Part shown: piece after piece, positions 1 through 64,000 of the stretch | How positions within the stretch are numbered: position 1 is the first letter of the stretch | How the letters are laid out: each line of letters starts with the position of its first letter | Assembly (NCBI GenBank): GCA_963737155.1 | Contig: CAVTRN010000002.1 | Location: forward strand, 1,440,001 to 1,504,000 | DNA length: 64,000 bases | Reading direction: 5' to 3' | Source of the DNA: Nitrospirota bacterium | Lineage (GTDB): Bacteria > Nitrospirota > UBA9217 | The notes under the pieces: generated by a model | Told to the model about the DNA's origin: nothing | The model's input: only the letters and a program-made list of their open reading frames with translations | Databases searched by the model: none | Translations under genes and position numbers: made by a program

Positions 1-15
1 CTCCTCGTCGCATTT

Positions 16-744
16 GTGAGAGCTTTATTTCTGCAGGCGTCGTGGAGTTTCGAGCGAATGCAAACTACGGGATTTGCCTACGCGATAGAACCGGCGCTCA
101 AAAAACTCTATCCAGATCCGGCCGAATATGAAAGCAGGGTGAAGCTGCACATGGAATATTTTAATACTCAGCCTTACTTTGCTTCTTTTATACTAGGAGC
201 GGCAATTAGGCTGGAACAGGACAGGGCATTAGGTCGGAATGCGGCGACTGATGTTTCAGGCCTCAAAGCGGCGCTTATGGCTCCTCTCGGTGCCCTCGGC
301 GATAGTTTTTTCTGGGGTGCGCTCATGCCGATGGCTGCCGTGGCCGCGGTAGCCGTTGCGATTGTCGGTTCGTGGTGGGCGCCTGTTCTCTTCCTTGTCC
401 TGTTCAATATTTGGCATCTCGGACTCAGGTTGGGCATGATGTTCTGGGGATATAGCAGCGGTGGAGATGCTGTTGCTCTTATGGCGCGATATCGCTTCAC
501 GAAAATGGCCAAGCGCTTTAAAGTGATGTCGCTCGCCATGGTCGGCGGCATACTGGGTATGATACCGCTGTGGAGGGTGGAGTTCCGCCTCCCGTTGAGC
601 AACCGGCCTGTGGCGCAGACTCTGTCCGGTTTATTCATAACACTGGTTTTAGTCGCAATCATGCGGAGAGGCGGCTCTCCGGTAAAACTCATGCTCGGGT
701 TGGCCGTCTTCTGTCTTGCCCTGGCGTACGCGGGAGTAATTTAA
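16..744 (+). CDS. PTS mannose/fructose/sorbose family IID component (true start may lie upstream of the window)
   Basis: SWSFERMQ..GF, H.EYFNTQPY and LMAPLGALGDSFFW motifs typical of EIID-Man; directly upstream of HPr and EI. Confidence 0.9.
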   Translation: MRALFLQASWSFERMQTTGFAYAIEPALKKLYPDPAEYESRVKLHMEYFNTQPYFASFILGAAIRLEQDRALGRNAATDVSGLKAALMAPLGALGDSFFWGALMPMAAVAAVAVAIVGSWWAPVLFLVLFNIWHLGLRLGMMFWGYSSGGDAVALMARYRFTKMAKRFKVMSLAMVGGILGMIPLWRVEFRLPLSNRPVAQTLSGLFITLVLVAIMRRGGSPVKLMLGLAVFCLALAYAGVI

Positions 745-1013
745 TGAAGGAAAAAGAGCTCTTAATCGAAAACAAACTTGGCCTCCATGCGCGTGCAGCA
801 GCACAGATCGTGAAAACAGCGAGTGCTTATTCGTCAAAGATCACCTTGGTGAAGGACGGTATGGAAATCGATGGCAAGAGCATCATGGGGATAATGATGC
901 TTGCTGCGGGAAAAGGGAGCTCGGTATTGGTTATGGTGCGTGGCGAAGATGAAGAGAATGCCGTGGCAGGCCTTGAGAAACTGTTTAAGGAAAAATTCGG
1001 GGAGAAGGAATAG
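744..1013 (+). CDS. ptsH: Phosphocarrier protein HPr
   Basis: N.LGLHARAA (His15) and DGKSIMGIMML (Ser46) motifs; ATG at 744 overlaps the upstream TAA, so the ORF-track start at 570 is too long. Confidence 0.95.
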   Translation: MKEKELLIENKLGLHARAAAQIVKTASAYSSKITLVKDGMEIDGKSIMGIMMLAAGKGSSVLVMVRGEDEENAVAGLEKLFKEKFGEKE

Positions 1014-1157
1014 AAAATTGATAAACTGTAGTTGGCAGACAATAGATGGACCTAATTGATAACGTTCAGAACATCGTTAACTATCAAGTACTTAGTACCT
1101 AAAGCTGAATATTGAGTAGACGATAAGGAACAACAGCGAAAAGGCAGGATCACAACA

Positions 1158-2912
1158 ATGCATGAAAAGATATATAAAGGCATTGTCGCATCACCGGGGA
1201 TCGTAATCGGTAGGGCCTATGTCCTCGACCGGCGAAAGGTGGTTGTAGCAGGTCGCCGGATTGAAGACGTCAGCGTCAAGGACGAGGTCGTGCGGTTCAA
1301 AAAAGCGCTGGAGGTTTCGAAGTCTCAGCTCGAAGATCTGAAAAAACGCATACCTAAGGGCCTTGGTAAATCCCACCTCTATATTTTGGAAACCCTCATT
1401 ATGTTGCTTGAGGACAAAATGCTTGTCGACGGGACGGTCAAGCGGATTAAGGAATCGTTCCTCAACGCCGAAGGAGCGCTCAAGGAGATAATCGCCGAAA
1501 TTAGCCTTAAATTCGACACTATCGAAGATGAATACCTTCGCGATCGCAAGCACGACGTCGAACAGGTCGGCGAGCGTGTTCTGCGCAACCTCGTTGGCCG
1601 CAAACAGGAGAGCCTTGCGGAAATCAACGAGGAAGCGATCATCATAGCGCACGACCTGGCTCCGACCGACACCCTTCTGATGCGTAAAGACAAGATCCTC
1701 GGTTTTGCCACCGATGCAGGCAGTCGAACATCCCATACTGCCATCCTGGCGCGCTCACTCGGCATTCCCGCAGCGGTTGGTCTCGAGAATATCACTGCGT
1801 CGGTAAAAACCGGAGATGTCGTCATTATTGACGGTATGCACGGAGTGGTGATTATTGATCCTGACGAGGAAACGTTCCTTGACTACCTCAAGAAACAGAG
1901 AAAATACAAATATTTCGAACAGGAGCTTGAGAAGCTCAAAACACTTCCCGCTATAACTATTGATGGTCATGTTGTTCAACTAGAAGGCAACATTGAATTA
2001 CCTGAGGAAGCGACATCCGCGGCCGAACACGGAGGAACGGGCATCGGGCTCTATCGGACGGAGTTTCTGTTCCTAAACCGTCAATCATTTCCAACCGAGG
2101 AGGAACACTACAACGCCTATCGTCAGGTTGCAGAGCGCGCGGCTCCCCATGAAGTTGTTATTCGCACACTCGACGTGGGGGGCGATAAAATCGGATTGTT
2201 CAACGAATTCGAGAAAGAGGCCAATCCCGCGCTCGGTTTGCGCGCAATCAGATTCTGTCTTCAAAAAAGTGATGTCTTCCGTATTCAGCTTCGCGGCATA
2301 CTTCGGGCAGCAGTCCATGGAAACATCAAGATGCTGATTCCCATGATATCAGGTCTGACGGAGATTTACGAAACGAAAAAGCTGCTCGAAGCGGTGAAGG
2401 CCGAGCTTCGGTCTGAGGGGAGCCGATTTCACGAATCGGTGCCGATCGGAGTCATGATCGAGATCCCTTCGGCGGCCCTGATTGCCGATCTTCTTGCAAA
2501 AGAAGTCGATTTTTTCAGCGTCGGTACAAACGACCTCATTCAGTACACGCTCGCCATAGACCGCCAGAATGAGCATGTCGCTTACATGTATGAGCCGCTG
2601 GATCCGGCAGTGCTCCGGCTGCTCAAGTACGTGGCCGACGCGGCGAAAGCGGCAAACATACCCCTTGCCATGTGCGGTGAGATGGCGGGCGACCCCCTCT
2701 ATGCCGCGATTCTTCTCGGTATTGGATTTCAGCAACTTAGCATGAACGTGGCGTCAATACCCTGGGTCAAGAAGGTTGTACGGTCGGTTCGCATGCAGGA
2801 CGCCATCGAACTCGCCTCTCTAGTGATGCTGCAACCGACGGCCACAATCGCCAGGAAAAAGGCTGAAAGTTTTATGGAAGAGCGTTTCCCAGACTTGGCT
2901 GCCGAGCTTTAG
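1158..2912 (+). CDS. ptsI: PEP-protein phosphotransferase, enzyme I
   Basis: GSRTSHTAILAR phospho-His motif, GIGLYRTEFLF, RTLDVGGDK, DFFSVGTNDLIQY, CGEMAGDP. Confidence 0.97.
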   Translation: MHEKIYKGIVASPGIVIGRAYVLDRRKVVVAGRRIEDVSVKDEVVRFKKALEVSKSQLEDLKKRIPKGLGKSHLYILETLIMLLEDKMLVDGTVKRIKESFLNAEGALKEIIAEISLKFDTIEDEYLRDRKHDVEQVGERVLRNLVGRKQESLAEINEEAIIIAHDLAPTDTLLMRKDKILGFATDAGSRTSHTAILARSLGIPAAVGLENITASVKTGDVVIIDGMHGVVIIDPDEETFLDYLKKQRKYKYFEQELEKLKTLPAITIDGHVVQLEGNIELPEEATSAAEHGGTGIGLYRTEFLFLNRQSFPTEEEHYNAYRQVAERAAPHEVVIRTLDVGGDKIGLFNEFEKEANPALGLRAIRFCLQKSDVFRIQLRGILRAAVHGNIKMLIPMISGLTEIYETKKLLEAVKAELRSEGSRFHESVPIGVMIEIPSAALIADLLAKEVDFFSVGTNDLIQYTLAIDRQNEHVAYMYEPLDPAVLRLLKYVADAAKAANIPLAMCGEMAGDPLYAAILLGIGFQQLSMNVASIPWVKKVVRSVRMQDAIELASLVMLQPTATIARKKAESFMEERFPDLAAEL

Positions 2913-2964
2913 GAACCATCTTAACATTCCTGCTTCAGAAGAATTAATATACGAGGAGTAATAC

Positions 2965-4092
2965 GTGCAAAATATGGAATACCATGTCGAAAGCTTCGTG
3001 AAAGAAGACAGCAGTTTCTTGCGAGCAGGACGGGCTCACGGCGGAAATATCTATGAAGCAGCGAAACGATTCGGCTTGGACGTCAAAAAGATTATTGATT
3101 TCAGCTCGAATGTAAACCCGTTTGGCCCTTCATCCATGGCGATGCGGGCGGCACGGAGGTCTCTCTCCATCACAAACCGTTATCCCGACCCGGATATGAT
3201 GGACCTTCGTCGTGCGATTGCGCGCTATTATGGAATCAAGGCCGAACAGGTCGCCTGCGGCAACGGGTCGAGCGGGCTCATTCATCTCATCCCACGCGTT
3301 TTCAAACCAAGCAAAGTTCTTATCCCGATCCCGACTTTTTCGGAATACGCCTCTGCAGCACGGGATGCCAACTGTGAGGTGAAGCCCTTTCCTCTCAAGG
3401 AGCGTGACGGTTTCCGGATGGACCCTGTTGAGATGTCCTTTGCCCTAAAGGGTGTGGATATGGCTTTTCTGTGTAATCCGAACAATCCAACCGGCCAAAT
3501 TGTTTCGAAGCAAGAGATGCTGGAGGTCATGAGTTATGCGCTCCAACAAGGTACAACGCTGGTTATCGACGAAGCCTTCATGGACTTCCTTGAGTCTGAA
3601 TCAATGGCCAAGGAAGCAGTGCAGGCATCGAAAATCATCTGTCTACGGGCGTTCGCAAATTTTTTTGGCATGCCGGGACTTCGTGTAGGTTATGCCATAT
3701 CCGATGAAACGACTATTGCGGAGCTGCGGGAATTTCAGGAACCCTGGACTGTCAATATCCCGGCAGAGCGCGCCGCAATCGCCGCGCTCGATGATTGGGA
3801 CTATATCAAGAAGACCAGGCGCGTTATAGGGATTGAGCGCGACCGCATGTTGTCGGCGCTACGTTTGTTGCCCGGTGTAGAAACCTACCACGGTTCTGCG
3901 AATTTTATCTTGTTCAAACTTGTCTCGGGAGATGCGCACACGCTGATACAAAAACTAGGATACCGCGGTATGCTGGTGCGTGATTGTACCGGATTTCCCG
4001 GTCTGGATAGCTGCTTTATCCGTGTTGCGATTAGGACCCGCCGCGAGAATAATCGTTTGATTAAGGCGCTGCGAGAACTGTTGATCCCATGA
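2965..4092 (+). CDS. CobD/HisC-like class I/II PLP enzyme (threonine-phosphate decarboxylase-like); Schiff-base Lys reads as Asn
   Basis: HGGN, IDFSSNVNP.GP, RYPDP, CNPNNPTG, IDEAFMDF, GMPGLRVGY, LVRDC..FPGL. Confidence 0.8.
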   Translation: MQNMEYHVESFVKEDSSFLRAGRAHGGNIYEAAKRFGLDVKKIIDFSSNVNPFGPSSMAMRAARRSLSITNRYPDPDMMDLRRAIARYYGIKAEQVACGNGSSGLIHLIPRVFKPSKVLIPIPTFSEYASAARDANCEVKPFPLKERDGFRMDPVEMSFALKGVDMAFLCNPNNPTGQIVSKQEMLEVMSYALQQGTTLVIDEAFMDFLESESMAKEAVQASKIICLRAFANFFGMPGLRVGYAISDETTIAELREFQEPWTVNIPAERAAIAALDDWDYIKKTRRVIGIERDRMLSALRLLPGVETYHGSANFILFKLVSGDAHTLIQKLGYRGMLVRDCTGFPGLDSCFIRVAIRTRRENNRLIKALRELLIP

Positions 4093-4467
4093 CAGCAGGT
4101 CCAAAACCGGGTTGTGTACATGGTAGTTGAACCCCGATGCGGCTGTGATTGAATTATTAAACGAGCCGGGACCGATCAAGCCGGGGGGTGTTGATTCACC
4201 ATATTTCTCGGACGCCTTTCACGCCGAAGCGGGACTGCAGTAGACAACAAAAAAACATTTTGCAAAATGAATACCTCTGTGATAGAGTAATTCGAAATGT
4301 GTGAAATTATGATGAATTTACTGCGCTATACGATGAAACTGTTTGATGTAGATTTATTTGCATACATGCATCATCAAATGCTCGGTTCAGGCGGAACAAA
4401 AGCTCAATAATATTTTTCACCACCTCGACAGTACACTGCCGGACCGATGAAGGTTGGAGGATTGAAG

Positions 4468-4665
4468 ATGGAGCCGATTATGTGCCCCTTTTGCGGAGGC
4501 ACGAATCTCTTTCAAGAAGATGATTACAGTCTCGAGCTTGATTATGAATACTGGACTATACACCACTGGGAGTGTCTGGATTGCGCGCAGTCGTTCGACA
4601 AAATAGAGATTTTGCCGGCGTCAAATTCTTTCGAGGCGATCAATAATGAGAGCACCATTCACTGA
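4468..4665 (+). CDS. Small acidic CxxC..CxxC (zinc-ribbon-like) hypothetical protein
   Basis: GGAGG RBS before ATG 4468; CPFC and CLDC pairs. Confidence 0.55.
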   Translation: MEPIMCPFCGGTNLFQEDDYSLELDYEYWTIHHWECLDCAQSFDKIEILPASNSFEAINNESTIH

Positions 4666-5823
4666 GCAGGGCATCGATACTTCCCATTCTCCGACCGCCG
4701 TGTTATCTGCCGCCAGCCGTCCCACAGCTGCCGTGATCAATCTTGGAGCTCTTGAACACAATTTTAATGAAGTTGTTCGACGCGCCGCGGGTAGAAAAAT
4801 CCTGGCCGTTGTCAAAGCGCAGGCTTATGGGCACGGCGCAGTAGCTGTATCCAGGCGCCTCCTGGGGCTTGGCGCTTCTATGCTCGCGGTTGCCCTAGTT
4901 GAAGAGGGGATGGAACTTCGCCGTGCCGGCATTGACGCTCCGATTTTGGTGATGGGTGCATTGTTTCCGGAACAGGCCGAGACACTTGCGGCGCTACGAT
5001 TGACGCCAGTTGTTTTCACCATGGATACCGCCCGAGCGTTATCCCGTGCGGCGCAAAAGGTGAAGACAACGGTTTCCGTACATGTGAAAATCGATACTGG
5101 CATGGGCAGAATCGGCATAGCGCCCGAGGAGGCCCCTGAATTCGTTACGCTGCTCCGAAGACTTTCGGGCATAGACGTTCAGGGTTTGATGACGCATTTT
5201 GCCGATGCCGATCTTCGCGAAAAAGAGTTCGCGTCTCAACAGATGGGCCGCTTCGGCGCTCTCGTGCGAAAACTGTCGGAAAGTGGCATACCAGTACCGC
5301 TGATCCATGCAGCAAACAGCGCTGCAGTACTCGATTATCAGCAGGCGCTATTTACGATGGTCAGGCCCGGCCTGATGCTCTATGGGTATAATCCGTTTGA
5401 GACCGGGGCCACGCAGGTTGATCTCTTGCCTGTTCTGTCGCTCGTGACGCGTATAGCCTTTCTCAAAAAGGTCGCCACCGGCATCCCCATCAGCTACGGG
5501 CGGACGTTTGTCACCCAGCGCGAGAGCCTCATTGCAACGCTGCCGATTGGGTATGCAGATGGGTTCAGCAGGGGACTTTCGAACAAGGGTGAAGTGCTGG
5601 TAAGGGGTAGAAATCTGCTCCGGTCGTCGGCCGGATATGCATGGACATGTGCATGGTGGATGTTACTGAGGTTTCCGGCGTTACCGAGGGGGACGACGTT
5701 GTGCTCATCGGAAGCCAGGGCGGAGGGCGGATCACGGCAGAGGATATCGCCGCGAAATCGGGAACCATCCCTTACGAGGTGCTCTGTGGAATCGGTAGTA
5801 GAGTCCCGAGGATTTATCTTTAA
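4646..5823 (+). pseudogene. alr: Alanine racemase with a single frameshift at ~5611-5613 (probably a sequencing error)
   Basis: AVVKAQAYGHG, HVKIDTGMGRIG, HAANSAA, VRPGL.LYG, ISYG, GYADG in one frame; APVVGRICMD...IPYEVLCGIGSRVPRIY continues in another frame to TAA 5823. Confidence 0.9.
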
Positions 5824-6586
5824 AAGTCTGGAGTTCGTTGGCCGCAAAACCACGCTGATTATCTCCCACATCGGCGCCGTCCTTGTTTTTTCCGGACAGA
5901 CGCTCCAAGAGACCCTGAGCACCCCGTTCTACGTCAAGAACCTGGTGAAGCAGATGGAGCAGATTGGCTTTAATTCCGTCCCTGTGGTCCTCACCACCGC
6001 GCTCTCAACAGGGATGGTGCTTGCGTACCAAAGTTATACAGGGTTTAAACGCTTCGGAGCCGAGACGCTGATCGGGACGGTTGTGTCGCTCTCCATGACG
6101 CGGGAATTAGGGCCGGTGCTCACTGGGCTCATGGTTGCCGGCAGAGCAGGCGCTTCCATTGCAGCGGAGCTCGGTACCATGCGCGTGACCGAGCAAATCG
6201 ATGCGCTCTCGACGCTGGCTACGAACCCTATGAAGTATCTTGTGGTGCCACGTTTTCTTGCAAGCACCATTATGATGTTTTTCCTGACCTCGCTCGGCAT
6301 GTTCATCGGCATTACTGGCGGATATTTTGTGGGGGTTAAAGTACTCGGGACAAATCCTGTCACTTACATTAACAACAGTATCAACTATACCGAGGTTACC
6401 GACATCTGGTATGGCCTCGTAAAATCCCTGTTTTTCGGCGCCGTGGTGGGAATCATCAGTTGCTACAAGGGGTTCCACGCGGAAGGAGGCGCCGAGGGAG
6501 TGGGCAAGGCCACGACGGGCGCCGTGGTAGTCTCCTGTATGATGATTCTGATCTTGGATTATTTTCTGTCAGCGCTGTTATGGTGA
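5786..6586 (+). CDS. mlaE: MlaE-family ABC transporter permease
   Basis: RELGPVLTGLMVAGRAGASIAAELGTMRVTEQIDAL, GGAEGVGKATT; probable GTG start at 5786 with GAGGT upstream. Confidence 0.9.
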   Translation: MESVVESRGFIFKSLEFVGRKTTLIISHIGAVLVFSGQTLQETLSTPFYVKNLVKQMEQIGFNSVPVVLTTALSTGMVLAYQSYTGFKRFGAETLIGTVVSLSMTRELGPVLTGLMVAGRAGASIAAELGTMRVTEQIDALSTLATNPMKYLVVPRFLASTIMMFFLTSLGMFIGITGGYFVGVKVLGTNPVTYINNSINYTEVTDIWYGLVKSLFFGAVVGIISCYKGFHAEGGAEGVGKATTGAVVVSCMMILILDYFLSALLW

Positions 6587-6590
6587 CCCC

Positions 6591-7343
6591 ATGGCAATGA
6601 TCGAGGTCATCAACGTGCACAAGAATTTCGGCGATCTCCAAGTGCTCCGCGGCGTGAACCTTTCTGTGGAAAAGGGCGAGAGCATGACAGTGATCGGCGG
6701 CAGCGGCAGCGGTAAAAGTGTGCTCATAAAGCATATCATCGGGCTCCTATACCCGGAAAAAGGCCGCGTAATTGTCGATGGCCAGGTGTTGAATGACCTT
6801 GACGAACATGGCCTCAACGAAATGCGGAAAAAATTTGGCATGCTGTTCCAGATGGCAGCTCTTTTCGATTCCCTTTCTGTGTGGGAGAATGTGGGTTTTT
6901 CCCTCAAGCAGCATACCAAACTGCCGGAAAGGGAAATCAGGAAAATTGTGACCGAGAAACTGGCCCTTGTCGGACTCAAGGATGTCGAGAACAAGATGCC
7001 TTCGGAACTGTCGGGAGGCATGAAAAAGCGAGTCGGGCTTGCACGTGCCATATGTATGGATGCGGAGATCATTCTCTACGACGAGCCAACGACGGGCCTG
7101 GACCCGATCTCGGCGGATGCGATCAACGATCTGATCATCGATCTTAAGAAAAAGCTGGGTGTAACTTCCGTGGCTATTACTCATGATATGCACAGCGCAT
7201 ATAAAATATCGGACCGGATTGCCATGCTGTACAAAGGGGAAATTCTGGAAATCGGCACCCCTGACCAGATACGGAATACGACAAATCCCATTGTGCATCA
7301 ATTTATTACGGGAAGCGCTGTGGGACCGATCACGGCAGATTAG
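6591..7343 (+). CDS. mlaF: MlaF-family ABC ATPase
   Basis: GGSGSGKS, LSGGMKKRVGLARA, YDEPTTGLDP; lies between mlaE and mlaD. Confidence 0.92.
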   Translation: MAMIEVINVHKNFGDLQVLRGVNLSVEKGESMTVIGGSGSGKSVLIKHIIGLLYPEKGRVIVDGQVLNDLDEHGLNEMRKKFGMLFQMAALFDSLSVWENVGFSLKQHTKLPEREIRKIVTEKLALVGLKDVENKMPSELSGGMKKRVGLARAICMDAEIILYDEPTTGLDPISADAINDLIIDLKKKLGVTSVAITHDMHSAYKISDRIAMLYKGEILEIGTPDQIRNTTNPIVHQFITGSAVGPITAD

Positions 7344-7452
7344 AAAATCCATTACTGTTTCAGCCCGTCGAGCTTTTTGTTTTGGCTATCACTGTTCATC
7401 TGTTGGAGAAAATCTGCTTGTCTGCAGTTGATGTCTCTTTTGGAGATTGTTC

Positions 7453-8856
7453 ATGGCGAAACTAAGTGCAGAGGCGAAGGTGGGCCTGCTGGTGATTGTG
7501 GGTTCATTAATCCTTCTATACATGACCTTGTCCGTCGGAAAGTTCGAGTTTGGAGAAAAAAAAGGATATATTCTACAGGCAACCTTTGATTCCGTCGACG
7601 GAATCGATGCCAAGTCCGCAGTGCGTATGGCCGGAGTAAATATCGGTATCGTTGAAAAGGTCGGCCTCGCGGGCAGCCGCGCCCTCGTCACCATGCGTAT
7701 CGAGCCGAACGTGCATATCCCGCGTACCACTGAAGCGGTGATAAAAACCATGGGCCTTCTCGGCGATAAATATGTGGAATTTGTGCCAGTCAAAACAGAA
7801 TTGGCCATTGCGGGGCAGCATCCCTACTACGAGAACGGCGACAAGGTCCAGATTACCGTTTCACCGAGCGATGTAGACAAGCTTATCAACCAGCTTTCCG
7901 ACATTTCTGACGACGTCAAGCACATAACGGGTTCACTCCGGCAAGTCATCGGGACCGAGAATGGTACGCGGTCCATGGAAGACATACTGAACGACGTGCG
8001 TCAGACAACGGCAAACATAAAGGATTTTTCGTCCACTCTGCAGACCAATGGCAGTGAACTTGTCATGCGGCTTAATGAGCTGGCTGAAAATCTTAACGGC
8101 ACCGTGACCGAAAACCGCGATAACCTTCGGGTGACCATGGAGAACGTCCGGGAAGCGTCGAAAAATGCCGAGACGGCACTGACCTCCATTGATAACGCGG
8201 CACGGAAAATTGACAGCGGCGAAGGCACTCTTGGTAAGCTCATAAGTGATGATAGCATGTACAACAACATCAACAGCGCTGCCGCTGGACTTGATGATTA
8301 CCTCTCACGCGTTCAGCGAATGCAAACGATCGTCGGGTTCCGGACCGAGTATATGTTCCCCCAGTCACAGAGTTATGCGACCCTGGAGCTAAAACCGCGT
8401 CCGGATACATATTACATATTTGAACTAACGGACGACCCATTCGGGAGCTTTACGAGAACGGTGACATCCAACACGCCGCCCGGCACCACGGTGGTGCAGG
8501 AAACCTATGAGGACAAATACAAATTCAGTGTTGAATTCGCAAAGCGGTGGGGGAATCTTGCGCTCCGTCTCGGGCTTATCGAATCCACCGGTGGCGCCGG
8601 GGCCGATTATTTTGCTTTTGATGACCGGCTAAAGTTCAGTGTTGACGCTTTTAACTTCAACAGCACGGAACCCGAAAATTTACACGCCCATGTGAAGTTG
8701 ACAGCCAATTACAGCCTAAATAAAACCCTGTTCCTGAATGCCGGCTATGATAACATACTGAACGTCCGCCGTGCTTTGCCTTTTGTTGGACTCGGCCTGC
8801 GATTCGATGATGAAGATCTGAAGTATTTAATGGGAAGCGTGCCGATACCTAAGTAG
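7453..8856 (+). CDS. mlaD: Long MlaD/MCE protein with helical extension and beta-strand-rich C-terminal domain
   Basis: N-terminal TM, MCE motifs V.MAGV.IG.V and GLLGDKYVE, G.GTLGKLISD, alternating-aromatic C-terminal region. Confidence 0.85.
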   Translation: MAKLSAEAKVGLLVIVGSLILLYMTLSVGKFEFGEKKGYILQATFDSVDGIDAKSAVRMAGVNIGIVEKVGLAGSRALVTMRIEPNVHIPRTTEAVIKTMGLLGDKYVEFVPVKTELAIAGQHPYYENGDKVQITVSPSDVDKLINQLSDISDDVKHITGSLRQVIGTENGTRSMEDILNDVRQTTANIKDFSSTLQTNGSELVMRLNELAENLNGTVTENRDNLRVTMENVREASKNAETALTSIDNAARKIDSGEGTLGKLISDDSMYNNINSAAAGLDDYLSRVQRMQTIVGFRTEYMFPQSQSYATLELKPRPDTYYIFELTDDPFGSFTRTVTSNTPPGTTVVQETYEDKYKFSVEFAKRWGNLALRLGLIESTGGAGADYFAFDDRLKFSVDAFNFNSTEPENLHAHVKLTANYSLNKTLFLNAGYDNILNVRRALPFVGLGLRFDDEDLKYLMGSVPIPK

Positions 8857-8881
8857 CTGCCAGTCCCGCCCTTATCTTACC

Positions 8882-8910
8882 TTGACATTTATGGTGCAGT
8901 TTCATAGAAT
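8882..8910 (+). promoter_or_regulatory. Sigma70-type promoter for galU
   Basis: TTGACA-17 bp-TAGAAT. Confidence 0.65.
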
Positions 8911-8928
8911 GCTTTCGAGGAGAGAACT

Positions 8929-9798
8929 GTGAAGAATTTGATTACGAAAGCGGTTTTTCCCGCTGCGGGTTTAGGTACGCGTTTTTTGCCTGCAACCAAG
9001 GCATCACCAAAGGAGATGATGCCGCTTGTGGACAAACCGCTCATTCAATATGTCGTGGAAGAGGCGGTTGCGTCTGGTATCGACCAGGTGGTTGTTGTTA
9101 CCGGCCGTAACAAACGCGCCATCGAGGATCACTTTGATGTCGCCTTTGAACTTGAGGAGGACCTCAAGGCGAAGGGGAAGTACAAACTACTCTCGGAGGT
9201 GCAGCGTATCGCGCACCTGGTGACGTTCTGCTATATTCGTCAGAAGCAAGCGCTTGGGCTGGGGCATGCCGTGCTGACAGCCAAACGTGTAGTCGGTCAC
9301 GAGCCCTTTGCCGTACTTCTGGGTGACGACATCATTGATGCTGAAACACCGGCGCTAAAACAAATGATGGAGGCTTTTAAATGCTACCCGGCGACCATTC
9401 TTGCGATCCAGAAAGTGCATAAATCACAGACCAAACACTATGGAATTATCGATGCAAAAAAAATCGAGGATCGCGTTTACCTCGTAAAAGATCTCGTGGA
9501 AAAACCTGCACCTGAAGAAGCACCATCCAATCTTGCGATCATCGGGCGCTATATTCTTGCCCCGGAAATATTTGAATGCCTTGAACACACTCAGCCTGGC
9601 AAGGGCGGAGAAATCCAGCTGACCGACGGGATTCGGCTTCTTATGGAGAAACAGCCGATATATGCCTACGAGTTTGACGGCATCCGCCATGATGCCGGCG
9701 ATAAGCTGGGATTCCTCAAGGCAACAGTGGAATTCGGACTGAAAAATACTGAATTTGGAGATGAATTCAGGAGTTATCTGAAAAAAATGAAGCTTTAA
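8929..9798 (+). CDS. galU: UTP--glucose-1-phosphate uridylyltransferase
   Basis: KAVFPAAGLGTRFLPATKASPKEM, LGLGHAV, GEIQLTD. Confidence 0.97.
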   Translation: MKNLITKAVFPAAGLGTRFLPATKASPKEMMPLVDKPLIQYVVEEAVASGIDQVVVVTGRNKRAIEDHFDVAFELEEDLKAKGKYKLLSEVQRIAHLVTFCYIRQKQALGLGHAVLTAKRVVGHEPFAVLLGDDIIDAETPALKQMMEAFKCYPATILAIQKVHKSQTKHYGIIDAKKIEDRVYLVKDLVEKPAPEEAPSNLAIIGRYILAPEIFECLEHTQPGKGGEIQLTDGIRLLMEKQPIYAYEFDGIRHDAGDKLGFLKATVEFGLKNTEFGDEFRSYLKKMKL

Positions 9799-9855
9799 AA
9801 AAATGAGCGGGCGTGATTGTTGGTCGGGAAGAGCGTCTAAAATGAGGAGGATGGT

Positions 9856-12267
<2,412 letters not shown>

Positions 12268-12358
12268 GAAGCGATTATCGGAAGGCAGAAGACAAAGGCT
12301 CGCTCAACGCGGCCTGCGGCTCTCTCTGTAACTCCGGTTCTCCGCGGCAATAAATATC

Positions 12359-13387
12359 ATGAAAATTTCGAGTTTGGGTGAGTTCGGTCTGATCGAGAAG
12401 ATCAGAAAGTCGGCCATCCGCAGTTCCACTGCGGTGATAGTCGGCATAGGGGACGATGCAGCGGCGCTCAAGGTGTCCGCATCGGCATTATTACTTGCAA
12501 CGACTGACATGCTGGTCGAGGGTGTGCATTTTGATCTCGCCTATACTGATTTGTACTCACTCGGATGGAAGTCCGCCGCTGTCAATCTAAGTGATATCGC
12601 GGCAATGGGCGGCATACCCCGGTTTTGTTTAACCTCCCTTGGCATTCCTCCCGTTCTTTCCGTGGAACAGATCTCTGATTTTTATCAAGGGTTCAATGCT
12701 GTCCTCCGCGCACACCACACAGCTCTCGTAGGAGGGGATACCTGTTCTTCCAGACATGGGCTTACGGTAAGTGTAACCGTTCTCGGAGAAGTCGAGAAAA
12801 CACGCGTTTTGACTCGTGCAGGCGCGAAACCCGGAGACCGAATCTTCGTTACGGGGGAACTCGGGGATTCGGCGGCAGGGCTGGAAATCCTGAAATACAG
12901 GGCCAAAGGATGGAGGGCAAGGCGAACTTTAGCGGTTCCAAAAAGGTTGATTGAGACACATCTTCGGCCCACCCCGCGGATGGAATGGGGGAGAACAATC
13001 GCTCGCTCCCGTTGTGCTCATGCAATGATTGATATCAGCGATGGACTTTCGTCTGACCTTGGACATATTTGCGAGCAAAGCCGTGTCGGTGCGGTGATAG
13101 CGGCCGAGAAGATACCCTTATCCCTGGCGCTCCGCAAAGCGGCTGCTCATCTCGTTAACATACCGTTTCATTATGCCTTGTCTGGGGGAGAGGATTATGA
13201 ACTCCTGTTCACAGCTTCAGTTGAAAAGTTGAGAAAACTCAGGTCTCTCGAAGTTCCTCTGCACGAAATCGGTGAAATAACTCAAGATCGCGCTATGCTG
13301 ATTGTAGATCAAGACGGCAAACAAAAGCCACTCAGAGCAACGGGCTATACTCATTTTGCAAAGGAGTCCGAAGAAGCGCATTCGTAA
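12359..13387 (+). CDS. thiL: Thiamine-monophosphate kinase
   Basis: GEFGLI, GIGDDAA, VNLSDIAAMGG, DISDGLSSDL, GGEDYELLFT. Confidence 0.95.
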   Translation: MKISSLGEFGLIEKIRKSAIRSSTAVIVGIGDDAAALKVSASALLLATTDMLVEGVHFDLAYTDLYSLGWKSAAVNLSDIAAMGGIPRFCLTSLGIPPVLSVEQISDFYQGFNAVLRAHHTALVGGDTCSSRHGLTVSVTVLGEVEKTRVLTRAGAKPGDRIFVTGELGDSAAGLEILKYRAKGWRARRTLAVPKRLIETHLRPTPRMEWGRTIARSRCAHAMIDISDGLSSDLGHICEQSRVGAVIAAEKIPLSLALRKAAAHLVNIPFHYALSGGEDYELLFTASVEKLRKLRSLEVPLHEIGEITQDRAMLIVDQDGKQKPLRATGYTHFAKESEEAHS

Positions 13388-13404
13388 CAGAGCTGACGAC
13401 GACC

Positions 13405-13866
13405 ATGCCTGTAAGAATGGTAAAAAAATACCTGCGGGATAGGCTTCATGCATTGATCAAACTCGATGAACCGCCACACGAACTTGCGCTTGCCTTTGCC
13501 CTTGGCGTTTTTGTTGCATTCAGCCCGACGATAGGGCTTCACGTGATTACGTGCCTCGTACTAGGGTGGATATTTCGGCTGAACAAACTCGTAATTGTAA
13601 CGGCGTCGTTTATCAATAATCCTTGGACCGTTGTTCCGATCTACGGGTTCTGTATATGGCTCGGCATCAATATTACCGGTGAAAATAGAGTCGTTCCCCG
13701 TATTGCGTGGGACCAACTCAGCTTTGGGAACTCATTCATTGTTTTAAAGCCCTACCTCTGGTCCTATGTAACCGGCACTCTGATCGTTGGCGCCGTTGCC
13801 GCTGTTATATCCTATATTTTCTTTTATTGTGTCATTGTCCGTTACCGCAGGGTGGAAAAAGGGTAA
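13405..13866 (+). CDS. DUF2062-family membrane protein
   Basis: PHELALAFALGVFVAFSP..G.H, F.NNPWT..P pattern. Confidence 0.8.
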   Translation: MPVRMVKKYLRDRLHALIKLDEPPHELALAFALGVFVAFSPTIGLHVITCLVLGWIFRLNKLVIVTASFINNPWTVVPIYGFCIWLGINITGENRVVPRIAWDQLSFGNSFIVLKPYLWSYVTGTLIVGAVAAVISYIFFYCVIVRYRRVEKG

Positions 13867-14105
13867 CTCGATCCTCAAACCCACCGCCGATGGATTTTCC
13901 TGACCTCGTCGCGGAAACAGCCCTCCGTGCCAGGGAAATTTCTCTTCAGAACCAGGATAACCTCCTAGTCAGTTACGGTGTAGTGCTGAATTGGGTCTGT
14001 CATGGCCCCAGTTTCCAATACCCGGATTCCCATTTCTTGACATTTGCGATTGCCCGGTGTATTAAATTCACAAGGCTGTGTGGAACATGCTACAAGAAGG
14101 CCGGT

Positions 14106-14375
14106 ATGACTATACTCAAAATATTATTGGCGCTCTTTTTTCTTTTTTTTGCTCCGGCAATAGGAATTGCAGATGAAGGACAAACAGGCAAGGAAAGCTT
14201 CAAAGAGGTTCACGAAGGCACGAAAAAAACGGTCAAATCCGTTGATAAAAAAGTTAATAAGAACTTGAAAGTCGCGGACAAGAAGGCAAAAGAATTTTGG
14301 AAGGCCGCGAATCGTGACGCGAAAAAGACCTGGAAGAAAATCATGCAGCATACAAAAAAGAGAACCAAGGACTGA
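14106..14375 (+). CDS. Small exported Lys-rich protein with 11-residue amphipathic repeats
   Basis: Signal peptide MTILKILLALFFLFFAPAIGIA followed by K-rich periodic helix; ORF-track start at 13707 appears too long. Confidence 0.65.
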   Translation: MTILKILLALFFLFFAPAIGIADEGQTGKESFKEVHEGTKKTVKSVDKKVNKNLKVADKKAKEFWKAANRDAKKTWKKIMQHTKKRTKD

Positions 14376-14438
14376 TAAGCCGATGCATCAAGGCTCCAGG
14401 TGTCAACTTTATCCCCTGCATCACTCCTCGCTTCTCAA

Positions 14439-14467
14439 TTGACATTGCGTCTTGACAATTATATTCT
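14439..14467 (+). promoter_or_regulatory. Sigma70-type promoter ~200 nt upstream of the acyl-ligase gene
   Basis: TTGACA-17 bp-TATTCT. Confidence 0.5.
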
Positions 14468-14672
14468 TTTAGTAGAAAAGTTCGTGACGGCAGAAGGGGA
14501 TTATTGTGCTTGTTGTGCGATTGTACTACCCGCTCTGCGGGCCGGTGACCAGAAGAAACGAGAACCTTTTTAAGAATATTCACGATTATCATCCCCATGC
14601 TCCCGTGATCCGGGAAGAAAGCTGTCGGACGGTATCGTATCGGCTGAGATCAATGAGAAAACGAGGTCTTGT

Positions 14673-17291
14673 ATGGTCCTGACCGAAATTCAGAAGGCTG
14701 CTGTGCGATATCCCGACCATATAGCCGTTCAAATGAAGGTCGGCGATCGATATGAACGCTATACCTATAGGGAGCTTATCAAAGCCATTGCTTCAGTGTC
14801 ACGGTCACTTTCGCAAAGGGGCATTAGCCGCGGTGACCGTCTTGTCCTGCTTTCTGAAAATCGAGTAGAATGGATGATCGCATACCTCGCGATCCTTTCG
14901 CTCGGCGCTGTTGCGGTGCCGCTTGATGCCCAACTGACTGACAAGGAAGTCAGACTTCTCGTGGCCTATTCCGACGCAAAAGCCGTCTTTGTGTCAGATC
15001 AGACACGTCAAAAGATTTTACGAGACAGCGGGCTTTTGATCATCGGATTTGATGAGGGGGAGGAGACGGCCTTTTCCAATTTCCTTGCCGCCTATCCATC
15101 TGCCGCTTTCCCAACTGCATCGGATGCTAGAGAATTTGCAGCGCTCCTGTACACCTCGGGAACCACTGGGGATCCGAAAGGTGTCATGCTATCGCAGGGC
15201 AACCTTGCATCTAATTGCGCGAGCTGTATCAAGCTCAAAATCGTCCAGCCCGATGATAATATGCTGCTGATCCTCCCTCTCCACCACACCTATCCCTCCA
15301 TGGCGTGCATGCTGCTGCCTTTTTCGGTAGGCGCTACCGTCACGATTCTGAACAGCATCAAGGGCCCAGATATTCTCGCATGCATGAAGGAAACGAATGT
15401 CAGTATCCTGCTCGGCGTGCCGCAGTTGTACTCAGGCATGCGTCGAGCTGTCTTTGATGGCATTCAAAAAAAATCCGCTCTCGTCCGTATTTTTATCAAA
15501 TTGCTCCTCACATTGAACGGGCAGCTCCGGCTGCGGCTGGGTGTAAATGTTGGGAAGGTTCTGTTCAGCAAGGTGCATGCCCAGTTCGGACCCAGCTTTA
15601 GGCTGTTTGCAAGCGGCGGCGCCCGGCTAGACGCGGACGTGTACACCGACATGACGAGGCTGGGGTTCACCATCATTGAGGGCTACGGTCTGACTGAAAC
15701 TTCACCGGTTTGCACGTTCAATCCCGTGACCAGACAGAAGGCGGGGTCTATCGGTATCCCGGTCCCCGGTGTGGAGGTACGAATAGTGGACCCCGATGGC
15801 AGTGGCCACGGCGAGCTTGCAATCCGTGGCGCAAACGTCATGCTTGGTTACTACAAAAAACCGCAGGAGACTGCGCAAGTTTTGCGGGATGGTTGGTTTT
15901 ATTCCGGTGACCTTGGATACCAGGACCGGGATGGATATTTTTTCGTCACCGGCCGGTCCAAAGAGATGATTGTGCTCGCGACTGGCAAAAAGATATTTCC
16001 CGAGGAATTGGAAAAGTACTATCGTCAGATTCCATCCATTAAAGAGATCTGCCTCATCCAGGGAGAGCGCGGACTCGAAGCCGCCGTGGTCCCGGACTTC
16101 GATTATCTCCGGAAGATGAACTTGTCCAATTCAAGAGAGACAATCGCCTTCGCAATCGAGGATATTGCCAAGGATCTTCCGTCGTACAAACGGATCACCG
16201 GATTAAAAATATTCAAGGAACCGCTGCCTGTAACGCGTCTTGGCAAAATCAGGCGGACCAAGGTGAAGGTACTGTACAGCCAGTCGGACAAACGGGTTGA
16301 GGAAAAGGTTCAGGCACCCGATACCTGGCCGCAGGCAGATCCGGTAATGAAGAAGCTGATTACCTGTCTTGAGCCATTTTCCGCGAAAAAACAGATCATC
16401 CCAGACGATAACCTGGAGATCGATCTAGGGCTCGATTCGCTTGCTCGTGTTGAAATGGTAGTCAGCATAGAAAAATCGTTCGGCATCAGTCTTCCTGATA
16501 CGTTTGGTTCCGAGGTTTTTACCGTGAAGGACGTTATCCTGAAGATCCAGCAGTTACTGGAAACCGCCGGTGTGGTCGAGTCGGGTAGCAACGTGAAAAT
16601 GACCTGGACCGAGATCCTGTCTCAGGTACCGTCGAAGGAAATTCTCTCACTACTCAAACTCGAACGCGGCGCGATAATTGATACTTTCCGGTATGTATTG
16701 CAGCTCATTCTCAGGATCGTTTTTGCAGTCTACGGCCGGTTGTCGGTGCACGGGCTAGAAAACCTTCCGGGGAAAGGCCCGTTTATCATCGCGCCGAACC
16801 ACCTTAGCCTCGTCGATGCACCGGCAGTAATGGCAGCATTGCCTTGGCCCATCGCATCGCAGACTTTCTCTCTCGGGACAACGGCTTACTTCGGTGGGCC
16901 GGTTTCCTCGAAGATAGCAAGGCTTGTGAATGTGATACCGGTTGACATGGATGCGCGACTCTATAGCGCGATGCAATTATCGGCATATGTACTTCGCCGG
17001 GGCAAGATCCTCTGCATATTTCCCGAAGGCGGTCGGTCACGCGATGGCGGCGTCAAGGATTTCAAAAAAGGAGTCGGCATCATTGCAAAGGAATTAAATA
17101 TCCCGCTCATTCCTGTCGCTATCCAGGGTACTTACGAAATGCTTCCCTCGGGAAAATATATACCGAAACCCGCAAGGGTAACCATCACCATCGGTAAGGC
17201 GATTTATCCCGATTCTATGGATTATGACGAGATCGTAAAAACCGTGTCTCAGGAGATTGTGAAGATGCTGGGACCGAGATCGCGTCCATAG
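14673..17291 (+). CDS. Long-chain acyl-CoA/ACP ligase fused to carrier-protein and PlsC-type acyltransferase domains
   Basis: YTSGTTGDPKG, EGYGLTE, SGDLG; DLGLDSL phosphopantetheine site; NHLSLVD and IFPEGGRS. Confidence 0.9.
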   Translation: MVLTEIQKAAVRYPDHIAVQMKVGDRYERYTYRELIKAIASVSRSLSQRGISRGDRLVLLSENRVEWMIAYLAILSLGAVAVPLDAQLTDKEVRLLVAYSDAKAVFVSDQTRQKILRDSGLLIIGFDEGEETAFSNFLAAYPSAAFPTASDAREFAALLYTSGTTGDPKGVMLSQGNLASNCASCIKLKIVQPDDNMLLILPLHHTYPSMACMLLPFSVGATVTILNSIKGPDILACMKETNVSILLGVPQLYSGMRRAVFDGIQKKSALVRIFIKLLLTLNGQLRLRLGVNVGKVLFSKVHAQFGPSFRLFASGGARLDADVYTDMTRLGFTIIEGYGLTETSPVCTFNPVTRQKAGSIGIPVPGVEVRIVDPDGSGHGELAIRGANVMLGYYKKPQETAQVLRDGWFYSGDLGYQDRDGYFFVTGRSKEMIVLATGKKIFPEELEKYYRQIPSIKEICLIQGERGLEAAVVPDFDYLRKMNLSNSRETIAFAIEDIAKDLPSYKRITGLKIFKEPLPVTRLGKIRRTKVKVLYSQSDKRVEEKVQAPDTWPQADPVMKKLITCLEPFSAKKQIIPDDNLEIDLGLDSLARVEMVVSIEKSFGISLPDTFGSEVFTVKDVILKIQQLLETAGVVESGSNVKMTWTEILSQVPSKEILSLLKLERGAIIDTFRYVLQLILRIVFAVYGRLSVHGLENLPGKGPFIIAPNHLSLVDAPAVMAALPWPIASQTFSLGTTAYFGGPVSSKIARLVNVIPVDMDARLYSAMQLSAYVLRRGKILCIFPEGGRSRDGGVKDFKKGVGIIAKELNIPLIPVAIQGTYEMLPSGKYIPKPARVTITIGKAIYPDSMDYDEIVKTVSQEIVKMLGPRSRP

Positions 17292-17318
17292 CGTCGATGC
17301 CGTTGCAAAGGTGAGCAT

Positions 17319-18170
17319 ATGCTGAAAAAAATGAAGATCATTCTCGAAATGATCAAGTTTGAACACACAATCTTTGCACTTCCTTTTGCGTTTACGGGAG
17401 CGGTGCTCGCTGCACGGGGGATCCCGACACTGAGGACAATCCTCTGGATAACGGTGGCCATGTTTGGCGCTCGGTCTGCGGCAATGGGCTTTAATCGCTG
17501 GGCTGATCGGAAGTTCGATGCCGCGAATCCAAGGACCAGAACCAGGGCACTTCCCGTGGGAATTGTTTCGCCGGGACAGGTGATCCTGTTTACGGTGGCA
17601 TCATCGGCGCTCCTCATCTTGGCGGCATACATGCTGAATCCGCTGTCCTTTTATCTTTCTCCGGTGGCGCTTGCCATCGTGTTCTTCTATTCCTACACAA
17701 AACGGTTTACCTATCTTTCACACCTGTTTCTCGGATTGGCAATTTCTGGCGCGCCCTTGGGCGCCTGGATAGCGGTTGCTGGCAGGGTTAGTGTCCCGGC
17801 ATTCGTTCTAGGCCTTGCTGTGCTTTTCTGGCTCATGGGCTTCGATACGCTCTACGCGCTCCAAGACATGGAATTCGACCACAGAGCCGGTCTTCATTCG
17901 ATACCGCAGCGCTTTGGTGTTCGGCGCTCGCTCTGGATATCACGGGCAGCGCATACGGTCACGATGGGTTCACTGTTCTGGCTTGGCGCACTACTCTCTC
18001 TCGGCTGGGTCTATTTCACCGGGGTCGGCATTTCCCTGGTTCTGATCGTTTATGAGCATACCCTCGTCAAAGAAAACGACCTTTCGAAACTGAATTTCGC
18101 ATTTTTTAATATGAACGGCTATATCAGCATGACGATTTTTATCTTTACGCTCTTCGGCCTGTTGGTGTGA
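17319..18170 (+). CDS. UbiA-family prenyltransferase (MqnP-like)
   Basis: IKFEHTIFALPFA, RSAAMGFNR.ADR.FD..NPRT..R, FD.LYALQD..FD, FFNMNG. Confidence 0.9.
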   Translation: MLKKMKIILEMIKFEHTIFALPFAFTGAVLAARGIPTLRTILWITVAMFGARSAAMGFNRWADRKFDAANPRTRTRALPVGIVSPGQVILFTVASSALLILAAYMLNPLSFYLSPVALAIVFFYSYTKRFTYLSHLFLGLAISGAPLGAWIAVAGRVSVPAFVLGLAVLFWLMGFDTLYALQDMEFDHRAGLHSIPQRFGVRRSLWISRAAHTVTMGSLFWLGALLSLGWVYFTGVGISLVLIVYEHTLVKENDLSKLNFAFFNMNGYISMTIFIFTLFGLLV

Positions 18171-18242
18171 TAATGGAGCAAAAAGGCCGCAGTTTGGCTG
18201 TTGCATGGCATGTATGTATCATGGACATCTGTAAAACTTCCC

Positions 18243-18271
18243 TTGACAATCATTGTCGTTCTAATTATATT
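18243..18271 (+). promoter_or_regulatory. Sigma70-type promoter of tRNA-Leu
   Basis: TTGACA-17 bp-TATATT, 10 nt before the tRNA. Confidence 0.65.
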
Positions 18272-18281
18272 AATGCACTAT

Positions 18282-18368
18282 GCCGAAGTGGTGGAACTGG
18301 TAGACGCGCTGCGTTCAGGGCGCAGTGGGAGCAATCCCGTGGGGGTTCGAGTCCCCCCTTCGGCACCA
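18282..18368 (+). tRNA. tRNA-Leu(CAG)
   Basis: GCCGAAG/CTTCGGC acceptor stem, anticodon arm CTGCG-ttCAGgg-CGCAG, long variable arm, GGTTCGAGTCC, encoded CCA. Confidence 0.97.
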
Positions 18369-18919
18369 TTTTGATATTCATAACTTTCGGGGATATAGCC
18401 CAGAAGAATATCATCAATTCCCCAAGTCTCTGAATGTGTCATAGAAGTAGAACTAGATAACGCTCTTATCCTTCATTATGCCTATCCTGTCAAAAAAATA
18501 ACCGACCATGTCTTCTCTTCCCCAAGTGTTTATTTGCATTTCTCCAAACATCCTTATGTTACTTGCCTATTCTTTGACACAGTCAAATAACGAAATTACA
18601 ACTTATTTGGATCTAGAGGGAAGTGTAGTGATATGAACCGTTTTCCTTCATGAAAGGTTCGGGTTTCGGAAATCTAAATGTTCAACAATAAGTTTCGTGG
18701 TCTTGTAGATAAGAACAGCACGTTGTATTACCCAGTTGATCTTTTTTTTCATAAACTCACGAAGGTTGTCGGCGATCTGATTCTGCCTGGGATGACTGGG
18801 TCTTCAAAACTTGACACTGCCTGATCTGTGCCAGTGACGTGATCAGAAAAGCGTGTTTTATAAGCATGGAGAAGAATATCCTGTTCGAAAGATCTCTTTA
18901 TCAAAAAACGTGCTGAAGA

Positions 18920-19450
18920 CCACGGGCGTATGCCTGTGGATGAAAGTGTACCAGCCTAGGCTGGTGATTTTTTTAACAATACAATGGCAATATGGAAATT
19001 CAACATAGTGCCCATGGAGCATATCTTCACCAAGACCACCTTGTATGGCTACCCTGGTATCAGAAGCGAATATTGAATGGAGCGTTGAAACAATTCGCAG
19101 AAAAGTGGTTGCAAGATATTGAAACGTATCATTCCGACATAGACATCTAGCGGTATGGCAGTCAAAAAGATCATGCCCACCTGATTATCGTGATACCGCC
19201 GAGATATTGGGTATTGACGATTTCGGGAAAAATAAAAACGAATTCGAGTAGTGCAGTAAGTAAATAGTTTGCTTGGATCAAGAATATATATTGGCGAGAT
19301 GAATTCTGGTCATTTGGGTTCTTTCTATCTACGATTGGATTACATGAAGAGATAATAAAGCTATACGTGGCATTTTAAGAAAAGGTTGATAAATGCAGGT
19401 GAAGTTAGGTTTTTGAAAGTGCCAAAGGCGCAAGCCCGTGGGTATGTACT
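18920..19450 (+). mobile_element. Decayed IS200/IS605-family element, tnpA pseudogene ~18992-19410
   Basis: Manual translation from ATG 18992: MEIQHSAHGAY.HQDHLVW.P.Y.KRIL...DHAHL...PP.Y...EFWS.GFF.STIG...I..YV, with in-frame stops; terminal hairpins at 18920-18939 and ~19422-19441. Confidence 0.85.
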
Positions 19451-19666
19451 GAAGAGCAAGTAGTCAGGGACGCTGCTAGGGAAATGTTTAACTAAAATTA
19501 TTCTCCGGTGTCATAAACATATTATATGATTCTAGCCCGGGTCGAAAATAGTTTGTGCTGGGAGTATTTCCCTTGTTCGATTAGAAAATAGGATTTATTG
19601 AGCATATTATGCATCGGTGTGTTTTTTGTACCGAGACTGACATAATGAAAGTCCATTGACCCTGGC

Positions 19667-20524
19667 CTAAAACTTATAGGTAATCAAAACGCCTCGTTCT
19701 TTCCCCTCTATCAATGGCACAAAGCCCAGGGTGCTCTTGTGAGAATGGGAGGCAACAACCGCTTTACCCGTAAAATACGCTATTGCGGACCCTACAAAGA
19801 CATCGGATGCCCAATGAGCATTCTCATGGAGCCGTTCGAAGCCTATGAGTAGAGAGGCCCCGTACACCAAGGGGGGGACAATCATGTTATTATACTCTGT
19901 AGCAACAACGGTGGCTATTGAAAATGCCGAAGCGGCATCACCTGAGGGGAATGACTGGTAGTCCCCGTTGGTCGTAAATCCAGTCCACGTATCGTGCGGG
20001 TCCCCTGTATAGGGGCGAGCCCTTCCCGCTGCGTGTTTCAAAACTTCAACAAAAGCGCCAGTAATAACAAAGCTTTCAGCAGACAGTAGAAATGTTGTCT
20101 TGGCTTTATCATCTGAAGCAATGTACCCGTAGGCACCGAGACCAACCACGACAGGCACAGAGTAAGTGCCTATCTTCTTGGCATCGTCTGAAAGGTTCTG
20201 AGTTGTTGCGTTATCGTGTTTTCGAAACCATGTCTTAATCTGCTCATCTTGCGTGTACAATCCCACAGCGACACCCGTAACGATGGACGCCTCCAGCCAG
20301 TCAGACGGGTTCCACCGTGCTGGCGATGTTAAGATATTCATGGTATCTGTCAAATAGCCGGTGAAATAAGCCTTGTTTAGATCAACCGATGTCGTCCCCG
20401 AGGATGACAATTGGGCACTTTCCGCAGGAACTAGCGAATTGTCCGTGGCAAGAGCAGATGAAGTTGCGGTAAGAACCAGAAGAGCGACAATACCATATGT
20501 TCTCAAAAAATGAATGGACGACAT
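19667..20524 (-). CDS. Exported PAP2-superfamily protein
   Basis: Signal peptide; KHAAGRARP, SFPSGD, RLHENAHWASDV motifs. Confidence 0.8.
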   Translation of the reverse strand: MSSIHFLRTYGIVALLVLTATSSALATDNSLVPAESAQLSSSGTTSVDLNKAYFTGYLTDTMNILTSPARWNPSDWLEASIVTGVAVGLYTQDEQIKTWFRKHDNATTQNLSDDAKKIGTYSVPVVVGLGAYGYIASDDKAKTTFLLSAESFVITGAFVEVLKHAAGRARPYTGDPHDTWTGFTTNGDYQSFPSGDAASAFSIATVVATEYNNMIVPPLVYGASLLIGFERLHENAHWASDVFVGSAIAYFTGKAVVASHSHKSTLGFVPLIEGKERGVLITYKF

Positions 20525-20684
20525 TTACAAACTCCTAAATAATGGAATTTCAAATTAAGACGGCACAGTATAGCGATTATTAATAGGCAAATCAACCTCA
20601 ATATCACATTTGAGTAAAGTTTTCCATCGTGGATACTGTGATATACTAGTAAAAAATGAAGAAGTAGTAGTAGGGGGACTAATT

Positions 20685-20890
20685 ATGAAAAACATATTTA
20701 CCATAGCTTTATATTTAATCAGTGCAACGGCACATGCAGCTTCAGGTTATCACGTTATCATCAAACTCTCATTTGGGGGGTAGTTGGTTGGGATAATTTC
20801 ACCGTGGACAGTGCTGCCCATCGGCTGTAGAGCACCTATGTGGGTCATAGACACCGTAACTGATTGGCTGATTGGTGATATACCCAAGTA
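20685..20890 (+). pseudogene. 5' remnant of an exported YncE/YVTN-type beta-propeller gene
   Basis: MKNIFTIALYLISATAHAASGYHVI.K...GG, then GWDNFTVDSAAHRL and VIDT.TD.LIGDIP across frameshifts and stops. Confidence 0.55.
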
Positions 20891-21570
20891 GTCTCCCGAT
20901 TGTTCGGGAAGAGACTGCAGCAACAGCCCAGTGGTAATCGTCTGAAACCGTCGCTGTTCGGCATCTGCGTGCTTTTCCGGATGAGAAAGGGCGGAAAGTA
21001 TATTTTGTTAGAGAAGTGCAGCTATTTTGATTGCAAAGCTGCGGATCTTTTAGTGCAGTATTCGGGCACTGAAAAGGTAGACGTTCTCACCGCTCAACTC
21101 CCTAGCTAAGGTAAAGATATTAAAAGAGCGAAGGCTGCATAAGACCTGCTAGGCATGCGCTTAGTGCAAAATATGGGCTCAGTCAATGTTAAAGTTCCCA
21201 GGTGATTGAATGGCCTGCATCCATAGCTCAGATTTTGTTTACGGTCGCTAAATGGTAAAGTCTTAGACGCATTACATTCGGTATAAGCCACAAACCCTGC
21301 AGGATTACCTTCCGAGGATGGTCGCAATGATCCTTGTTTTTCTGAATCTTTTATTGACTGTTCCTCGTTTACATGGTAAGTTGCTTAGCTTGATATCCCT
21401 TGTGGCCTTACTGTCACCTCACTCACCTCATTTTAGAAGGTAGAGTAAGGTATTTTAGTTGATAAACTTAATTTAATAATTCGTCAGCTAGCTGCGGAGT
21501 ATTTATTAGTGATATTAGTACTTCGGCTATGTAATTATTGCGGCTGTATTAAAGCGAGGACTTACTCAAG

Positions 21571-22965
21571 ATGACCCGGAATATTGAAATGGCAAACAAA
21601 CAGATGCTGTTGCAAGAATCAAAGTGTTTATCACCATCCTATTTCACTATGCGGACTAAATCAGTTCCCACATCTTGGGAGTGGCTGCTGCGCTGTCTTA
21701 TTCTTGTCAGCCTCCTGGTTATTTTTTATGCAAGCATTACCGGCAGGGTCTTTCAGCCTTTGTTTAGGTCTGCCGGGAGTAGCCACTGGGCTTCGATGCT
21801 TATTAGGCCGAGCATATTGTGGTCGGCTATGGGCATGTTACTGCTGTGCTTCAGGACCCTGCTTTGGTTTCGCTATCGCCCTATTGATCCGGCGGATCCG
21901 AATGATGCACCATCGCTCACGGTGATTATTCCGGCTTTCAATGAAGGACCCATGGTGGAGAAATCAATCGACTCAGTTGTTGCTGCGAACTATCCCTCCG
22001 ACCGTCTGGAAATCATTGTTATTGACGATGGTAGCACGGATAATACCTGGAACTATATTAAAGCCGCTGCCGATCGTCACCCTCAGTTGGTAACGCCGAT
22101 TCGTTTGCCGAAAAATAAAGGCAAGCGTGCTGCCCTTGAAACGGGTTTTCGCAGGGCCCGCGGTGAGGTTGTCGTTACAATAGATTCGGACAGCGTAATC
22201 GAACCCCAGACGCTTCTCGCGGTGATGGGGCCTTTTCGGAACCCGTCAATCGGGGCTGTCGCGGGCAAGGTCCTTGTTTATAATCGTGATAAGGGGCTCA
22301 TTCCTCGCATGCTGCATGTTCGTTTTGTCCTCTCCTTTGATTTTTTGCGCGCCGCCCAGTCAACATACGGCACGGTGTATTGCTGTCCCGGGGCGCTGTC
22401 TGCGTACCGCGCCAGCGTCGTCAGGGAAGTGCTTGACGCATGGGTCAACCAGACCTTTCTCGGCGAACCTTGTACATATGGCGAGGACCGTTCCTTGACG
22501 AACTTCATCCTTTCCCGTGGATACGATACCGTCTATCAACGGACAGCCGTAGTACATACTATTGCTCCCCGCACGTATGCAAAACTTTCCAGGATGTATC
22601 TCCGCTGGGATCGGAGTTATGTCAAGGAGGAGTTTCGCTTTGCACGTATCCTTTGGAAACGTCCGCTATTTGCCCGTATGATTGCCTTCTTGGATATTCT
22701 GGTAACAAACCTTCGTTATCCTATCAGCTATATTACTCTTACGCTCTTTATCTTAATCTCCGCGCAAGATCCTCACGCGATTTTGCGATTGTTGTTTGCG
22801 ATCGGGTTCATATCATCCCTCCATGCGCTCTATTATCTACACAGCGAACGTTCCTGGGATTTCGTCTATGGGATATTTTACGCCTATTACTCTTTCTTTA
22901 CTCTGTTCTGGATTTTTCCGACCGCCGTTCTCACAATACGTTCCCGCTCGTGGATGACCCGCTAG
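21571..22965 (+). CDS. Membrane GT2 glycosyltransferase, NodC/hyaluronan-synthase-like
   Basis: IPAFNE, DDGSTD, NKGKR.AL, DSDS, CCPGALSAYR, GEDRSLTN, LRW; N- and C-terminal TM helices. Confidence 0.85.
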   Translation: MTRNIEMANKQMLLQESKCLSPSYFTMRTKSVPTSWEWLLRCLILVSLLVIFYASITGRVFQPLFRSAGSSHWASMLIRPSILWSAMGMLLLCFRTLLWFRYRPIDPADPNDAPSLTVIIPAFNEGPMVEKSIDSVVAANYPSDRLEIIVIDDGSTDNTWNYIKAAADRHPQLVTPIRLPKNKGKRAALETGFRRARGEVVVTIDSDSVIEPQTLLAVMGPFRNPSIGAVAGKVLVYNRDKGLIPRMLHVRFVLSFDFLRAAQSTYGTVYCCPGALSAYRASVVREVLDAWVNQTFLGEPCTYGEDRSLTNFILSRGYDTVYQRTAVVHTIAPRTYAKLSRMYLRWDRSYVKEEFRFARILWKRPLFARMIAFLDILVTNLRYPISYITLTLFILISAQDPHAILRLLFAIGFISSLHALYYLHSERSWDFVYGIFYAYYSFFTLFWIFPTAVLTIRSRSWMTR

Positions 22966-23170
22966 CTTTCCCGCCAGCATTTATCACCTTATATGGGAAG
23001 GGAGATTAGACTTGTATCCCATGAGGAAGATAACCAACAGGACCACTGTTGTCGGAGTGACTGGTCTCGAATGTGTAGGCGCGACGTCACTATGGTATTC
23101 TCCTGCAAAAATCTTTCACCGAAAAGCGGTGAGTTCTGGTAAAATAAATCGCTGGAAGGATGATTTAACC

Positions 23171-23315
23171 ATGAAGAATACGTAGTGTACGGAGGAACAG
23201 ATTGCCTTTCGCTTTGAAACAGGAAGAGGACAGGAACGTTTCTCCTGAACAGTATTTGGAAGATGGGGATTTCGTAGCAGACCCTTTGTCGCAGTTAAGA
23301 CGTATAGTGGTCTCA
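23171..23315 (+). pseudogene. IS3-family orfA 5' remnant
   Basis: MK.T..TEEQIAF.LKQ...KMGIS.QT recognisable across stops and frameshifts. Confidence 0.6.
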
Positions 23316-23607
23316 CTCAGATTATCAGGACTTTACAACTAAGGCTAGGAAGCGGTCTCAAATGGATTGCTACCAATCTATCATACCACAAAACAAAATG
23401 GGTTTATGACTAAAGTCTCATAAAAGTATGGCTTCGTTTATGATATTGTTGGATCTAATATGCTGATAAATTGAGAAATAAGAGAGCTTGCTAATTTTAG
23501 TCATTTTTTTTTGGTTTGCAAAACTTTATCATTTGTTTAGTTTTTTCCTCTGCGCTTTTCCATTATGCCAGTCCTGTAATCTGACTTGGATTAACGATTT
23601 TACCCCC

Positions 23608-24402
23608 CGTTGCCTCATAATAAATTGTGCCCGGAAGATACCTAGTACTTTGGTATTAAGTGTTTGAAGATCCTTTTCAGTTTCTGTCCTTCATGGTGTT
23701 TCTGAGGTCAAAAGAGCTCAAGGTTTTGTAAGACCCCTTGAGGGAATGCTTGTTTTCTTCAGAGATCTGGGGGGACTCCAGAACCATTTGCTAAGGTGTT
23801 TTGGGTTTATCATAGCGCTTCACCGTCTTCGTCCTTGAAGCAACCCGTTTCTTCTCGATCAGCTTCGCCGAGGGACAGAAGAGGTTAAAGACTAACCGCC
23901 ATCCGGAGTTGGAGAGGTCATCCATAAGAGGGGGAAAGCCCGGACGGTCCAAACGGTCATAACTAATCCATTGACGCACATGGATCCAGTTATTCTGTTC
24001 CACATGGGCATTATTGTCCTCATGGTAGGCCCGGCTTCTCGTGAGCTGAATCGTCTGGGTTCTGCTCTTAGTCAGATTGTGAAACAAGTGATAGATCATA
24101 GCTTGGCTTTTTGCCGCGTTTTGCCGAAGTTTTTTGCGTAAACCGCCAGTCGATCCGGAGTTAGCCGGAGCGCTTTCTTGTGGTGACAGCCGTAGGTGGA
24201 ACGGAATTCATTCATGATCGCTTTTTTTATCTACCGGGAGGCAGTCCGGTAGCGCTTGACGACGGCTGCCAAATCTTCCCGTTTTAATCGCAGGCGCAAA
24301 AGAATGTATCCTCCTTGTGGGGTATTGTTCCAGTAACATGAATCACGAGTCAACGATCTATTTCAAAATTCACTTGGGTAACATTTATTGTGTATCAATT
24401 CG
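23608..24402 (-). mobile_element. Internally deleted DDE integrase-core (ISNCY/IS481-like) element
   Basis: TRSRAYHEDNNAHVEQNNW.HVRQW..Y.R and KRYDKPKTP in 23791-24099; N-terminal fragment near 24110-24300; imperfect inverted repeats at 23608-23631 and 24377-24402. Confidence 0.75.
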
Positions 24403-24602
24403 CCCAGAGACACGCGACATTTTTTAGGTAGCAAATTGAACTTAATTATGATATATTATTCCCTGTGAAATGGGGGTATTGTAAGTCGGTGCCCTTCCCC
24501 TATACCATCTTTCAGATAAAAAGTGCTGTGCGATATCGCAAGATTCGAACAGGTTTGGCTGCTGTGAATTATCCGCAATTCACACAAACGCATCCTTCCT
24601 TT

Positions 24603-25340
24603 ATGATGAAAAAATTACTTTCCCTAATGATTCTGGTTGTGATTGCTGGGTGTTCTGCAAAAAAAGAACCTCCTTATGATCCTGTCGTTTGGTTTAAAGA
24701 CGGGAACACATTCATGCAGGAAAAAAATTACGAGAAGGCTCGCAAAGAATATCAAGAGATCGAAGCGAAATCGCCGGACAAAAGCTATGATGCCGGCTTG
24801 ATGCTCCGAGTTGCCGATACCTACTATGGCGAAGAGCGGTACAGTGAGGCGCTTGTCGAATACCAGGCTTTCCTGAATTACCACCCCGTACACAAGGATG
24901 CCGCGTACGCTCAGTATCAGATCGCCATATGCAACTATAACGACCTTAAGAAGACCTTTGACCGTGATCCGGCACCGGCCTATGCTACCATCAGGGAAAT
25001 GAAAAAACTTCTTGAAAAGTATCCAAAGAGCGGATATAGGGAGCTTGCGGAAAAGTATATTGCGATCTGTACAGATTGGATAGCGGATTACGAGTTATAT
25101 GTAGCGAAGTTTTATTACAAGAAGGAATCATACAAAGCCGCCATCGGCAGGTGCGAAAAACTTATCAGTGAACACGCCGGGTCCTCAGCGGAAAAAGACG
25201 CGCTTTATTATGCAGGCATGTCCTACCAGAAACTGGGCGAGAAGGATCAGGCGCGCGCCATGTTCGAGACGCTCGCGGAAAAGTACCCTGCCATGAAGAA
25301 AACTGCGTTTGCTCACCTTGCGAAGCTCAAGACGTTATGA
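24603..25340 (+). CDS. bamD: Outer membrane assembly lipoprotein BamD
   Basis: Lipobox IAGC, TPRs, FL.YHP, YAQY, DRDP, A.YELYVAKFY, YKAAIGR. Confidence 0.88.
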   Translation: MMKKLLSLMILVVIAGCSAKKEPPYDPVVWFKDGNTFMQEKNYEKARKEYQEIEAKSPDKSYDAGLMLRVADTYYGEERYSEALVEYQAFLNYHPVHKDAAYAQYQIAICNYNDLKKTFDRDPAPAYATIREMKKLLEKYPKSGYRELAEKYIAICTDWIADYELYVAKFYYKKESYKAAIGRCEKLISEHAGSSAEKDALYYAGMSYQKLGEKDQARAMFETLAEKYPAMKKTAFAHLAKLKTL

Positions 25341-25981
25341 AATTCTATCCCGCATATCTGGATCTTCGCGGACGATCGTGCCTGATCATCGGAGGTGGGT
25401 CTGTGGCCGAGCGGAAGGCTCTTTCCCTGCTTGAAGCGGGAGCCGACATAACCATCATAAGCCCTCTTCTTTCTCCCAAACTGACAGAACTTTCAGCATC
25501 GGGCAAAATATCCCATCGAAAAAAAAAATTCGAAGAAGAAGACCTTTTCGGTGCGTTCCTAGTCATTGCGGCTGCGGGTTTCCGTGAAGTAAACATCACC
25601 GTGGCTCGGGCCTGTAAGGAGCGTCACATGCTCGTGAATGTCGCCGTTCCACCTGAAGAGAGCACCTTTATCGTACCCTCGGTGGTGGAGCGTGGTGATC
25701 TCTTAATTGCCATTTCCACGAGCGGCGCTAGCCCTGGGTTGTCGAAAAAAGTAAGGCAGGAACTTGAAAAAATTTACGGCCCAGAGTACGGACTGTTTCT
25801 TGACAAACTTGCGGTAATTCGCAGGCGGGTCCTGAACGAGGTGGTGAACGAGCAGGAGCGGCACCAGATATTTCAGGCTATTCTTGATTCAGATGCTATT
25901 GAGCTGTTTCGGCAGGGAAAGAACCGTCAGGCTGAGGTTAGGATGATTGAAATGGCTGGACTTCACCAGTATCATAAGTAA
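25337..25981 (+). CDS. Precorrin-2 dehydrogenase/sirohydrochlorin ferrochelatase (SirC/Met8/CysG-N)
   Basis: YP.YLDL, GGGSVAERK, FIVPSVV.RGDL.IAISTSG.SP. Confidence 0.92.
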   Translation: MKFYPAYLDLRGRSCLIIGGGSVAERKALSLLEAGADITIISPLLSPKLTELSASGKISHRKKKFEEEDLFGAFLVIAAAGFREVNITVARACKERHMLVNVAVPPEESTFIVPSVVERGDLLIAISTSGASPGLSKKVRQELEKIYGPEYGLFLDKLAVIRRRVLNEVVNEQERHQIFQAILDSDAIELFRQGKNRQAEVRMIEMAGLHQYHK

Positions 25982-26372
25982 TAAGGCTTATTTAGCATGC
26001 CAGCATGTTTAATGATTTTGCTCTGCGGAGAGATGAAAAACCGTTTCGATAATACATGTTGTATGTTTATCTTAATGCAGTAAATTCGAATAGAAGCTTA
26101 TCCGAGCTATAATGAAGTAATATTGAGATACTTTTCATTTCCTCTCCCATTTTCGCAGTTTCTGTTTTATAATCAGCCGATATTAAAAATAAAATACGAA
26201 TAATTACTCTGAAATCCAATCGGGAAGTCTTTGAGATGACCGTTGCGATATTGTGCAAGCGAATATTCATGTAATAGCTGTCAATTAGCCTTTGTATCAT
26301 ATTTCTAAAAATCAACCAATCTGACGAAAAAAAATGGTCGCAGACCGACGAAATCTCATTTTTATCTCAACT

Positions 26373-26831
26373 TTAATCTACTGCTTGGATCATAGTTCGG
26401 TCAATCCAGGATTCCAGTTCATTGTTCCTAACCGGCGCACCGTCAAATCGGGCAAGTTGCCGGCCGTTCCGGTACAGGATAAAGGTTGGCGTGGCTTTTA
26501 TTGTGAACCGCCGGGCAAGGACGGGCTCAGAATCCACATCGATCCTGACGATTTTGAGTCGGCCGGCCCGTTTTGCCGCGAGCTCGTTGATGAACGGTTC
26601 AATGGCGCGACAGTAGCCGCACCATTTTGCCCAAAACTCAGCCAATACGATTTCAGGCCAAACATTGACCTGGGTATCATAGCTTAAGGTAGTCACATTG
26701 ATGGGAGCATGGGGAAATTCGAGCGGCGTCCTGCATTGACCGCAAACTGGATGGCTTACGAGCTTTTCATCGGGAACGCGGTTCAGCGTTCTACATACCC
26801 TGCAGCGAAGTATTATGGGATTGTTGGACAA
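26373..26831 (-). CDS. trxC: Thioredoxin 2-like protein with N-terminal zinc finger
   Basis: CRVC..LNRVP..CGQC, then FWAKWCGYC. Confidence 0.8.
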   Translation of the reverse strand: MSNNPIILRCRVCRTLNRVPDEKLVSHPVCGQCRTPLEFPHAPINVTTLSYDTQVNVWPEIVLAEFWAKWCGYCRAIEPFINELAAKRAGRLKIVRIDVDSEPVLARRFTIKATPTFILYRNGRQLARFDGAPVRNNELESWIDRTMIQAVD

Positions 26832-26917
26832 TTTATTTCCCCAAACAAAGAAGAATATTCGGTCAACCCGATCAAGTATAGCATAGATGGCCAGAAAAAT
26901 AAAACTGCCTACTTTCG

Positions 26918-27295
26918 TTCAAAGTCGGAAGCGGTACCCTAAGCGGTAACTATTCCTTCGGGTCGCGATTCGAGCAAGAAGCGGGAACAAACCCCGAAGA
27001 GTTGATCGGCGCGGCGCATGCAGGTTGTTTCAATATGGCTCTCACGATGATATTGGAACAATCGGGATATAACGTGGAGCACATTCACACCATTGCGAAA
27101 GTGAGCATCGACAAACTTGGCGGAGGGTATAAAATCGCGAATATCGAACTCGATACTGAAGGCAAGGTGCCGGGCTGTGATGAAAAGACGTTTATGGAAA
27201 AAGCTGAACTTGCAAAGAAGAACTGTCCCGTATCCATGGCATTGACAGGAGTTGTGATCGCGTTGCGGTCTCGGCTCATGAAAGCGGCCGCGTGA
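26918..27295 (+). pseudogene. osmC: OsmC peroxiredoxin, 5'-truncated
   Basis: YSFGSRFE..GTNPEELIGAAHAGCF and KKNCPVS; in-frame TAA just upstream and no start codon for the missing N-terminus. Confidence 0.75.
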
Positions 27296-27459
27296 CCCGA
27301 CAGGGACTCTGGATCCTTCCATAAATGCGTCCCGATAATGTTTTTCGAGACGCATTATTATTAAACACGAGAGGGTTCGCGGCGTCAGTTAATGAGTATT
27401 ATGGTGCATCGTTTCATCGTAAAAAAGAAACAATGTCGCCTTGTGGAAAGGGAAATGCC

Positions 27460-28679
27460 CTATAAGAGAGGCAGTCTCAACTTCATGCGTTTGATAATAT
27501 CGAAGGGGGAGAGATTGAAGGGCATTTTCAAGAGCAGCGGTCTATTGAGGCATGACATAAGGTAGTTGCGCTCCACGGCTTTTTTCAGGACAACCACCCA
27601 GGCTCCGGTCCGGAACCGATCCTCCCGGGCATAAATGCCGATTTCCCTGCCGATCGAAATCATCTGAGGTCTTGTTCGAGGCTGGTAAGTGATCAAGTCC
27701 TTGCCGTGGGAATGATAGGCAATGTTTAAGCCTGCAACGAATGCCTGATCCTGGGCATGGTAAGCAAGACGCTGGAGTGCAATCGGCCCTCTATCGTCAT
27801 GGATGCTCACTGCATCGCCGATGCCGAGATCCGCTCGTCAGCAGGCGAAGTAAGTCGGCCTGTCACGATTAGCCAGCCGGCTTCTTCCCGGGGAAGCGGT
27901 AGGTCCTCGATCAGGTGTGATGGTTTAATACCGCCGGTCCAAATGAGCATGGTAAAGGGAAGCTTAACGTTGGATCCGAGCATGAGCCACGTTTCCCGGA
28001 CGGTAGTGATGGATTGGCCGGTAATGATTTTGACCCCACGCTTCCGCAAGTAGTCACCGGCAAATTCGCTGGTTTCCCGTGAGAATCCTGGCAGTATCCT
28101 GGTCTCACGTTCGACGATGGTAACGGTTATCCTTTCCTGGGCAAGACCGTCCCTATATCCGTTGTCATGAATGAGATCCAGAATTTCTCCAGCCATCTCA
28201 ACACCTTCAGTTCCACCGCCTGCCAGTAGAAGGTGAATTGCTCTTTGATGTTCGGACAGAATGCGTTGGAGTGCGGCATAGATTCGTTCAGCGTTGCCGG
28301 GGGAGCGGAAACAATATGAATATTCCTCCGCGCCGGGGACATTAAAGAAATTATTTCTTGCTCCTGTTGCAAGAACCAGGTAATCGTAAGCCAAGACTCC
28401 GTCTCCGGTAACGACATGACGTCGGATCGGGTCTATTTCCCGCACAGAGTCCTGCTGAAAATTGATTCCTGCAGGAGACAGCACAGTTGCAAAGGGAATC
28501 TGGATGTCCCGCGCCGGAATCTTGCCAGAGCTGACTTCATGAAGGGAAGGGATGAAAGAGTGGGATGGATTCCGGTCGATCAATGTTATCCGTGCTGTGT
28601 CGCCGAACCGGCCCCGAAGCGTAAAAGCCGCCTCCATTCCGCCGAAACCGCCGCCTATGATAATAATCTTAACAGTCAT
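27460..28679 (-). pseudogene. NDH-2-like NAD(P)/FAD oxidoreductase with one frameshift at ~27826
   Basis: IIGGGFGG, YDYLVLATG, GGGTEGVEMAGE, WTGG; ERI-(F)-GIGDA joins the two ORFs if one base is restored. Confidence 0.8.
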
Positions 28680-28808
28680 TTTCACTCTTCAATTACTGTA
28701 GTATTGTAGCAAATTGCCGCGTTCATGATGAGCTTGTGCACGGGAGAATGCACATAAAAACTAAATTAGATGACGAGGATGATAGCAGCGTCATGGTTTA
28801 GATAAGAA

Positions 28809-30278
28809 CTATCCACCCACATTTTTCATGGCTTGTCTGAGTTCATCGGAATCCGGATGACGTTGAAGAGCATCCTGAAATAGGCTAAGAGCTTGCTTTT
28901 TCAAGCCGTTTCTCGAATAGAGATTTCCAAGTTCGAGATAGTACTCAATTTTTGAAGGAGCCATTTTTATAGCTTTCTGGAATAGTTTCTCGGCGTCATG
29001 GAGCCGGCGGGGCATATGCGTGAGTGCAAGACCATGATGGAACAGGTACTGCGCATTGGATGGGTCAAGGAGTACGGCCCAACGGAATGATTCCTCCGCC
29101 CCCCAAAAGTTTTGTCCCCGGTAGTGTTTCAGTCCTTCATTAAATTGTGACATGGCTGATCCTTTTTTAATGTTATCCTGCTGGTTCTTAGCCAGCGCGG
29201 TTGGCCAGCGTTTTTTGATCCTCTTAGCCAGCGAAAGGTCATATGCTTTCCGTTTATCATCCGCATTCAGGACATTGTAGGCTTCCGCGATTGTTGTGAA
29301 AATGGCCGCGAGCTGTTCTCTCATATCAGACAGCTCACTGTCCATGTGCCGGTCGGGATGGTACCTCATCGCGAGATGAAAATAAGCCTTTTTAATTTCC
29401 TGCAATGTTGCGTTGCGACCGACATCGAGAATCTGATAGTAATCCAGGTCAGCCATTTTCCCCATAGTTTGGCGAAGGAGCTCTCTTGTGACCTTTACCG
29501 TGGGTTCCTCTTTTTCTCGGCCGGCAGGAGCGGATCGATTGCGTTCTTGCGTTGTAGGCTCCGATTTAAGGCCAAGCAATTCGACGAGCCGTAGGGCATT
29601 TAATGCATATATCGCTTTGAGAGTGTTGAAATCGCCAATTTCTGATAAGGCGCAGATCTCTTCGATACTTCTGCTGCCGTCAATGAAGGAGAAAATTGTT
29701 TGCTGGTCTTGATCGAGTACAATGCCGTGGAGAAGAGAAGATGAATCCTTTTGTGCGCGGAGTACCATTTTGAGGGGCGGAAGGGACTTACGCACGAATC
29801 TCCAGTCAAGGTGGCGGATGCCCTCCAACAGCAGGTTGCCTGTGTCTATCTGGAGCGGAACAATTTCCGCGAGAAGCATGGGAGCGTTGTCAAACGTATA
29901 GCGGCCATCGCTCCACGAAAACAGACTTAATATAATTTGCGTGACCTGTAGTTTGGCCCCCTCTATGAGGTCCTTGGGCGTGATGAGACCTCGTTCTAAG
30001 AGCACAGCGCTGAGTTGCTTCCCGGTCTGTTTGGCAGCCTCTTCGGAGGCGGTACGCATTTCTTCCGTAAGTTTTCCACTCCGAAGCAGTGATGTGCCCA
30101 ACTGTTCCGCATCAAGATTTGAGGAGGCATAGATAATATCGCCGTTCCTGAAAAAAACTTTTTTGGTTTCCTTTTCACGAGATAGGACCACAATACCGGT
30201 CTTTTTTTGAGTTCTAAGGTCTTGGAGAAGCCAAGGGACAACCATGTTCTTGATATCGCCGGACATTACGTTCATCAT
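28809..30278 (-). CDS. DUF4388-like domain + DnaJ domain + TPR protein
   Basis: KKTG.....K.VFF.NG.II.A.S, FSW.DG.Y.F; DYYQIL..IKKAY..LA.RYHPD; C-terminal TPRs. Confidence 0.85.
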   Translation of the reverse strand: MMNVMSGDIKNMVVPWLLQDLRTQKKTGIVVLSREKETKKVFFRNGDIIYASSNLDAEQLGTSLLRSGKLTEEMRTASEEAAKQTGKQLSAVLLERGLITPKDLIEGAKLQVTQIILSLFSWSDGRYTFDNAPMLLAEIVPLQIDTGNLLLEGIRHLDWRFVRKSLPPLKMVLRAQKDSSSLLHGIVLDQDQQTIFSFIDGSRSIEEICALSEIGDFNTLKAIYALNALRLVELLGLKSEPTTQERNRSAPAGREKEEPTVKVTRELLRQTMGKMADLDYYQILDVGRNATLQEIKKAYFHLAMRYHPDRHMDSELSDMREQLAAIFTTIAEAYNVLNADDKRKAYDLSLAKRIKKRWPTALAKNQQDNIKKGSAMSQFNEGLKHYRGQNFWGAEESFRWAVLLDPSNAQYLFHHGLALTHMPRRLHDAEKLFQKAIKMAPSKIEYYLELGNLYSRNGLKKQALSLFQDALQRHPDSDELRQAMKNVGG

Positions 30279-31326
30279 CTACTTGTAGTCCTTTAGAATC
30301 TGTTTTAACTTTTATTACTTGGCGCGGATCAATAGTTGATACGTTCTATGCTATTTTTATGAAATCCTTGAAAGCGAAACAAGGTTGATGCTTGTGACCC
30401 ACCGAATAATAATACTGCCGTGTCGCGATGATCCTGCATTGGCGGCCAAAAACTAATAGATTTAAAGCCAAAATGACTAATCCACACTACGCCATGATTG
30501 AGCTATGTATTTCAATGCGTGATATTATAGCATTTTCATCACGAATCGAAACATTATTTTTTATAATAGTGAGTTCATAATAAATTGCTCAATTGTTAGT
30601 TTACCATCCACAATGCTGGCTAAGCTTTGATAATTAATGTGCGATTTGAGTAAAATCGTGATATATTATGGCATGCAAAGCTTTCTTTTTATGCGAAAAA
30701 ATGAGAGGGAGCTTCCAAAACTGCATGGAACTATTGTTGTGCCGTAAACTAAATACGTAACATGATCATGCCGGCATGGTGGTTGTGTGGAAAACGTTCA
30801 GCTTTAGAAGCATTGTGGTAATTTACTGCAGGGTGTCATCATCAGATAATAAAAGTAATTTGGGTATCGCAGAACAACGGCTTCTTGGTTTCCGCGCTGC
30901 AAAGGTATATACGGTTTCCCTTGTTATCAAAAGTGAGGCAGAAGACTACGGTAATTAGCTCGTGGATGAATGCGTCCCTCGCTTATTCATCCCAGGAATG
31001 TTCCCTATACGGATATGTAGTCTACGGGAGTAAAACCACTCGATCAAAATTTAAATGTATGTGTTGTTATACCGGCATTCAGGCCGGTATAAATGAAGCT
31101 CGTAATTACCATGTCAGAAATTCTGGCAAGGTCATCGACGTATCAGATAGCGCGAAGTCCGTCCTCCGTATTCCGATCGATAAGTTCCCGTCACGCAGGG
31201 AGTATAATATATAAGCCACTATGGGATGGCTTCGGGTTTATTATTTTCGAATTTCTGTTTAGCTGGATCGTCGGCACAGCCCAAAGGATCTATAGCTAGG
31301 AGTATTTTTCTAATAAATTCATTCTA

Positions 31327-31355
31327 TTGACTACGCTGTTTAAAATTATTATAAT
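31327..31355 (+). promoter_or_regulatory. Sigma70-type promoter
   Basis: TTGACT-17 bp-TATAAT upstream of 31445. Confidence 0.65.
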
Positions 31356-31444
31356 ACTCATTCTCGTTGCGCTGGGAATTTGGTCTTTAAGCAGCATAGC
31401 TCTATCAGCTCTTTAAGCAAACGATTCAACCTAGGTGAAGGACT

Positions 31445-34400
31445 ATGCACAGGGAACTTTTTCTCGGCATTGATGTCGGCTCAGTAACAATCAAAACCGC
31501 AGTCCTTGATGCGGGTCGTTGCCTGCTTTCCGAATCCTACGACCGGATCAAAGGCGATCCGCTCGAAGTGCTTTTGCACCGCCTCCAGGCACTTAAAACA
31601 GAACATCCGGACAGCAGCATCAAGGCCGCCGCTGTCACTGGCAGTGGCGGGAAACAAGTTGCGAAAACAATCGGCGCCCTATTCATTAACGAAATCCTTG
31701 CCCAGTCTGCATTTATAGGGCGATACCACCCAAATGCACGGACTATTATCGAGATAGGTGGCGAAGATGCCAAACTCATCACGCTCGTTCCGGATAGCAC
31801 ATCAGGCGGCGTCAAGATTGAGGATTTCTCCATGAATGCGGCATGCGCCGCAGGCACCGGATCATTTCTCGATCAGCAGGCCACTCGTCTCCATCTGACC
31901 ATAGAACAGTTCAGCAACATAGCCCTCAAATCGAAAATGCCGCCTCGCGTCGCGGGCCGGTGCAGCGTATTTGCGAAGAGTGACATGATCCACCTTCAGC
32001 AGATTGCGACTCCGGATTACGATATTGTTGCAGGCCTCTGCTATGCAGTTGCTCGGAATTTCAAAGCGACCATCGGCAAAGGGAAAAAGTTTCCCGCCCC
32101 GGTTTTGTTTCAGGGAGGTGTCGCGGCGAACCTCGGTATGCGCAGGGCTTTCCGCGACGTGTTGAAACTTTCGGAGCAGGAGATGAAGATTCCCGACCAC
32201 TTCGCAACGTCGGGTGCAATCGGGGCCGCGTTAATGGCCCGCGAGCAGCGCGGAGAGGTGGCCGTCTACCTCGGGGCTCCGGCGATTGCGACGGTGCTTG
32301 CAGGAGGCGTAGGGTGGGCGGAGAGCGGCATGGCGCGTCTTTCACAGCCGATGGGTATCATGCCGAATCCTGACCAGGACGGAACAGCCGTCAGCGACGG
32401 GCCCATCGAGGCCTATCTTGGTGTGGATGTAGGTTCCGTATCGACAAATGTTGTGGTCATTGACAAAAACAGGATAGTCCTGTCGAAACGCTATCTCCCT
32501 ACGGCCGGGAGGCCCATCGAAGCGGTGAAACAGGGCCTAGCGGAGATCGGAGCGGAGATTGGTGGGAAGTTGAAAATCCTGGGTGTAGGTACTACGGGGT
32601 CGGGCAGGTATCTGACCGGCGACATGATCGGAGCGGATGTGGTAAGGAATGAAATTACCGCCCAGGCCACGGCTGCTGCAGCCATAGACCCCTTGGTGGA
32701 CACCATTTTTGAGATCGGCGGCCAAGACTCGAAATACATCAGCCTTCGGAATGGTGTGGTTGTGGATTTCGAAATGAATAAAGCCTGTGCCGCAGGAACG
32801 GGTTCATTCCTCGAAGAGCAGGCGGAGCGACTCGGAATCAAAATTAAACAGGAATTTGAGGCTAAGGCGTTCTGCGCCGGTTCTCCGTGCCGGTTCGGCG
32901 AACGCTGCACGGTTTTCATGGAATCGGACTTGGTCCATTCTATGAACAAGGGCGCCAGCGTTGAGGAACTCACCGCCGGGCTCGCTTACTCCATTGCTTA
33001 CAATTACCTGAACAAAGTCAAGGCGGGTAAGCCAATCGGCGACCGCATATTCTTCCAGGGTGGTGTTGCCGCGAACAAGGCCGTAGTATCGGCATTTGAA
33101 ACCATCACCGGCAAACCCATCACCGTACCGCCCCATCATGAGGTTACCGGCGCCATCGGTGCGGCGATCCTCGCCATGAGCAACTCCAACGGCAGGAGCG
33201 CGTTCAAGGGTTTTGATTTGAACAAACGCGCCTATACCGTTACGACCTTCGAATGCGCGGCATGTGTGAACCGCTGCGACATCCGGCAGGTGAGCTTCGA
33301 GGGTGAGAAGCCGCTCTACTACGGAAGCCGATGCGAAAAATATGATGTCAAGAAAAAGCATTCAGATGCAGGATCTTTGCCCGACCTTTTTTCCGAGCGC
33401 GAACAGATGTTTCTCGCTTCGCCGCTCACACATACCCTCGGCGAAGATGCTCCGGTGATCGGAATTCCGCGTATGCTTTATGTCAATGATTTTCTGCCTT
33501 ACTGGAAGGTTTTTTTCAATGAACTGGGCTATCGCGTCGTATTATCGGAAAGCACAAACCGCTCGCTGATCAATAGGGCGCTCGAAGCGACCATTGCGGA
33601 GACTTGTTTCCCGGCCAAAGTAGGGCTAGGCCATGTCCTCGATCTTCTTGATAAAAAGGTCGATGTGATTTTTCTTCCGAGTTTCATCCGTCTTCCAGTT
33701 TCTCACGACCAAGCAAGAAATACTCAGGCTTGTCCCTATGCCCAGGCTTTTCCCTATGTCGCGAAGGCTTCGATCCGCTTCGGAAAGACGAGGACTGTTG
33801 AGCCCGTTCTTTTTATGCACGATAAGCGTCAGTTCGATAAAAGCATGAAGGCACTCGGCAGGAGTCTTGGGAAGGGCGCGGCTAACGTGGCCTGGGCGCA
33901 GCGCCGCGCCGCTGAAGCATTGGATGATTTTCACCGCGCTCTTGAGCGACGCGGCCGTGAGGTCTTGGCAGCGCTCAAACCGGGAGAGCATGCGCTGGTG
34001 CTCATCGGACGAAATTACAACACCTGCGATACCGGTATCAACATGAACCTGCCGTCTAGGATTCGCGACCTCGGTGTGCAGGCGATACCCATGGATTTTA
34101 TCCCGCTTCATGAGGTAGATCTTTCAGGGCAGGAGCACATGTACTGGAAATCGGGCCAGAGAATCATAGCGGCGGGACGCTTCATCTCTGGCAACCCTAG
34201 ACTGTTTCCACTGTACCTGACGAATTTTGGGTGCGGGCCTGATTCCTTTATCACCCATTTTTTCCGCGCAGAAATGGGCGGGAAACCGTTTCTCCAGCTT
34301 GAAATCGATGAACATAGCGCTGATGCGGGCGCCATCACGAGAATCGAGGCATTCTTGGATAGCCTGAAGAACGTGAAGGAAACACGACCGCGACCGGATT

Positions 34401-35626
34401 TCACTATGTTCACTAGGAACAACGGAAACGGATCGCTCCATGGGAAGAAGGTCTATTTGCCGCCGATGACCGATCATGCTCATGCTCTTGCAGCCGCGTT
34501 CAGGGCTTGTAGCGTGGAGGCCGTGGTGCTGCCAGAGTCTGACGAGGAAACCATTAGAATCGGCAGAGAACATAGTTCGGGCCGCGAGTGCTATCCACTG
34601 GCACTCACCGTCGGAGACATGATTAAGGCAACCAGGCGGCCAGGATTCGATCCTAGCCAGAGCGCGTTTTTCATGCCTTCGGGTAGGGGGCCCTGTCGGT
34701 TCGGACAGTACAACCGTTACCACCGCCAGGTACTGGACAAACTCGGACTTGAACGCGTACAAATCATGTCCCCCATGCAGGACGAGTCTCTTCACAACGA
34801 TGTCTGTGCGCTGGACAAGAATTTCGTGCTCATGAGCTGGCGAGGTGTCTTCGCCGTGGACATGCTCCAGAAAGCGCTGCGGGAAACGCGTCCCTATGAG
34901 AAAAGGAAAGGGCAAGCGGCCGGTGTATATCAGAGAGCGCTCGATGCGGTGGTGTTCGCAATAGAAAAGAGAAAAGACCTCGTGCCGGTGCTGTGCGGAG
35001 CCTATAATGATTTCATGGCGATAGATATAACGGAGAGGTCGAAACCGGTGATCGGCGTCGTGGGGGAAATCTATATTCGTTCAAACAGTTTCAGCAACGA
35101 GGATGTGGTGGGTCAAATAGAGAAACTCGGGGGCGAAGTGTGGGTCGCGCCCATATCGGAATGGCTGCTTTACGTTAACACCACGGCCAAGGCATCTGCC
35201 CTGATGAACCGCTCCTGGAAAAAGCTGCTGAAAGCGTACCTGACCGCGTGGGTTCAGCGTAAGGATGAGCAACGGCTCCTAAACAGCTTTAATGGATCGT
35301 TGCGGAGTCTTCATGAACCGAGCATCGACCAGACACTGCGCTCTGCCCTACCTTATATTCACCATTCCTTCGAAGGCGAGGCTGTTCTTTCGGTTGGCAA
35401 GGCCATTGATTACATCAACCGCGGTGTTTCGGGCATTGTGAACGTGATGCCCTTCACCTGCATGCCCGGCACCATAGCGACGGCAGTGCTCAAACGCTTA
35501 AGGGAAGACCATCACAATATCCCACTCCTCAACATAGCCTATGAAGGTCAGGGAGCTTCCCAGACACTTACCCGACTTGAAGCCTTCATGCATCAGGCGC
35601 AAGCGTACGATCCACCGAGAAAGTAG
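31445..35626 (+). CDS. Multidomain CoA-substrate enzyme activase (two HgdC/BadF-type ATPase domains + DUF2229-like + dehydratase-like domains)
   Basis: Two copies of GIDVGS / EIGG.D.K / MN..CAAGTGSFL / RC.VF; ETCFPAK, FGCGPD, EIDEHS.DAG..TR.EAF, PFTCMP. Confidence 0.9.
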   Translation: MHRELFLGIDVGSVTIKTAVLDAGRCLLSESYDRIKGDPLEVLLHRLQALKTEHPDSSIKAAAVTGSGGKQVAKTIGALFINEILAQSAFIGRYHPNARTIIEIGGEDAKLITLVPDSTSGGVKIEDFSMNAACAAGTGSFLDQQATRLHLTIEQFSNIALKSKMPPRVAGRCSVFAKSDMIHLQQIATPDYDIVAGLCYAVARNFKATIGKGKKFPAPVLFQGGVAANLGMRRAFRDVLKLSEQEMKIPDHFATSGAIGAALMAREQRGEVAVYLGAPAIATVLAGGVGWAESGMARLSQPMGIMPNPDQDGTAVSDGPIEAYLGVDVGSVSTNVVVIDKNRIVLSKRYLPTAGRPIEAVKQGLAEIGAEIGGKLKILGVGTTGSGRYLTGDMIGADVVRNEITAQATAAAAIDPLVDTIFEIGGQDSKYISLRNGVVVDFEMNKACAAGTGSFLEEQAERLGIKIKQEFEAKAFCAGSPCRFGERCTVFMESDLVHSMNKGASVEELTAGLAYSIAYNYLNKVKAGKPIGDRIFFQGGVAANKAVVSAFETITGKPITVPPHHEVTGAIGAAILAMSNSNGRSAFKGFDLNKRAYTVTTFECAACVNRCDIRQVSFEGEKPLYYGSRCEKYDVKKKHSDAGSLPDLFSEREQMFLASPLTHTLGEDAPVIGIPRMLYVNDFLPYWKVFFNELGYRVVLSESTNRSLINRALEATIAETCFPAKVGLGHVLDLLDKKVDVIFLPSFIRLPVSHDQARNTQACPYAQAFPYVAKASIRFGKTRTVEPVLFMHDKRQFDKSMKALGRSLGKGAANVAWAQRRAAEALDDFHRALERRGREVLAALKPGEHALVLIGRNYNTCDTGINMNLPSRIRDLGVQAIPMDFIPLHEVDLSGQEHMYWKSGQRIIAAGRFISGNPRLFPLYLTNFGCGPDSFITHFFRAEMGGKPFLQLEIDEHSADAGAITRIEAFLDSLKNVKETRPRPDFTMFTRNNGNGSLHGKKVYLPPMTDHAHALAAAFRACSVEAVVLPESDEETIRIGREHSSGRECYPLALTVGDMIKATRRPGFDPSQSAFFMPSGRGPCRFGQYNRYHRQVLDKLGLERVQIMSPMQDESLHNDVCALDKNFVLMSWRGVFAVDMLQKALRETRPYEKRKGQAAGVYQRALDAVVFAIEKRKDLVPVLCGAYNDFMAIDITERSKPVIGVVGEIYIRSNSFSNEDVVGQIEKLGGEVWVAPISEWLLYVNTTAKASALMNRSWKKLLKAYLTAWVQRKDEQRLLNSFNGSLRSLHEPSIDQTLRSALPYIHHSFEGEAVLSVGKAIDYINRGVSGIVNVMPFTCMPGTIATAVLKRLREDHHNIPLLNIAYEGQGASQTLTRLEAFMHQAQAYDPPRK

Positions 35627-35740
35627 CGCACATGGCCGGTTGTACAGCGTAGTCGTGATACTATCCAATGTGGGCTGATCGAAGAACCGCAACGGACCGC
35701 TGTTTACGCCTGATTATGATGCTGCCGGAAACCTACAGAC

Positions 35741-37318
35741 ATGTCACTTAAGAAAAAAATCACGCTCAGTTTTTTTATCAGTGCCTTCATAATCGCGATC
35801 CTCGCTGATTTCGAGTATGTTAATTTCGTCGAACTCAGGAAAGAAATCCGATATCTTGAGATTATTGACATGGTGAGCCGTAAAGCGGTCCAGCTCAGGC
35901 GCCATGAAAAGAATTATTTTCTTTATGGCCCGAAACGAGGCAACGTTGAGGCCGCATCTGTTTATGATTACCTCAAGCAACTTAAGGATATTCTCGCACA
36001 AAATCCCCATATTGACGAAGCAGACCAGCTTTCTTTGCGCGCTAAAATCATTGAGTATGAACAGCGTTTCACGAAAATCGATGCAGCGTCAATAAGTCTT
36101 ACAGCGGATTTTGAAAAGCTCAGGAAATCTAATCGCAGGGATGATAAATTCATTGCTCTAGTTGAAGACACCTTCCTGGAGCGTCCTGCAGAGTCCGCGG
36201 TGTTTCTGAAAAGCGTATACCGTCTCCCGGAGAGGCATTCTCTTGTTACGAAACTCCAGGCGTTGAATACCGACATCGCGTCTCTGATAAAAACGGGCGA
36301 GGATATATTGGTCATCAAGAGCGACCTCGACAAGGTCAGCCGTGAAAAAGCGGAAACTGTTATCCGTGTTTCGCAGATTGCGATTCTCATATTCTTCCCC
36401 CTCTTTTTCGTGGTTGGCATCGGAATGCTGTTCTTCATCAGCACCAGTGTCGTGAGGAGGCTCATACTTTTGATCAGCGTGGTAGAAAAGACCGGTAAGG
36501 GATCGTATCCCCATCTCACCGGATCAGGTTCGAAAGGCAATCCCGATGATGAAGTAGGAGTGCTGATCGATAAGTTCAACGAAATGGAGGACCAACTCGC
36601 ACTGCGTGAACAGGAGATAGAGCGAAAAAACATGGAACTGATGCAGGCGAAGAAACTGGCTGCTATCGGTACGCTCGCATCGGGCGTGGCCCATGAACTG
36701 AACAACCCACTCAATAATATCTACCTCTCAGCCCAGGTCCTTATGCAAGAAGCGGGTGAAAGCTGCTCTCTTGACGTGAAAGAGGCGGTGAGCGATATCG
36801 TCGGCCAGACGGAACGGGTGAAGCGGATCGTCAGTGACCTTCTGGAATTTGCCCGCGGCAGGGAGCTTCGGCTCCATGAAGCGGATTTGATCGCGTTGAT
36901 CGAAGACGCATACCGGAATGCGGGAAGCTCGCGTGACATGAGCGGAATAAGGTTTTCCTTCACTTCCAAACCCCCAGTGTTGCTTGTATCGGCCGATACC
37001 GGACAGCTTGAACAGGTGTTCACCAATCTTTTTATCAATGCCGCAGACGCCATGCAACAGAGGGGTGAGATCATCGTATCGATTAAACAGGTAGCGAACA
37101 ACATTGAGATCGGGATATCCGATACCGGTAATGGTATCCCGGCCGAATCACTTGATAAAATATTCGAGCCCTTTTTTTCCACGAAAGATAAAGGCACTGG
37201 TCTCGGATTGGCGATAGTATATAGTATCGTCAAAAAACACCATGGTGATATAACGGTCAAAAGCGAAGAAGGAAAAGGTACGACATTTACTGTTGCCCTA
37301 CCGGCACATCATGCATAG
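35741..37318 (+). CDS. Membrane sensor histidine kinase
   Basis: Two TMs, RR.EKNYFLY sensor motif, AHELNNPL, NLFINA, DTG.G, GTGLGL. Confidence 0.95.
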   Translation: MSLKKKITLSFFISAFIIAILADFEYVNFVELRKEIRYLEIIDMVSRKAVQLRRHEKNYFLYGPKRGNVEAASVYDYLKQLKDILAQNPHIDEADQLSLRAKIIEYEQRFTKIDAASISLTADFEKLRKSNRRDDKFIALVEDTFLERPAESAVFLKSVYRLPERHSLVTKLQALNTDIASLIKTGEDILVIKSDLDKVSREKAETVIRVSQIAILIFFPLFFVVGIGMLFFISTSVVRRLILLISVVEKTGKGSYPHLTGSGSKGNPDDEVGVLIDKFNEMEDQLALREQEIERKNMELMQAKKLAAIGTLASGVAHELNNPLNNIYLSAQVLMQEAGESCSLDVKEAVSDIVGQTERVKRIVSDLLEFARGRELRLHEADLIALIEDAYRNAGSSRDMSGIRFSFTSKPPVLLVSADTGQLEQVFTNLFINAADAMQQRGEIIVSIKQVANNIEIGISDTGNGIPAESLDKIFEPFFSTKDKGTGLGLAIVYSIVKKHHGDITVKSEEGKGTTFTVALPAHHA

Positions 37319-37586
37319 CTGCTGAAATATCAAACTCCCTATTAAAGGGAAATAAAGTCTGCGATGGAGTTCCACCGTAGAACAAAGAAATGACACATGG
37401 TTAATTGAAAAGCTAAATTACCATTCTCTGAGGCGCATGTTGCATTTGTGCCAAGAGCCATTTCCACTTTTGATTTGTCTTTGCCCGGGCAAATGAAATT
37501 GACACCGCCCGAGGGGAGTATTATGATGTCTGTGGATGGTCGCACATTCCTGTGACGACCCAATACAGTCGAAAAGAGAACCATTA

Positions 37587-38918
37587 ATGGCATTCAAAAT
37601 CCTTGTAGCAGAAGATGAAGAGATAACCCTGAAGCATCTGATCAATACCCTCGCCAAGGCTGGATATTCAGCGACCGGCACTAAGAACGGCCTCGAGGCG
37701 CTCGAGAAGATAGAAAACGATCATTTCGATTTGCTGATCGCGGACATCAAGATGCCGGGGCTCACAGGCTTGGAACTACTCGAAAAGATTAGGGAGAAAC
37801 AGCTCGAGTCAGAGGTGATCATCATTACCGGCTTTGGCAGTATCAGCTCGGTTGTGGAAGCCATGAAAAAGGGCGCTTATGACTATGTTACAAAGCCATT
37901 CAACCTCGATGAACTGCTTCTGAAAGTTGGGAAGATCCGGGACCAACTATCCCTTAAGAAGGAAAATATAGCGCTAAAAGCCTATGTCAGCGTCGACAAG
38001 AAGGTGTCGATTATTGCTCAAAGCACGAGCATGAGCAACATTCTTGGCATTATAGAAGGCATGCGGGCTTCGGACTGCAATGTGCTGCTGACAGGTGAAA
38101 CTGGTGTGGGCAAAAGCCTTCTGGCCAAGATCATCCATTATACCAGCAGGCGGCAGGATATGCCGTTTCTTTCGATCAACTGTGCCACACTCACTGAGGA
38201 ACTGCTCGCGAGCGAGCTGTTCGGATATGAAAAAGGGGCGTTTACGGGAGCGGTCAAAACCAAGCAGGGTTTGGTAGAAATCGCCGATTCTGGCACGCTG
38301 TTCCTTGATGAGATCGCTGAAATGGCGCCTAGCCTACAGGCCAAACTCCTGAAAGTGATAGAAGAGGGAGAGTTTTACCGGGTGGGTGGAACCAAACCCA
38401 TCAAGGTCGATGTGCGGTTCATCGCTGCGACTAACCAAAATGTGAGGACTGCCATCAGTGAGGGCCGTTTCCGCGAGGATCTCTACTACCGACTGAATAT
38501 CATGGAAATTTTCATTCCGCCGCTCCGTGACCGCCGCGAAGACATCCCTCCGCTTTGCAACTATTTTTTGGGAAAACATCTTCCGAGTTCGCGCAAGAAA
38601 ATCACGGGCTTCACTAAAGAAGCCATGGAGGTACTCATTCACTACAGCTATCCTGGCAACGTGCGCGAATTGGAGAATATTGTCGAGCGCGCAATAATTC
38701 TGGAGCAGACAAGTCTGCTTACTCCGGAAAGCCTGCCTCAAACCATCAAAATGTTCCAAATAGAGGCCATCGAACCGAACAAGATAAAAACGCTGGAGGA
38801 GCTGAGCAAGGATTATGCAGAGCAAGTGATCGAGATTCTTGGCGGCAACAAATCGAAAGCTGCCGAGGTGCTCGGCATCTCTCGGACGAGCCTCTGGCGC
38901 ATTATGAAAGAAGAATAG
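37587..38918 (+). CDS. NtrC-family sigma54-dependent response regulator
   Basis: REC (EDE, DIKMP, KP), GETGVGKS, GAFTGA, PGNVREL, Fis-type HTH. Confidence 0.96.
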   Translation: MAFKILVAEDEEITLKHLINTLAKAGYSATGTKNGLEALEKIENDHFDLLIADIKMPGLTGLELLEKIREKQLESEVIIITGFGSISSVVEAMKKGAYDYVTKPFNLDELLLKVGKIRDQLSLKKENIALKAYVSVDKKVSIIAQSTSMSNILGIIEGMRASDCNVLLTGETGVGKSLLAKIIHYTSRRQDMPFLSINCATLTEELLASELFGYEKGAFTGAVKTKQGLVEIADSGTLFLDEIAEMAPSLQAKLLKVIEEGEFYRVGGTKPIKVDVRFIAATNQNVRTAISEGRFREDLYYRLNIMEIFIPPLRDRREDIPPLCNYFLGKHLPSSRKKITGFTKEAMEVLIHYSYPGNVRELENIVERAIILEQTSLLTPESLPQTIKMFQIEAIEPNKIKTLEELSKDYAEQVIEILGGNKSKAAEVLGISRTSLWRIMKEE

Positions 38919-39128
38919 AATTTTCCCCGTCTGTGGAGTCAAAGTTCCGGACACCTCTCTTGCCTTCCGTCACTCAATACAAACCGAATTTATACTAACA
39001 AATAATGCGGGAATGATTTTATTGGGTTTATTTCTCGTGCGGCGCGAGGTACCCTTATCAGATCGTATCTCAAGCTACTAAAGTGGCATATAAAAACATC
39101 CGAGAGGAGAGTCAAGCGCAATGGATGG

Positions 39129-39744
39129 TCACAGCATCATAAGCGACGTCATCATGGCGACGGACCAGATGATGTCCGGGGGCAGTTGCAGATCACAAGT
39201 AGAATCAAGGAGCAGGTCGACGCGAGCAGGGAACTCTTCATTCTCGAGCCAAAGCGAGAGGATGACCGGAGTATCTCGGAAATGGCCATAGCTGAATCGA
39301 TATGTCTGCCAAGCTGACGGGCTGTTGGGCGCCAAGAAGAATTCCTCTTTGCATAAACCCCTTTTTGTCATTTCCGTATTTTTCCGCTATTGAATCAAGG
39401 GGCAGAATATGAGATCCTCGGGTAAAAGCTTCTCCGCCGCGAATCTGCTCCAGTTTTGTGAGCCGGCCGGTACAAGTGATATCTTTGACACTCACCAGAT
39501 ACCAGAGAACCGAGAGCCTGAAAAAATAACTTAACCGCTGAAGGAGCGGGGCGCTTCCCTCTGCATCGCTCGTTATTGACCTGTTCTTGGACGAGACTGT
39601 AAAATCCATCCCGAAAGATTTGATCACGTATACGTCGCGCCCGGCGTCGAAGATGGCACCCGAAGCTCTACAGACAAAATCAGGCTGTAGTGATGCTAAA
39701 GTTTCCCACGCCTTATCCTCGCCCGGATTACACGCTGCCGTCAT
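39129..39744 (-). pseudogene. DUF3786-like protein with one frameshift at ~39270
   Basis: LWYL, GG..F.RGSH.LP, then PFPR / PV...LW...EEFPAR..LL.D split over two frames. Confidence 0.7.
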
Positions 39745-40114
39745 TTTATTCCCTCAAGTATGACATCCGAAGCTTCAATGGCATGATCCCGTTCCAGAAA
39801 AATAATTAGTTACTGCAATAGAAATGGAATTATCTTCCGCAAATCTTTTTTTGCATCTTACCAGCTTTACAATGAATTTCAAAGTAGTTTTATGTTTCAG
39901 ATTTTAACACAGCGCATTAGAAACCATGTTGTGCATTTAAAATTATAAATGTCTTGATTTGCATAATTTTATATTGCAAATAAAGGTCTTTTGCATCATT
40001 TTTCATTGCCGACCTGTTTTTGATATTACTATGGTGTTTCAGTAGGGTTTAAAATTGAAACATGAATATAACCGGTATATATAAAAATATGCATAAAAAC
40101 AGTATCTTATAGTA

Positions 40115-40130
40115 TGGCACTTGTATTGCA
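40115..40130 (+). promoter_or_regulatory. Sigma54 (-24/-12) promoter
   Basis: TGGCAC-TTGTA-TTGCA consensus, near a sigma54 activator gene. Confidence 0.85.
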
Positions 40131-40170
40131 TAATAAATATCAGAGTTTCACTCGTATAGGAGACAGATCG

Positions 40171-40671
40171 ATGGGAAAGAGGCAAGTGCTGTTTGTCACT
40201 TACCGTGATGAGAATCTTGAAGAAGGCGTTTCATACGTGATCGAATTGGCCAAGGCGATGTATGAAGACATTACCCTTCTTTTGGTGAGAAAGAAGAATA
40301 ATCTCATGGACAAGCTCGGGAATCTTATGACCGCTGTAAGTTTTGCAAAATCCGATAACCCCGATACTGTAAGAGATACCATGTTTACGGATTCAATTGG
40401 CGCCGAAGACCGATACGAAAAAGTGCTGGCCAATCTCGTCGCGCAGTGCCGAAGGGAGGGCATCCAGATGGGCGTTGAGGATACAGATCTTGATGCCATA
40501 TCAGGAATCCGGACCTTCCTGAAGAAGCACGCTGGGATCGACAAGGTCGTTCTGAGCCCGACCGTGACCGGCAGTGAAAACGTCTCAGCCAAGGATTTGC
40601 ACCGGCTCGTGCGGACGGCATCTCGGCCGATAGTAACCATGACCCGGCAGGCCTGCGACGGGGCATGTTAA
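40171..40671 (+). CDS. Hypothetical protein, weakly USP-like, first gene after the sigma54 promoter
   Basis: AGGAG RBS, ATG 40171; a decayed paralogue lies at 43078-43600. Confidence 0.75.
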   Translation: MGKRQVLFVTYRDENLEEGVSYVIELAKAMYEDITLLLVRKKNNLMDKLGNLMTAVSFAKSDNPDTVRDTMFTDSIGAEDRYEKVLANLVAQCRREGIQMGVEDTDLDAISGIRTFLKKHAGIDKVVLSPTVTGSENVSAKDLHRLVRTASRPIVTMTRQACDGAC

Positions 40672-40772
40672 ATAATAGCATCAGAGGTTGTTTGAGGAAA
40701 CAAATCGTTCAGCGCTGAACGGTAAATAGACAGCGGAATTATTCTAAAATCAAGAGAAAAGGAGCAAGCGCC

Positions 40773-40925
40773 GTGTATCCATATACACCAGTATCACTGG
40801 CAAGCACAAAAATTTTAATTCTCGTCGGGCTTGGCAATAGGGCTTCTGCCCGCCTTTTCGGAGCCGGAGGGGGATTTCATTTTGACGCCGCTTCTTAACA
40901 TGTTCGGAATCCTGTCGACTGTTGC
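40773..40925 (+). pseudogene. Decayed 5' fragment of tauE
   Basis: Colinear DNA similarity to 43678-43835, including the RBS region AAGAGAAAAGGAG and TGACGCCGCTTCTTA.CATGTTCGGAATCC. Confidence 0.85.
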
Positions 40926-40930
40926 TTCCG

Positions 40931-41119
40931 AAAGGAGGACAACATAGAATCAGTTACCTTCGATACCCCATGCCGCTATCAGAGATGAATGGCATGGTAC
41001 ATGGGATCAGCGCTTTATCCTGGAGATTGGTATCATTCTACTACCTCGGGCAGATCGTACGCTGAAACGTAAAAAGCTTGTATAGAAATGTAGCCAGAGC
41101 ACCCGGCGACAGGCCATTT
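40931..41119 (+). repeat. Dispersed repeat R1, copy a (~190 bp)
   Basis: GGAC.ACATAGAATC.GTTACCTTCGATAC...TGGAGA.TGG.ATCATT.TACTAC.TCGGGCA.AT shared with 50124-50311. Confidence 0.85.
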
Positions 41120-41189
41120 ATTAACACCAAGAGTTACGAAGTAAGGCAATTAGTATTACATAATAATAATTGAAAGGAGATTTTTCACC

Positions 41190-42704
41190 ATGAAAAAGCT
41201 TTTGCAGTTTCCTCATCCCTTTTTTTCCGGACGTCCGACATGGAAATGGTTTATTCTGATCAATGTCCTTATCGGCGCCACAATGTCGGCCTTGGATGTC
41301 AGCATCGTGAACGTCGCAATGCCGACGTTGAAGACTGAGTTCAACACCAGCATGTCCGTCATCGAGTGGGTGGCCATGGCGTATATGCTGACCCTCACCA
41401 TTTTCCTTCCTTTTTTCGGAAGGTTGGCCGACATGTTCGGTAGATCTAAACTTTATAATGCGGGATTTGTCGTCTTTACCGTAGGCTCCCTGTTTTGCGG
41501 AATGGCAACATCGGCATCCTTCATCATTGCCGCCCGAGTCCTCCAGGCGGTCGGCGCCGGACTCCTGCAGGCAAACTCCGTCGCGCTGATCACGCAGGCC
41601 TTTCCCTCAAGTGAGCGTGGTAAGGCTATCGGCATTCAGGGGGCGGTCCAGGCCATTGCCATGGCAGTGGGGCCCTTTGTGGGGGGTATCCTGATATCCA
41701 CGATCGGCTGGCGTGCGGTTTTCTATATTAATATACCGATCGGCATCCTGGGCACAGTCGCAGCACTGTTCATTCTTCCGCCCAACCAGACTACCGGGAA
41801 AAAGGAGTCCATCGACTACCTTGGAACGGTGTTCTTCGCAGCCGGCCTTGGATTTCTTGTGTTGGCCTTCAATGAAGTAGTTAATCTGGGATGGGGTTCG
41901 ACCACCATCTTGGTTTACTTCTTAAATTCGTTCATTCTGCTCGGTTTGTTTGTCCTCACCGAGATGAGGGTAAAGCATCCCCTGATAGATCTGAAACTGT
42001 TCAAGAACAGTACGTTCTTGATTGGCAACTTGACGGGAATGATGTCCTATTATGTGCTGTTTGCTGTCCTGTTCCTGATGCCGTTCTATCTTGAGAAGGT
42101 ACTTAATTTCAGCCCGGTGCTTACAGGCAGCCTGCTCACGCCTATTCCTCTTGCCATGGCCATAGTCGCCCCCCTTGCGGGCCATATTTCAGACAAGTAT
42201 GGGTCGAGGATCATGACGGCCTCAGGGATGTTCGTGTCTGCGCTCGCCTGCTTCTCCCTGTTATTTCTGGGTACGGTCGTGAACCTGCCGCTTTTGATCG
42301 CCGAGCTGGTTCTTCTGGGCATTGGCATGGGCATGTTCACGCCGCCGAACAATAGTGCGATTATGGGCGCGGCTCCCAAGGAAAAACTGGGACTGGCTGG
42401 CGGCGTGTTAAACATGATGCGTTCACTCGGACTTATATTCGGCGTGGACATATCCGGTCTGATATTCAGCAAGCTGGAGCATAAATACCTGGCCGATAAC
42501 GGCTACCCAAATGTGAATCACGTCTTCGCCAACGGCGGCATCCCGCTTCAAATGAAGGATCACGCTTTCATGCGCGGGTTCATAATCGTCGTAGGCGTGC
42601 TGGTTGCGCTTAATCTGTTTGCGGCGGTGCTTTCAACATCCGGTAAGCGCGTTGAGGTGGATGCAGCAGCAATGGAGGCTGCCAAGGAATTTGAAGGCAT
42701 CTGA
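41190..42704 (+). CDS. DHA2 (EmrB/QacA) family MFS transporter
   Basis: LDVSIVNVAMP, GRLADMFGR, RVLQAVG, GP.VGG, WR.VFYINIPIG, PLIDLKLF. Confidence 0.93.
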   Translation: MKKLLQFPHPFFSGRPTWKWFILINVLIGATMSALDVSIVNVAMPTLKTEFNTSMSVIEWVAMAYMLTLTIFLPFFGRLADMFGRSKLYNAGFVVFTVGSLFCGMATSASFIIAARVLQAVGAGLLQANSVALITQAFPSSERGKAIGIQGAVQAIAMAVGPFVGGILISTIGWRAVFYINIPIGILGTVAALFILPPNQTTGKKESIDYLGTVFFAAGLGFLVLAFNEVVNLGWGSTTILVYFLNSFILLGLFVLTEMRVKHPLIDLKLFKNSTFLIGNLTGMMSYYVLFAVLFLMPFYLEKVLNFSPVLTGSLLTPIPLAMAIVAPLAGHISDKYGSRIMTASGMFVSALACFSLLFLGTVVNLPLLIAELVLLGIGMGMFTPPNNSAIMGAAPKEKLGLAGGVLNMMRSLGLIFGVDISGLIFSKLEHKYLADNGYPNVNHVFANGGIPLQMKDHAFMRGFIIVVGVLVALNLFAAVLSTSGKRVEVDAAAMEAAKEFEGI

Positions 42705-42737
42705 TCAGCCTCATAAACATAAAAAAGCAAAAAGAGC

Positions 42738-42772
42738 AAGCCCTCCGGTTTTATATCCGGGGGGCTTTTTTT
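42738..42772 (+). terminator. Rho-independent terminator after the MFS gene
   Basis: GCCCTCCGG-loop-CCGGGGGGC followed by T7. Confidence 0.85.
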
Positions 42773-42797
42773 GTGCTGCGGTCTTTTTAATATTTTT

Positions 42798-42936
42798 GAG
42801 ATAAATATATTTTGCTTTTCAACCAAATGTGCTAAAATAAAAAAAATTATGATAGCAATGGGATGCAAATCGTCTGCTTGCGACCTATCCGGTCCTCGTC
42901 GTCCCTGGTACTCAGGGGTACTTTCCTGCAGCGTGT
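42798..42936 (+). repeat. Dispersed repeat R2, copy a (~140 bp)
   Basis: GAGATAAAT.TATTTTGCTTTTCAA.CAAAT.TG.TAAAAT...GGATGCAAAT...CGTCGTCCCT..AGGGG.ACTTTCC shared with 50855-50992. Confidence 0.85.
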
Positions 42937-43017
42937 TGTTTCAGTATGCTTTAGAATATTAAGCAATGCGATACCGACATGTTTTTAAAATATGCATTAA
43001 AATTGTAGGTTATATTA

Positions 43018-43033
43018 TGGTACTGCTATTGCG
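43018..43033 (+). promoter_or_regulatory. Second, diverged sigma54 promoter copy
   Basis: TGGTAC-TGCTA-TTGCG; GG/GC spacing retained; positional paralogue of 40115-40130. Confidence 0.65.
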
Positions 43034-43077
43034 GGCATAATATATATCCCGGAACGGTTTGAAAAGGAGGCAAATCA

Positions 43078-43600
43078 ACAGGAAAGGGGTAAATGCCGTT
43101 TGTCACCTTCCGTAATGAGAATCTTAAGGTAGCGTTTCATCAGCTCTCGAATTGGCCAAGGCGATGTGTGAGGATATTAACCCTTCTGTTGGTTCCGAAG
43201 AAGAATAATTTTAATGGCAAGCTCCGGAGTCTTTTGACTGCCTTAAGCTTTGCGGAAGCCGACGGCTAGGAGACTGCGCGAGGGGTAATGTCCGCAGGTG
43301 CGGCTGACGGCTAAGACTGATATGGGAAAATGCTGGCAAGCCTCGTGGCAAAATATCGAAAGAAGAGCTTCCAGGTGGGTGTTGAGGAAGCGGATCTTAT
43401 CGCTGTATCGGGAATACCTAGTTTCCTGAAAGAATTTGCCGGGATTGGCAGGGTCGTCCTGAGCCTGGCGTAACCGGTAGTGACAATTTCTAAGTCGGGG
43501 TCTTCACCGGCCTGTGCCGATAGCGGCCCGACCGATTGCATCCATGACTCTGCAGGACTGAGATGGAACATTTTGAAGGGTGGCATCAGTGCATGTTTGA
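43078..43600 (+). pseudogene. Decayed duplicate of the 40171-40671 gene
   Basis: Shared blocks TTTGTCAC, ATGAGAATCTT, CGAATTGGCCAAGGCGATGT, AAGAAGAATAAT, GGTCGT.CTGAGCC; ATG replaced by ACA; stops and frameshifts. Confidence 0.85.
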
Positions 43601-43677
43601 GAGAACAGACTATTCAGCGCTGGACATTAAATAGAAATCGGCATTACTCTAAAACCAAGAGAAAAGGAGTAAACATA

Positions 43678-44607
43678 ATGTATCTTTATTTACCGGTAGC
43701 ACTGACAAGCATGAATATCTTAATTCCTGTCGGACTTGGTTTGGCGGTGGGGCTTTTATCCGGTCTCTTTGGAGTCGGAGGGGGATTTCTTCTGACGCCG
43801 CTTCTTATCATGTTCGGAATCCCGTCGACCGTTGCCGCAGCAACAGATTCTAACCAAATCGTCGCCGCCTCCACATCAGGTACCTACGCTCACTGGAAGG
43901 TTGGCAATGTGGACTTTAAAATGGGGATTTACCTTCTGGTCGGCGGGTTCGTAGGTGGCATCGTAGGCGTCCAGGCAATCAAGGTCCTGCACGCCATGGG
44001 CAACGCCGATTTCGTGATAAAGATGACCTATGTGCTAATGCTCGGGATTGTCGGCTCCTATATGTTCGTTGAAAGCCTTCAAAGCATGCACAAGAAAAAA
44101 GGCGCGGTAGTTGATAAGGTCAAAACAAGTGAAAAGGAATCGACAGTTGGAAAGTTCATGAAATCTCTGCCGCTTCAGACCCGATTCGAGAAGTCGGGAG
44201 TAACCCACTCAGCCTTGGTGCCGGTGGTGCTCGGTGCATTTGTTGGCGTCCTGGCCGCGATCATGGGGGTGGGCGGTGGTTTCCTGATGGTGCCGGTGAT
44301 GGTGTACATGCTCAGAATGCCGATGCACGTGGTGGTCGGAACTAGTCTGTTCCAGATCCTCTTTACCTGCATCGAGGTTACCTTTCTTCAGGCTTACACG
44401 AACCATAGCGTCGATTTCATGCTGGCAGTGCTCCTTCTAGTAGGTTCGACCCTCGGGGCACAGGTCGGCACCGTGTTGGGGAAAAAGCTGAAAGGCGAAC
44501 AGCTAAAGATTCTGCTCGCCTGTATTGTGCTTGTTGTGACCGTTAAGATCATTTTCGAATTGACGCTGACTCCATCATTATTGCTTTCACAAGTAGGAGG
44601 GCACTAA
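43678..44607 (+). CDS. TauE/SafE (sulfite exporter) family membrane protein
   Basis: MYLYLPVA start with AAGGAG RBS; duplicated GVGGGF(L)xxP motif. Confidence 0.92.
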   Translation: MYLYLPVALTSMNILIPVGLGLAVGLLSGLFGVGGGFLLTPLLIMFGIPSTVAAATDSNQIVAASTSGTYAHWKVGNVDFKMGIYLLVGGFVGGIVGVQAIKVLHAMGNADFVIKMTYVLMLGIVGSYMFVESLQSMHKKKGAVVDKVKTSEKESTVGKFMKSLPLQTRFEKSGVTHSALVPVVLGAFVGVLAAIMGVGGGFLMVPVMVYMLRMPMHVVVGTSLFQILFTCIEVTFLQAYTNHSVDFMLAVLLLVGSTLGAQVGTVLGKKLKGEQLKILLACIVLVVTVKIIFELTLTPSLLLSQVGGH

Positions 44608-44609
44608 TC

Positions 44610-45443
44610 ATGTACCTCCACTTCTTAAGTCCCCTGATCCATTCTCTGAGATTTATCTGCAATGCCAGATTGTTCGGATTCATATCTCTGGCGCTGGTTT
44701 TTTCCGTGCTGCAACTTGCAGACGCCACACCCGCTTCGGCCATGCTCACGGCAACGGCGAATCATGATCACATCAAGATAGATTTCCTTTATCACGGTAG
44801 CAATGTAAGCATAAAGGGCGAATCAGACTCCGGTGTGGATCTGGTCATTAAGATAACCTCACCCGAGGGAGAGCAGACGCTGAAAAAGAAGGGCAAGGTC
44901 GGCGGTATACTCTGGATGAATGTCGGCAAGCTAACATTCGAGAAAACTCCAAATTTCTACGAAGTTTTCAGCACAAAAAATATCGAAGACATCCTGAGCA
45001 ATGAGGAAATGGAAAAATACGTGATCGGATATCCTGCGCTGCAAAAACATATTGAGATAAAACCGGTCGCAAATAACGTGGAGAAGGCCACCTGGTTTAA
45101 CGAGTTCGTTAAATTTAAGGAAAACTCCAAAGTATACGCTACGTCTTCTGGCAAGATAACGACGAAATCGGCCAATGGACGGCAGGAATACTATATTGAT
45201 ACCGACTGGCCTTACCAGGCCGAGCCCGACGATTATCTGATCACGGTCTATGCCGTGAAGAATAGCAAAGTTGTGGAACAGGCAGAGTCGAAGGTGAAAG
45301 TCGAACAGATCGGAGTAGTCAAGACATTGGCGACGATGGCGAAGAACAATGCAGCCTTGTATGGGTTACTTTCCATCGGCATTGCGCTGGGCGCAGGTTT
45401 CGGTGTTGGTCTGGTGTTCGGAAAGGGCGGAGGTTCTCATTGA
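44610..45443 (+). CDS. TIGR02186-like periplasmic protein with C-terminal anchor (usual TauE partner)
   Basis: I.IDF.YHG..V.I.G, KKKGKVGGILWMN, C-terminal LYG...A..AG TM. Confidence 0.8.
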   Translation: MYLHFLSPLIHSLRFICNARLFGFISLALVFSVLQLADATPASAMLTATANHDHIKIDFLYHGSNVSIKGESDSGVDLVIKITSPEGEQTLKKKGKVGGILWMNVGKLTFEKTPNFYEVFSTKNIEDILSNEEMEKYVIGYPALQKHIEIKPVANNVEKATWFNEFVKFKENSKVYATSSGKITTKSANGRQEYYIDTDWPYQAEPDDYLITVYAVKNSKVVEQAESKVKVEQIGVVKTLATMAKNNAALYGLLSIGIALGAGFGVGLVFGKGGGSH

Positions 45444-46306
45444 TGTATAACTCAATCGTTGTAGGGTTCGACGAGTCTGAGTCAAGCAAAGCGGCGCTGA
45501 AAGAGGCTTCACTCAGAGTGAAAAATCATGGAGGAAAACTCTTCTTGGTTCATGCGGTCTATTTCGACAAGGAAGAGTTCACGACTCTCCCATCTCAAAT
45601 GGAAAAGCGTTTTGAGATCGGCACAAAGGTCTGCCTTGATGCGAGACAGAATCTCCATGATGATTTTGGACTGGACAGTAGAGTCGAGTCGGTCATCTGC
45701 GAGGGAGAACCGTCCGATGTAATCGTGGAAATTGCCCAGGGGAAAAAGGCTGAGCTTATTGCACTCGGTACCTACGGCAGGAAGGGGCTGAAAAGGCTGC
45801 TCATGGGCAGTGTGACGTCGCGGGTCATCCTGAACGCACCCTGCGATGTGCTGGTGGTCAAGAAAACCTGCCCCCAGTGCAGCGGCAGCTACCACTCCCT
45901 GCTAGTTGCTTTTGACGGATCTGAATCTAGCAAGAAAGCGCTGACAAAGGCTTGCGACCTTGCAAAAGTTGACGGCGCGGATGTATCGGTCCAATATGTC
46001 ATCCCCCGCTACGAGGAGATGATGGATTTCTTCAAGACCGAGTCGGTCAAAAAGAGCCTCTTCGAGGAAGCAGAAAAAATCGTAGATGGAGCGAAAAAGA
46101 TCTCGGCGGGCCTGGGGGTTTCAATCAAGACCGTAGTTCAAGAAGGCCACGCTGCTGAAAAGATTGTGGAGTTTGCCGATACAATGAAGCACGACTTGAT
46201 CGTCGTGGGCACCCATGGTTGGCGCGGCGTTAACAAGGCGCTCATGGGGAGCACGGCGGAACGGGTCATTGCTCATGCTTCATGTCCCATACTGATCACG
46301 AGGTGA
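45443..46306 (+). CDS. Tandem-domain universal stress protein
   Basis: Two USP domains: IVVGFD.SE.S, LIALG.YGR.GL..LLMGSV; LVAFDGSE.S, DLIVVGTHG..MGSTAE. Confidence 0.93.
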   Translation: MYNSIVVGFDESESSKAALKEASLRVKNHGGKLFLVHAVYFDKEEFTTLPSQMEKRFEIGTKVCLDARQNLHDDFGLDSRVESVICEGEPSDVIVEIAQGKKAELIALGTYGRKGLKRLLMGSVTSRVILNAPCDVLVVKKTCPQCSGSYHSLLVAFDGSESSKKALTKACDLAKVDGADVSVQYVIPRYEEMMDFFKTESVKKSLFEEAEKIVDGAKKISAGLGVSIKTVVQEGHAAEKIVEFADTMKHDLIVVGTHGWRGVNKALMGSTAERVIAHASCPILITR

Positions 46307-46312
46307 TTGAGT

Positions 46313-46715
46313 ATGAAGGGTTATAGAAAGGCCCTTTATCGCATTAACCGGCTCGCAGGAGGTTCTGAAACAGGGTATCACGCTTGTCTAGGATGGGAAA
46401 ACGCGAATAACCGTCGTAAAGGTGGTCCGGACCCTTATGAAGGGGACCTGAAGGGAATCAAGAACCTGCACGACGTCCTGGATGACAACGGAGCGCGGGT
46501 CCCTTCCGACGTCACAAGCCGAAGGGTGCTCATCAAAACGCGATTTGAGCAGGAAGTGTCGGGAAGAATTGCCGGGATCTTGGAGTAGGGAAAATGCAAT
46601 CTCCTCACTATGGGGTTTAAGATGAAAACATGCATACTGAGTAGGCTCTTCGTCGATCAGATCGTCGAAAAAATCATTGACCCCGCGCCGTGTCTGGTTT
46701 ATGTTATTGTATGGA
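46313..46715 (+). pseudogene. Second, single-domain USP gene, decayed
   Basis: MKGYRK / LIALTGSQEVLKQG / PYEGDL.GIKN / CNLLTMG...LF..IVEKII..APC.V.VI across shifts and stops. Confidence 0.65.
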
Positions 46716-46792
46716 GGGGCGACGCGCCATCTCCTGTTCGGCGTGCGAACAAAACAGGATATTAAACAATATGCTGATAAAGGGTGCACGTT

Positions 46793-46981
46793 ATGTTTGA
46801 AAGATTGTTGCAGCCAATGCAACTGATTCTTATCCTGTTGATCGTCCTGATCATTTTCGGTCCAGGGAAGCTCCACGAACTCGGCGCAGGACTGGGAAAA
46901 AGTGTTAGAGAATTCAAGAATGCCATGAAAGAAGGTCAGGAGACAGCGGTGATCGAAAATAAAGAAGAGAAGAAAGTCTGA
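46793..46981 (+). CDS. tatA: TatA/E twin-arginine translocase subunit
   Basis: LILILLIVLIIFGPGKL.ELG.GLGKSVREFK. Confidence 0.9.
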   Translation: MFERLLQPMQLILILLIVLIIFGPGKLHELGAGLGKSVREFKNAMKEGQETAVIENKEEKKV

Positions 46982-47211
46982 TCTGCGCAGTGTGAATGCT
47001 TTAAAAAGCAGTGGATAACGATAGTGGGTTCCCTAAGGAGAATCAATCAACAAGAGAGTTCTGGGGAATTGTTCCGACTGATCCAGATCGTTATCGTTCG
47101 CCCGGCGCTTTTCTCGGGAGGTGCGAAATGCACCATCCCATTTCTTAAGACGCATATATGCGTGCTTGTTAAAAACCGTATTCCACTGATCACAGCACAT
47201 GGTGAAAATTT

Positions 47212-48855
47212 ATGATAAAGAAAAAATTCGGAAGAATTCTGAGACTCAAGATTTTTTCTGAGGACGAACTGGAGAAGTTTGCTGGGGAATCAAAGGCGTC
47301 CGGGGTGCCGCTGGAAGAACTTCTGATCAGCAAGGGCATAAGTAAGCACGAAATTCTGTTCTGTCTATCTGAATTCTATGGACTGCCATTCGTGGAATAC
47401 GCTGAAAGCGTTGTCGCTTCCTATTTCCTGGTTCTGCGGCTTGATCTGGAGCATCTCAAAAAGAACCTATGGTTTCCGCTTTCGGTTCGGGAAAAACAGG
47501 CCGAGGTAATTGCCTATCGTCCTGACGACCCTCGCGTGGAGGAGGAGATCAAGAAAACCCTGGGGGTAGAGCAGGTCAATTTCAGGGTCGCGCTTCCCTC
47601 AGACATCATCCGCATTATAGAGCACAATTTCGATGTAAATCCCTATTTCTGTATTTCCGGCGGTAGAACGCCGCTTGCGCGGGTGAGGACACTGTTCGCC
47701 TACCGGCGGTCCACGTATGCTCATTACCGCACTTTGTTCGCCAAAGGGAGGACTGGTCTCGCTTTTATCAGGACCGGTGTCTCCTTTATCGTAATTGCGC
47801 TTCTATTCATGCGCGTGCTGGGGTTTGGTTTTTACGCCATTCTTGAAACGCCGCTCATGATCGCTGGTCTCATTATGGTTTTCGATGGGACCAAATGGTA
47901 CCTTCCCGCACGGCGGATCGCCGATAAACCAATTGACGCGACATGTACAGAGGCGACCTGGGGTACCCGCGTGTTGAATGCCGAGTTAAACGATGGACCT
48001 CCCAAGTTCAGCCGGACAGAAAAAGTGAAGGGCTCGGCGGAGCTGAGGGCCGATTGGGAAAACCTGTCGCCCGTCATGAGACGCAGGTTCCTTGCAAGCG
48101 ACCGGACTGATATGGCCGAGGAGCGGACCTCACTTGCTGGCCACCGGACAAAACTCGCTAGGGCACGTACCGGCCTCGCTTTTACACGCACCGGTATCGC
48201 TTTCACCGGTCTCGGCATTGGGTTGATGAGGCAGTTTCAAGAAAGCCGATGGACGATCTTGGACGTCGTGCTTATCGTCATCGGAGTGCTCATGTCCGCG
48301 GAGGGATTCCATTGGTACTTCGGTGGCAGAAAGGCCGGAATCGAGGGATTGCGAACTGTGCTCGAAGTGCTGAACAAGGAAACCATCTGGGATTTGGTGT
48401 TTCCTCCAGGGCACAAACGATCTGGGCCCAAAAAGGACAAGGCCGGTCCGGCGGTCACCGCTGACCAGAAACCAGGCATCTGGGCAACAACAGGTCTTGC
48501 TCTCGAACGTACGGTGCTTGCCGACCGGCGGGGCGTTATGGCGAGGCTCCGCACGGTCATGGCGGTGTCGCGGACGGGTTTCTCCTATGTCCGAACCGGT
48601 ATGAGTATAACATCCGTGGGCGCCGGCCTCATGGCATATTTCGGCACAGCCTCCATCGGCTGGACGGTTTTCAACGTACTGCTGATCATCGGCGGTCTCC
48701 TCCTGATTGCGGACGGATATCGTTGGGTCCTACCGGCGGAACGTATGAGAAAAGAATATCCCTATTGTTACGGAGATATGGAAATAACCATTCCCGATTA
48801 TGGGAAACCAGCTGTCGAATGGGGGACGGTTATTTTTAATAACTATGAAGAGTGA
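47212..48855 (+). CDS. MshEN/GspE-N-like domain + three DUF202-like membrane repeats
   Basis: N-terminal LEELL..KGIS..EIL..LSEFYGLPFVE and WFPL..V...PDD; three RTG(L/F)(A/S)(F/Y)xRTG + two-TM modules. Confidence 0.8.
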   Translation: MIKKKFGRILRLKIFSEDELEKFAGESKASGVPLEELLISKGISKHEILFCLSEFYGLPFVEYAESVVASYFLVLRLDLEHLKKNLWFPLSVREKQAEVIAYRPDDPRVEEEIKKTLGVEQVNFRVALPSDIIRIIEHNFDVNPYFCISGGRTPLARVRTLFAYRRSTYAHYRTLFAKGRTGLAFIRTGVSFIVIALLFMRVLGFGFYAILETPLMIAGLIMVFDGTKWYLPARRIADKPIDATCTEATWGTRVLNAELNDGPPKFSRTEKVKGSAELRADWENLSPVMRRRFLASDRTDMAEERTSLAGHRTKLARARTGLAFTRTGIAFTGLGIGLMRQFQESRWTILDVVLIVIGVLMSAEGFHWYFGGRKAGIEGLRTVLEVLNKETIWDLVFPPGHKRSGPKKDKAGPAVTADQKPGIWATTGLALERTVLADRRGVMARLRTVMAVSRTGFSYVRTGMSITSVGAGLMAYFGTASIGWTVFNVLLIIGGLLLIADGYRWVLPAERMRKEYPYCYGDMEITIPDYGKPAVEWGTVIFNNYEE

Positions 48856-50086
48856 GTTGATGAACGGCGATCTCGCGGATGATGTGGTGCGGCAGAGTTC
48901 GGAATTTTCGATCCTGGTAGAACGGGGGATTCTGAGCCAAGCGGAACTTGAGGAGGCGATAAGCACGGCTCAGGCTCGCGGGATCGAACTCGAAAAAGTC
49001 CTGCTCAGTGAATTCAGCGTGGCGAAACGGCATCTGCTTGATGCGCTGGCCGCATACTATCGCTGTGATTCCATCGAATACGATGAGCGTCTGCCGATTC
49101 CACCTGAGCTTCTGGCTATGCTCGACCAGGATTCACCTTCTTCATACCAATGGATGCCAGTGATGAAAGACAAATCAGGAACCGTGGTCATTGCAGCGAG
49201 AAATCCCGAAAGTCCCGAGATGCGTGAGGAGGTCAGAAAATATGTGATAGCGGACCGTTACGAATTCCGGGTCTCCCTTGATGCCGACATCCAATGGTAT
49301 ATCCAGGATTTCCTCCATGACAAGGTGGGACTTTTGATAGGAACGGAGCGCACCGGGTTGGCCTATTGGCGAAATACCATGGCGCAGTGGCGCACGAGGA
49401 TGGCCTGTTACCGGACGGATCTCGCGAATGCACGAACTGGCTTGGCCTTCCTCCGATGGGGTCTGGGGACAATCGCATTATCGAACGCGCTCCTGAAATC
49501 CAAAAACATTGCATACCATCCTGTTGTCTATTTCTCAGTTCTCACCGTCGGGATCGTTATCGCTTTTTACGGGCTGCCGATCTATTTGAATATTCGGAAA
49601 TCCCGATTGACTCCGCCCGGGCACCAGACGCTGGTGGAGGTAACGGCGACAACGATCCAATTCCTTGAGAATTATCATTTTATCGAGAACACAGGGGGTA
49701 AACAGGAGATGCAGGGGACGATGCTTGCGAGGATGGGTGATTATCTTGCCGATTACAGCACCTATCTAAACCCGACTCCATCCTCCAAGACCCGCACGAT
49801 GTTCGCGCGCGAACGGAACGTTCTGGCCGCCCAGCGGACGATCGCGGCCTGCTACCGGACCATCTATGCCCGCGCACGAACTGGGCTGGCGTTTATCCGG
49901 ACCGGCATTTCCTTTCTGAGTATCGGTATTGGTATCCTGGGGTATTTCGGGTTCGGTTTGCTTACGTCCTTCAACCTCTGGCTTATGGCCGCTGGCATTC
50001 TGATGCTCGTAGACGGAGTGCTCTGGTACTGGCCGGTTCGGAAGGAACAGGGTGAAGCACCGAGGGGCATCGCATATCCGGAATGA
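48845..50086 (+). CDS. MshEN/GspE-N-like domain + two DUF202-like membrane repeats (paralogue of the upstream gene)
   Basis: ILVERGILSQAELEEA..LEKVLL..LLDALA.YY; two RTGLAF.R.G + two-TM modules; ATG 48845 overlaps the upstream stop by 11 nt. Confidence 0.8.
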   Translation: MKSELMNGDLADDVVRQSSEFSILVERGILSQAELEEAISTAQARGIELEKVLLSEFSVAKRHLLDALAAYYRCDSIEYDERLPIPPELLAMLDQDSPSSYQWMPVMKDKSGTVVIAARNPESPEMREEVRKYVIADRYEFRVSLDADIQWYIQDFLHDKVGLLIGTERTGLAYWRNTMAQWRTRMACYRTDLANARTGLAFLRWGLGTIALSNALLKSKNIAYHPVVYFSVLTVGIVIAFYGLPIYLNIRKSRLTPPGHQTLVEVTATTIQFLENYHFIENTGGKQEMQGTMLARMGDYLADYSTYLNPTPSSKTRTMFARERNVLAAQRTIAACYRTIYARARTGLAFIRTGISFLSIGIGILGYFGFGLLTSFNLWLMAAGILMLVDGVLWYWPVRKEQGEAPRGIAYPE

Positions 50087-50105
50087 GTGCAGTTTAGACT
50101 GCACT
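50086..50105 (+). terminator. Perfect hairpin at the stop codon (possible terminator or stabiliser)
   Basis: AGTGCAGT-ttag-ACTGCACT; no clear U tract. Confidence 0.4.
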
Positions 50106-50123
50106 GAATTATATAAAAAAAGC

Positions 50124-50311
50124 AAAGAAGGACGACATAGAATCGGTTACCTTCGATACTCATGCTACTAAAAGATATGAATGTAATGGCTCATGGTTTC
50201 GGATGCTTTAGGTTTGGAGACTGGAATCATTTTACTACTTCGGGCAAATTGGACTCTGAAACCCAAAAGCACTTATCGGAATGTATTCAGGGTGCCTGGC
50301 AATAGGTATTT
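50124..50311 (+). repeat. Dispersed repeat R1, copy b
   Basis: Similar to 40931-41119. Confidence 0.85.
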
Positions 50312-50473
50312 TTTTAGCCAATAACTCCGCAACAATTTTATCTCCCCTTGAAAACTAATTAGAAAGCTGATAATTATCCCCTCTATTGCATCCTGAACAA
50401 TTCGCATTCAATAAAGTGGTCGATTTTGTGTTAAAACTTATATGGAAATATATAAAAGATAGAAGGTACAGCA

Positions 50474-50790
50474 ATGAAGCACCGTAGTGCTCTGCCACAA
50501 TATGAGTGGAGGTGCTGATCTAAATCAGCTCAAATAATTCACGACAAACCACAACTTGTTGGTAGCCTGGTGGAGATGACCAATATGTGTGGAAAGCCCA
50601 AATGCAAATACACGAACAGCAAGAAACACAGATCGTAGTGCATTGCGGGACGGCAGGAAAAAAACGAAAAATGATTCATATCCGGCATTGGCTGAAAACG
50701 CTGATTTCCAGGGGCTAAGGGTCTATCAGGAGCCTGGGGAGCAGATGAAAGCCATCAATCAAGCCTTCCGCGTATTCTTCCGATGAAACA
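50474..50790 (+). pseudogene. Remnant of a DUF6788-like IS accessory gene
   Basis: GSLVEM..MCGKPKCK....KH motif followed by K.KMIHI; several stops. Confidence 0.55.
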
Positions 50791-50854
50791 AAGCAAGCGG
50801 GTAGACATTCTCCGGAGACTATTTATTACGCCAACAAGGTGTTGAATAGTCTTG

Positions 50855-50992
50855 GAGATAAATTTATTTTGCTTTTCAAACAAATATGTTAAAATGAGCT
50901 ATCATGAAAGCGATAGGATGCAAATTGCCATTTTGCGAGTAGTCCGATATCCGTCGTCCCTCATTGAGGGGAACTTTCCAGCATGGAGTTGT
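50855..50992 (+). repeat. Dispersed repeat R2, copy b (contains extended -10 TGtTAAAAT)
   Basis: Similar to 42798-42936. Confidence 0.85.
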
Positions 50993-51486
50993 GGCTCATC
51001 AGAATGAAATGCTCGATAGTACAGATATTGGGATCAGGCATCAGTCAGATCGAAAACAACAAGATTGTAGCCATTGTTCCGAAAGAGGAGATACGACTGA
51101 TCAAACTTTCCCATGATTCACGATCCCGCCACCCCTTTCTGCGGTTTCTCGCAGGGTTTGTCCTGATGGTGACGGGGCTGATCCTGCTCCTAGCGGAGTT
51201 CATTGTCGCAGAAGGCGGTATCGTGTTCCTTCAGATGAAATCGTTTGTCTTCGGTTTTCCCATCGTACCCATCCTTCTCTGGACCATGGTTGGCGTGGGT
51301 GCCTGGCTCTTGATCGGGGTCTTCCGTGGACGATACAATTTTCTAATCAAGACCGATCGGGGCATGCGGAAAATATTCTTCGAGGAGTCGGCCGATATCC
51401 GGGAGATTCGGGAAATCATCACCAGAGCGAAGAATGAGTTCGGGTATGATATCGATGTCACGCTCTTGGATTCCATGCATTTTTAG
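50983..51486 (+). CDS. Hypothetical two-TM membrane protein
   Basis: Open frame with two hydrophobic segments, co-oriented with the downstream kinase. Confidence 0.7.
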   Translation: MELWLIRMKCSIVQILGSGISQIENNKIVAIVPKEEIRLIKLSHDSRSRHPFLRFLAGFVLMVTGLILLLAEFIVAEGGIVFLQMKSFVFGFPIVPILLWTMVGVGAWLLIGVFRGRYNFLIKTDRGMRKIFFEESADIREIREIITRAKNEFGYDIDVTLLDSMHF

Positions 51487-51542
51487 AATGTATCGGATAG
51501 GCAGGTCTCCGGCAAGGGAGTTCGACCCGGGTTTATCAACGA

Positions 51543-52976
51543 ATGAAAATCGAAAACAAACTGTTCATTTCGAACATCATCAACGGGGCATTCATAATAC
51601 TGATCGGTCTGTTTGCGTTTCAGAACATGAATCTCGTTCTAACGAAACTCAGATTTGTGGAAATCGCCGACGACCTGAATGCATCGTTTCTGACCATGCG
51701 GCTCTCGGAAAAAAACTATTTTCTCTACCACGACCGTAAAGCGCTGTCGGAGATACGCGAGAAGATCTCAACGACCTTGGAAACCATCAGCAGTGTACGA
51801 GAGGATATTTTTCGAGCAATAGGCGAAACTGACCTCAATAACTTGGTGACACGTCTGACGGTCTACTCAACGGTTGTCGAACAAACACGAAAGGAGAATA
51901 ACTGGGATCCGCGTATGGAGGCGCGTCTCAGGGAGGAGGGGAAAAAGTTAAGGGAATTCTCCGATTCCATCACGCACCTCGAGCGCAGACGCGTAAACGA
52001 CATCATCCTGAGTTCGAAACGGATTCTGCTATATTCCTTCTGGGCCATACTGGCATTGGCGCTTTTTATAAGCCGTTTTATTTCGGAGAAAATTGTCCGC
52101 TCTCTCCGCGCAATTGAAAAGATGACCAAATCCATATCGGAAGGGAATTTTCATCGGATAGGAGGGCACCGGACGAGGGACGAACTTGACTCGGTCATAA
52201 CGGCAATCAACTCCATGTCCGAGGAGCTTGCGCACCGCGAGGAACAGATTATACAGTCCAAGAAACTTGCCTCGCTCGGCATACTGACAGCGGGCGTGGC
52301 CCATGAAATCACGAACCCGCTGAACAACATCTCCATGATTGCACAAACCTTTGATGAACTGTACGCGCAATTGAACGAGAAGGACCGCCGCGAATTCATG
52401 AGCAAGGTGGACGCGGAAACGGAACGCATCAGAAAGATCGTGAAGAACCTACTAGATTTTTCTAAACCCAAGGATTCGATTCTGAAAGAAGCGGATATCA
52501 ACAAGGTGATCCAGAAGGCCCTTACGCTGGTTCAGAACATGATCGACGTGCAGAATATCAGTACAACAGTGACGCTTGGAGACGGCATTCCCCATCTCTA
52601 TATCGACGAGGACCAGATCCAGCAGGTGCTAGTGAATCTCGTGACGAATGCGATCCAGGCTATGTCGTCAGGCGAAAGGCTGTTTATCGCATCGAGGCTC
52701 GGCAAAGACCGGGATTCAGTCGAGATTTCGGTGATGGACACGGGCAAAGGCATAACTCCTGAGTTTCTTCCCCATATTTTCGATCCTTTTTTCAGCACCA
52801 AGGGCGAGGGGGGAACCGGTCTGGGACTTTCAGTTAGTTATGGTATTATTAAACATCACAAGGGCGAAATCAGGGTAGAAAGCAAAGTGGGGGTCGGCAC
52901 GACCTTTACTATAGAATTGCCGAGCTATCATCCAGAGGAGAATAATGATGGACAAACACAGAATCATGATCATTGA
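51543..52976 (+). CDS. Membrane sensor histidine kinase with HAMP (paralogue of 35741)
   Basis: RLSEKNYFLY, DELD...INSM, AHEITNPL, NLVTNA, GTGLGL. Confidence 0.95.
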   Translation: MKIENKLFISNIINGAFIILIGLFAFQNMNLVLTKLRFVEIADDLNASFLTMRLSEKNYFLYHDRKALSEIREKISTTLETISSVREDIFRAIGETDLNNLVTRLTVYSTVVEQTRKENNWDPRMEARLREEGKKLREFSDSITHLERRRVNDIILSSKRILLYSFWAILALALFISRFISEKIVRSLRAIEKMTKSISEGNFHRIGGHRTRDELDSVITAINSMSEELAHREEQIIQSKKLASLGILTAGVAHEITNPLNNISMIAQTFDELYAQLNEKDRREFMSKVDAETERIRKIVKNLLDFSKPKDSILKEADINKVIQKALTLVQNMIDVQNISTTVTLGDGIPHLYIDEDQIQQVLVNLVTNAIQAMSSGERLFIASRLGKDRDSVEISVMDTGKGITPEFLPHIFDPFFSTKGEGGTGLGLSVSYGIIKHHKGEIRVESKVGVGTTFTIELPSYHPEENNDGQTQNHDH

Positions 52977-53316
52977 TGATGAGAAGATCGTGGGTGACAT
53001 GGCGAAAATGTCGCTCGAACACGAAGGATACGAAGTGGAGACCTTCCTGAACGCCGAGCCGGCGCTTGCACGGCTCAAGGAACAGAAATTCCATGTTGTC
53101 GTCACCGATTACAAGATGAAGGGCATCGACGGAATGGAGGTGCTCAAAACCGTGAAAAAAGAGTATCCCGGTACCACAGTGATTATGATTACCGCTTTCG
53201 CGAACCTCGATGCGGCAATCGAAGCGCTGCGCGGCGATGTGCACGATTTTTTCCCCAAGCCGGTCAAGATCAAGGAACTGAAGGAGTCTATCCGGCGGGC
53301 GCTGAGCAAGGCATGA
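52945..53316 (+). CDS. Single-domain response regulator
   Basis: IIDDE, TDYKM, ITAF, KP. Confidence 0.93.
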   Translation: MMDKHRIMIIDDEKIVGDMAKMSLEHEGYEVETFLNAEPALARLKEQKFHVVVTDYKMKGIDGMEVLKTVKKEYPGTTVIMITAFANLDAAIEALRGDVHDFFPKPVKIKELKESIRRALSKA

Positions 53317-53384
53317 CGTCAATTTGTAAAATAAGACTTCTTACAAGAACATCATCAATGGTGTCTTTATTATTTTAAGGAACC

Positions 53385-55976
53385 GTGAAACAGCCAGTGC
53401 GCATACAATCATTCTTTTCCTCTCTGTTACGAACGTTTTCGCGCAGGAAAACCATGGGCAGCCGTGAGGAATTCAAAGCAGCCTTCGAGCGTTTTAAAAG
53501 TGTACTCGACAGCAACAACCGGGCCTTGGAAACCATAACGGATATGGGAGAAAAACTGGGCGGAGACTATCTTTTTGACATTGTTTACCTCAAAAAAGCC
53601 TATACTCGCCTGAAAGAAGACATGACGTTCTCCCTCAGAAGCTTCGATGAACTCACGCAGAACCGCTATCAGCGGCTGCATGATGTATTCGGCTACCTCG
53701 ATTCCCTGGTCATGCGCATGGTGGATGAAACGCCGCTCCCAGCCCCGCCGTTGGTGCTGTCTCTTGAAAGTATTTCCTGGGGAACGCCGCACGACGTGGG
53801 CGGCAAAAACGCGCATCTTGCGGAGGTGAGAAACCAGCTTGGCCTCAACGTCCCCGATGGTTTTGTTGTTACGACGTCTGCATTTGACGCGTTCATTAGA
53901 TTCAACAACCTGGAAAGTCATATTGAAAGAATTAAACAAATAGCCGCTACCAATGATGCAGGTCTCCAGGAACTGCAGGAGCTCATCCTTCAAGGCCCCT
54001 TCCCGCCTGAGTTAAGTCTTACCATGAAAAAAGCCCTGGAAGTGATCAAGTCACGTTATGGAGAATGTTTTCTGGCGATCAGGAGCAGCGCCGAAGAAGA
54101 AGACAGCGGCAGCTCCTTTGCCGGCCAGTTTAAAACCATCCTGAACGTCCCACTCTCGCAGGAATCTGTGGAGCGGGCATACCGGGAGGTGATCGCAAGC
54201 CTCTTTTCGAGCAAGGCTGTTTCTTATCAGCGGCAGACCGGTTATGACATTGGGTCATTTAAAATGGCCGTCGGCTGTCTGGTCATGGTCGACTCGGCTT
54301 CGAGCGGCGTTGTTTATTCGACAATGCCGGAAGGGGACAACGGCACACTGATCATCAGCGCAGCCTGGGGCTTGGGGGAAGCCATTGTCGAAGGGAAAAT
54401 CGAAACCGACATCTCCATCGTTCGGAAGGAAAAGAAACCAGTCCTGCTCCAAACAGCAACGGGAAACAAGAGTACCATGATTGTCGGGAACGTGAAAGGC
54501 GGGATCATCGAGGTCAATACCCCTGAGGACCTCAGGCAGAAGCCATGCCTTTCGTCTGAGCAAGTAACGGAGCTCGCCACACTGGCGATAGCCATCGAAC
54601 GTTACTTCGGCTCTCCGCAGGACATAGAATGGGCCATGGATAAGAGGGGCGCCCTTTTCATTCTCCAGGCACGGCCGCTGAAAGTGAAGGCAAAAAGCTT
54701 GCAATCCGAAGATATTCTGACAGAGAATTCCGTTTCAGATGCCATACATCCGGCAATCCTGCGCGATCAAGGGTTCGTGGTTCAGAGAGGCGCGGGAGCA
54801 GGAAAGATTTTCGTCGTAACAAATCCCTCTGACAGCATGATACTGCCAAAAGGTGCTGTTCTGGTAGCGAAACACGATTCATCGCTCTTTGTCAGAATAA
54901 TGCCTTACGTATCGGCGATCATCACGGAAACGGGCTCGCAGACCAGCCACATGGCCGCGCTCTGCAGGGAGTTGAAAATTCCGACAATTGTAAATGTTCC
55001 GAACGCGATGGAGATCCTGAAACATGGACAGGATATTACCGTCATCGCTGGAAACGACAACAAAATGTCGGTATACCGTGGAATTATCCGAGATGTACTC
55101 ATGAAGTCGGGACAGGATTTTAGCCGGATGGAGGACGTCTATGAGTTTCGTAAAAAACGGTATATGCTGAGATATCTTTCTCCCCTGAACCTTATTGATC
55201 CGCTCATGGATGAGTTCACCCCCGAGCGCTGCAGAACCATGCACGACATCCTCCGTTTCATGCATGAGAAAGCCGTAGCCGAACTGGTGGAGCGCGCGCG
55301 GGGAGGAAGTGCAACCCTCAAAAAGCGCGGCGCGGTCACGCGGCTTGACCTTCCCGTGCCAGCGGGGATTCTTGTCATGGATATGGGCGGCGGCCTGGAG
55401 CTGAGCGGACGAGATGGAGCGGCGACCTTCGACCAGATCACCTCGATTCCCTTCCGGGCGATCATAGGGGGAATGATTCGTCCGGGTGCATGGCATTCCG
55501 ATGCCGTAGCACTCAAAACGAGTGATTTTTTATCGAGCATGATGCGGATGCCAGACATTACGAATACCACAGACAGTACGGCGGGATACAATGTAGCGAT
55601 TATCTCACGGGAATATGTGAACATGAGCATCAGGTTCGGATACCATTTCAACATGGTGGACTGCTATAGCAGCGAGACGACGAAAAACAACCACATATAT
55701 TTTCGTTTTGCCGGAGGGGCAACGGACTTGACAAAGCGGTCGAGGAGGCTAGAACTCATCGCACGGGTTCTCACTTCATACGGTTTCAATATTAAAATAA
55801 AGGGAGACCTTCTAATTGCCCGACTTGCTGGGATCAATCAGACGGAAATGGGAAAAGTGCTCGACCAGACCGGTCGTTTAATTGCCTTCGCCCGTCAGCT
55901 CGATGCCGTGCTTCATGACGATGCCGCTGTCGAACGGTATGCTAACAATTTTCTTGACGGCACTTATGAATTATGA
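53385..55976 (+). CDS. PEP synthase/dikinase-like protein (ATP-grasp + phospho-His domain + non-canonical C-terminus)
   Basis: VGGK, AIRSSA..ED..SFAGQF, GLGE, PQDIEWA, ILQARP, TSHMAALCRE. Confidence 0.9.
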   Translation: MKQPVRIQSFFSSLLRTFSRRKTMGSREEFKAAFERFKSVLDSNNRALETITDMGEKLGGDYLFDIVYLKKAYTRLKEDMTFSLRSFDELTQNRYQRLHDVFGYLDSLVMRMVDETPLPAPPLVLSLESISWGTPHDVGGKNAHLAEVRNQLGLNVPDGFVVTTSAFDAFIRFNNLESHIERIKQIAATNDAGLQELQELILQGPFPPELSLTMKKALEVIKSRYGECFLAIRSSAEEEDSGSSFAGQFKTILNVPLSQESVERAYREVIASLFSSKAVSYQRQTGYDIGSFKMAVGCLVMVDSASSGVVYSTMPEGDNGTLIISAAWGLGEAIVEGKIETDISIVRKEKKPVLLQTATGNKSTMIVGNVKGGIIEVNTPEDLRQKPCLSSEQVTELATLAIAIERYFGSPQDIEWAMDKRGALFILQARPLKVKAKSLQSEDILTENSVSDAIHPAILRDQGFVVQRGAGAGKIFVVTNPSDSMILPKGAVLVAKHDSSLFVRIMPYVSAIITETGSQTSHMAALCRELKIPTIVNVPNAMEILKHGQDITVIAGNDNKMSVYRGIIRDVLMKSGQDFSRMEDVYEFRKKRYMLRYLSPLNLIDPLMDEFTPERCRTMHDILRFMHEKAVAELVERARGGSATLKKRGAVTRLDLPVPAGILVMDMGGGLELSGRDGAATFDQITSIPFRAIIGGMIRPGAWHSDAVALKTSDFLSSMMRMPDITNTTDSTAGYNVAIISREYVNMSIRFGYHFNMVDCYSSETTKNNHIYFRFAGGATDLTKRSRRLELIARVLTSYGFNIKIKGDLLIARLAGINQTEMGKVLDQTGRLIAFARQLDAVLHDDAAVERYANNFLDGTYEL

Positions 55977-56240
55977 CTTGGCGAATGCCCAACACACCCA
56001 TCCTTAATATTCCGAAACGCTATGCTGCACGCACATAGAGAATCCAGACTCCCTCATGACAATGTGTGGATAAGTCAATGAGATTGGAAGTAATCGCAAA
56101 TGTTTTTCTAAGAGTTTTAAGATATATTGAATATGGCAGTCCAGTTATGGTATAGTTGCTTGTCCTTGCTAGACTCGCTGTTCTTGTTTGCTTCTTTATA
56201 GGGCAAGACACAGGAATTAGAGGCGGGATAAAAACTATTT

Positions 56241-56618
56241 ATGATGGAACACCCGAAAAATATACTGGTTGCGGATGATGAAGCCGGCATTCGCGAGTTT
56301 CTCACTAAGACCCTTAATGAGAATGGTTTTCATGCAATCGCGGCAAAGGACGGAGTGGAAGCATTGCGACTGGTGGACGCTTCGGAGGAGCCAATCGACG
56401 TTTTGATTATTGATGTAGTTATGCCTCGCTTGAACGGAAAGGAACTGGCCAGCACCATACAATCTCATCATCCAGAGATGAAAATAATTCTGATATCGGG
56501 ATACCCGGATGATTTTCTTGCCCGATACGGAGTTCCAACCGAAAGAATCCGTTATCTGAAAAAGCCCTTCACTGCGACCACCTTACTGGAAACGGTTCGC
56601 GATGAACTCAATCGATAG
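56241..56618 (+). CDS. Single-domain response regulator
   Basis: VADDE, DVVMP..NG, ISGY, KPF. Confidence 0.9.
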   Translation: MMEHPKNILVADDEAGIREFLTKTLNENGFHAIAAKDGVEALRLVDASEEPIDVLIIDVVMPRLNGKELASTIQSHHPEMKIILISGYPDDFLARYGVPTERIRYLKKPFTATTLLETVRDELNR

Positions 56619-56763
56619 AATGGTATCCTACCGAACCGAAGGGATTGAAGGCAAGCCGAAATATTCAAATTTGTGTGAATTCTCAATTAAGGAAGGCCTC
56701 CCTTCGATTCACGGAAACAAAGTAACCTCCAACTAGGAGTCCATTCCCAGGAAGAGTGACAGT

Positions 56764-57165
56764 ATGCAAAACAAGATTGTCGTGCGTTATCAGGACGGCC
56801 GCTTGCTTAAAGGGTTCACTGCTGATTTTATGCCGTCGAAGGATGTTTTCCACATAGTTCCGACGGATGCGCCTCTTGGCGCTAAACCCATGACCATCAA
56901 TATGCGCGAGTTAAAAGCGGTCTTCTTCGTGAAGGATTTCGTTGGAAATTCACTGTACGATGATAAAAAAGACTTCGATCCCGCTAAACCGGTTTCTGGC
57001 AAAAAGATTAAAGTGGCATTCAGAGACGGTGAAACGCTGGTCGGCACGACCCAAGGGTACCAGCCCGGGAGGCAGGGCTTCTTCGTTTTTCCCGCTGATA
57101 CGCAATCCAATATAGAAAGATTTTACGTTGTTACCCAAGCCACAAGTTCGGTCTCATTTCTTTAA
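56764..57165 (+). CDS. Conserved hypothetical protein with internal duplication (DUF6982-like)
   Basis: KIVVRYQDGRLLKG and KIKVAFRDGETLVG half-repeats, KAVFFVKDF.G. Confidence 0.75.
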   Translation: MQNKIVVRYQDGRLLKGFTADFMPSKDVFHIVPTDAPLGAKPMTINMRELKAVFFVKDFVGNSLYDDKKDFDPAKPVSGKKIKVAFRDGETLVGTTQGYQPGRQGFFVFPADTQSNIERFYVVTQATSSVSFL

Positions 57166-57524
57166 TTCCGGCCGGGTCTTTTTTCTTCGGCGACTGCGAG
57201 TAGAACAACCAGAAGTCGTTACCCGCTGGTGTTCGAAAAATACCAAGTGCATTCTAATCCTTCCCCATGCCTCAGCATTCTACCTTTTCCCAAAACAAGA
57301 GACTCTTTACAAGGGGAATATTCTTGCAAAAGCCCTCCACCGTGATCGACTCAGCCCTAAAGGCCCGACATCGTGATCTATTGGAATGTCGTCATGCGAC
57401 GATCAGCGAACTCTCCTTGGAGACCGAACTGACCCGAGAGAAAGCGAGGAGAGCCACCTTTGGCCGGTAACGACGATGTCGAACAATATGTTTCAACGAT
57501 CATTGCCCACCGACGTCTGTTGCT

Positions 57525-57560
57525 AAAAAAGGGCCGGGAAGAAAGGTCCTCCCGGTCCTT
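57525..57560 (-). terminator. Rho-independent terminator of ompA
   Basis: GGGCCGGGA/TCCCGGTCC stem with A6 on the + strand (U tract on -). Confidence 0.7.
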
Positions 57561-57575
57561 CGTTGATGCGCGTGT

Positions 57576-58361
57576 TCACTGTGTTACGGTTTCTATGACT
57601 GCTTCGATGCGTCGATTTTTCTGTCGTCCTTCGGCAGTTGTGTTATCAGCCACAGGCAGCGATGAACCGAATCCCTTGGCACTTAAGCGCTCAGGGGCAA
57701 TTCCAAACTTTTGGATCAGGTAGGTCCTGACGTTTTCCGCGCGTTGCGTTGAAAGTCGAAGGTTGAATTTTTCTTTTCCCACATTGTCCGTATGACCTTC
57801 TATCATCGCTTTGGTCTGTGGATAGGCATTCATGAAGTCGGCCACCTTTTTAATTATTTCGTCATACTGGGGTCTAATGTTAGCTTTCCCGGAATCAAAT
57901 TCTATTTCCAGAGTAATACTGACTTTTTTCGGGGCTGGTGCGACCGGGGCTGGTGGAACAGGTGCTTCAACGACCGGCGCTTTTTCCGGAATAATTACTT
58001 TCTCTTCAACCTTCGGTGCAGGTGGTGCCTCAGTTACTGGTTTCGCAGGACAAAGAGCCTTGATTTTTACGATTGCATCTTGAGCCAGATTGATCGCTTC
58101 TTGCGTATGACATGCCTCGTAGACCTGGTATGCCTTGTCTACTATATCTTTTGCAGCATCAAATTCTGCCGGACATTCCTTGTCTTTGCCCGCCATGCGA
58201 GCTTCATCCAAGGCCCGAGATGCTTCCGGTAGCGGCTTGTGATAGTAAAGCCATTTATTCCTGCCCTGCGGTCCCATTTCCAGGGAGGAACAGCCAATTA
58301 TCAATGTCATAAGGAACATGACAATTACGCCTGTGAACATACTTTTTGTTATTGTTCCCAT
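57576..58361 (-). CDS. OmpA/Pal C-terminal-domain lipoprotein
   Basis: Lipobox LIIGC, Pro-rich linker, FDSGK, IEGHTD, NL.LS.QRA, NRRIE; GGAGG RBS before ATG 58361. Confidence 0.9.
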   Translation of the reverse strand: MGTITKSMFTGVIVMFLMTLIIGCSSLEMGPQGRNKWLYYHKPLPEASRALDEARMAGKDKECPAEFDAAKDIVDKAYQVYEACHTQEAINLAQDAIVKIKALCPAKPVTEAPPAPKVEEKVIIPEKAPVVEAPVPPAPVAPAPKKVSITLEIEFDSGKANIRPQYDEIIKKVADFMNAYPQTKAMIEGHTDNVGKEKFNLRLSTQRAENVRTYLIQKFGIAPERLSAKGFGSSLPVADNTTAEGRQKNRRIEAVIETVTQ

Positions 58362-58713
58362 CTTTACCCCTCCGGCAGAATTTAATGATGAACATATTGT
58401 TTTCATGGTATGGGCTCCTTTTCTTGACATTATGTTCGGTTGATAATCTATTGGGCTACTAAGCTCCGCAGTCTTGAAAGTTTCTGATCGCGCAACTGCG
58501 ATTGTGGTCACATGTAAAAAATGGATGAGCCCCCACCTATCTTGTAACCGCTAACCAACCCAGGTTCACACAAAATTATTAGTTCCATCTCAACTATTCA
58601 CAACATATGATCATCCTCTCAATCTACCCCTTAGATTCACTTCCGGCTAGCGCATACTAACATCTGCCAGGGGCGAGCTGGTAATCCCGTCGTCCTTTAT
58701 AAAAAACATCCTT

Positions 58714-59250
58714 GAATACCCAGCAGCTTGCTGCTGGGATGAAAAGGATATCCTGACGAAGTCAGGATGATTTTCTGATACAATACGGGTCATGAGCCCA
58801 TTGAGAAGAAGCAGACATTGTGTCTATGATCTCAAGTACCATTTCGTATGGATACCGAAATATCGTAAAAAACTGTTCGACGATCGCATGACGAAACGAT
58901 TGAAAGAAATCTTTCGTGAGATAGCTGAACAGTACGATTTGGAAATAGATACGATTGAAGTCATGGATGACCATGTACACTTGTTTTTGGTTGTTCCCCG
59001 AAGTATGCGCCTGCGAAGGTAGTACAAATGATTAAAAGTATCTCCGCCAGAATAATGTTCCAAGAGTTCCCGGAGATAAAGAAAAAGCTCTGGGGAGGGG
59101 AACTGTGGAACGATGGTTACTTTGTCCGTTCGGTTGGCGACAAAATAACGGCGGAAGTGATTAGAAACTATATTCGGTATCAGCATGATGAGCAAATAGG
59201 TTTTAGATTCTAGTCAAAATGCCTCGCAGCTTGCTGCGGGGTTATTTACT
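58714..59250 (+). mobile_element. tnpA: IS200/IS605-family element; tnpA 58792-59213 frameshifted at the C4 run 58996-58999
   Basis: H.VYDLKYHFVWIPKYR, DHVHL (HUH), LWGGELW.DGYF.RSVG, YI..Q; terminal hairpins 58719-58738 and 59222-59241. Confidence 0.92.
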
Positions 59251-59590
59251 TGTATTCCCCGCAGTTTGCTGCGAGGTATTGATTTTCTCGATGTCTCTAG
59301 AGATTCTCTTTGAACCTTCTCACCGTTTAAGTTCTCGACGAATATAGCGGCTAGATCTTTTGATCACGTTCACGAAAATTATTGAATGGTTTATGAATGA
59401 AATAGGTCCCGTGCGGTAATGGGGACTTAATTGAAACATGCTTAATTATAGCGCAAGTACATGTCTTGTTTGATATGAATAGAAGAGTAAAATTCCCCCA
59501 AAAGGGATAAATACTACTTTAGTACTCTTTATTCAGGTTGCTTTTACTGCTTGTAGTTGTACTCAACCACTAGTAGCTTATTCATAACCC

Positions 59591-59938
59591 CTATCCTGGA
59601 GATTGGCCTGCTTCGAGTAGGCTGATGATAGGTTCATCAGGATGGGGGAGACCGGCTATCTTCCATGCTACCAGCGGGTTGAAGAATTTCTCCGATATGC
59701 AGTCCTTTGGAGCATGGATATTCCTGCAGATCGAATGAACAATGGGGAAGAAGTTGTAGGTTTTGTAGTGGTCACGGATGAATTTCAGCATCGCAATGTT
59801 TTCAGGGCTCAAGTTCATAATCCCTGCTCTTGCCGCCAGTTCACGCGCCACTTTTTCATCCCAGTCGTTCAAATTGACAAGATACCCATCGTTATCTACG
59901 GCGATTATTCTCTCTTTATCATGTTTCACTACAGTCAT
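59591..59938 (-). CDS. DsrC/TusE-family homologue lacking the C-terminal cysteines
   Basis: VDNDGYLVN.NDWDE.VA..LA, FIRDHY, KIAGLP.P, but ends DEPIISLLEAGQSPG. Confidence 0.88.
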   Translation of the reverse strand: MTVVKHDKERIIAVDNDGYLVNLNDWDEKVARELAARAGIMNLSPENIAMLKFIRDHYKTYNFFPIVHSICRNIHAPKDCISEKFFNPLVAWKIAGLPHPDEPIISLLEAGQSPG

Positions 59939-59983
59939 AAGCTTACTTACTCCTTCGAATAACTATGAACATCTTTTAATATA

Positions 59984-60012
59984 ATTTTATATCTCATTTA
60001 TGGAGCTGTCAA
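59984..60012 (-). promoter_or_regulatory. Sigma70-type promoter for the DsrC-like gene
   Basis: Minus strand TTGACA-17 bp-TAAAAT. Confidence 0.65.
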
Positions 60013-60050
60013 TGCAGGACAAAGTCTTATAAAGGACATTGTTAGCTGCA

Positions 60051-62306
60051 TTATGTCGTCAACCTCCGATAGATTTCCGTTATCTTGTTCGGCAGCTTGG
60101 ATACGTCATCGATCAGGGTATAGTTAACCTCGCCGTACATGTGCGGAAGATAGGATTGAGCCTCCCTGTCTATGGTAATGCAAAAGGGGTGGATGCCCTG
60201 ATGGCGCGCCTCCAAGAGCGCTTTTCTGGTGTCCTCGATGCCGTACTCGCCTTTATAGGCGTCCCAGTCCTCGGGTTTGCCATCGCTCAGGGTGATAAGA
60301 AGTTTTGTTCTCGCTTCGACCGCTTTGAGAATTTTCGCGGAGTGCCGAATAAAAGGCCCCATGCGCGTGTAGTCCTTGGGCTCTATCCCGGCAATGCGCC
60401 GTTTAACGCTATCTGCATAAGGTTCATCAAAGCCTTTCACCCGGTAAAGATCGCACCGGTTCCTCGTCATTCCCGAGAACCCGTACACCGCGTAGCGGTC
60501 TCCGAGCGTCTCAAGCGCTTCGGCCATTAGAACCAAGGACTCCTTCTCTGCTTTGTTTACCCATCCCTTGGTGGATCCACTCATATCGATGAGGAAGAGC
60601 ACCGCGATATTCCGCTCAGACCGGTCGAGTCTGGTAAAGAGATTCTCCGTCGGCGATATGCCTGCGCGCGCGTCTGAGAAAGCTTCAACTACTGCATCAA
60701 TATCGATGTCGTGGCCGTCTTTCTGCCGGCGCTGGTTCTGCGGTTCCTGCTTCAGGTACTCGAACTTCTTGCGGAGAATATTTACATATCCGCCGTACCG
60801 CGTGAGCGTCTGTTCCACAACCGGTTCATGCCCAGGATGAATGATGTGCTCATAGAGGCTGCACCAGTTTTTTTTATAACCTCCCCGTTTGTAGTCCCAT
60901 TCATCGTATTTGATTCCGCTACTTTCTGTCCCTGCAACTTCTTCCTCTTTGATGAGATCAATGAGTTTTGATGGGCTGTAGCCGCTCAACTCGCTCCCCT
61001 TGACCAGTATGCCACCGGGGACGCCTCCGCGCTTCTCGATTACCCGTTTCAGTTCCTCATCCAGTTCTATCAGCCTTCCCTTGATCAGGAGATATTCCTT
61101 CTTCGCATCAGGCATGCTCTTCTGGGTAACAGGATCTGCGGACCGCCAGTCCCGCTGGACGGGATCTGGCAAATCAATCAGCTTCGTAATCATGGCATCG
61201 AGCTTGGTGTGGAACCTCTGCTTCTGCTCGTCGAGCGTACGTGATACCTGTTCCGGATGTATTCTTCCGAAAAATGGAAGGGGCTGTCGCGGCTGATAAT
61301 CACCGGCAAGGCACGTCGCTGCGTTATACAGACGCATTAGGCTTTCAAGGCTATTATCAAGTCCGGTGCCATAAGCTGGGAATTGAAGTATTCCGATGGA
61401 ATTCGTGAATGCTGGGGGAACCACTCCTTTAGACCAAGATCCAAAGAAATGCTGGTAAAGCGCTTCCACGAATGTTTCTTTTTCGGATAAGGCGTCAAGT
61501 GCGGGCCTATTCTTCGACAGGGCAGACAGAACTATGTCAATCTGATTCATGAGTCCGGGAAGCTCTTTTCTGAGGAACTGATTAAGCCTGAACGCCTCTA
61601 TTATCGTATATAGGTCTACGGCCAGATCATGGTCGGGAAATAGAGAAAAAAAGATGTTAATGTCGGGGTGGTCCAGGGGATAGTCCTTAAAACAACGCGT
61701 AAGCACTGTAACATCTACGTCCAGAGTAAGAGTGCCCTGGGATATTTGCGCCCATGCATATGCTGCAGAGAGCTTGTAAACAAGGATATTTTTCGATTGA
61801 TCTCGAAATTGATTCACGACACAAGGGAAAAAAACGGTAGCGGTGTTCGTGTACTGTTCTCGGTCGCAGGAAACCTTGAGATCAATCCCCGACATTCCTC
61901 GCAGGAACGTCCCGAGCATTGCGGCCACTTCGATAAAATGAACTCCTTCCGGGGATATGAATGCTGCGAGCTCTGCATCGTCCGTCTTCCCGAGGAAGGT
62001 TAGAGCGTGGTCGATTCCCTGTGAGTCTAGCAGGTCGAAGGCCGTACTCACCCATTTGTCCAGTTCTTCGAGCGCCAGATACGTTCCGGCTTTTCTGAGG
62101 TGGGAGAGAACTCGGGGTACTAGTGAAGAACTGGCGCTCGAAAGGGCAAGACAGAGGGCGAGCACCTTCTGTTGAGCTGGTTGTTCGAAGGTGTTAATCT
62201 CCCTGAGGACATTCTGGATCTCCTCCTCTTCAAAGAAGTCGAGTCCTAAGTTCCTGACGAGACCCGCGCAGAGATCCCTGGTTTGTTTATCGGAGATGTG
62301 TTTCAT
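60051..62306 (-). CDS. CbbO/NorD-family VWA adaptor protein
   Basis: YDEWDY, DG.DID.DA, MIDAS DMSGST, YTRMG..IRH, LSDGKP.D, YGIEDTR.AL. Confidence 0.92.
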   Translation of the reverse strand: MKHISDKQTRDLCAGLVRNLGLDFFEEEEIQNVLREINTFEQPAQQKVLALCLALSSASSSLVPRVLSHLRKAGTYLALEELDKWVSTAFDLLDSQGIDHALTFLGKTDDAELAAFISPEGVHFIEVAAMLGTFLRGMSGIDLKVSCDREQYTNTATVFFPCVVNQFRDQSKNILVYKLSAAYAWAQISQGTLTLDVDVTVLTRCFKDYPLDHPDINIFFSLFPDHDLAVDLYTIIEAFRLNQFLRKELPGLMNQIDIVLSALSKNRPALDALSEKETFVEALYQHFFGSWSKGVVPPAFTNSIGILQFPAYGTGLDNSLESLMRLYNAATCLAGDYQPRQPLPFFGRIHPEQVSRTLDEQKQRFHTKLDAMITKLIDLPDPVQRDWRSADPVTQKSMPDAKKEYLLIKGRLIELDEELKRVIEKRGGVPGGILVKGSELSGYSPSKLIDLIKEEEVAGTESSGIKYDEWDYKRGGYKKNWCSLYEHIIHPGHEPVVEQTLTRYGGYVNILRKKFEYLKQEPQNQRRQKDGHDIDIDAVVEAFSDARAGISPTENLFTRLDRSERNIAVLFLIDMSGSTKGWVNKAEKESLVLMAEALETLGDRYAVYGFSGMTRNRCDLYRVKGFDEPYADSVKRRIAGIEPKDYTRMGPFIRHSAKILKAVEARTKLLITLSDGKPEDWDAYKGEYGIEDTRKALLEARHQGIHPFCITIDREAQSYLPHMYGEVNYTLIDDVSKLPNKITEIYRRLTT

Positions 62307-62456
62307 CGAATAATAATTTGCCGAGAAAGCATCAAGGCACAGAAAAAATGCCACCGTGAAAATTGCCTTGGATAGGACAGAATGTATGGCCCTGGAACGT
62401 AAAAGACGCAGTATTCCCCTCTGTATTTAAGCATCGAGGCATGCCCCCAGGAAAAA

Positions 62457-63269
62457 TCAATACAGCGAACTAATGATCTCCGCAAGCGACCCTAGCATTT
62501 CATGGTCGTCAGTGAGCGGTTCGGCTACGGCCGCTTCGCAGGCTTTTTGTGGCTCGATACCGGCTGTGATCAGTTTCCCCGCGTGGATCAACAGCCGTGT
62601 GCTTGCCCCCTCGGTCAGCCCTCGGTCCTTGAGATTCCGCGTCTTTTCGGCAAAGCTCACGAGCCGTTTCGCTGTGTCCTCGTCCACATCGGACTCGTGC
62701 ATCACGATTTCAGCTTCAAGTTCCTTGTGGGGATATGTAAACTCCATGGCGAGGAACCGCTGGCGGGTACTCTGTTTCAGGTCCTTAAGCGCGCTCTGGT
62801 AACCTGGATTGTAGGAGATAGCGATCAAAAATTCGGGCGGTGCGTGCAGAACTTCGCTCTTCTTCTCAATAGAGAGAATTCTTCGGTCGTCGGCCAAGGG
62901 ATGGATGACCACGGTTGTATCTTTCCGCGCCTCCACGATTTCGTCGAGGTAGCAGAACCCGCCCGCCTTCACCGCCGTCGTGAGGGGGCCGTCCATCCAG
63001 ACCGTTTCCCCACCGTGTACGAGGTAGCGGCCCACGAGGTCCGAGGCCGTGAGATCGTCGTGACACGAGACAGTTATGAGTGGACGCCTGAGCTTCCAGG
63101 CCATGTGCTGCATGAAACGCGTCTTACCGCAGCCCGTGGGCCCCTTCAGGAGCACGGGGATCTGGTGCCGATACGCCGATTCAAAAAGTGCCACTTCCTT
63201 CCCTACGGGAAGATAAAAGGGCTCTTCCGTGATTAGATATTGCCGGAGTTTTGACTTGATTGTCTTCAT
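62457..63269 (-). CDS. CbbQ/NirQ/NorQ-family MoxR AAA+ ATPase
   Basis: LKGPTGCGKTRF, CHDDLTASDLVGR, YLDEIVEARKDT, SYNPGYQ, STRLL. Confidence 0.95.
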   Translation of the reverse strand: MKTIKSKLRQYLITEEPFYLPVGKEVALFESAYRHQIPVLLKGPTGCGKTRFMQHMAWKLRRPLITVSCHDDLTASDLVGRYLVHGGETVWMDGPLTTAVKAGGFCYLDEIVEARKDTTVVIHPLADDRRILSIEKKSEVLHAPPEFLIAISYNPGYQSALKDLKQSTRQRFLAMEFTYPHKELEAEIVMHESDVDEDTAKRLVSFAEKTRNLKDRGLTEGASTRLLIHAGKLITAGIEPQKACEAAVAEPLTDDHEMLGSLAEIISSLY

Positions 63270-63498
63270 GACATCATTATAACGCAGCAGGAGGGGGGAC
63301 GTAAACTCATAAGAGCAAAGGTGAGATCTGCCGGATAGTGAGGATTGGACGCATCGTTGGCGGAGAGGGGATGCGATTCCAACTAAGAGAAATGGCTTGT
63401 ATGCTTTCCATGTAGCTTCATATAAGATGCGCTCTATGCGCCGTAGGTAACGACCAAGAAAGATTAGGACAGAAAGGAGTATGGTAGCGAAATATAAT

Positions 63499-64000
63499 CC
63501 TAAAAAGAGCAGTTACCCTCAATCAGAGCCACTTATCCACACCATAACGGCAGAAGTTCAGGCGCCTGCAACGGTTTTCCACCCAGCAGTTTGAAAAATG
63601 CACGGCTCAAGATACGTCGCCACCGTTCACCTGGAGTCAACTGCTCCGCAGTTGTTTTCAGGATGGCTAGAAAGCGGGATATCTCATCGAGAATGCGTTG
63701 AACTTTTCCAGAGCTTGCGTGCGCACTCGTGATGGTCATCATGGTCTGCCCTTGATGGCGTGTTTGTTTGCCAACCGCATGCAGAAGAAGTGGACGACTC
63801 GTAATTGCCTCCAAGTGTTTGTCCGGATGAGCAAGCCTCACGAAGAGCGACCACCAGTTGTAAACTAATGCTACGGTCCGCGCCATGAAGCCGCAGCGCT
63901 TAAGGTCCCGGGTCGTATATCCGCCCCACCCCCACTGATTCTTCAACTCGTCAAAAATATTCTCTGCATCCGCACGATCACGGTAGTGTTGGGCGATTGT
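63499..64000 (-). mobile_element. IS1380-like transposase, 3' part (CDS ends 63533; continues beyond the window)
   Basis: Y.DRADAENIFDELKNQWGWGGYTT..L; probable element end AACTGCTCTTTTTAGG at 63499-63514. Confidence 0.8.

Follow-up and report, generated by a model that had tools for sequence, protein, structure and literature searches.

A two-gene, 3+2 array of DUF202 hairpins in Nitrospirota as a candidate pseudo-five-fold variant of the VTC-type channel

In a Nitrospirota bacterium (GCA_963737155.1, contig CAVTRN010000002.1), we describe two paralogous genes, A and B, located at positions 47212–50086 of the window (the whole 64,000-nucleotide stretch analysed), whose products carry three and two DUF202 hairpin modules, respectively. 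The best explanation of this pair, to which we assign a probability of roughly 0.55, is a 1:1 A-B complex forming a pseudo-five-fold ring, a putative path for an anion or polyanion that would work with the neighbouring signalling genes. In silico support for the architecture is good, and we regard the complex as a variant form of DUF202/VTC channel, with a transport function that we infer. To our knowledge, DUF202 proteins are widespread in prokaryotes without an established function, and the family is understood only in the pore of the eukaryotic polyphosphate machinery. Among the matches listed in our literature search on DUF202, none dealt with bacterial function or with MshEN fusions, and a further search returned no paper combining MshEN and DUF202.

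The features of the locus are presented in Table 1. Both of the overlapping, paralogous open reading frames proposed in the original prediction are present, and A 3–383 can be aligned with B 18–409 at 30% identity (E 3.7e-46). The proposed 11-nt overlap holds for a B start at ATG 48845; the alternative in-frame ATG lies 4 nt past the A stop and gives a protein length shared by many homologues. Pfam matches agree with the domains assigned to the pair, namely MshEN at residues 56–141 of A (E 2.9e-11) and 81–159 of B (E 3.9e-9), and DUF202 in three stretches of A (E 9.4e-16) and two of B (E 1.2e-7). Both proteins passed the PF02656 (DUF202) cut-off of 23.4 bits, with 58.5 bits for A and 32.5 bits for B. 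The AF2 model of A reached a pLDDT of 80.9 and a pTM of 0.69, and the monomer model of B reached 75.2 and 0.49. Rfam identified one tRNA only in the whole window and no riboswitch close to A/B, while a promoter/terminator scan of 46200–51600 gave counts no higher than chance.

Table 1. Features of the A-B locus, with positions in the window
Feature	Position	Strand	Description	Basis or context
TauE/SafE-family permease, Alph_Pro_TM protein, tandem-Usp protein	43480..46306	+	upstream	Pfam
Gene A	47212..48855	+	547 aa; N-terminal MshEN/GSPII-fold domain and three DUF202 hairpin modules	ORF, Pfam, AF2
A N-domain	47212..47649	+	residues 1-146, putatively cytoplasmic, MshEN/GSPII fold	Foldseek
A module 1	47665..47931	+	Ala/Arg heptad stalk, TM1, short loop, TM2; helices 152-203, 209-237	touches B module 2 in complex model
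A module 2	48082..48366	+	helices 287-341, 348-387	outside A:B interface in complex model
A module 3	48487..48771	+	helices 421-477, 482-515	touches B module 1 in complex model
Gene B	48845..50086	+	413 aa (408 aa if start = 48860); MshEN/GSPII-fold domain and two DUF202 hairpin modules	ORF, Pfam, AF2
B N-domain	48845..49324	+	residues 1-160, MshEN/GSPII fold	VIA-align, Foldseek
B module 1	49349..49624	+	helices 171-218, 226-252	touches A module 3 in complex model
B module 2	49793..50083	+	helices 319-368, 375-404	touches A module 1 in complex model
Membrane protein	50983..51486	+	167 aa; no Pfam/NCBIfam match	homologue in cluster in 7/20 loci
Sensor histidine kinase	51543..52976	+	two TM spans, HAMP, HisKA, HATPase_c	Pfam
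Stand-alone receiver protein	52945..53316	+	123 aa	Pfam Response_reg E 3.9e-27
Dikinase	53385..55976	+	863 aa; PPDK_N and PEP-utilizers (swivel His); ~300-aa C-domain replacing PEP/pyruvate domain	Pfam

In a six-frame scan of the whole genome, each of the five modules matched PF02656 singly, four of them above 23.4 bits (29.2, 26.6, 25.0 and 23.8) and B module 2 at 22.5. The modules can be aligned with one 2-residue loop insertion and share 15 invariant columns, and this alignment agrees with the five module starts called from the letters alone. Each module comprises one long helix of 48–57 residues and one of 27–40 residues, and hydropathy and the AF2 models both support the two TM spans per module that had been proposed; the expected closing motif, (D/E/Y)G..(W/I)(Y/V), is also present. 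The sequence (A/S)RTG(L/F)(A/S)(F/Y)x R(T/W)G occurs in 5/5 modules and aligns to NERTxxAWxRTG of a broad DUF202 profile. Furthermore, every module contains five heptads in which position a is Ala (24/25) and position d is Arg (25/25). The d-position arginines are 159/166/173/180/187, 298/305/312/319/326 and 433/440/447/454/461 in A, and 176/183/190/197/204 and 324/331/338/345/352 in B; all 25 fall in columns that are invariant across 97 sequences of the A type and 92 of the B type. Together, the five stalks have a net charge of +32, and the a/d positions of TM1 are occupied by Ser, Ala and Gly.

A 1:1 A:B complex was modelled with an ipSAE of 0.69 (runs 0.68, 0.70 and 0.69), compared with 0.00 for the best of three controls; by the tool's own statement, the ipSAE mark is reached by 58/80 solved complexes and 2/110 mismatched pairs. 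At least 84% of the contacts were common to the runs, and the partner pLDDT was at least 62. In the predicted interface, A 152–202 contacts B 316–366 and A 429–475 contacts B 166–216, with A module 2 absent. Since B touches only modules 1 and 3 of A, the model describes a closed ring in the order A1-A2-A3-B1-B2. At both seams, the g,a,c,d face of one module packs against the a,b,d,e face of the next, the same pairing on both sides that a single cyclic ring requires. Relative to equivalent module positions, the model displaces the A3-B1 seam by some six residues and leaves the A1-B2 seam in register. The confident model and its ring-closing contacts thus favour the proposal that a 1:1 heterodimer supplies a five-module ring. 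A closed five-unit ring with central first helices is predicted from this model only, in which 1:1 was the stoichiometry covered, the pore geometry was derived solely from contact lists, and solved VTC structures may have been leaned upon. MI/APC covariation over 83 unique A-B pairs, a small, highly conserved set of low power, gave no enriched signal for the registers predicted by the model (rank 53/92 and 35/64 windows), and four control helix pairs were likewise without enrichment.

Profile comparison connected the modules with Vtc1, as had been anticipated, through a chain from module to broad DUF202 to Vtc1. The module profile matched the broad DUF202 profile with an hhalign probability of 99.3 (E 2.1e-20). 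Directly against PDB sequences it gave no VTC match, and the broad profile, its members hand-picked from homologue search matches, was therefore used as an intermediate. This intermediate matched the Vtc1 chains 9umg_B, 9umg_A, 8i6v_A and 7ytj_A over TM1–TM3 (E 1.8e-5 to 4.6e-5), and Vtc4 and Vtc3 only at E 0.28–0.87. When the complete A and B models were compared with solved folds (Foldseek pdb; VIA-align wide), N-domain matches and generic helix bundles were listed, with no VTC chain among the matches listed for the membrane part. According to two reports, VTC is a 3:1:1 pentamer whose channel consists of five TM1 helices with rings of K24 and R31 (PMC9911596; bioRxiv 10.1101/2023.01.27.525886). 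In our alignments, the arginine of the ERT motif is R31 in 8i6v numbering, and its module counterpart is Arg29.

Three modules were found in 120/120 A homologues and two in 120/120 B homologues among the matches listed. The 3+2 arrangement was observed in 30/30 loci of a phylum sample and 72/80 loci of a contig search, two sets that overlap in genomes, and nearly all hosts of the pair are Nitrospirota. Near-constant 3+2 pairing is supported by these loci, and 5/80 carry a tandem second A (3+3+2); homologues standing alone or with totals other than five were not common. These extra A copies, 68–71% identical, can be read as alternative subunits. No A/B-type fusion of five modules was detected among the first 110 of the 150 best representatives. 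Single chains with five repeats, which the original prediction had proposed to look for, are represented by two unrelated DUF202 proteins outside the A/B type, P0343 and P0370, with two TM spans per module.

In the vicinity of A-B, a conserved set of genes was observed. In 16/20 loci the histidine kinase comes directly after B, with the receiver and then the dikinase behind it; the TauE and Alph_Pro_TM genes are found upstream, in the same orientation, in 15/20. The receiver retains 76–95% identity across 18/20 loci. This conserved kinase, lone receiver and PPDK_N-type dikinase had not featured in the original prediction. NCBIfam PEP synthase models cover the dikinase over their first ~470 positions only, and its C-terminal ~300 residues matched no Pfam family; in the Atlas, this C-domain falls only in unnamed or 'PEP-utilizing enzyme family' clusters. 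The remaining Pfam signals, CHASE3 (E 0.045) in the sensor part of the kinase and those in the N- and C-terminal parts of the dikinase, were too weak to be usable. Of 301 phylum genomes, 50 have an orthologue of the C-domain, accompanied by A in 46; A without it occurs in 5 genomes and the dikinase without A in 4. Additionally, a P0345 fusion (4 cluster members) joins a module to a receiver-like stretch, PPDK_N and a swivel domain.

A genome-wide search of the 100%-complete genome detected no VTC polymerase/CYTH domain, PPK1 or PPK2, so that a polyphosphate substrate would have no known source. PPK1 is present in 51/301 phylum genomes and in only 2 of the 51 A-bearing ones (G155 and G287). Its scarcity was rejected as an A-specific signal, as the lack is lineage-wide (1/63 in family f1 as a whole). 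Among the matches listed for Thermodesulfovibrio and polyphosphate, the titles and abstract openings held no relevant content. A bacterial VTC analogue built from other parts can be imagined in this lineage without PPK1, PPK2 and TTM polymerases, with the dikinase and its C-domain as the maker or loader of a linear phospho-polymer or other polyanion that would be fed to the A-B arginine-ladder channel under kinase/receiver control; we regard this extension as very unlikely.

In the favoured reading, A and B would be paralogues of the inner membrane that join 1:1, and the three hairpins of A and the two of B would close into one ring in the modelled order. The first helix of each module would form a ~30-residue cytoplasmic stalk continuing into TM1, and the strict a-Ala/d-Arg heptad suggests that the five first helices would build a central bundle of five stacked five-Arg rings. 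Below these rings, TM1 would be lined by Ser, Ala and Gly at a/d. The central axis would be the counterpart of the eukaryotic VTC TM1 pore, with Arg29 corresponding to Vtc1 R31, the constriction of that pore. Such a ring may conduct an anion or a linear polyanion through the cytoplasmic membrane, or offer it a binding path there, and may act with the histidine kinase, lone receiver and PPDK_N-type dikinase of the conserved neighbourhood.

Other explanations of the same pair were weighed. The ring could be real and offer no transport path, the Arg-ladder stalk acting in the cytoplasm as a sensor or scaffold for a small anion or a partner protein and passing the bound state on to the kinase, receiver and dikinase, with the membrane part as an anchor. 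The tight linkage to these three genes is consistent with such a role, as are a single-module relative, P0270, in which stalk and module are fused to a receiver, and the soluble P0375, whose same ERT heptads occur with no TM span and indicate that a stalk is possible without a pore. The small a/d residues of TM1 could, moreover, pack shut. We consider this reading possible but unlikely, given that these positions line a channel in the homologous VTC ring, that the basic ladder reaches the membrane face (Arg36), with Arg/Lys at index 50, near the outer end, in 3/5 modules, and that a second TauE-family permease occupies the slot held elsewhere by A-B in one genome (G154). It is also improbable that A and B form homo-oligomers or a larger mixed ring, with the total of five a coincidence of two duplications. 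Strict pairing in the 120+120 proteins among the matches listed and in ~100 loci argues against this, as do genes that overlap or abut, a model in which the two free edges of A, and only these, are met by B through matching helix faces, the two five-module single chains, a solved homologue that is a pentamer, and the reading of the extra A copies as alternative subunits. What speaks for such assemblies is that the model covers 1:1 only, that 3+3+2 loci exist, that single-module relatives must homo-oligomerise, and that the pTM of the B monomer is low.

The N-domains raise the possibility of a c-di-GMP-gated channel, in which c-di-GMP bound by the two MshEN domains would open or close the pore, as MshEN does for MshE, PilF and NfrB. 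Apart from the Pfam assignment, the best structural matches are the c-di-GMP-bound MshE and PilF GSPII-B. For the A N-domain, Foldseek returned PilF GSPII-B 8pdk_B (E 1.6e-4, TMt 0.68) and MshE 5htl_B (TMt 0.74); for that of B, VIA-align gave 5htl_B (Z 13.7, rmsd 3.8, 139 aligned) and 2d28_C (Z 13.1), and Foldseek 5htl_B (E 2.8e-4). The B N-terminus is also weakly similar to the NfrB N-terminal region and to NCBIfam c-di-GMP_motif (NF053729), where its 25.2 bits lie below the cut-off of 38. The receptor motif consists of two tandem 24-residue RLGxx(L/V/I)(L/V/I)xxG(L/V/I)(L/V/I)xxxxLxxxLxxQ units, and a relaxed form is given in the Methods of PMC5013675. This relaxed form found an exact match in 0/97 A-type and 0/92 B-type sequences, the best window meeting 7–10 of 11 constrained positions. 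In the divergent three-module proteins P0243, P0245, P0250 and P0251, the N-termini are ~30–50 residues shorter and the motif-bearing four-helix subdomain appears to be missing. No GGDEF/EAL gene was seen within the A-B cluster, and the same fold also binds proteins (XpsE-N, PilB-N/PilZ complex). Gating by c-di-GMP is thus, in our assessment, rather improbable.

If the pseudo-five-fold ring is correct, A-B would be a natural, covalently linked version of the VTC pentamer in which the number of units, five, and their order are fixed. Its strictly conserved, exaggerated arginine ladder offers a directly testable feature. The partner genes (kinase, receiver, orphan dikinase and TauE-family permeases) provide a handle on the cargo of a bacterial DUF202 ring, and also bear on whether bacteria couple synthesis to translocation in the manner of VTC.

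Among known systems, YidH-type proteins belong to the same Pfam family and share the ERT...RT signature with the A/B modules. They consist of one module, usually with three TM spans and without MshEN, in contrast to the multi-module, MshEN-bearing A and B; many DUF202 relatives also have multi-heptad stalks. The genome itself encodes one YidH-type DUF202 gene, a 136-aa ORF (79 bits) with three hydrophobic segments. This gene adjoins a MarC gene and lies 3.4 kb from a true PPDK, on the opposite strand, a proximity that we judged to be chance. The only functional mention of YidH that we found comes from a search for D-alanine exporters in E. coli, in which D-Ala levels were not lowered by YidH (PMC10299036).

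The N-domains share their fold with those of MshE, PilF, XpsE, PilB and NfrB, and pass the PF05157 cut-off. As in NfrB, the domain is attached to a membrane protein and not to a secretion ATPase; in A/B, unlike in all five, that protein is of the DUF202 family, and the tandem c-di-GMP motifs of MshE-type receptors are not conserved. The 863-aa enzyme has the ATP-grasp PPDK_N and swivelling His domains of PEP synthase, PPDK and rifampicin phosphotransferase-type dikinases, and differs from them by the absence of a PEP/pyruvate-binding domain.

The closest comparison is with the VTC pentamer (3 Vtc1 + Vtc3 or Vtc2 + Vtc4; PDB 7ytj, 8i6v and 9umg), which has the DUF202 family in common with A/B. 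Both are hetero-oligomers of paralogues, divided 3+1+1 in VTC and, in the modelled complex, 3+2 in A/B, with five units round one axis and the first helices lining it. Basic residues stand seven apart on the first helix in each case, at K24/R31 in Vtc1 and Arg22/Arg29 in the A/B module. VTC occurs in eukaryotes and carries SPX and TTM polymerase domains, whereas A/B is bacterial and has MshEN/GSPII-fold N-domains, with SPX and TTM/CYTH domains absent from A and B by Pfam. Each A/B unit has two TM spans, compared with three in Vtc1 and YidH. Unlike VTC, A/B has its five units concatenated in only two chains, and the predicted basic ladder is extended relative to that of VTC into five Arg rings on a cytoplasmic stalk.

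The two overlapping genes listed in the table below encode paralogous membrane proteins with an N-terminal MshEN domain followed by three (A) or two (B) DUF202 modules, an assignment from the original prediction that was borne out by Pfam and by the modules taken singly. When the entire genome was scanned in six frames, all five modules matched PF02656 individually, four over the cut-off and one 0.9 bits under it, and a single further DUF202 gene turned up, a canonical one on the second contig (ORF of 136 aa). The module starts proposed earlier proved exact, and all five units align from them with a single two-residue insertion and 15 invariant columns. Residues 18-409 of B align with residues 3-383 of A (30% identity, E 3.7e-46), so that A corresponds to B plus one more module. 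The 11-nt overlap of the genes holds with the ATG at 48845 and is not certain, since an ATG at 48860 gives 408 aa, a length common to many homologues.

Coordinates (window) and content of the A-B pair and of the kinase, receiver and enzyme genes that follow it
Feature	Position	Strand	Description
Gene A	47212-48855	+	ORF, 547 aa; Pfam MshEN then DUF202 in three stretches
Gene B	48845-50086	+	ORF, 413 aa from ATG at 48845; Pfam MshEN then DUF202 in two stretches
Histidine kinase	51543-52976	+	
Lone receiver	52945-53316	+	
Dikinase-type enzyme	53385-55976	+	863 aa; PPDK_N and PEP-utilizers domains

In every module, residues 1-36 consist of five (L)A-x-x-R-T-x heptads, with Arg at position d in 25/25 and Ala at position a in 24/25 heptads, and the five stalks together carry a net charge of +32. 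All 25 d-position arginines are invariant among 97 aligned A-type proteins (down to 59% identity) and 92 aligned B-type proteins (down to 64%). The stalk heptads continue into TM1, whose a/d positions are occupied by Ser, Ala and Gly; at index 50, the five modules have, in turn, Arg, Arg, Ala, Lys and Gly. AlphaFold2 models of A (pLDDT 80.9, pTM 0.69) and B (pLDDT 75.2, pTM 0.49) depict each module as a hairpin of a 48-57-residue helix and a 27-40-residue helix. Hydropathy gives two membrane spans per module and the N-domains are cytoplasmic; all modules would therefore be oriented alike, with all linkers in the cytoplasm.

The 1:1 complex was modelled from A 145-547 and B 160-413, with an own alignment for each chain. 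The model reached an ipSAE of 0.69 (0.68, 0.70 and 0.69 in three runs) against 0.00 for the best of three controls, with at least 84% of contacts common to the runs and a partner pLDDT of at least 62. In the calibration of the tool, 58 of 80 solved complexes and 2 of 110 mismatched pairs attained this mark, counts that are only a rough guide for A:B because the alignments were self-supplied. Two seams were observed, one joining A module 1 (152-202) to B module 2 (316-366) and the other A module 3 (429-475) to B module 1 (166-216), with A module 2 outside the interface. When the interface residues were mapped to heptads, both seams paired the g,a,c,d face of the earlier module with the a,b,d,e face of the later one; as read from these contact lists, the modelled pattern is that of one closed ring, A1-A2-A3-B1-B2, with Ala/Arg at its core. 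This arrangement is the five-module 1:1 ring originally proposed, and solved VTC structures may have guided its prediction. The A1-B2 seam is in register, and the contacts of the A3-B1 seam (A 443-457 with B 180-194) are offset by about six residues, nearly one heptad, in module numbering, which may be an artefact of the modelling or a sign that the ring is staggered. Covariation between A and B gave no signal either way over 83 paired sequences. The architecture of the pair is well supported in silico, and we infer, by reasoning, that the ring functions as a channel.

The distribution of the genes shows near-constant 3+2 pairing. A full A-type gene was found in 51 of 301 phylum genomes sampled, and three modules were present in 120/120 listed A-type and two in 120/120 listed B-type proteins. 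A three-module ORF directly followed by a two-module ORF was observed in all 30 fetched loci of the phylum sample (B frameshifted in one), and the 3+2 order recurred in 72 of 80 loci from genome contigs, almost all of which carried the label Nitrospirota, Thermodesulfovibrionales, Sulfobium or Dissulfurispiraceae; because the two sets share genomes, which are moreover related to one another, the counts are interdependent. Among the remaining loci, four were 3+3+2, one was 3+3+2 with the second A copy frameshifted, one had a frameshifted B, and two were cut by contig ends. The tandem A copies ahead of a single B (L110, L116, L118, L138 and L115) are 68-71% identical and bring to mind alternative large subunits. 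When 1.84 billion representatives were searched with a profile, 2082 matched at E <= 1e-3, and the first 110 of 150 listed representatives included 11 three-module and 10 two-module proteins. Regarding the five-repeat fusions envisaged earlier, no fused 3+2 protein occurred among these 110. Two single chains on 2-kb contigs, P0343 (476 aa) and P0370 (531 aa; 29% identity to each other), contain five DUF202 modules in tandem, each with two TM spans, and appear to be covalent pentamers. The matches also included many DUF202 proteins of one module, whose stalks span 3 to about 17 heptads. In one single-module family (P0262, P0265, P0267, P0275, P0270, P0345 and P0375), the LAxxRT stalk runs to 10-17 heptads; P0375 has stalk heptads as in its single-module relatives and no TM span.

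In 20 loci taken together with 8 kb of flanking sequence, the recurrent order was a TauE-family permease, Alph_Pro_TM, tandem Usp, (small Usp), A, B, (a 167-aa membrane protein), histidine kinase, lone receiver and the 863-aa enzyme, with the permease pair ahead of A in 15 loci and the kinase, receiver and enzyme trio after B in 16. The enzyme combines ATP-grasp and swivel-His domains as in PEP synthase with about 300 C-terminal residues that lack a family assignment. Orthologues of this C-domain were found in 50/301 genomes (E <= 1e-100), 46 of which also contain A. Only the enzyme is present in the other four and only A in five more, four of them fragmented or incomplete; A and the enzyme lie on different contigs in at least four genomes. 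In three of the four enzyme-only genomes, a canonical YidH-type gene (a single DUF202 protein) follows the enzyme, either directly or at 3 kb; it is found directly 3' of the dikinase orthologue in two genomes of one genus that lack A-B (L147 2218-2619; L148 1573-1977). One of the enzyme-only genomes (G154), which has kinase, receiver and dikinase but not A-B, carries in the A-B slot a second TauE-family permease (L145, G154:C2, 11350-12279), 65% identical to that of the window. Two natural fusions, P0270 (stalk, module, receiver) and P0345 (module, receiver-like stretch, PPDK_N, swivel domain; a cluster of four members, one from a Deltaproteobacteria MAG), point the same way, to a DUF202-receiver-dikinase link.

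Other features of the window were also noted. The gap of about 900 bp between the tandem-Usp gene and A holds a small Usp remnant (46307-46709), with 49% identity over residues 1-140 and a second piece in another frame; relatives have the gene complete, at about 140 aa, and the split of the matches over two frames suggests frameshifts. The G+C content is 0.43-0.49 at 18000-32000 against about 0.50-0.54 on either side, beginning beside the only tRNA gene (18282-18365), and this stretch may be an acquired island. An ORF of 767 aa (60051-62354) that matches no Pfam family at E <= 1e-4 closely follows the gene of a CbbQ/NorQ-type AAA protein (62457-63269), both on the minus strand.

The absence of a VTC polymerase domain, originally stated for the window, extends to the entire genome: PPK1 (PF02503, PF13090), PPK2 (PF03976) and CYTH/TTM domains were all missing from this 100%-complete two-contig assembly, which has one Ppx-GppA gene. 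In a sample of 63 genomes of this family, just one had PPK1, which is thus rare family-wide, beyond the A-bearing genomes. We favour an anion or linear polyanion as the putative cargo, in view of the arginine ladder, of the permeases encoded nearby and of the homology with a pore for polyphosphate, and the dikinase link would be compatible with a synthesis-coupled mechanism. Regulation of the channel by c-di-GMP would fit the MshEN/GSPII fold of both N-domains (5htl_B, Z 13.7; XpsE-N, Z 13.1; PilF GSPII-B by Foldseek). However, even a relaxed search form of the published c-di-GMP motif (PMC5013675) matched 0/97 A-type and 0/92 B-type members, and in several divergent representatives with three modules the N-terminus is shorter and apparently lacks the motif-bearing subdomain, leaving such gating possible but unsupported, and doubtful.

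Homology to Vtc1, as originally proposed, was traced by a chain of profiles. The module profile gave no match when compared directly with VTC chains, and an intermediate, broader DUF202 profile was therefore built from 18 sequences (the YidH-type protein of this genome and matches from the profile search of representatives). The module profile matched this intermediate with a probability of 99.3 (E 2.1e-20), which in turn matched the Vtc1 chains of 9umg, 8i6v and 7ytj across TM1-TM3 (E 1.8e-5 to 4.6e-5). Structure searches with the A and B models returned matches to the N-domains only. VTC is described (PMC9911596; bioRxiv 10.1101/2023.01.27.525886) as a pentamer of 3:1:1 composition; each subunit has three TM helices, and the five TM1 helices form a channel with K24 and R31 rings, narrowed to 1.5 A at the ring of R31. 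In the alignments, the ERT-signature Arg corresponds to Vtc1 R31 and module Arg29, and K24 to module Arg22. No 3+2 DUF202 architecture is described in the literature searched, in line with the novelty first claimed for it. Whereas VTC units have three TM helices per subunit, the A and B modules have two spans each, and the A-B pair is a previously undescribed variant, within that literature, of the DUF202/VTC channel type.

Follow-up and report, generated by a model that had tools for sequence, protein, structure and literature searches.

To our knowledge, DUF202, a large family in bacteria, has hardly been studied, and its only understood member is the eukaryotic VTC channel. DUF202 is equated with the VTC membrane domain in a published table (PMC7283521), and published accounts of the yeast complex describe a 3:1:1 pentamer with a pore lined by five TM1 helices, in which Vtc1 residues K24 and R31, located seven residues apart, form basic rings (PMC9911596; 10.1101/2023.01.27.525886). 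The solved VTC structures used for comparison were PDB 7ytj and 8i6v (Vtc1/Vtc3/Vtc4).

Canonical DUF202/YidH proteins of bacteria (~115-150 aa) match Pfam PF02656 and carry an R-x-x-x-A-N-E / R-T-F-L-A-W-x / R-T-x motif entering TM1, with an in-register K/R two heptads past the motif. A third membrane helix is present in YidH-type proteins. In the phylum studied here, all canonical DUF202 genes sampled encode three in-register Arg heptads (30/30), and one such gene is found elsewhere in the genome analyzed.

Here we describe a gene pair, A and B, located in a window (the whole stretch of DNA analyzed, 64,000 nucleotides) of a Nitrospirota genome. The five modules encoded by this pair share the PF02656 match, the TM1 motif, and the subsequent in-register K/R with canonical DUF202 proteins, whereas the latter contain one module per protein, three Arg heptads instead of six, and no MshEN domain.

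A conserved gene pair encoding 3+2 DUF202 modules

The genes and domains of the locus, including conserved downstream neighbors, are as follows:

47212-48855, forward strand: gene A, a 547 aa ORF with an N-terminal MshEN-like domain, then three DUF202 modules
47377-47634, forward strand: MshEN (T2SSE_N) core of A, aa 56-141, Pfam 43.6 bits
48860-50086, forward strand: gene B, a 408 aa ORF with an MshEN-like domain, then two DUF202 modules
49085-49321, forward strand: MshEN core of B, aa 76-154, Pfam 36.9 bits
51543-52976, forward strand: sensor histidine kinase with HAMP, HisKA, and HATPase domains (Pfam), a conserved downstream neighbor
52945-53316, forward strand: response regulator, a stand-alone receiver domain, conserved neighbor
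53385-55976, forward strand: dikinase-like protein of 863 aa with a PPDK_N ATP-grasp and a swivelling His domain, conserved neighbor

The initial annotation had treated the five repeats as one protein. A single five-repeat protein is ruled out, since three repeats are encoded by A and two by B, in two ORFs that occupy separate frames and each have their own MshEN domain. The gap from the A stop codon to the B start is 4 nt, the length of B being counted from the ATG at 48860 (alternative in-frame ATGs are present at 48845 and 48800). A and B remain unfused in all 68 complete loci (68/68), and a search with B yielded no A-B or B-HK fusions longer than 715 aa, which is weak evidence. Both proteins exceed the Pfam DUF202 (PF02656) cutoff of 23.4 bits, A with 58.5 bits in three stretches and B with 32.6 bits in two; four of the five modules pass it individually in a genome scan, and in each module the Pfam model begins at heptad 4. 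Neither A nor B has a Pfam match to the VTC catalytic (TTM) or SPX domains; VTC carries SPX and TTM polymerase domains where A and B carry an MshEN-like domain and no polymerase.

Homologs of gene A number 991, each of ~547 aa and annotated solely as YidH/DUF202. The 3+2 arrangement is retained in 68 of 78 related loci, which span Nitrospirota, cable bacteria (loci L051, L058, and L060), and other Desulfobacterota, and the exceptions are mostly contig-edge endings or apparent frameshifts. A histidine kinase gene is located downstream on the strand of B in 53/78 loci, within ~210 nt in 42 of those. The A-B-HK-RR order is likewise found in 53/78 loci, with genes that often overlap or nearly abut, and in one locus (L044) B is fused to the histidine kinase. 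The dikinase-like gene follows HK-RR in 42/78 loci. Its product lacks PEP-utilizers_C, and the C-terminal 310 aa are uncharacterised, matching only unnamed or 'PEP-utilizing' clusters in the ESM Atlas. An apparent link between the canonical DUF202 gene of this genome and a PPDK gene (contig 1, 5 kb apart) was rejected, the PPDK being complete, ordinary, located beside glyS, and encoded on the opposite strand. PADLOC defence models gave no match for A, B, a 167-aa ORF, the histidine kinase, or the dikinase-like protein, and only generic receiver-domain matches for the response regulator.

The MshEN-like domains of A and B, which directly precede helices A1 and B1, both exceed the PF05157 cutoff of 23.1 bits. 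Residues 5-130 of A show a weak alignment to the c-di-GMP-binding domain of PilF (PDB, E about 4e-4), and the top NCBIfam rows for B, PilB and NfrB, all score well under their cutoffs. In MshE, PilF, and NfrB, the MshEN domain is joined to a secretion ATPase or glycosyltransferase, whereas in A and B it is joined to a membrane DUF202 array. This combination of DUF202 with MshEN was not found in the literature searched, and the supplementary architecture lists of PMC5013675 may contain it.

In-register arginine ladders preceding the membrane hairpin

All five modules contain six in-register heptads of the form R-T-x-(L/M/F)-A-x-x, directly preceding the transmembrane hairpin:

47665-47790, forward strand: Arg ladder A1, six heptads, RRRRRR in 77/78 orthologous modules
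48082-48207, forward strand: Arg ladder A2, six heptads, RRRRRR in 76/79 orthologous modules
48487-48612, forward strand: Arg ladder A3, first heptad Thr, TRRRRR in 79/79 orthologous modules
49349-49474, forward strand: Arg ladder B1, six heptads, RRRRRR in 73/75 orthologous modules
49793-49918, forward strand: Arg ladder B2, six heptads, RRRRRR in 73/75 orthologous modules

Translation in the frames of A and B reproduces exactly the thirty heptads quoted in the initial annotation, and its counts hold on recounting: position 1 is Arg in 29 of 30, the exception being Thr in heptad 1 of module A3, and position 5, said to be nearly always Ala, has 25 Ala, 4 Ser, and 1 Gly. In the wider set of 386 modules (2316 heptads), Arg occupies position 1 in 96% and Thr position 2 in 78%, position 4 is mainly hydrophobic (L 55%, M 20%), and Ala, Ser, or Gly takes position 5 in 98%. 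When heptad number was compared across homologs, as had been proposed, six per module were found in nearly all orthologs; some representatives seem to have heptads 7-9 in module 2, but these are linker Arg residues that keep the register and lack the T/L/A signature. Between modules, the DNA of the ladder shares 47-60% identity, and 26-43% at third codon positions, and the 29 ladder Arg residues are encoded by six different codons. The ladder is under strong selection, to judge from the 96% Arg at position 1; selection had been suggested at the outset from DNA divergence under a constant register. In a six-frame scan of the window, in-register Arg runs of at least five in sense frames are exactly the five ladders; the others are four echoes of the ladder DNA on the antisense strand and two further runs in stop-broken frames. 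Residue shuffles of A and B gave a run of at least five in just 52 of 20000 cases.

In the helix, the neighbors of Arg at i-4, i-3, i+3, and i+4 are Leu/Met and Ala, so that Arg lies within the packing seam. Charged residues make up 0-1% of the variable positions in heptads 5-6, which indicates that these heptads are membrane-embedded, and 35% of those in heptads 1-4, which indicates a cytoplasmic location. Arg extends into the bilayer at heptad 6 and at an in-register position 8, and toward its periplasmic end TM1 carries extra in-register Arg residues in A1, A2, and often B1.

The ladder had been described as longer than in simple DUF202 proteins, and this is borne out by the six heptads found here against three in the canonical genes. 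Canonical heptads 1-3 correspond to heptads 4-6 of the A/B modules, and the three Arg heptads of the canonical protein of this genome align with Vtc1 K24, R31, and N38, albeit weakly (E 0.43-0.48, 14 bits); taken together, these registers would match K24 to heptad 4 and R31 to heptad 5. VTC and A/B share a DUF202 membrane domain in an asymmetric set of five units, 3+1+1 in VTC and 3+2 in A/B, where the ring is predicted, as well as basic residues seven apart in the N-terminal part of TM1, which in the available accounts of VTC line the cytoplasmic vestibule. They differ in that VTC is built from separate chains with three membrane helices each, whereas the A/B modules are concatenated and have two; moreover, VTC has two basic rings, while A/B have six plus the in-register Arg near the outer end, and the A/B tube is predicted to be three times longer.

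Longer ladders are found in single-module proteins, which, like A and B, are called DUF202 by Pfam. In P0142, P0146, P0157, and P0159, an RTxLAxx heptad directly precedes the DUF202 hairpin. The single-module ladders vary from ~7 to 20 heptads, 20 heptads corresponding to ~200 Å, and their N-terminal regions are unlike those of A and B; in P0148, a receiver domain is fused C-terminally to the ladder-DUF202 protein. With one module per chain, these proteins are presumably homo-oligomers. No description of them was found in the literature searched. Two further candidates from the representative search, P0220 and P0246, were coiled-coil false positives and not DUF202 proteins.

Predicted assembly of the five modules

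The AlphaFold2 model of A covers residues 145-547 (mean pLDDT 81.8, pTM 0.78), and that of the membrane part of B has a mean pLDDT of 73.3. In every module, the ladder and TM1 are predicted as one unbroken helix of 51-56 residues (helix limits in model numbering):

47665-47922, forward strand: module A1, helix 8-59 (ladder and TM1) and TM2 65-93
48070-48372, forward strand: module A2, helix 143-197 (ladder and TM1) and helix 204-243
48478-48756, forward strand: module A3, helix 279-333 (ladder and TM1) and helix 338-371
49346-49603, forward strand: module B1, helix 7-57 (ladder and TM1) and helix 65-92
49781-50053, forward strand: module B2, helix 152-207 (ladder and TM1) and helix 213-242

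The five-helix bundle was modeled, as the initial annotation had proposed, in the form of an A-B complex. The prediction reached ipSAE values of 0.74, 0.73, and 0.73, versus 0.00 for the best of three controls, with at least 79% contact agreement between runs, a partner pLDDT of 62-64, and a moderate pLDDT of 62-70 for the complex model. In calibration, the score mark was reached by 116/157 solved complexes and 2/215 mismatched pairs, and a pass can, by the tool's own warning, reflect resemblance to solved complexes. The predicted interface places the A1 helix against the B2 helix and the A3 helix against the B1 helix; the A2 helix is missing from it, as expected if a five-membered ring is closed, and the ring is predicted to close in the order A1-A2-A3-B1-B2.

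In the complex model, heptad positions 1, 2, 5, and 6 form one contact face and positions 7, 1, 4, and 5 the other, so positions 1 (Arg) and 5 (Ala) are common to both and touch both neighbors. The two faces are 103 degrees apart on a 3.5-residue wheel, where a pentagon requires 108, and their bisector lies at 26 degrees, between Arg (0) and Ala (51). The conservation moment of the orthologous columns, which is independent of the model, points to the same side, at 39 degrees. From the contact lists and this moment, we infer that Arg would face the lumen. Among cross-chain Arg-Arg contacts, those predicted with most confidence are shifted by one heptad, pairing heptad n+1 of A3 with heptad n of B1, and flat Arg rings are therefore not established; Arg(A3)-Thr(B1) pairs also rank among the most confident contacts. 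The five-stranded bundle with stacked Arg rings envisaged at the outset is thus retained in part: the ring is predicted, with Arg and Ala touching both neighbors, whereas its strands come from two polypeptides (3+2) and the most confident Arg-Arg contacts are offset by one heptad.

Fold searches with the three-module A model listed VTC chains neither in Foldseek, which gave nothing at E <= 0.001 and just weak ABC-exporter membrane domains, nor in VIA-align (wide), where the top Z of 11.3, for designed helical repeats/toroids, is below the stated helical-model noise level. A 110-module profile searched against PDB sequences also found no VTC chain, only a TetR regulator at E 0.21.

Candidate functions of the arginine ladder

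We hypothesize that A and B pair 1:1 in a pseudo-fivefold DUF202 ring forming a VTC-like, Arg-lined conduit for anions or polyanions, a proposal to which we give an even chance. The 3+2 modules would build the ring A1-A2-A3-B1-B2 much as five DUF202 subunits do in VTC, each module contributing its 51-56-residue helix to an inner five-helix barrel and TM2 to an outer layer. Arg at position 1 and Ala or another small residue at position 5 would be directed toward the axis of the barrel, Thr at position 2 and Leu/Met at position 4 would close the seams between helices, and positions 3, 6, and 7 would point outward. The result would be a cationic tube in which 29 Arg form six layers. About 40-42 Å of it, heptads 1-4, would protrude into the cytoplasm, with heptad 5 at the membrane surface and heptad 6 in the bilayer. 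By analogy with VTC, such a tube may bind or conduct an anionic, probably phosphate-rich or polyanionic, solute. Access could be gated at the cytoplasmic end, where the MshEN-like domains adjoin A1 and B1, and the histidine kinase and single-domain response regulator, which are co-transcribed with A and B, would probably exert control. One point against an Arg tube is that packing thirty like charges into a narrow core is unfavorable unless counter-ions are bound. It also counts against a conduit that no transport evidence for bacterial DUF202 proteins was found in the literature; YidH is reported only as a screen hit with no effect in the transport assay (PMC10299036).

An unlikely alternative, albeit one deserving real weight, is that the ladder serves as a stiff signaling stalk, in which an Arg-Thr-Ala polar zipper would couple the membrane hairpins to the MshEN-like domains and the histidine kinase, as a two-component sensor or scaffold through which nothing passes. 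The tight synteny with HK-RR genes and their frequent overlap, the fusions in L044 and P0148, and the confident Arg(A3)-Thr(B1) contacts fit such a stalk, as do single-module ladders of up to 20 heptads, more stalk-like than pore-like, and a genome without a known polyP synthase. Five Arg per core layer, however, are atypical of stable signaling coiled coils, Arg inside the bilayer (heptad 6, position 8) has no obvious use in a zipper, and the homologous VTC positions are described as lining a real pore and being required for polyP transfer.

It appears improbable that the locus encodes a dedicated polyP translocon, exactly VTC-like, moving cytoplasmic polyP across the inner membrane or into a compartment. 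PPK1 (PF02503), PPK2 (PF03976), and the VTC polymerase (PF09359) are unmatched in the organism's own genome, 100% complete by marker genes, the one Ppx-GppA family gene is far from the A/B locus, and the N-terminal domains are MshEN-like with no polymerase domain fused. In its favor are the DUF202 pentamer logic with basic rings at the VTC positions, a set of six rings, against two in VTC, that would keep hold of a long linear polyanion, and the presence of the pair in cable bacteria, which are known for polyP granules.

We give little credence to the view that no joint ring forms and that the modules, or A and B, act separately, their ladders being cationic amphipathic helices lying on the membrane surface or binding an anionic partner (lipid head groups, nucleic acid) on the outside. 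Arg-rich amphipathic helices often bind anionic lipids, the fold searches gave no specific pentameric template, and the complex model is a prediction. Yet the total of five is kept across loci, ladder length is equal in the five modules, and Arg lies within the packing seam; in the AlphaFold2 models the ladder runs straight into TM1 instead of kinking onto the surface, and the complex score contrasts with that of the controls.

A c-di-GMP-gated channel, with MshEN domains binding c-di-GMP as in MshE or PilF and thereby opening the pore, is scarcely credible: despite the Pfam MshEN scores above threshold and the PilF c-di-GMP-binding domains as nearest solved relatives, neither the strict motif (tandem 24-residue RLGxx(L/V/I)(L/V/I)xxG(L/V/I)(L/V/I)xxxxLxxxLxxQ) nor a relaxed form of the 24-residue MshEN binding motif taken from PMC5013675 occurs in the N-terminal domains of A (0/72) or B (0/73), and the NCBIfam c-di-GMP_motif model NF053729 has no match in A and reaches 25.3 bits in B, under its cutoff of 38.

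As an extension of the conduit proposal, and a long shot, the A-B-HK-RR-dikinase operon might be a bacterial counterpart of the VTC principle, assembled from different parts, in organisms without PPK1, PPK2, or VTC. In a covalently concatenated (3+2) DUF202 pentamer, a six-layer Arg tube of ~80 Å would then, under two-component control, thread a linear phospho-polymer (polyP or another polyanion) that the dikinase-like enzyme makes or primes, and the single-module relatives, whose ladders reach 20 heptads, would form longer homopentameric tubes.

A gene pair totaling five modules, conserved across phyla, is an independent line of evidence, from evolution, that DUF202 units work in fives. A and B offer a naturally asymmetric two-chain version of the assembly, for which expression and structure determination should be easier than for a complex of five subunits. 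Arg ladders of six layers, and of 7-20 layers in the single-module proteins, would be unusual, each forming a long, parallel, five-helix barrel lined with Arg. Such a barrel bears on how polyanions are moved or held in cells and would give designed alpha-helical barrels a counterpart from nature. Should polyP or a related polymer be the substrate, the locus would raise the possibility of polymer export in bacteria without known polyP kinases.

Genes A and B and their arginine ladders

The five arginine ladders, each composed of six in-register heptads of the form R-T-x-(L/M/F)-A-x-x preceding a membrane hairpin (TM1-TM2), are encoded together with the following neighboring features of the window.

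43480-46306: TauE, Alph_Pro_TM protein, and tandem Usp
46784-46981: TatA gene
47212-48855, + strand: gene A (547 aa), with modules A1, A2, and A3
48800/48860-50086, + strand: gene B, with modules B1 and B2
50983-51486: 167-aa predicted membrane protein between B and the kinase, with no family match
51543-52976: sensor histidine kinase (HK)
52945-53316: stand-alone receiver protein (RR), following the kinase
53385-55976: dikinase-like protein (863 aa), with a PPDK_N ATP-grasp and a swivelling His domain

All five repeats described in the initial annotation are present with six heptads each, but they are divided 3+2 between two proteins translated in different frames. Translation located all 30 quoted heptads where they had been read, with A carrying three of the ladders and B two. 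Arginine occupies position 1 in 29 of these heptads; the exception is a threonine in the first heptad of A3. Position 5, described as nearly always alanine, is occupied by Ala in 25, Ser in four, and Gly in one of the window heptads. Scanning the window in all six frames revealed in-register runs of at least five arginines at the five ladder sites and, additionally, four antisense echoes of ladder DNA and two runs in stop-interrupted frames. The antisense runs (minus strand, at 48188, 48593, 49455, and 49899) were rejected as genes, being echoes of CGN codon periodicity. When the residues of A+B were shuffled 20000 times, a run of at least five arose in only 52 cases. The ladders are not recent DNA repeats: as had been proposed, the DNA has diverged while the register is kept, with 47-60% identity between modules (26-43% at third codon positions) and six codons used among the 29 ladder arginines. 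Elsewhere in the window, G+C content is 0.43-0.49 at 18001-32000 compared with 0.50-0.55 on its flanks.

Homologs of A are numerous (991 detectable, approximately 547 aa each), and their annotation goes no further than 'YidH (DUF202 family)'. An HMM built from the five window modules was used to count modules per open reading frame in 78 related genomic loci from Nitrospirota/Thermodesulfovibrionales, Candidatus Sulfobium, Dissulfurispiraceae, Dissulfuribacterales, Candidatus Electronema, and other Desulfobulbaceae.

Table. Module patterns on the + strand at the 78 related loci.
3, 2: 68/78
3, 3, 2 (second A in tandem): 3/78
3, 1, 2, 2: 1/78
Other patterns (contig ends or apparent frameshifts): 6/78

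Table. First residues of the six heptads in orthologous modules.
A1, RRRRRR: 77/78
A2, RRRRRR: 76/79
A3, TRRRRR: 79/79
B1, RRRRRR: 73/75
B2, RRRRRR: 73/75

Membrane-part lengths are nearly constant (A, 394-407 aa; B, 250-263 aa), with the exception of one fusion. Since A3 begins with threonine in every orthologous module, the lone Thr of the window ladders (in the heptad at 48487-48507) is itself invariant, which leaves the outermost Arg layer one arginine short throughout. No module of the A/B orthologs has a true seventh heptad upstream; the extra heptads seen in some 50%-identity representatives were rejected as linker arginines lacking the T/L/A signature. Over 386 modules (2316 heptads), position 1 is Arg in 96%, position 2 is Thr in 78%, position 4 is Leu in 55% and Met in 20% with mostly hydrophobic residues in the remainder, and position 5 is Ala in 83%, Ser in 11%, and Gly in 4%. 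At loci L021, L055, and L068, and probably L020, a second full-length three-module A-type gene precedes the A-B pair in tandem and may provide an alternative A subunit.

Ladder length in canonical and long-ladder DUF202 proteins

DUF202 matches occur in 68 of 151 sampled Nitrospirota genomes, 20 of which give four to six, as expected for carriers of the A-B pair. The 30 best DUF202 genes of this sample, one of them from the window's own genome, served as the canonical set. These are small one-module proteins (frames of 131-270 aa), whereas A and B contain three and two modules, respectively. The canonical motif reads R-V-H-M-A-N-E / R-T-F-L-A-W-I / R-T-S-..., followed by a small residue and then K/R. 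The initial annotation put simple DUF202 proteins at two or three heptads; each of the 30 canonical genes has three in register, and the six-heptad A/B ladders are twice as long. Canonical heptads 1-3 correspond to heptads 4-6 of the A/B modules, and the later canonical K/R corresponds to an extra in-register Arg inside TM1 of A1, A2, and often B1. The Pfam DUF202 model starts at heptad 4 in each module, so that the family model does not cover heptads 1-3.

A profile of 110 modules was compared with 1.84 billion representative proteins, yielding 4301 matches at E <= 0.001 (242 at E <= 1e-10), of which the best 150 were examined. Among these 150, an anchor HMM assigned three modules to 11 proteins and two modules to 13, with four or five seen in none; approximately eight of the two-module proteins are B-like (397-411 aa), while the others are shorter or resemble pieces of A. 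Much longer RTxLAxx arrays of about 7-20 heptads, directly preceding the membrane hairpin, occur in many single-module representatives; examples assigned to DUF202 by Pfam are P0157 (124 aa, 8 heptads), P0159 (11), P0142 (16), and P0146 (20). P0220 and P0246 were rejected as DUF202 proteins because they are coiled coils. In 67 complete Met-start single-module representatives from the best 150, ladders range from two to 20 heptads with a mode of six, and 28 have at least seven; this count takes K as well as R, and some six-heptad 'singles' are B fragments (e.g., P0152). Ladder length is therefore free to vary in proteins whose oligomers would have identical strands. In the two-chain form every one of the five modules keeps six heptads, as a shared bundle predicts and opposite to the independent variation that had been named as counting against the proposed bundle.

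Domains, operon neighbors, and candidate mechanism

Above-threshold Pfam matches place MshEN (T2SSE_N) at the N-terminus of both proteins, followed by three DUF202 domains in A and two in B. AlphaFold2 models of the membrane parts, built with alignments of 67-68 rows, reached a mean pLDDT of 81.8 (pTM 0.78) for A and 73.3 for B. In both, each ladder together with TM1 is predicted as one unbroken helix of 51-56 residues, with the second membrane helix following after a short loop. With two membrane helices per module, all five ladders would lie on the side of the soluble N-terminal domains, i.e., in the cytoplasm. Charged residues account for 35% of the variable heptad positions 3, 6, and 7 in heptads 1-4 and for 0-1% in heptads 5-6, which argues that heptads 1-4 (28 residues, ~42 Å) are cytoplasmic and heptads 5-6 are at and inside the membrane.

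We give about an even chance to the following mechanism. A and B would pair 1:1 as a pseudo-pentamer, whose inner five-helix barrel would be lined by six Arg layers alternating with small residues, extend ~42 Å into the cytoplasm, and continue through the bilayer. The barrel would bind and conduct an anionic solute, probably phosphate-rich or polymeric, and access would be controlled jointly by the two-component system and the pair of MshEN-like domains at the barrel mouth.

HK lies downstream of B, in the same orientation, in 53 of the 78 loci; in 42 of these the distance is no more than about 210 nt. The computed start-stop gap is -4 nt in seven loci, including the three Electronema loci. 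In locus L044 (7571-10189), B and HK share one open frame comprising MshEN, two DUF202 modules, HAMP, HisKA, and HATPase; the module count is that of the five-module HMM, Pfam scoring one DUF202 below cutoff. This frame comes from a single MAG and could be a true fusion or the product of a sequencing error where stop and start overlap. A further tie to phosphorelay signalling is representative P0148 (363 aa), which combines a long RTxLAxx ladder (an in-register run of 14 with one gap) and a DUF202 hairpin with a C-terminal receiver domain. A non-conducting signalling stalk, in place of an Arg-lined conduit, is nevertheless unlikely.

The dikinase-like protein follows HK-RR in 42/78 loci; about 135 aa at its N-terminus and about 310 aa at its C-terminus have no domain assignment, and the PEP-binding domain PEP-utilizers_C is absent. 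Upstream, the TauE, Alph_Pro_TM, and Usp genes of the Nitrospirota loci are missing from most loci labelled as other phyla, although Electronema loci L051 and L058 keep TauE and Alph_Pro_TM. The C-terminal part of the window's TauE-family protein resembles the TauE part of MamO. The 167-aa protein is present in only 12/78 loci, often together with an MFS gene at the same insertion site. Defence-system models gave no match in this analysis.

DUF202 is the membrane domain of the subunits of VTC, the yeast polyphosphate complex (PMC7283521). Two structural reports describe its membrane part as a pseudo-symmetric 3:1:1 pentamer of Vtc1/Vtc3/Vtc4 with a pore lined by five TM1 helices, and its cytoplasmic vestibule as carrying two positive rings seven residues apart (K24/K698/K622 and R31/R705/R629), a proposed polyP selectivity filter required for vacuolar polyP (PMC9911596; 10.1101/2023.01.27.525886). 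The canonical DUF202 protein of the window's genome aligned weakly with Vtc1 chains 8i6v_A, 7ytj_A, and 9umg_A (E 0.43-0.48, 14 bits), its three arginines falling on K24, R31, and N38, a match credible solely because both are Pfam DUF202. Through this weak sequence bridge, the VTC rings would correspond to heptads 4 and 5 of the A/B modules. No VTC chain matched the module profile, and fold searches with the three-module model returned nothing specific. VTC has three helices per subunit and SPX and TTM domains, whereas A and B have two helices per module and neither domain; A-B would resemble the VTC channel in architecture and is not a VTC complex. A dedicated polyP translocon, attractive by analogy, is distinctly unlikely: it is weakened by the lack of PPK1 (PF02503), PPK2 (PF03976), and VTC polymerase (PF09359) matches in the window's genome (G000, 100% complete by marker genes), in which only a Ppx-GppA gene (C2:1871267-1872151), distant from the locus, is present.

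Predicted five-helix ring and its N-terminal domains

Complex prediction covered 403 aa of membrane sequence from A and 252 aa from B, with our own alignments. A+B gave ipSAE values of 0.74, 0.73, and 0.73 compared with 0.00 in the best of three controls, a pass that supports binding and does not show it; the mark is reached by 116/157 solved complexes and 2/215 mismatched pairs, a calibration that is only rough with user alignments. Partner pLDDT was 62-64 and that of the other chain 67-70, and contact agreement between runs was at least 79%. Helix A1 (chain 1, 8-58) is predicted to pack against B2 (chain 2, 152-205) and A3 (285-331) against B1 (5-58), with A2 not involved, which is the pattern of a closed A1-A2-A3-B1-B2 ring. 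That A and B form no joint ring is very unlikely.

The predicted contact faces comprise heptad positions 1, 2, 5, and 6 toward one neighbor and 7, 1, 4, and 5 toward the other, so that both faces share Arg at position 1 and Ala at position 5. On a 3.5-residue wheel, these faces are 103 degrees apart, a pentagon requiring 108, and their bisector lies at 26 degrees, between Arg (0) and Ala (51). The model-independent conservation moment of orthologous columns is 39 degrees, and Leu/Met and Ala at i-4, i-3, i+3, and i+4 place each Arg within the packing seam. Modelled faces, conservation, and flanking residues thus agree in pointing the Arg/Ala stripe toward the bundle axis. The five-stranded, Arg-lined bundle proposed initially is retained as far as ring closure and the axial stripe are predicted, but the stacking of its Arg rings is less straightforward, as the best Arg-Arg pairs are offset by one heptad: among the most confident cross-chain pairs, the Arg of A3 heptad n+1 meets the Arg and Thr of B1 heptad n. 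In the model, this offset may arise from Arg side chains extending along the groove or from a genuine axial stagger, and it may be related to the invariant Thr of A3.

The N-terminal domain of A aligned weakly with the c-di-GMP-binding domains of PilF in the PDB (E about 4e-4). Gating by c-di-GMP is highly improbable and was rejected as the default, as the relaxed 24-residue binding motif, published in PMC5013675, occurs in 0/72 A and 0/73 B orthologs, and the NCBIfam motif model gave no match for A and a score below cutoff for B.

Among 8.1 million PMC papers and 0.36 million preprints, DUF202 was mentioned in 16, never in a title or abstract, and in none together with MshEN, although the supplementary tables of the MshEN paper (PMC5013675), outside the search, may list the architecture. 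For YidH, this literature yielded only a transporter screen in which its function was not confirmed, and the matches listed from the polyP-channel/VTC-like literature included no bacterial DUF202 channel. As modelled, A-B would be a bacterial DUF202 pentamer, concatenated 3+2 and carrying a tripled Arg ladder, within a wider and so far undescribed group of DUF202 proteins that bear such ladders.
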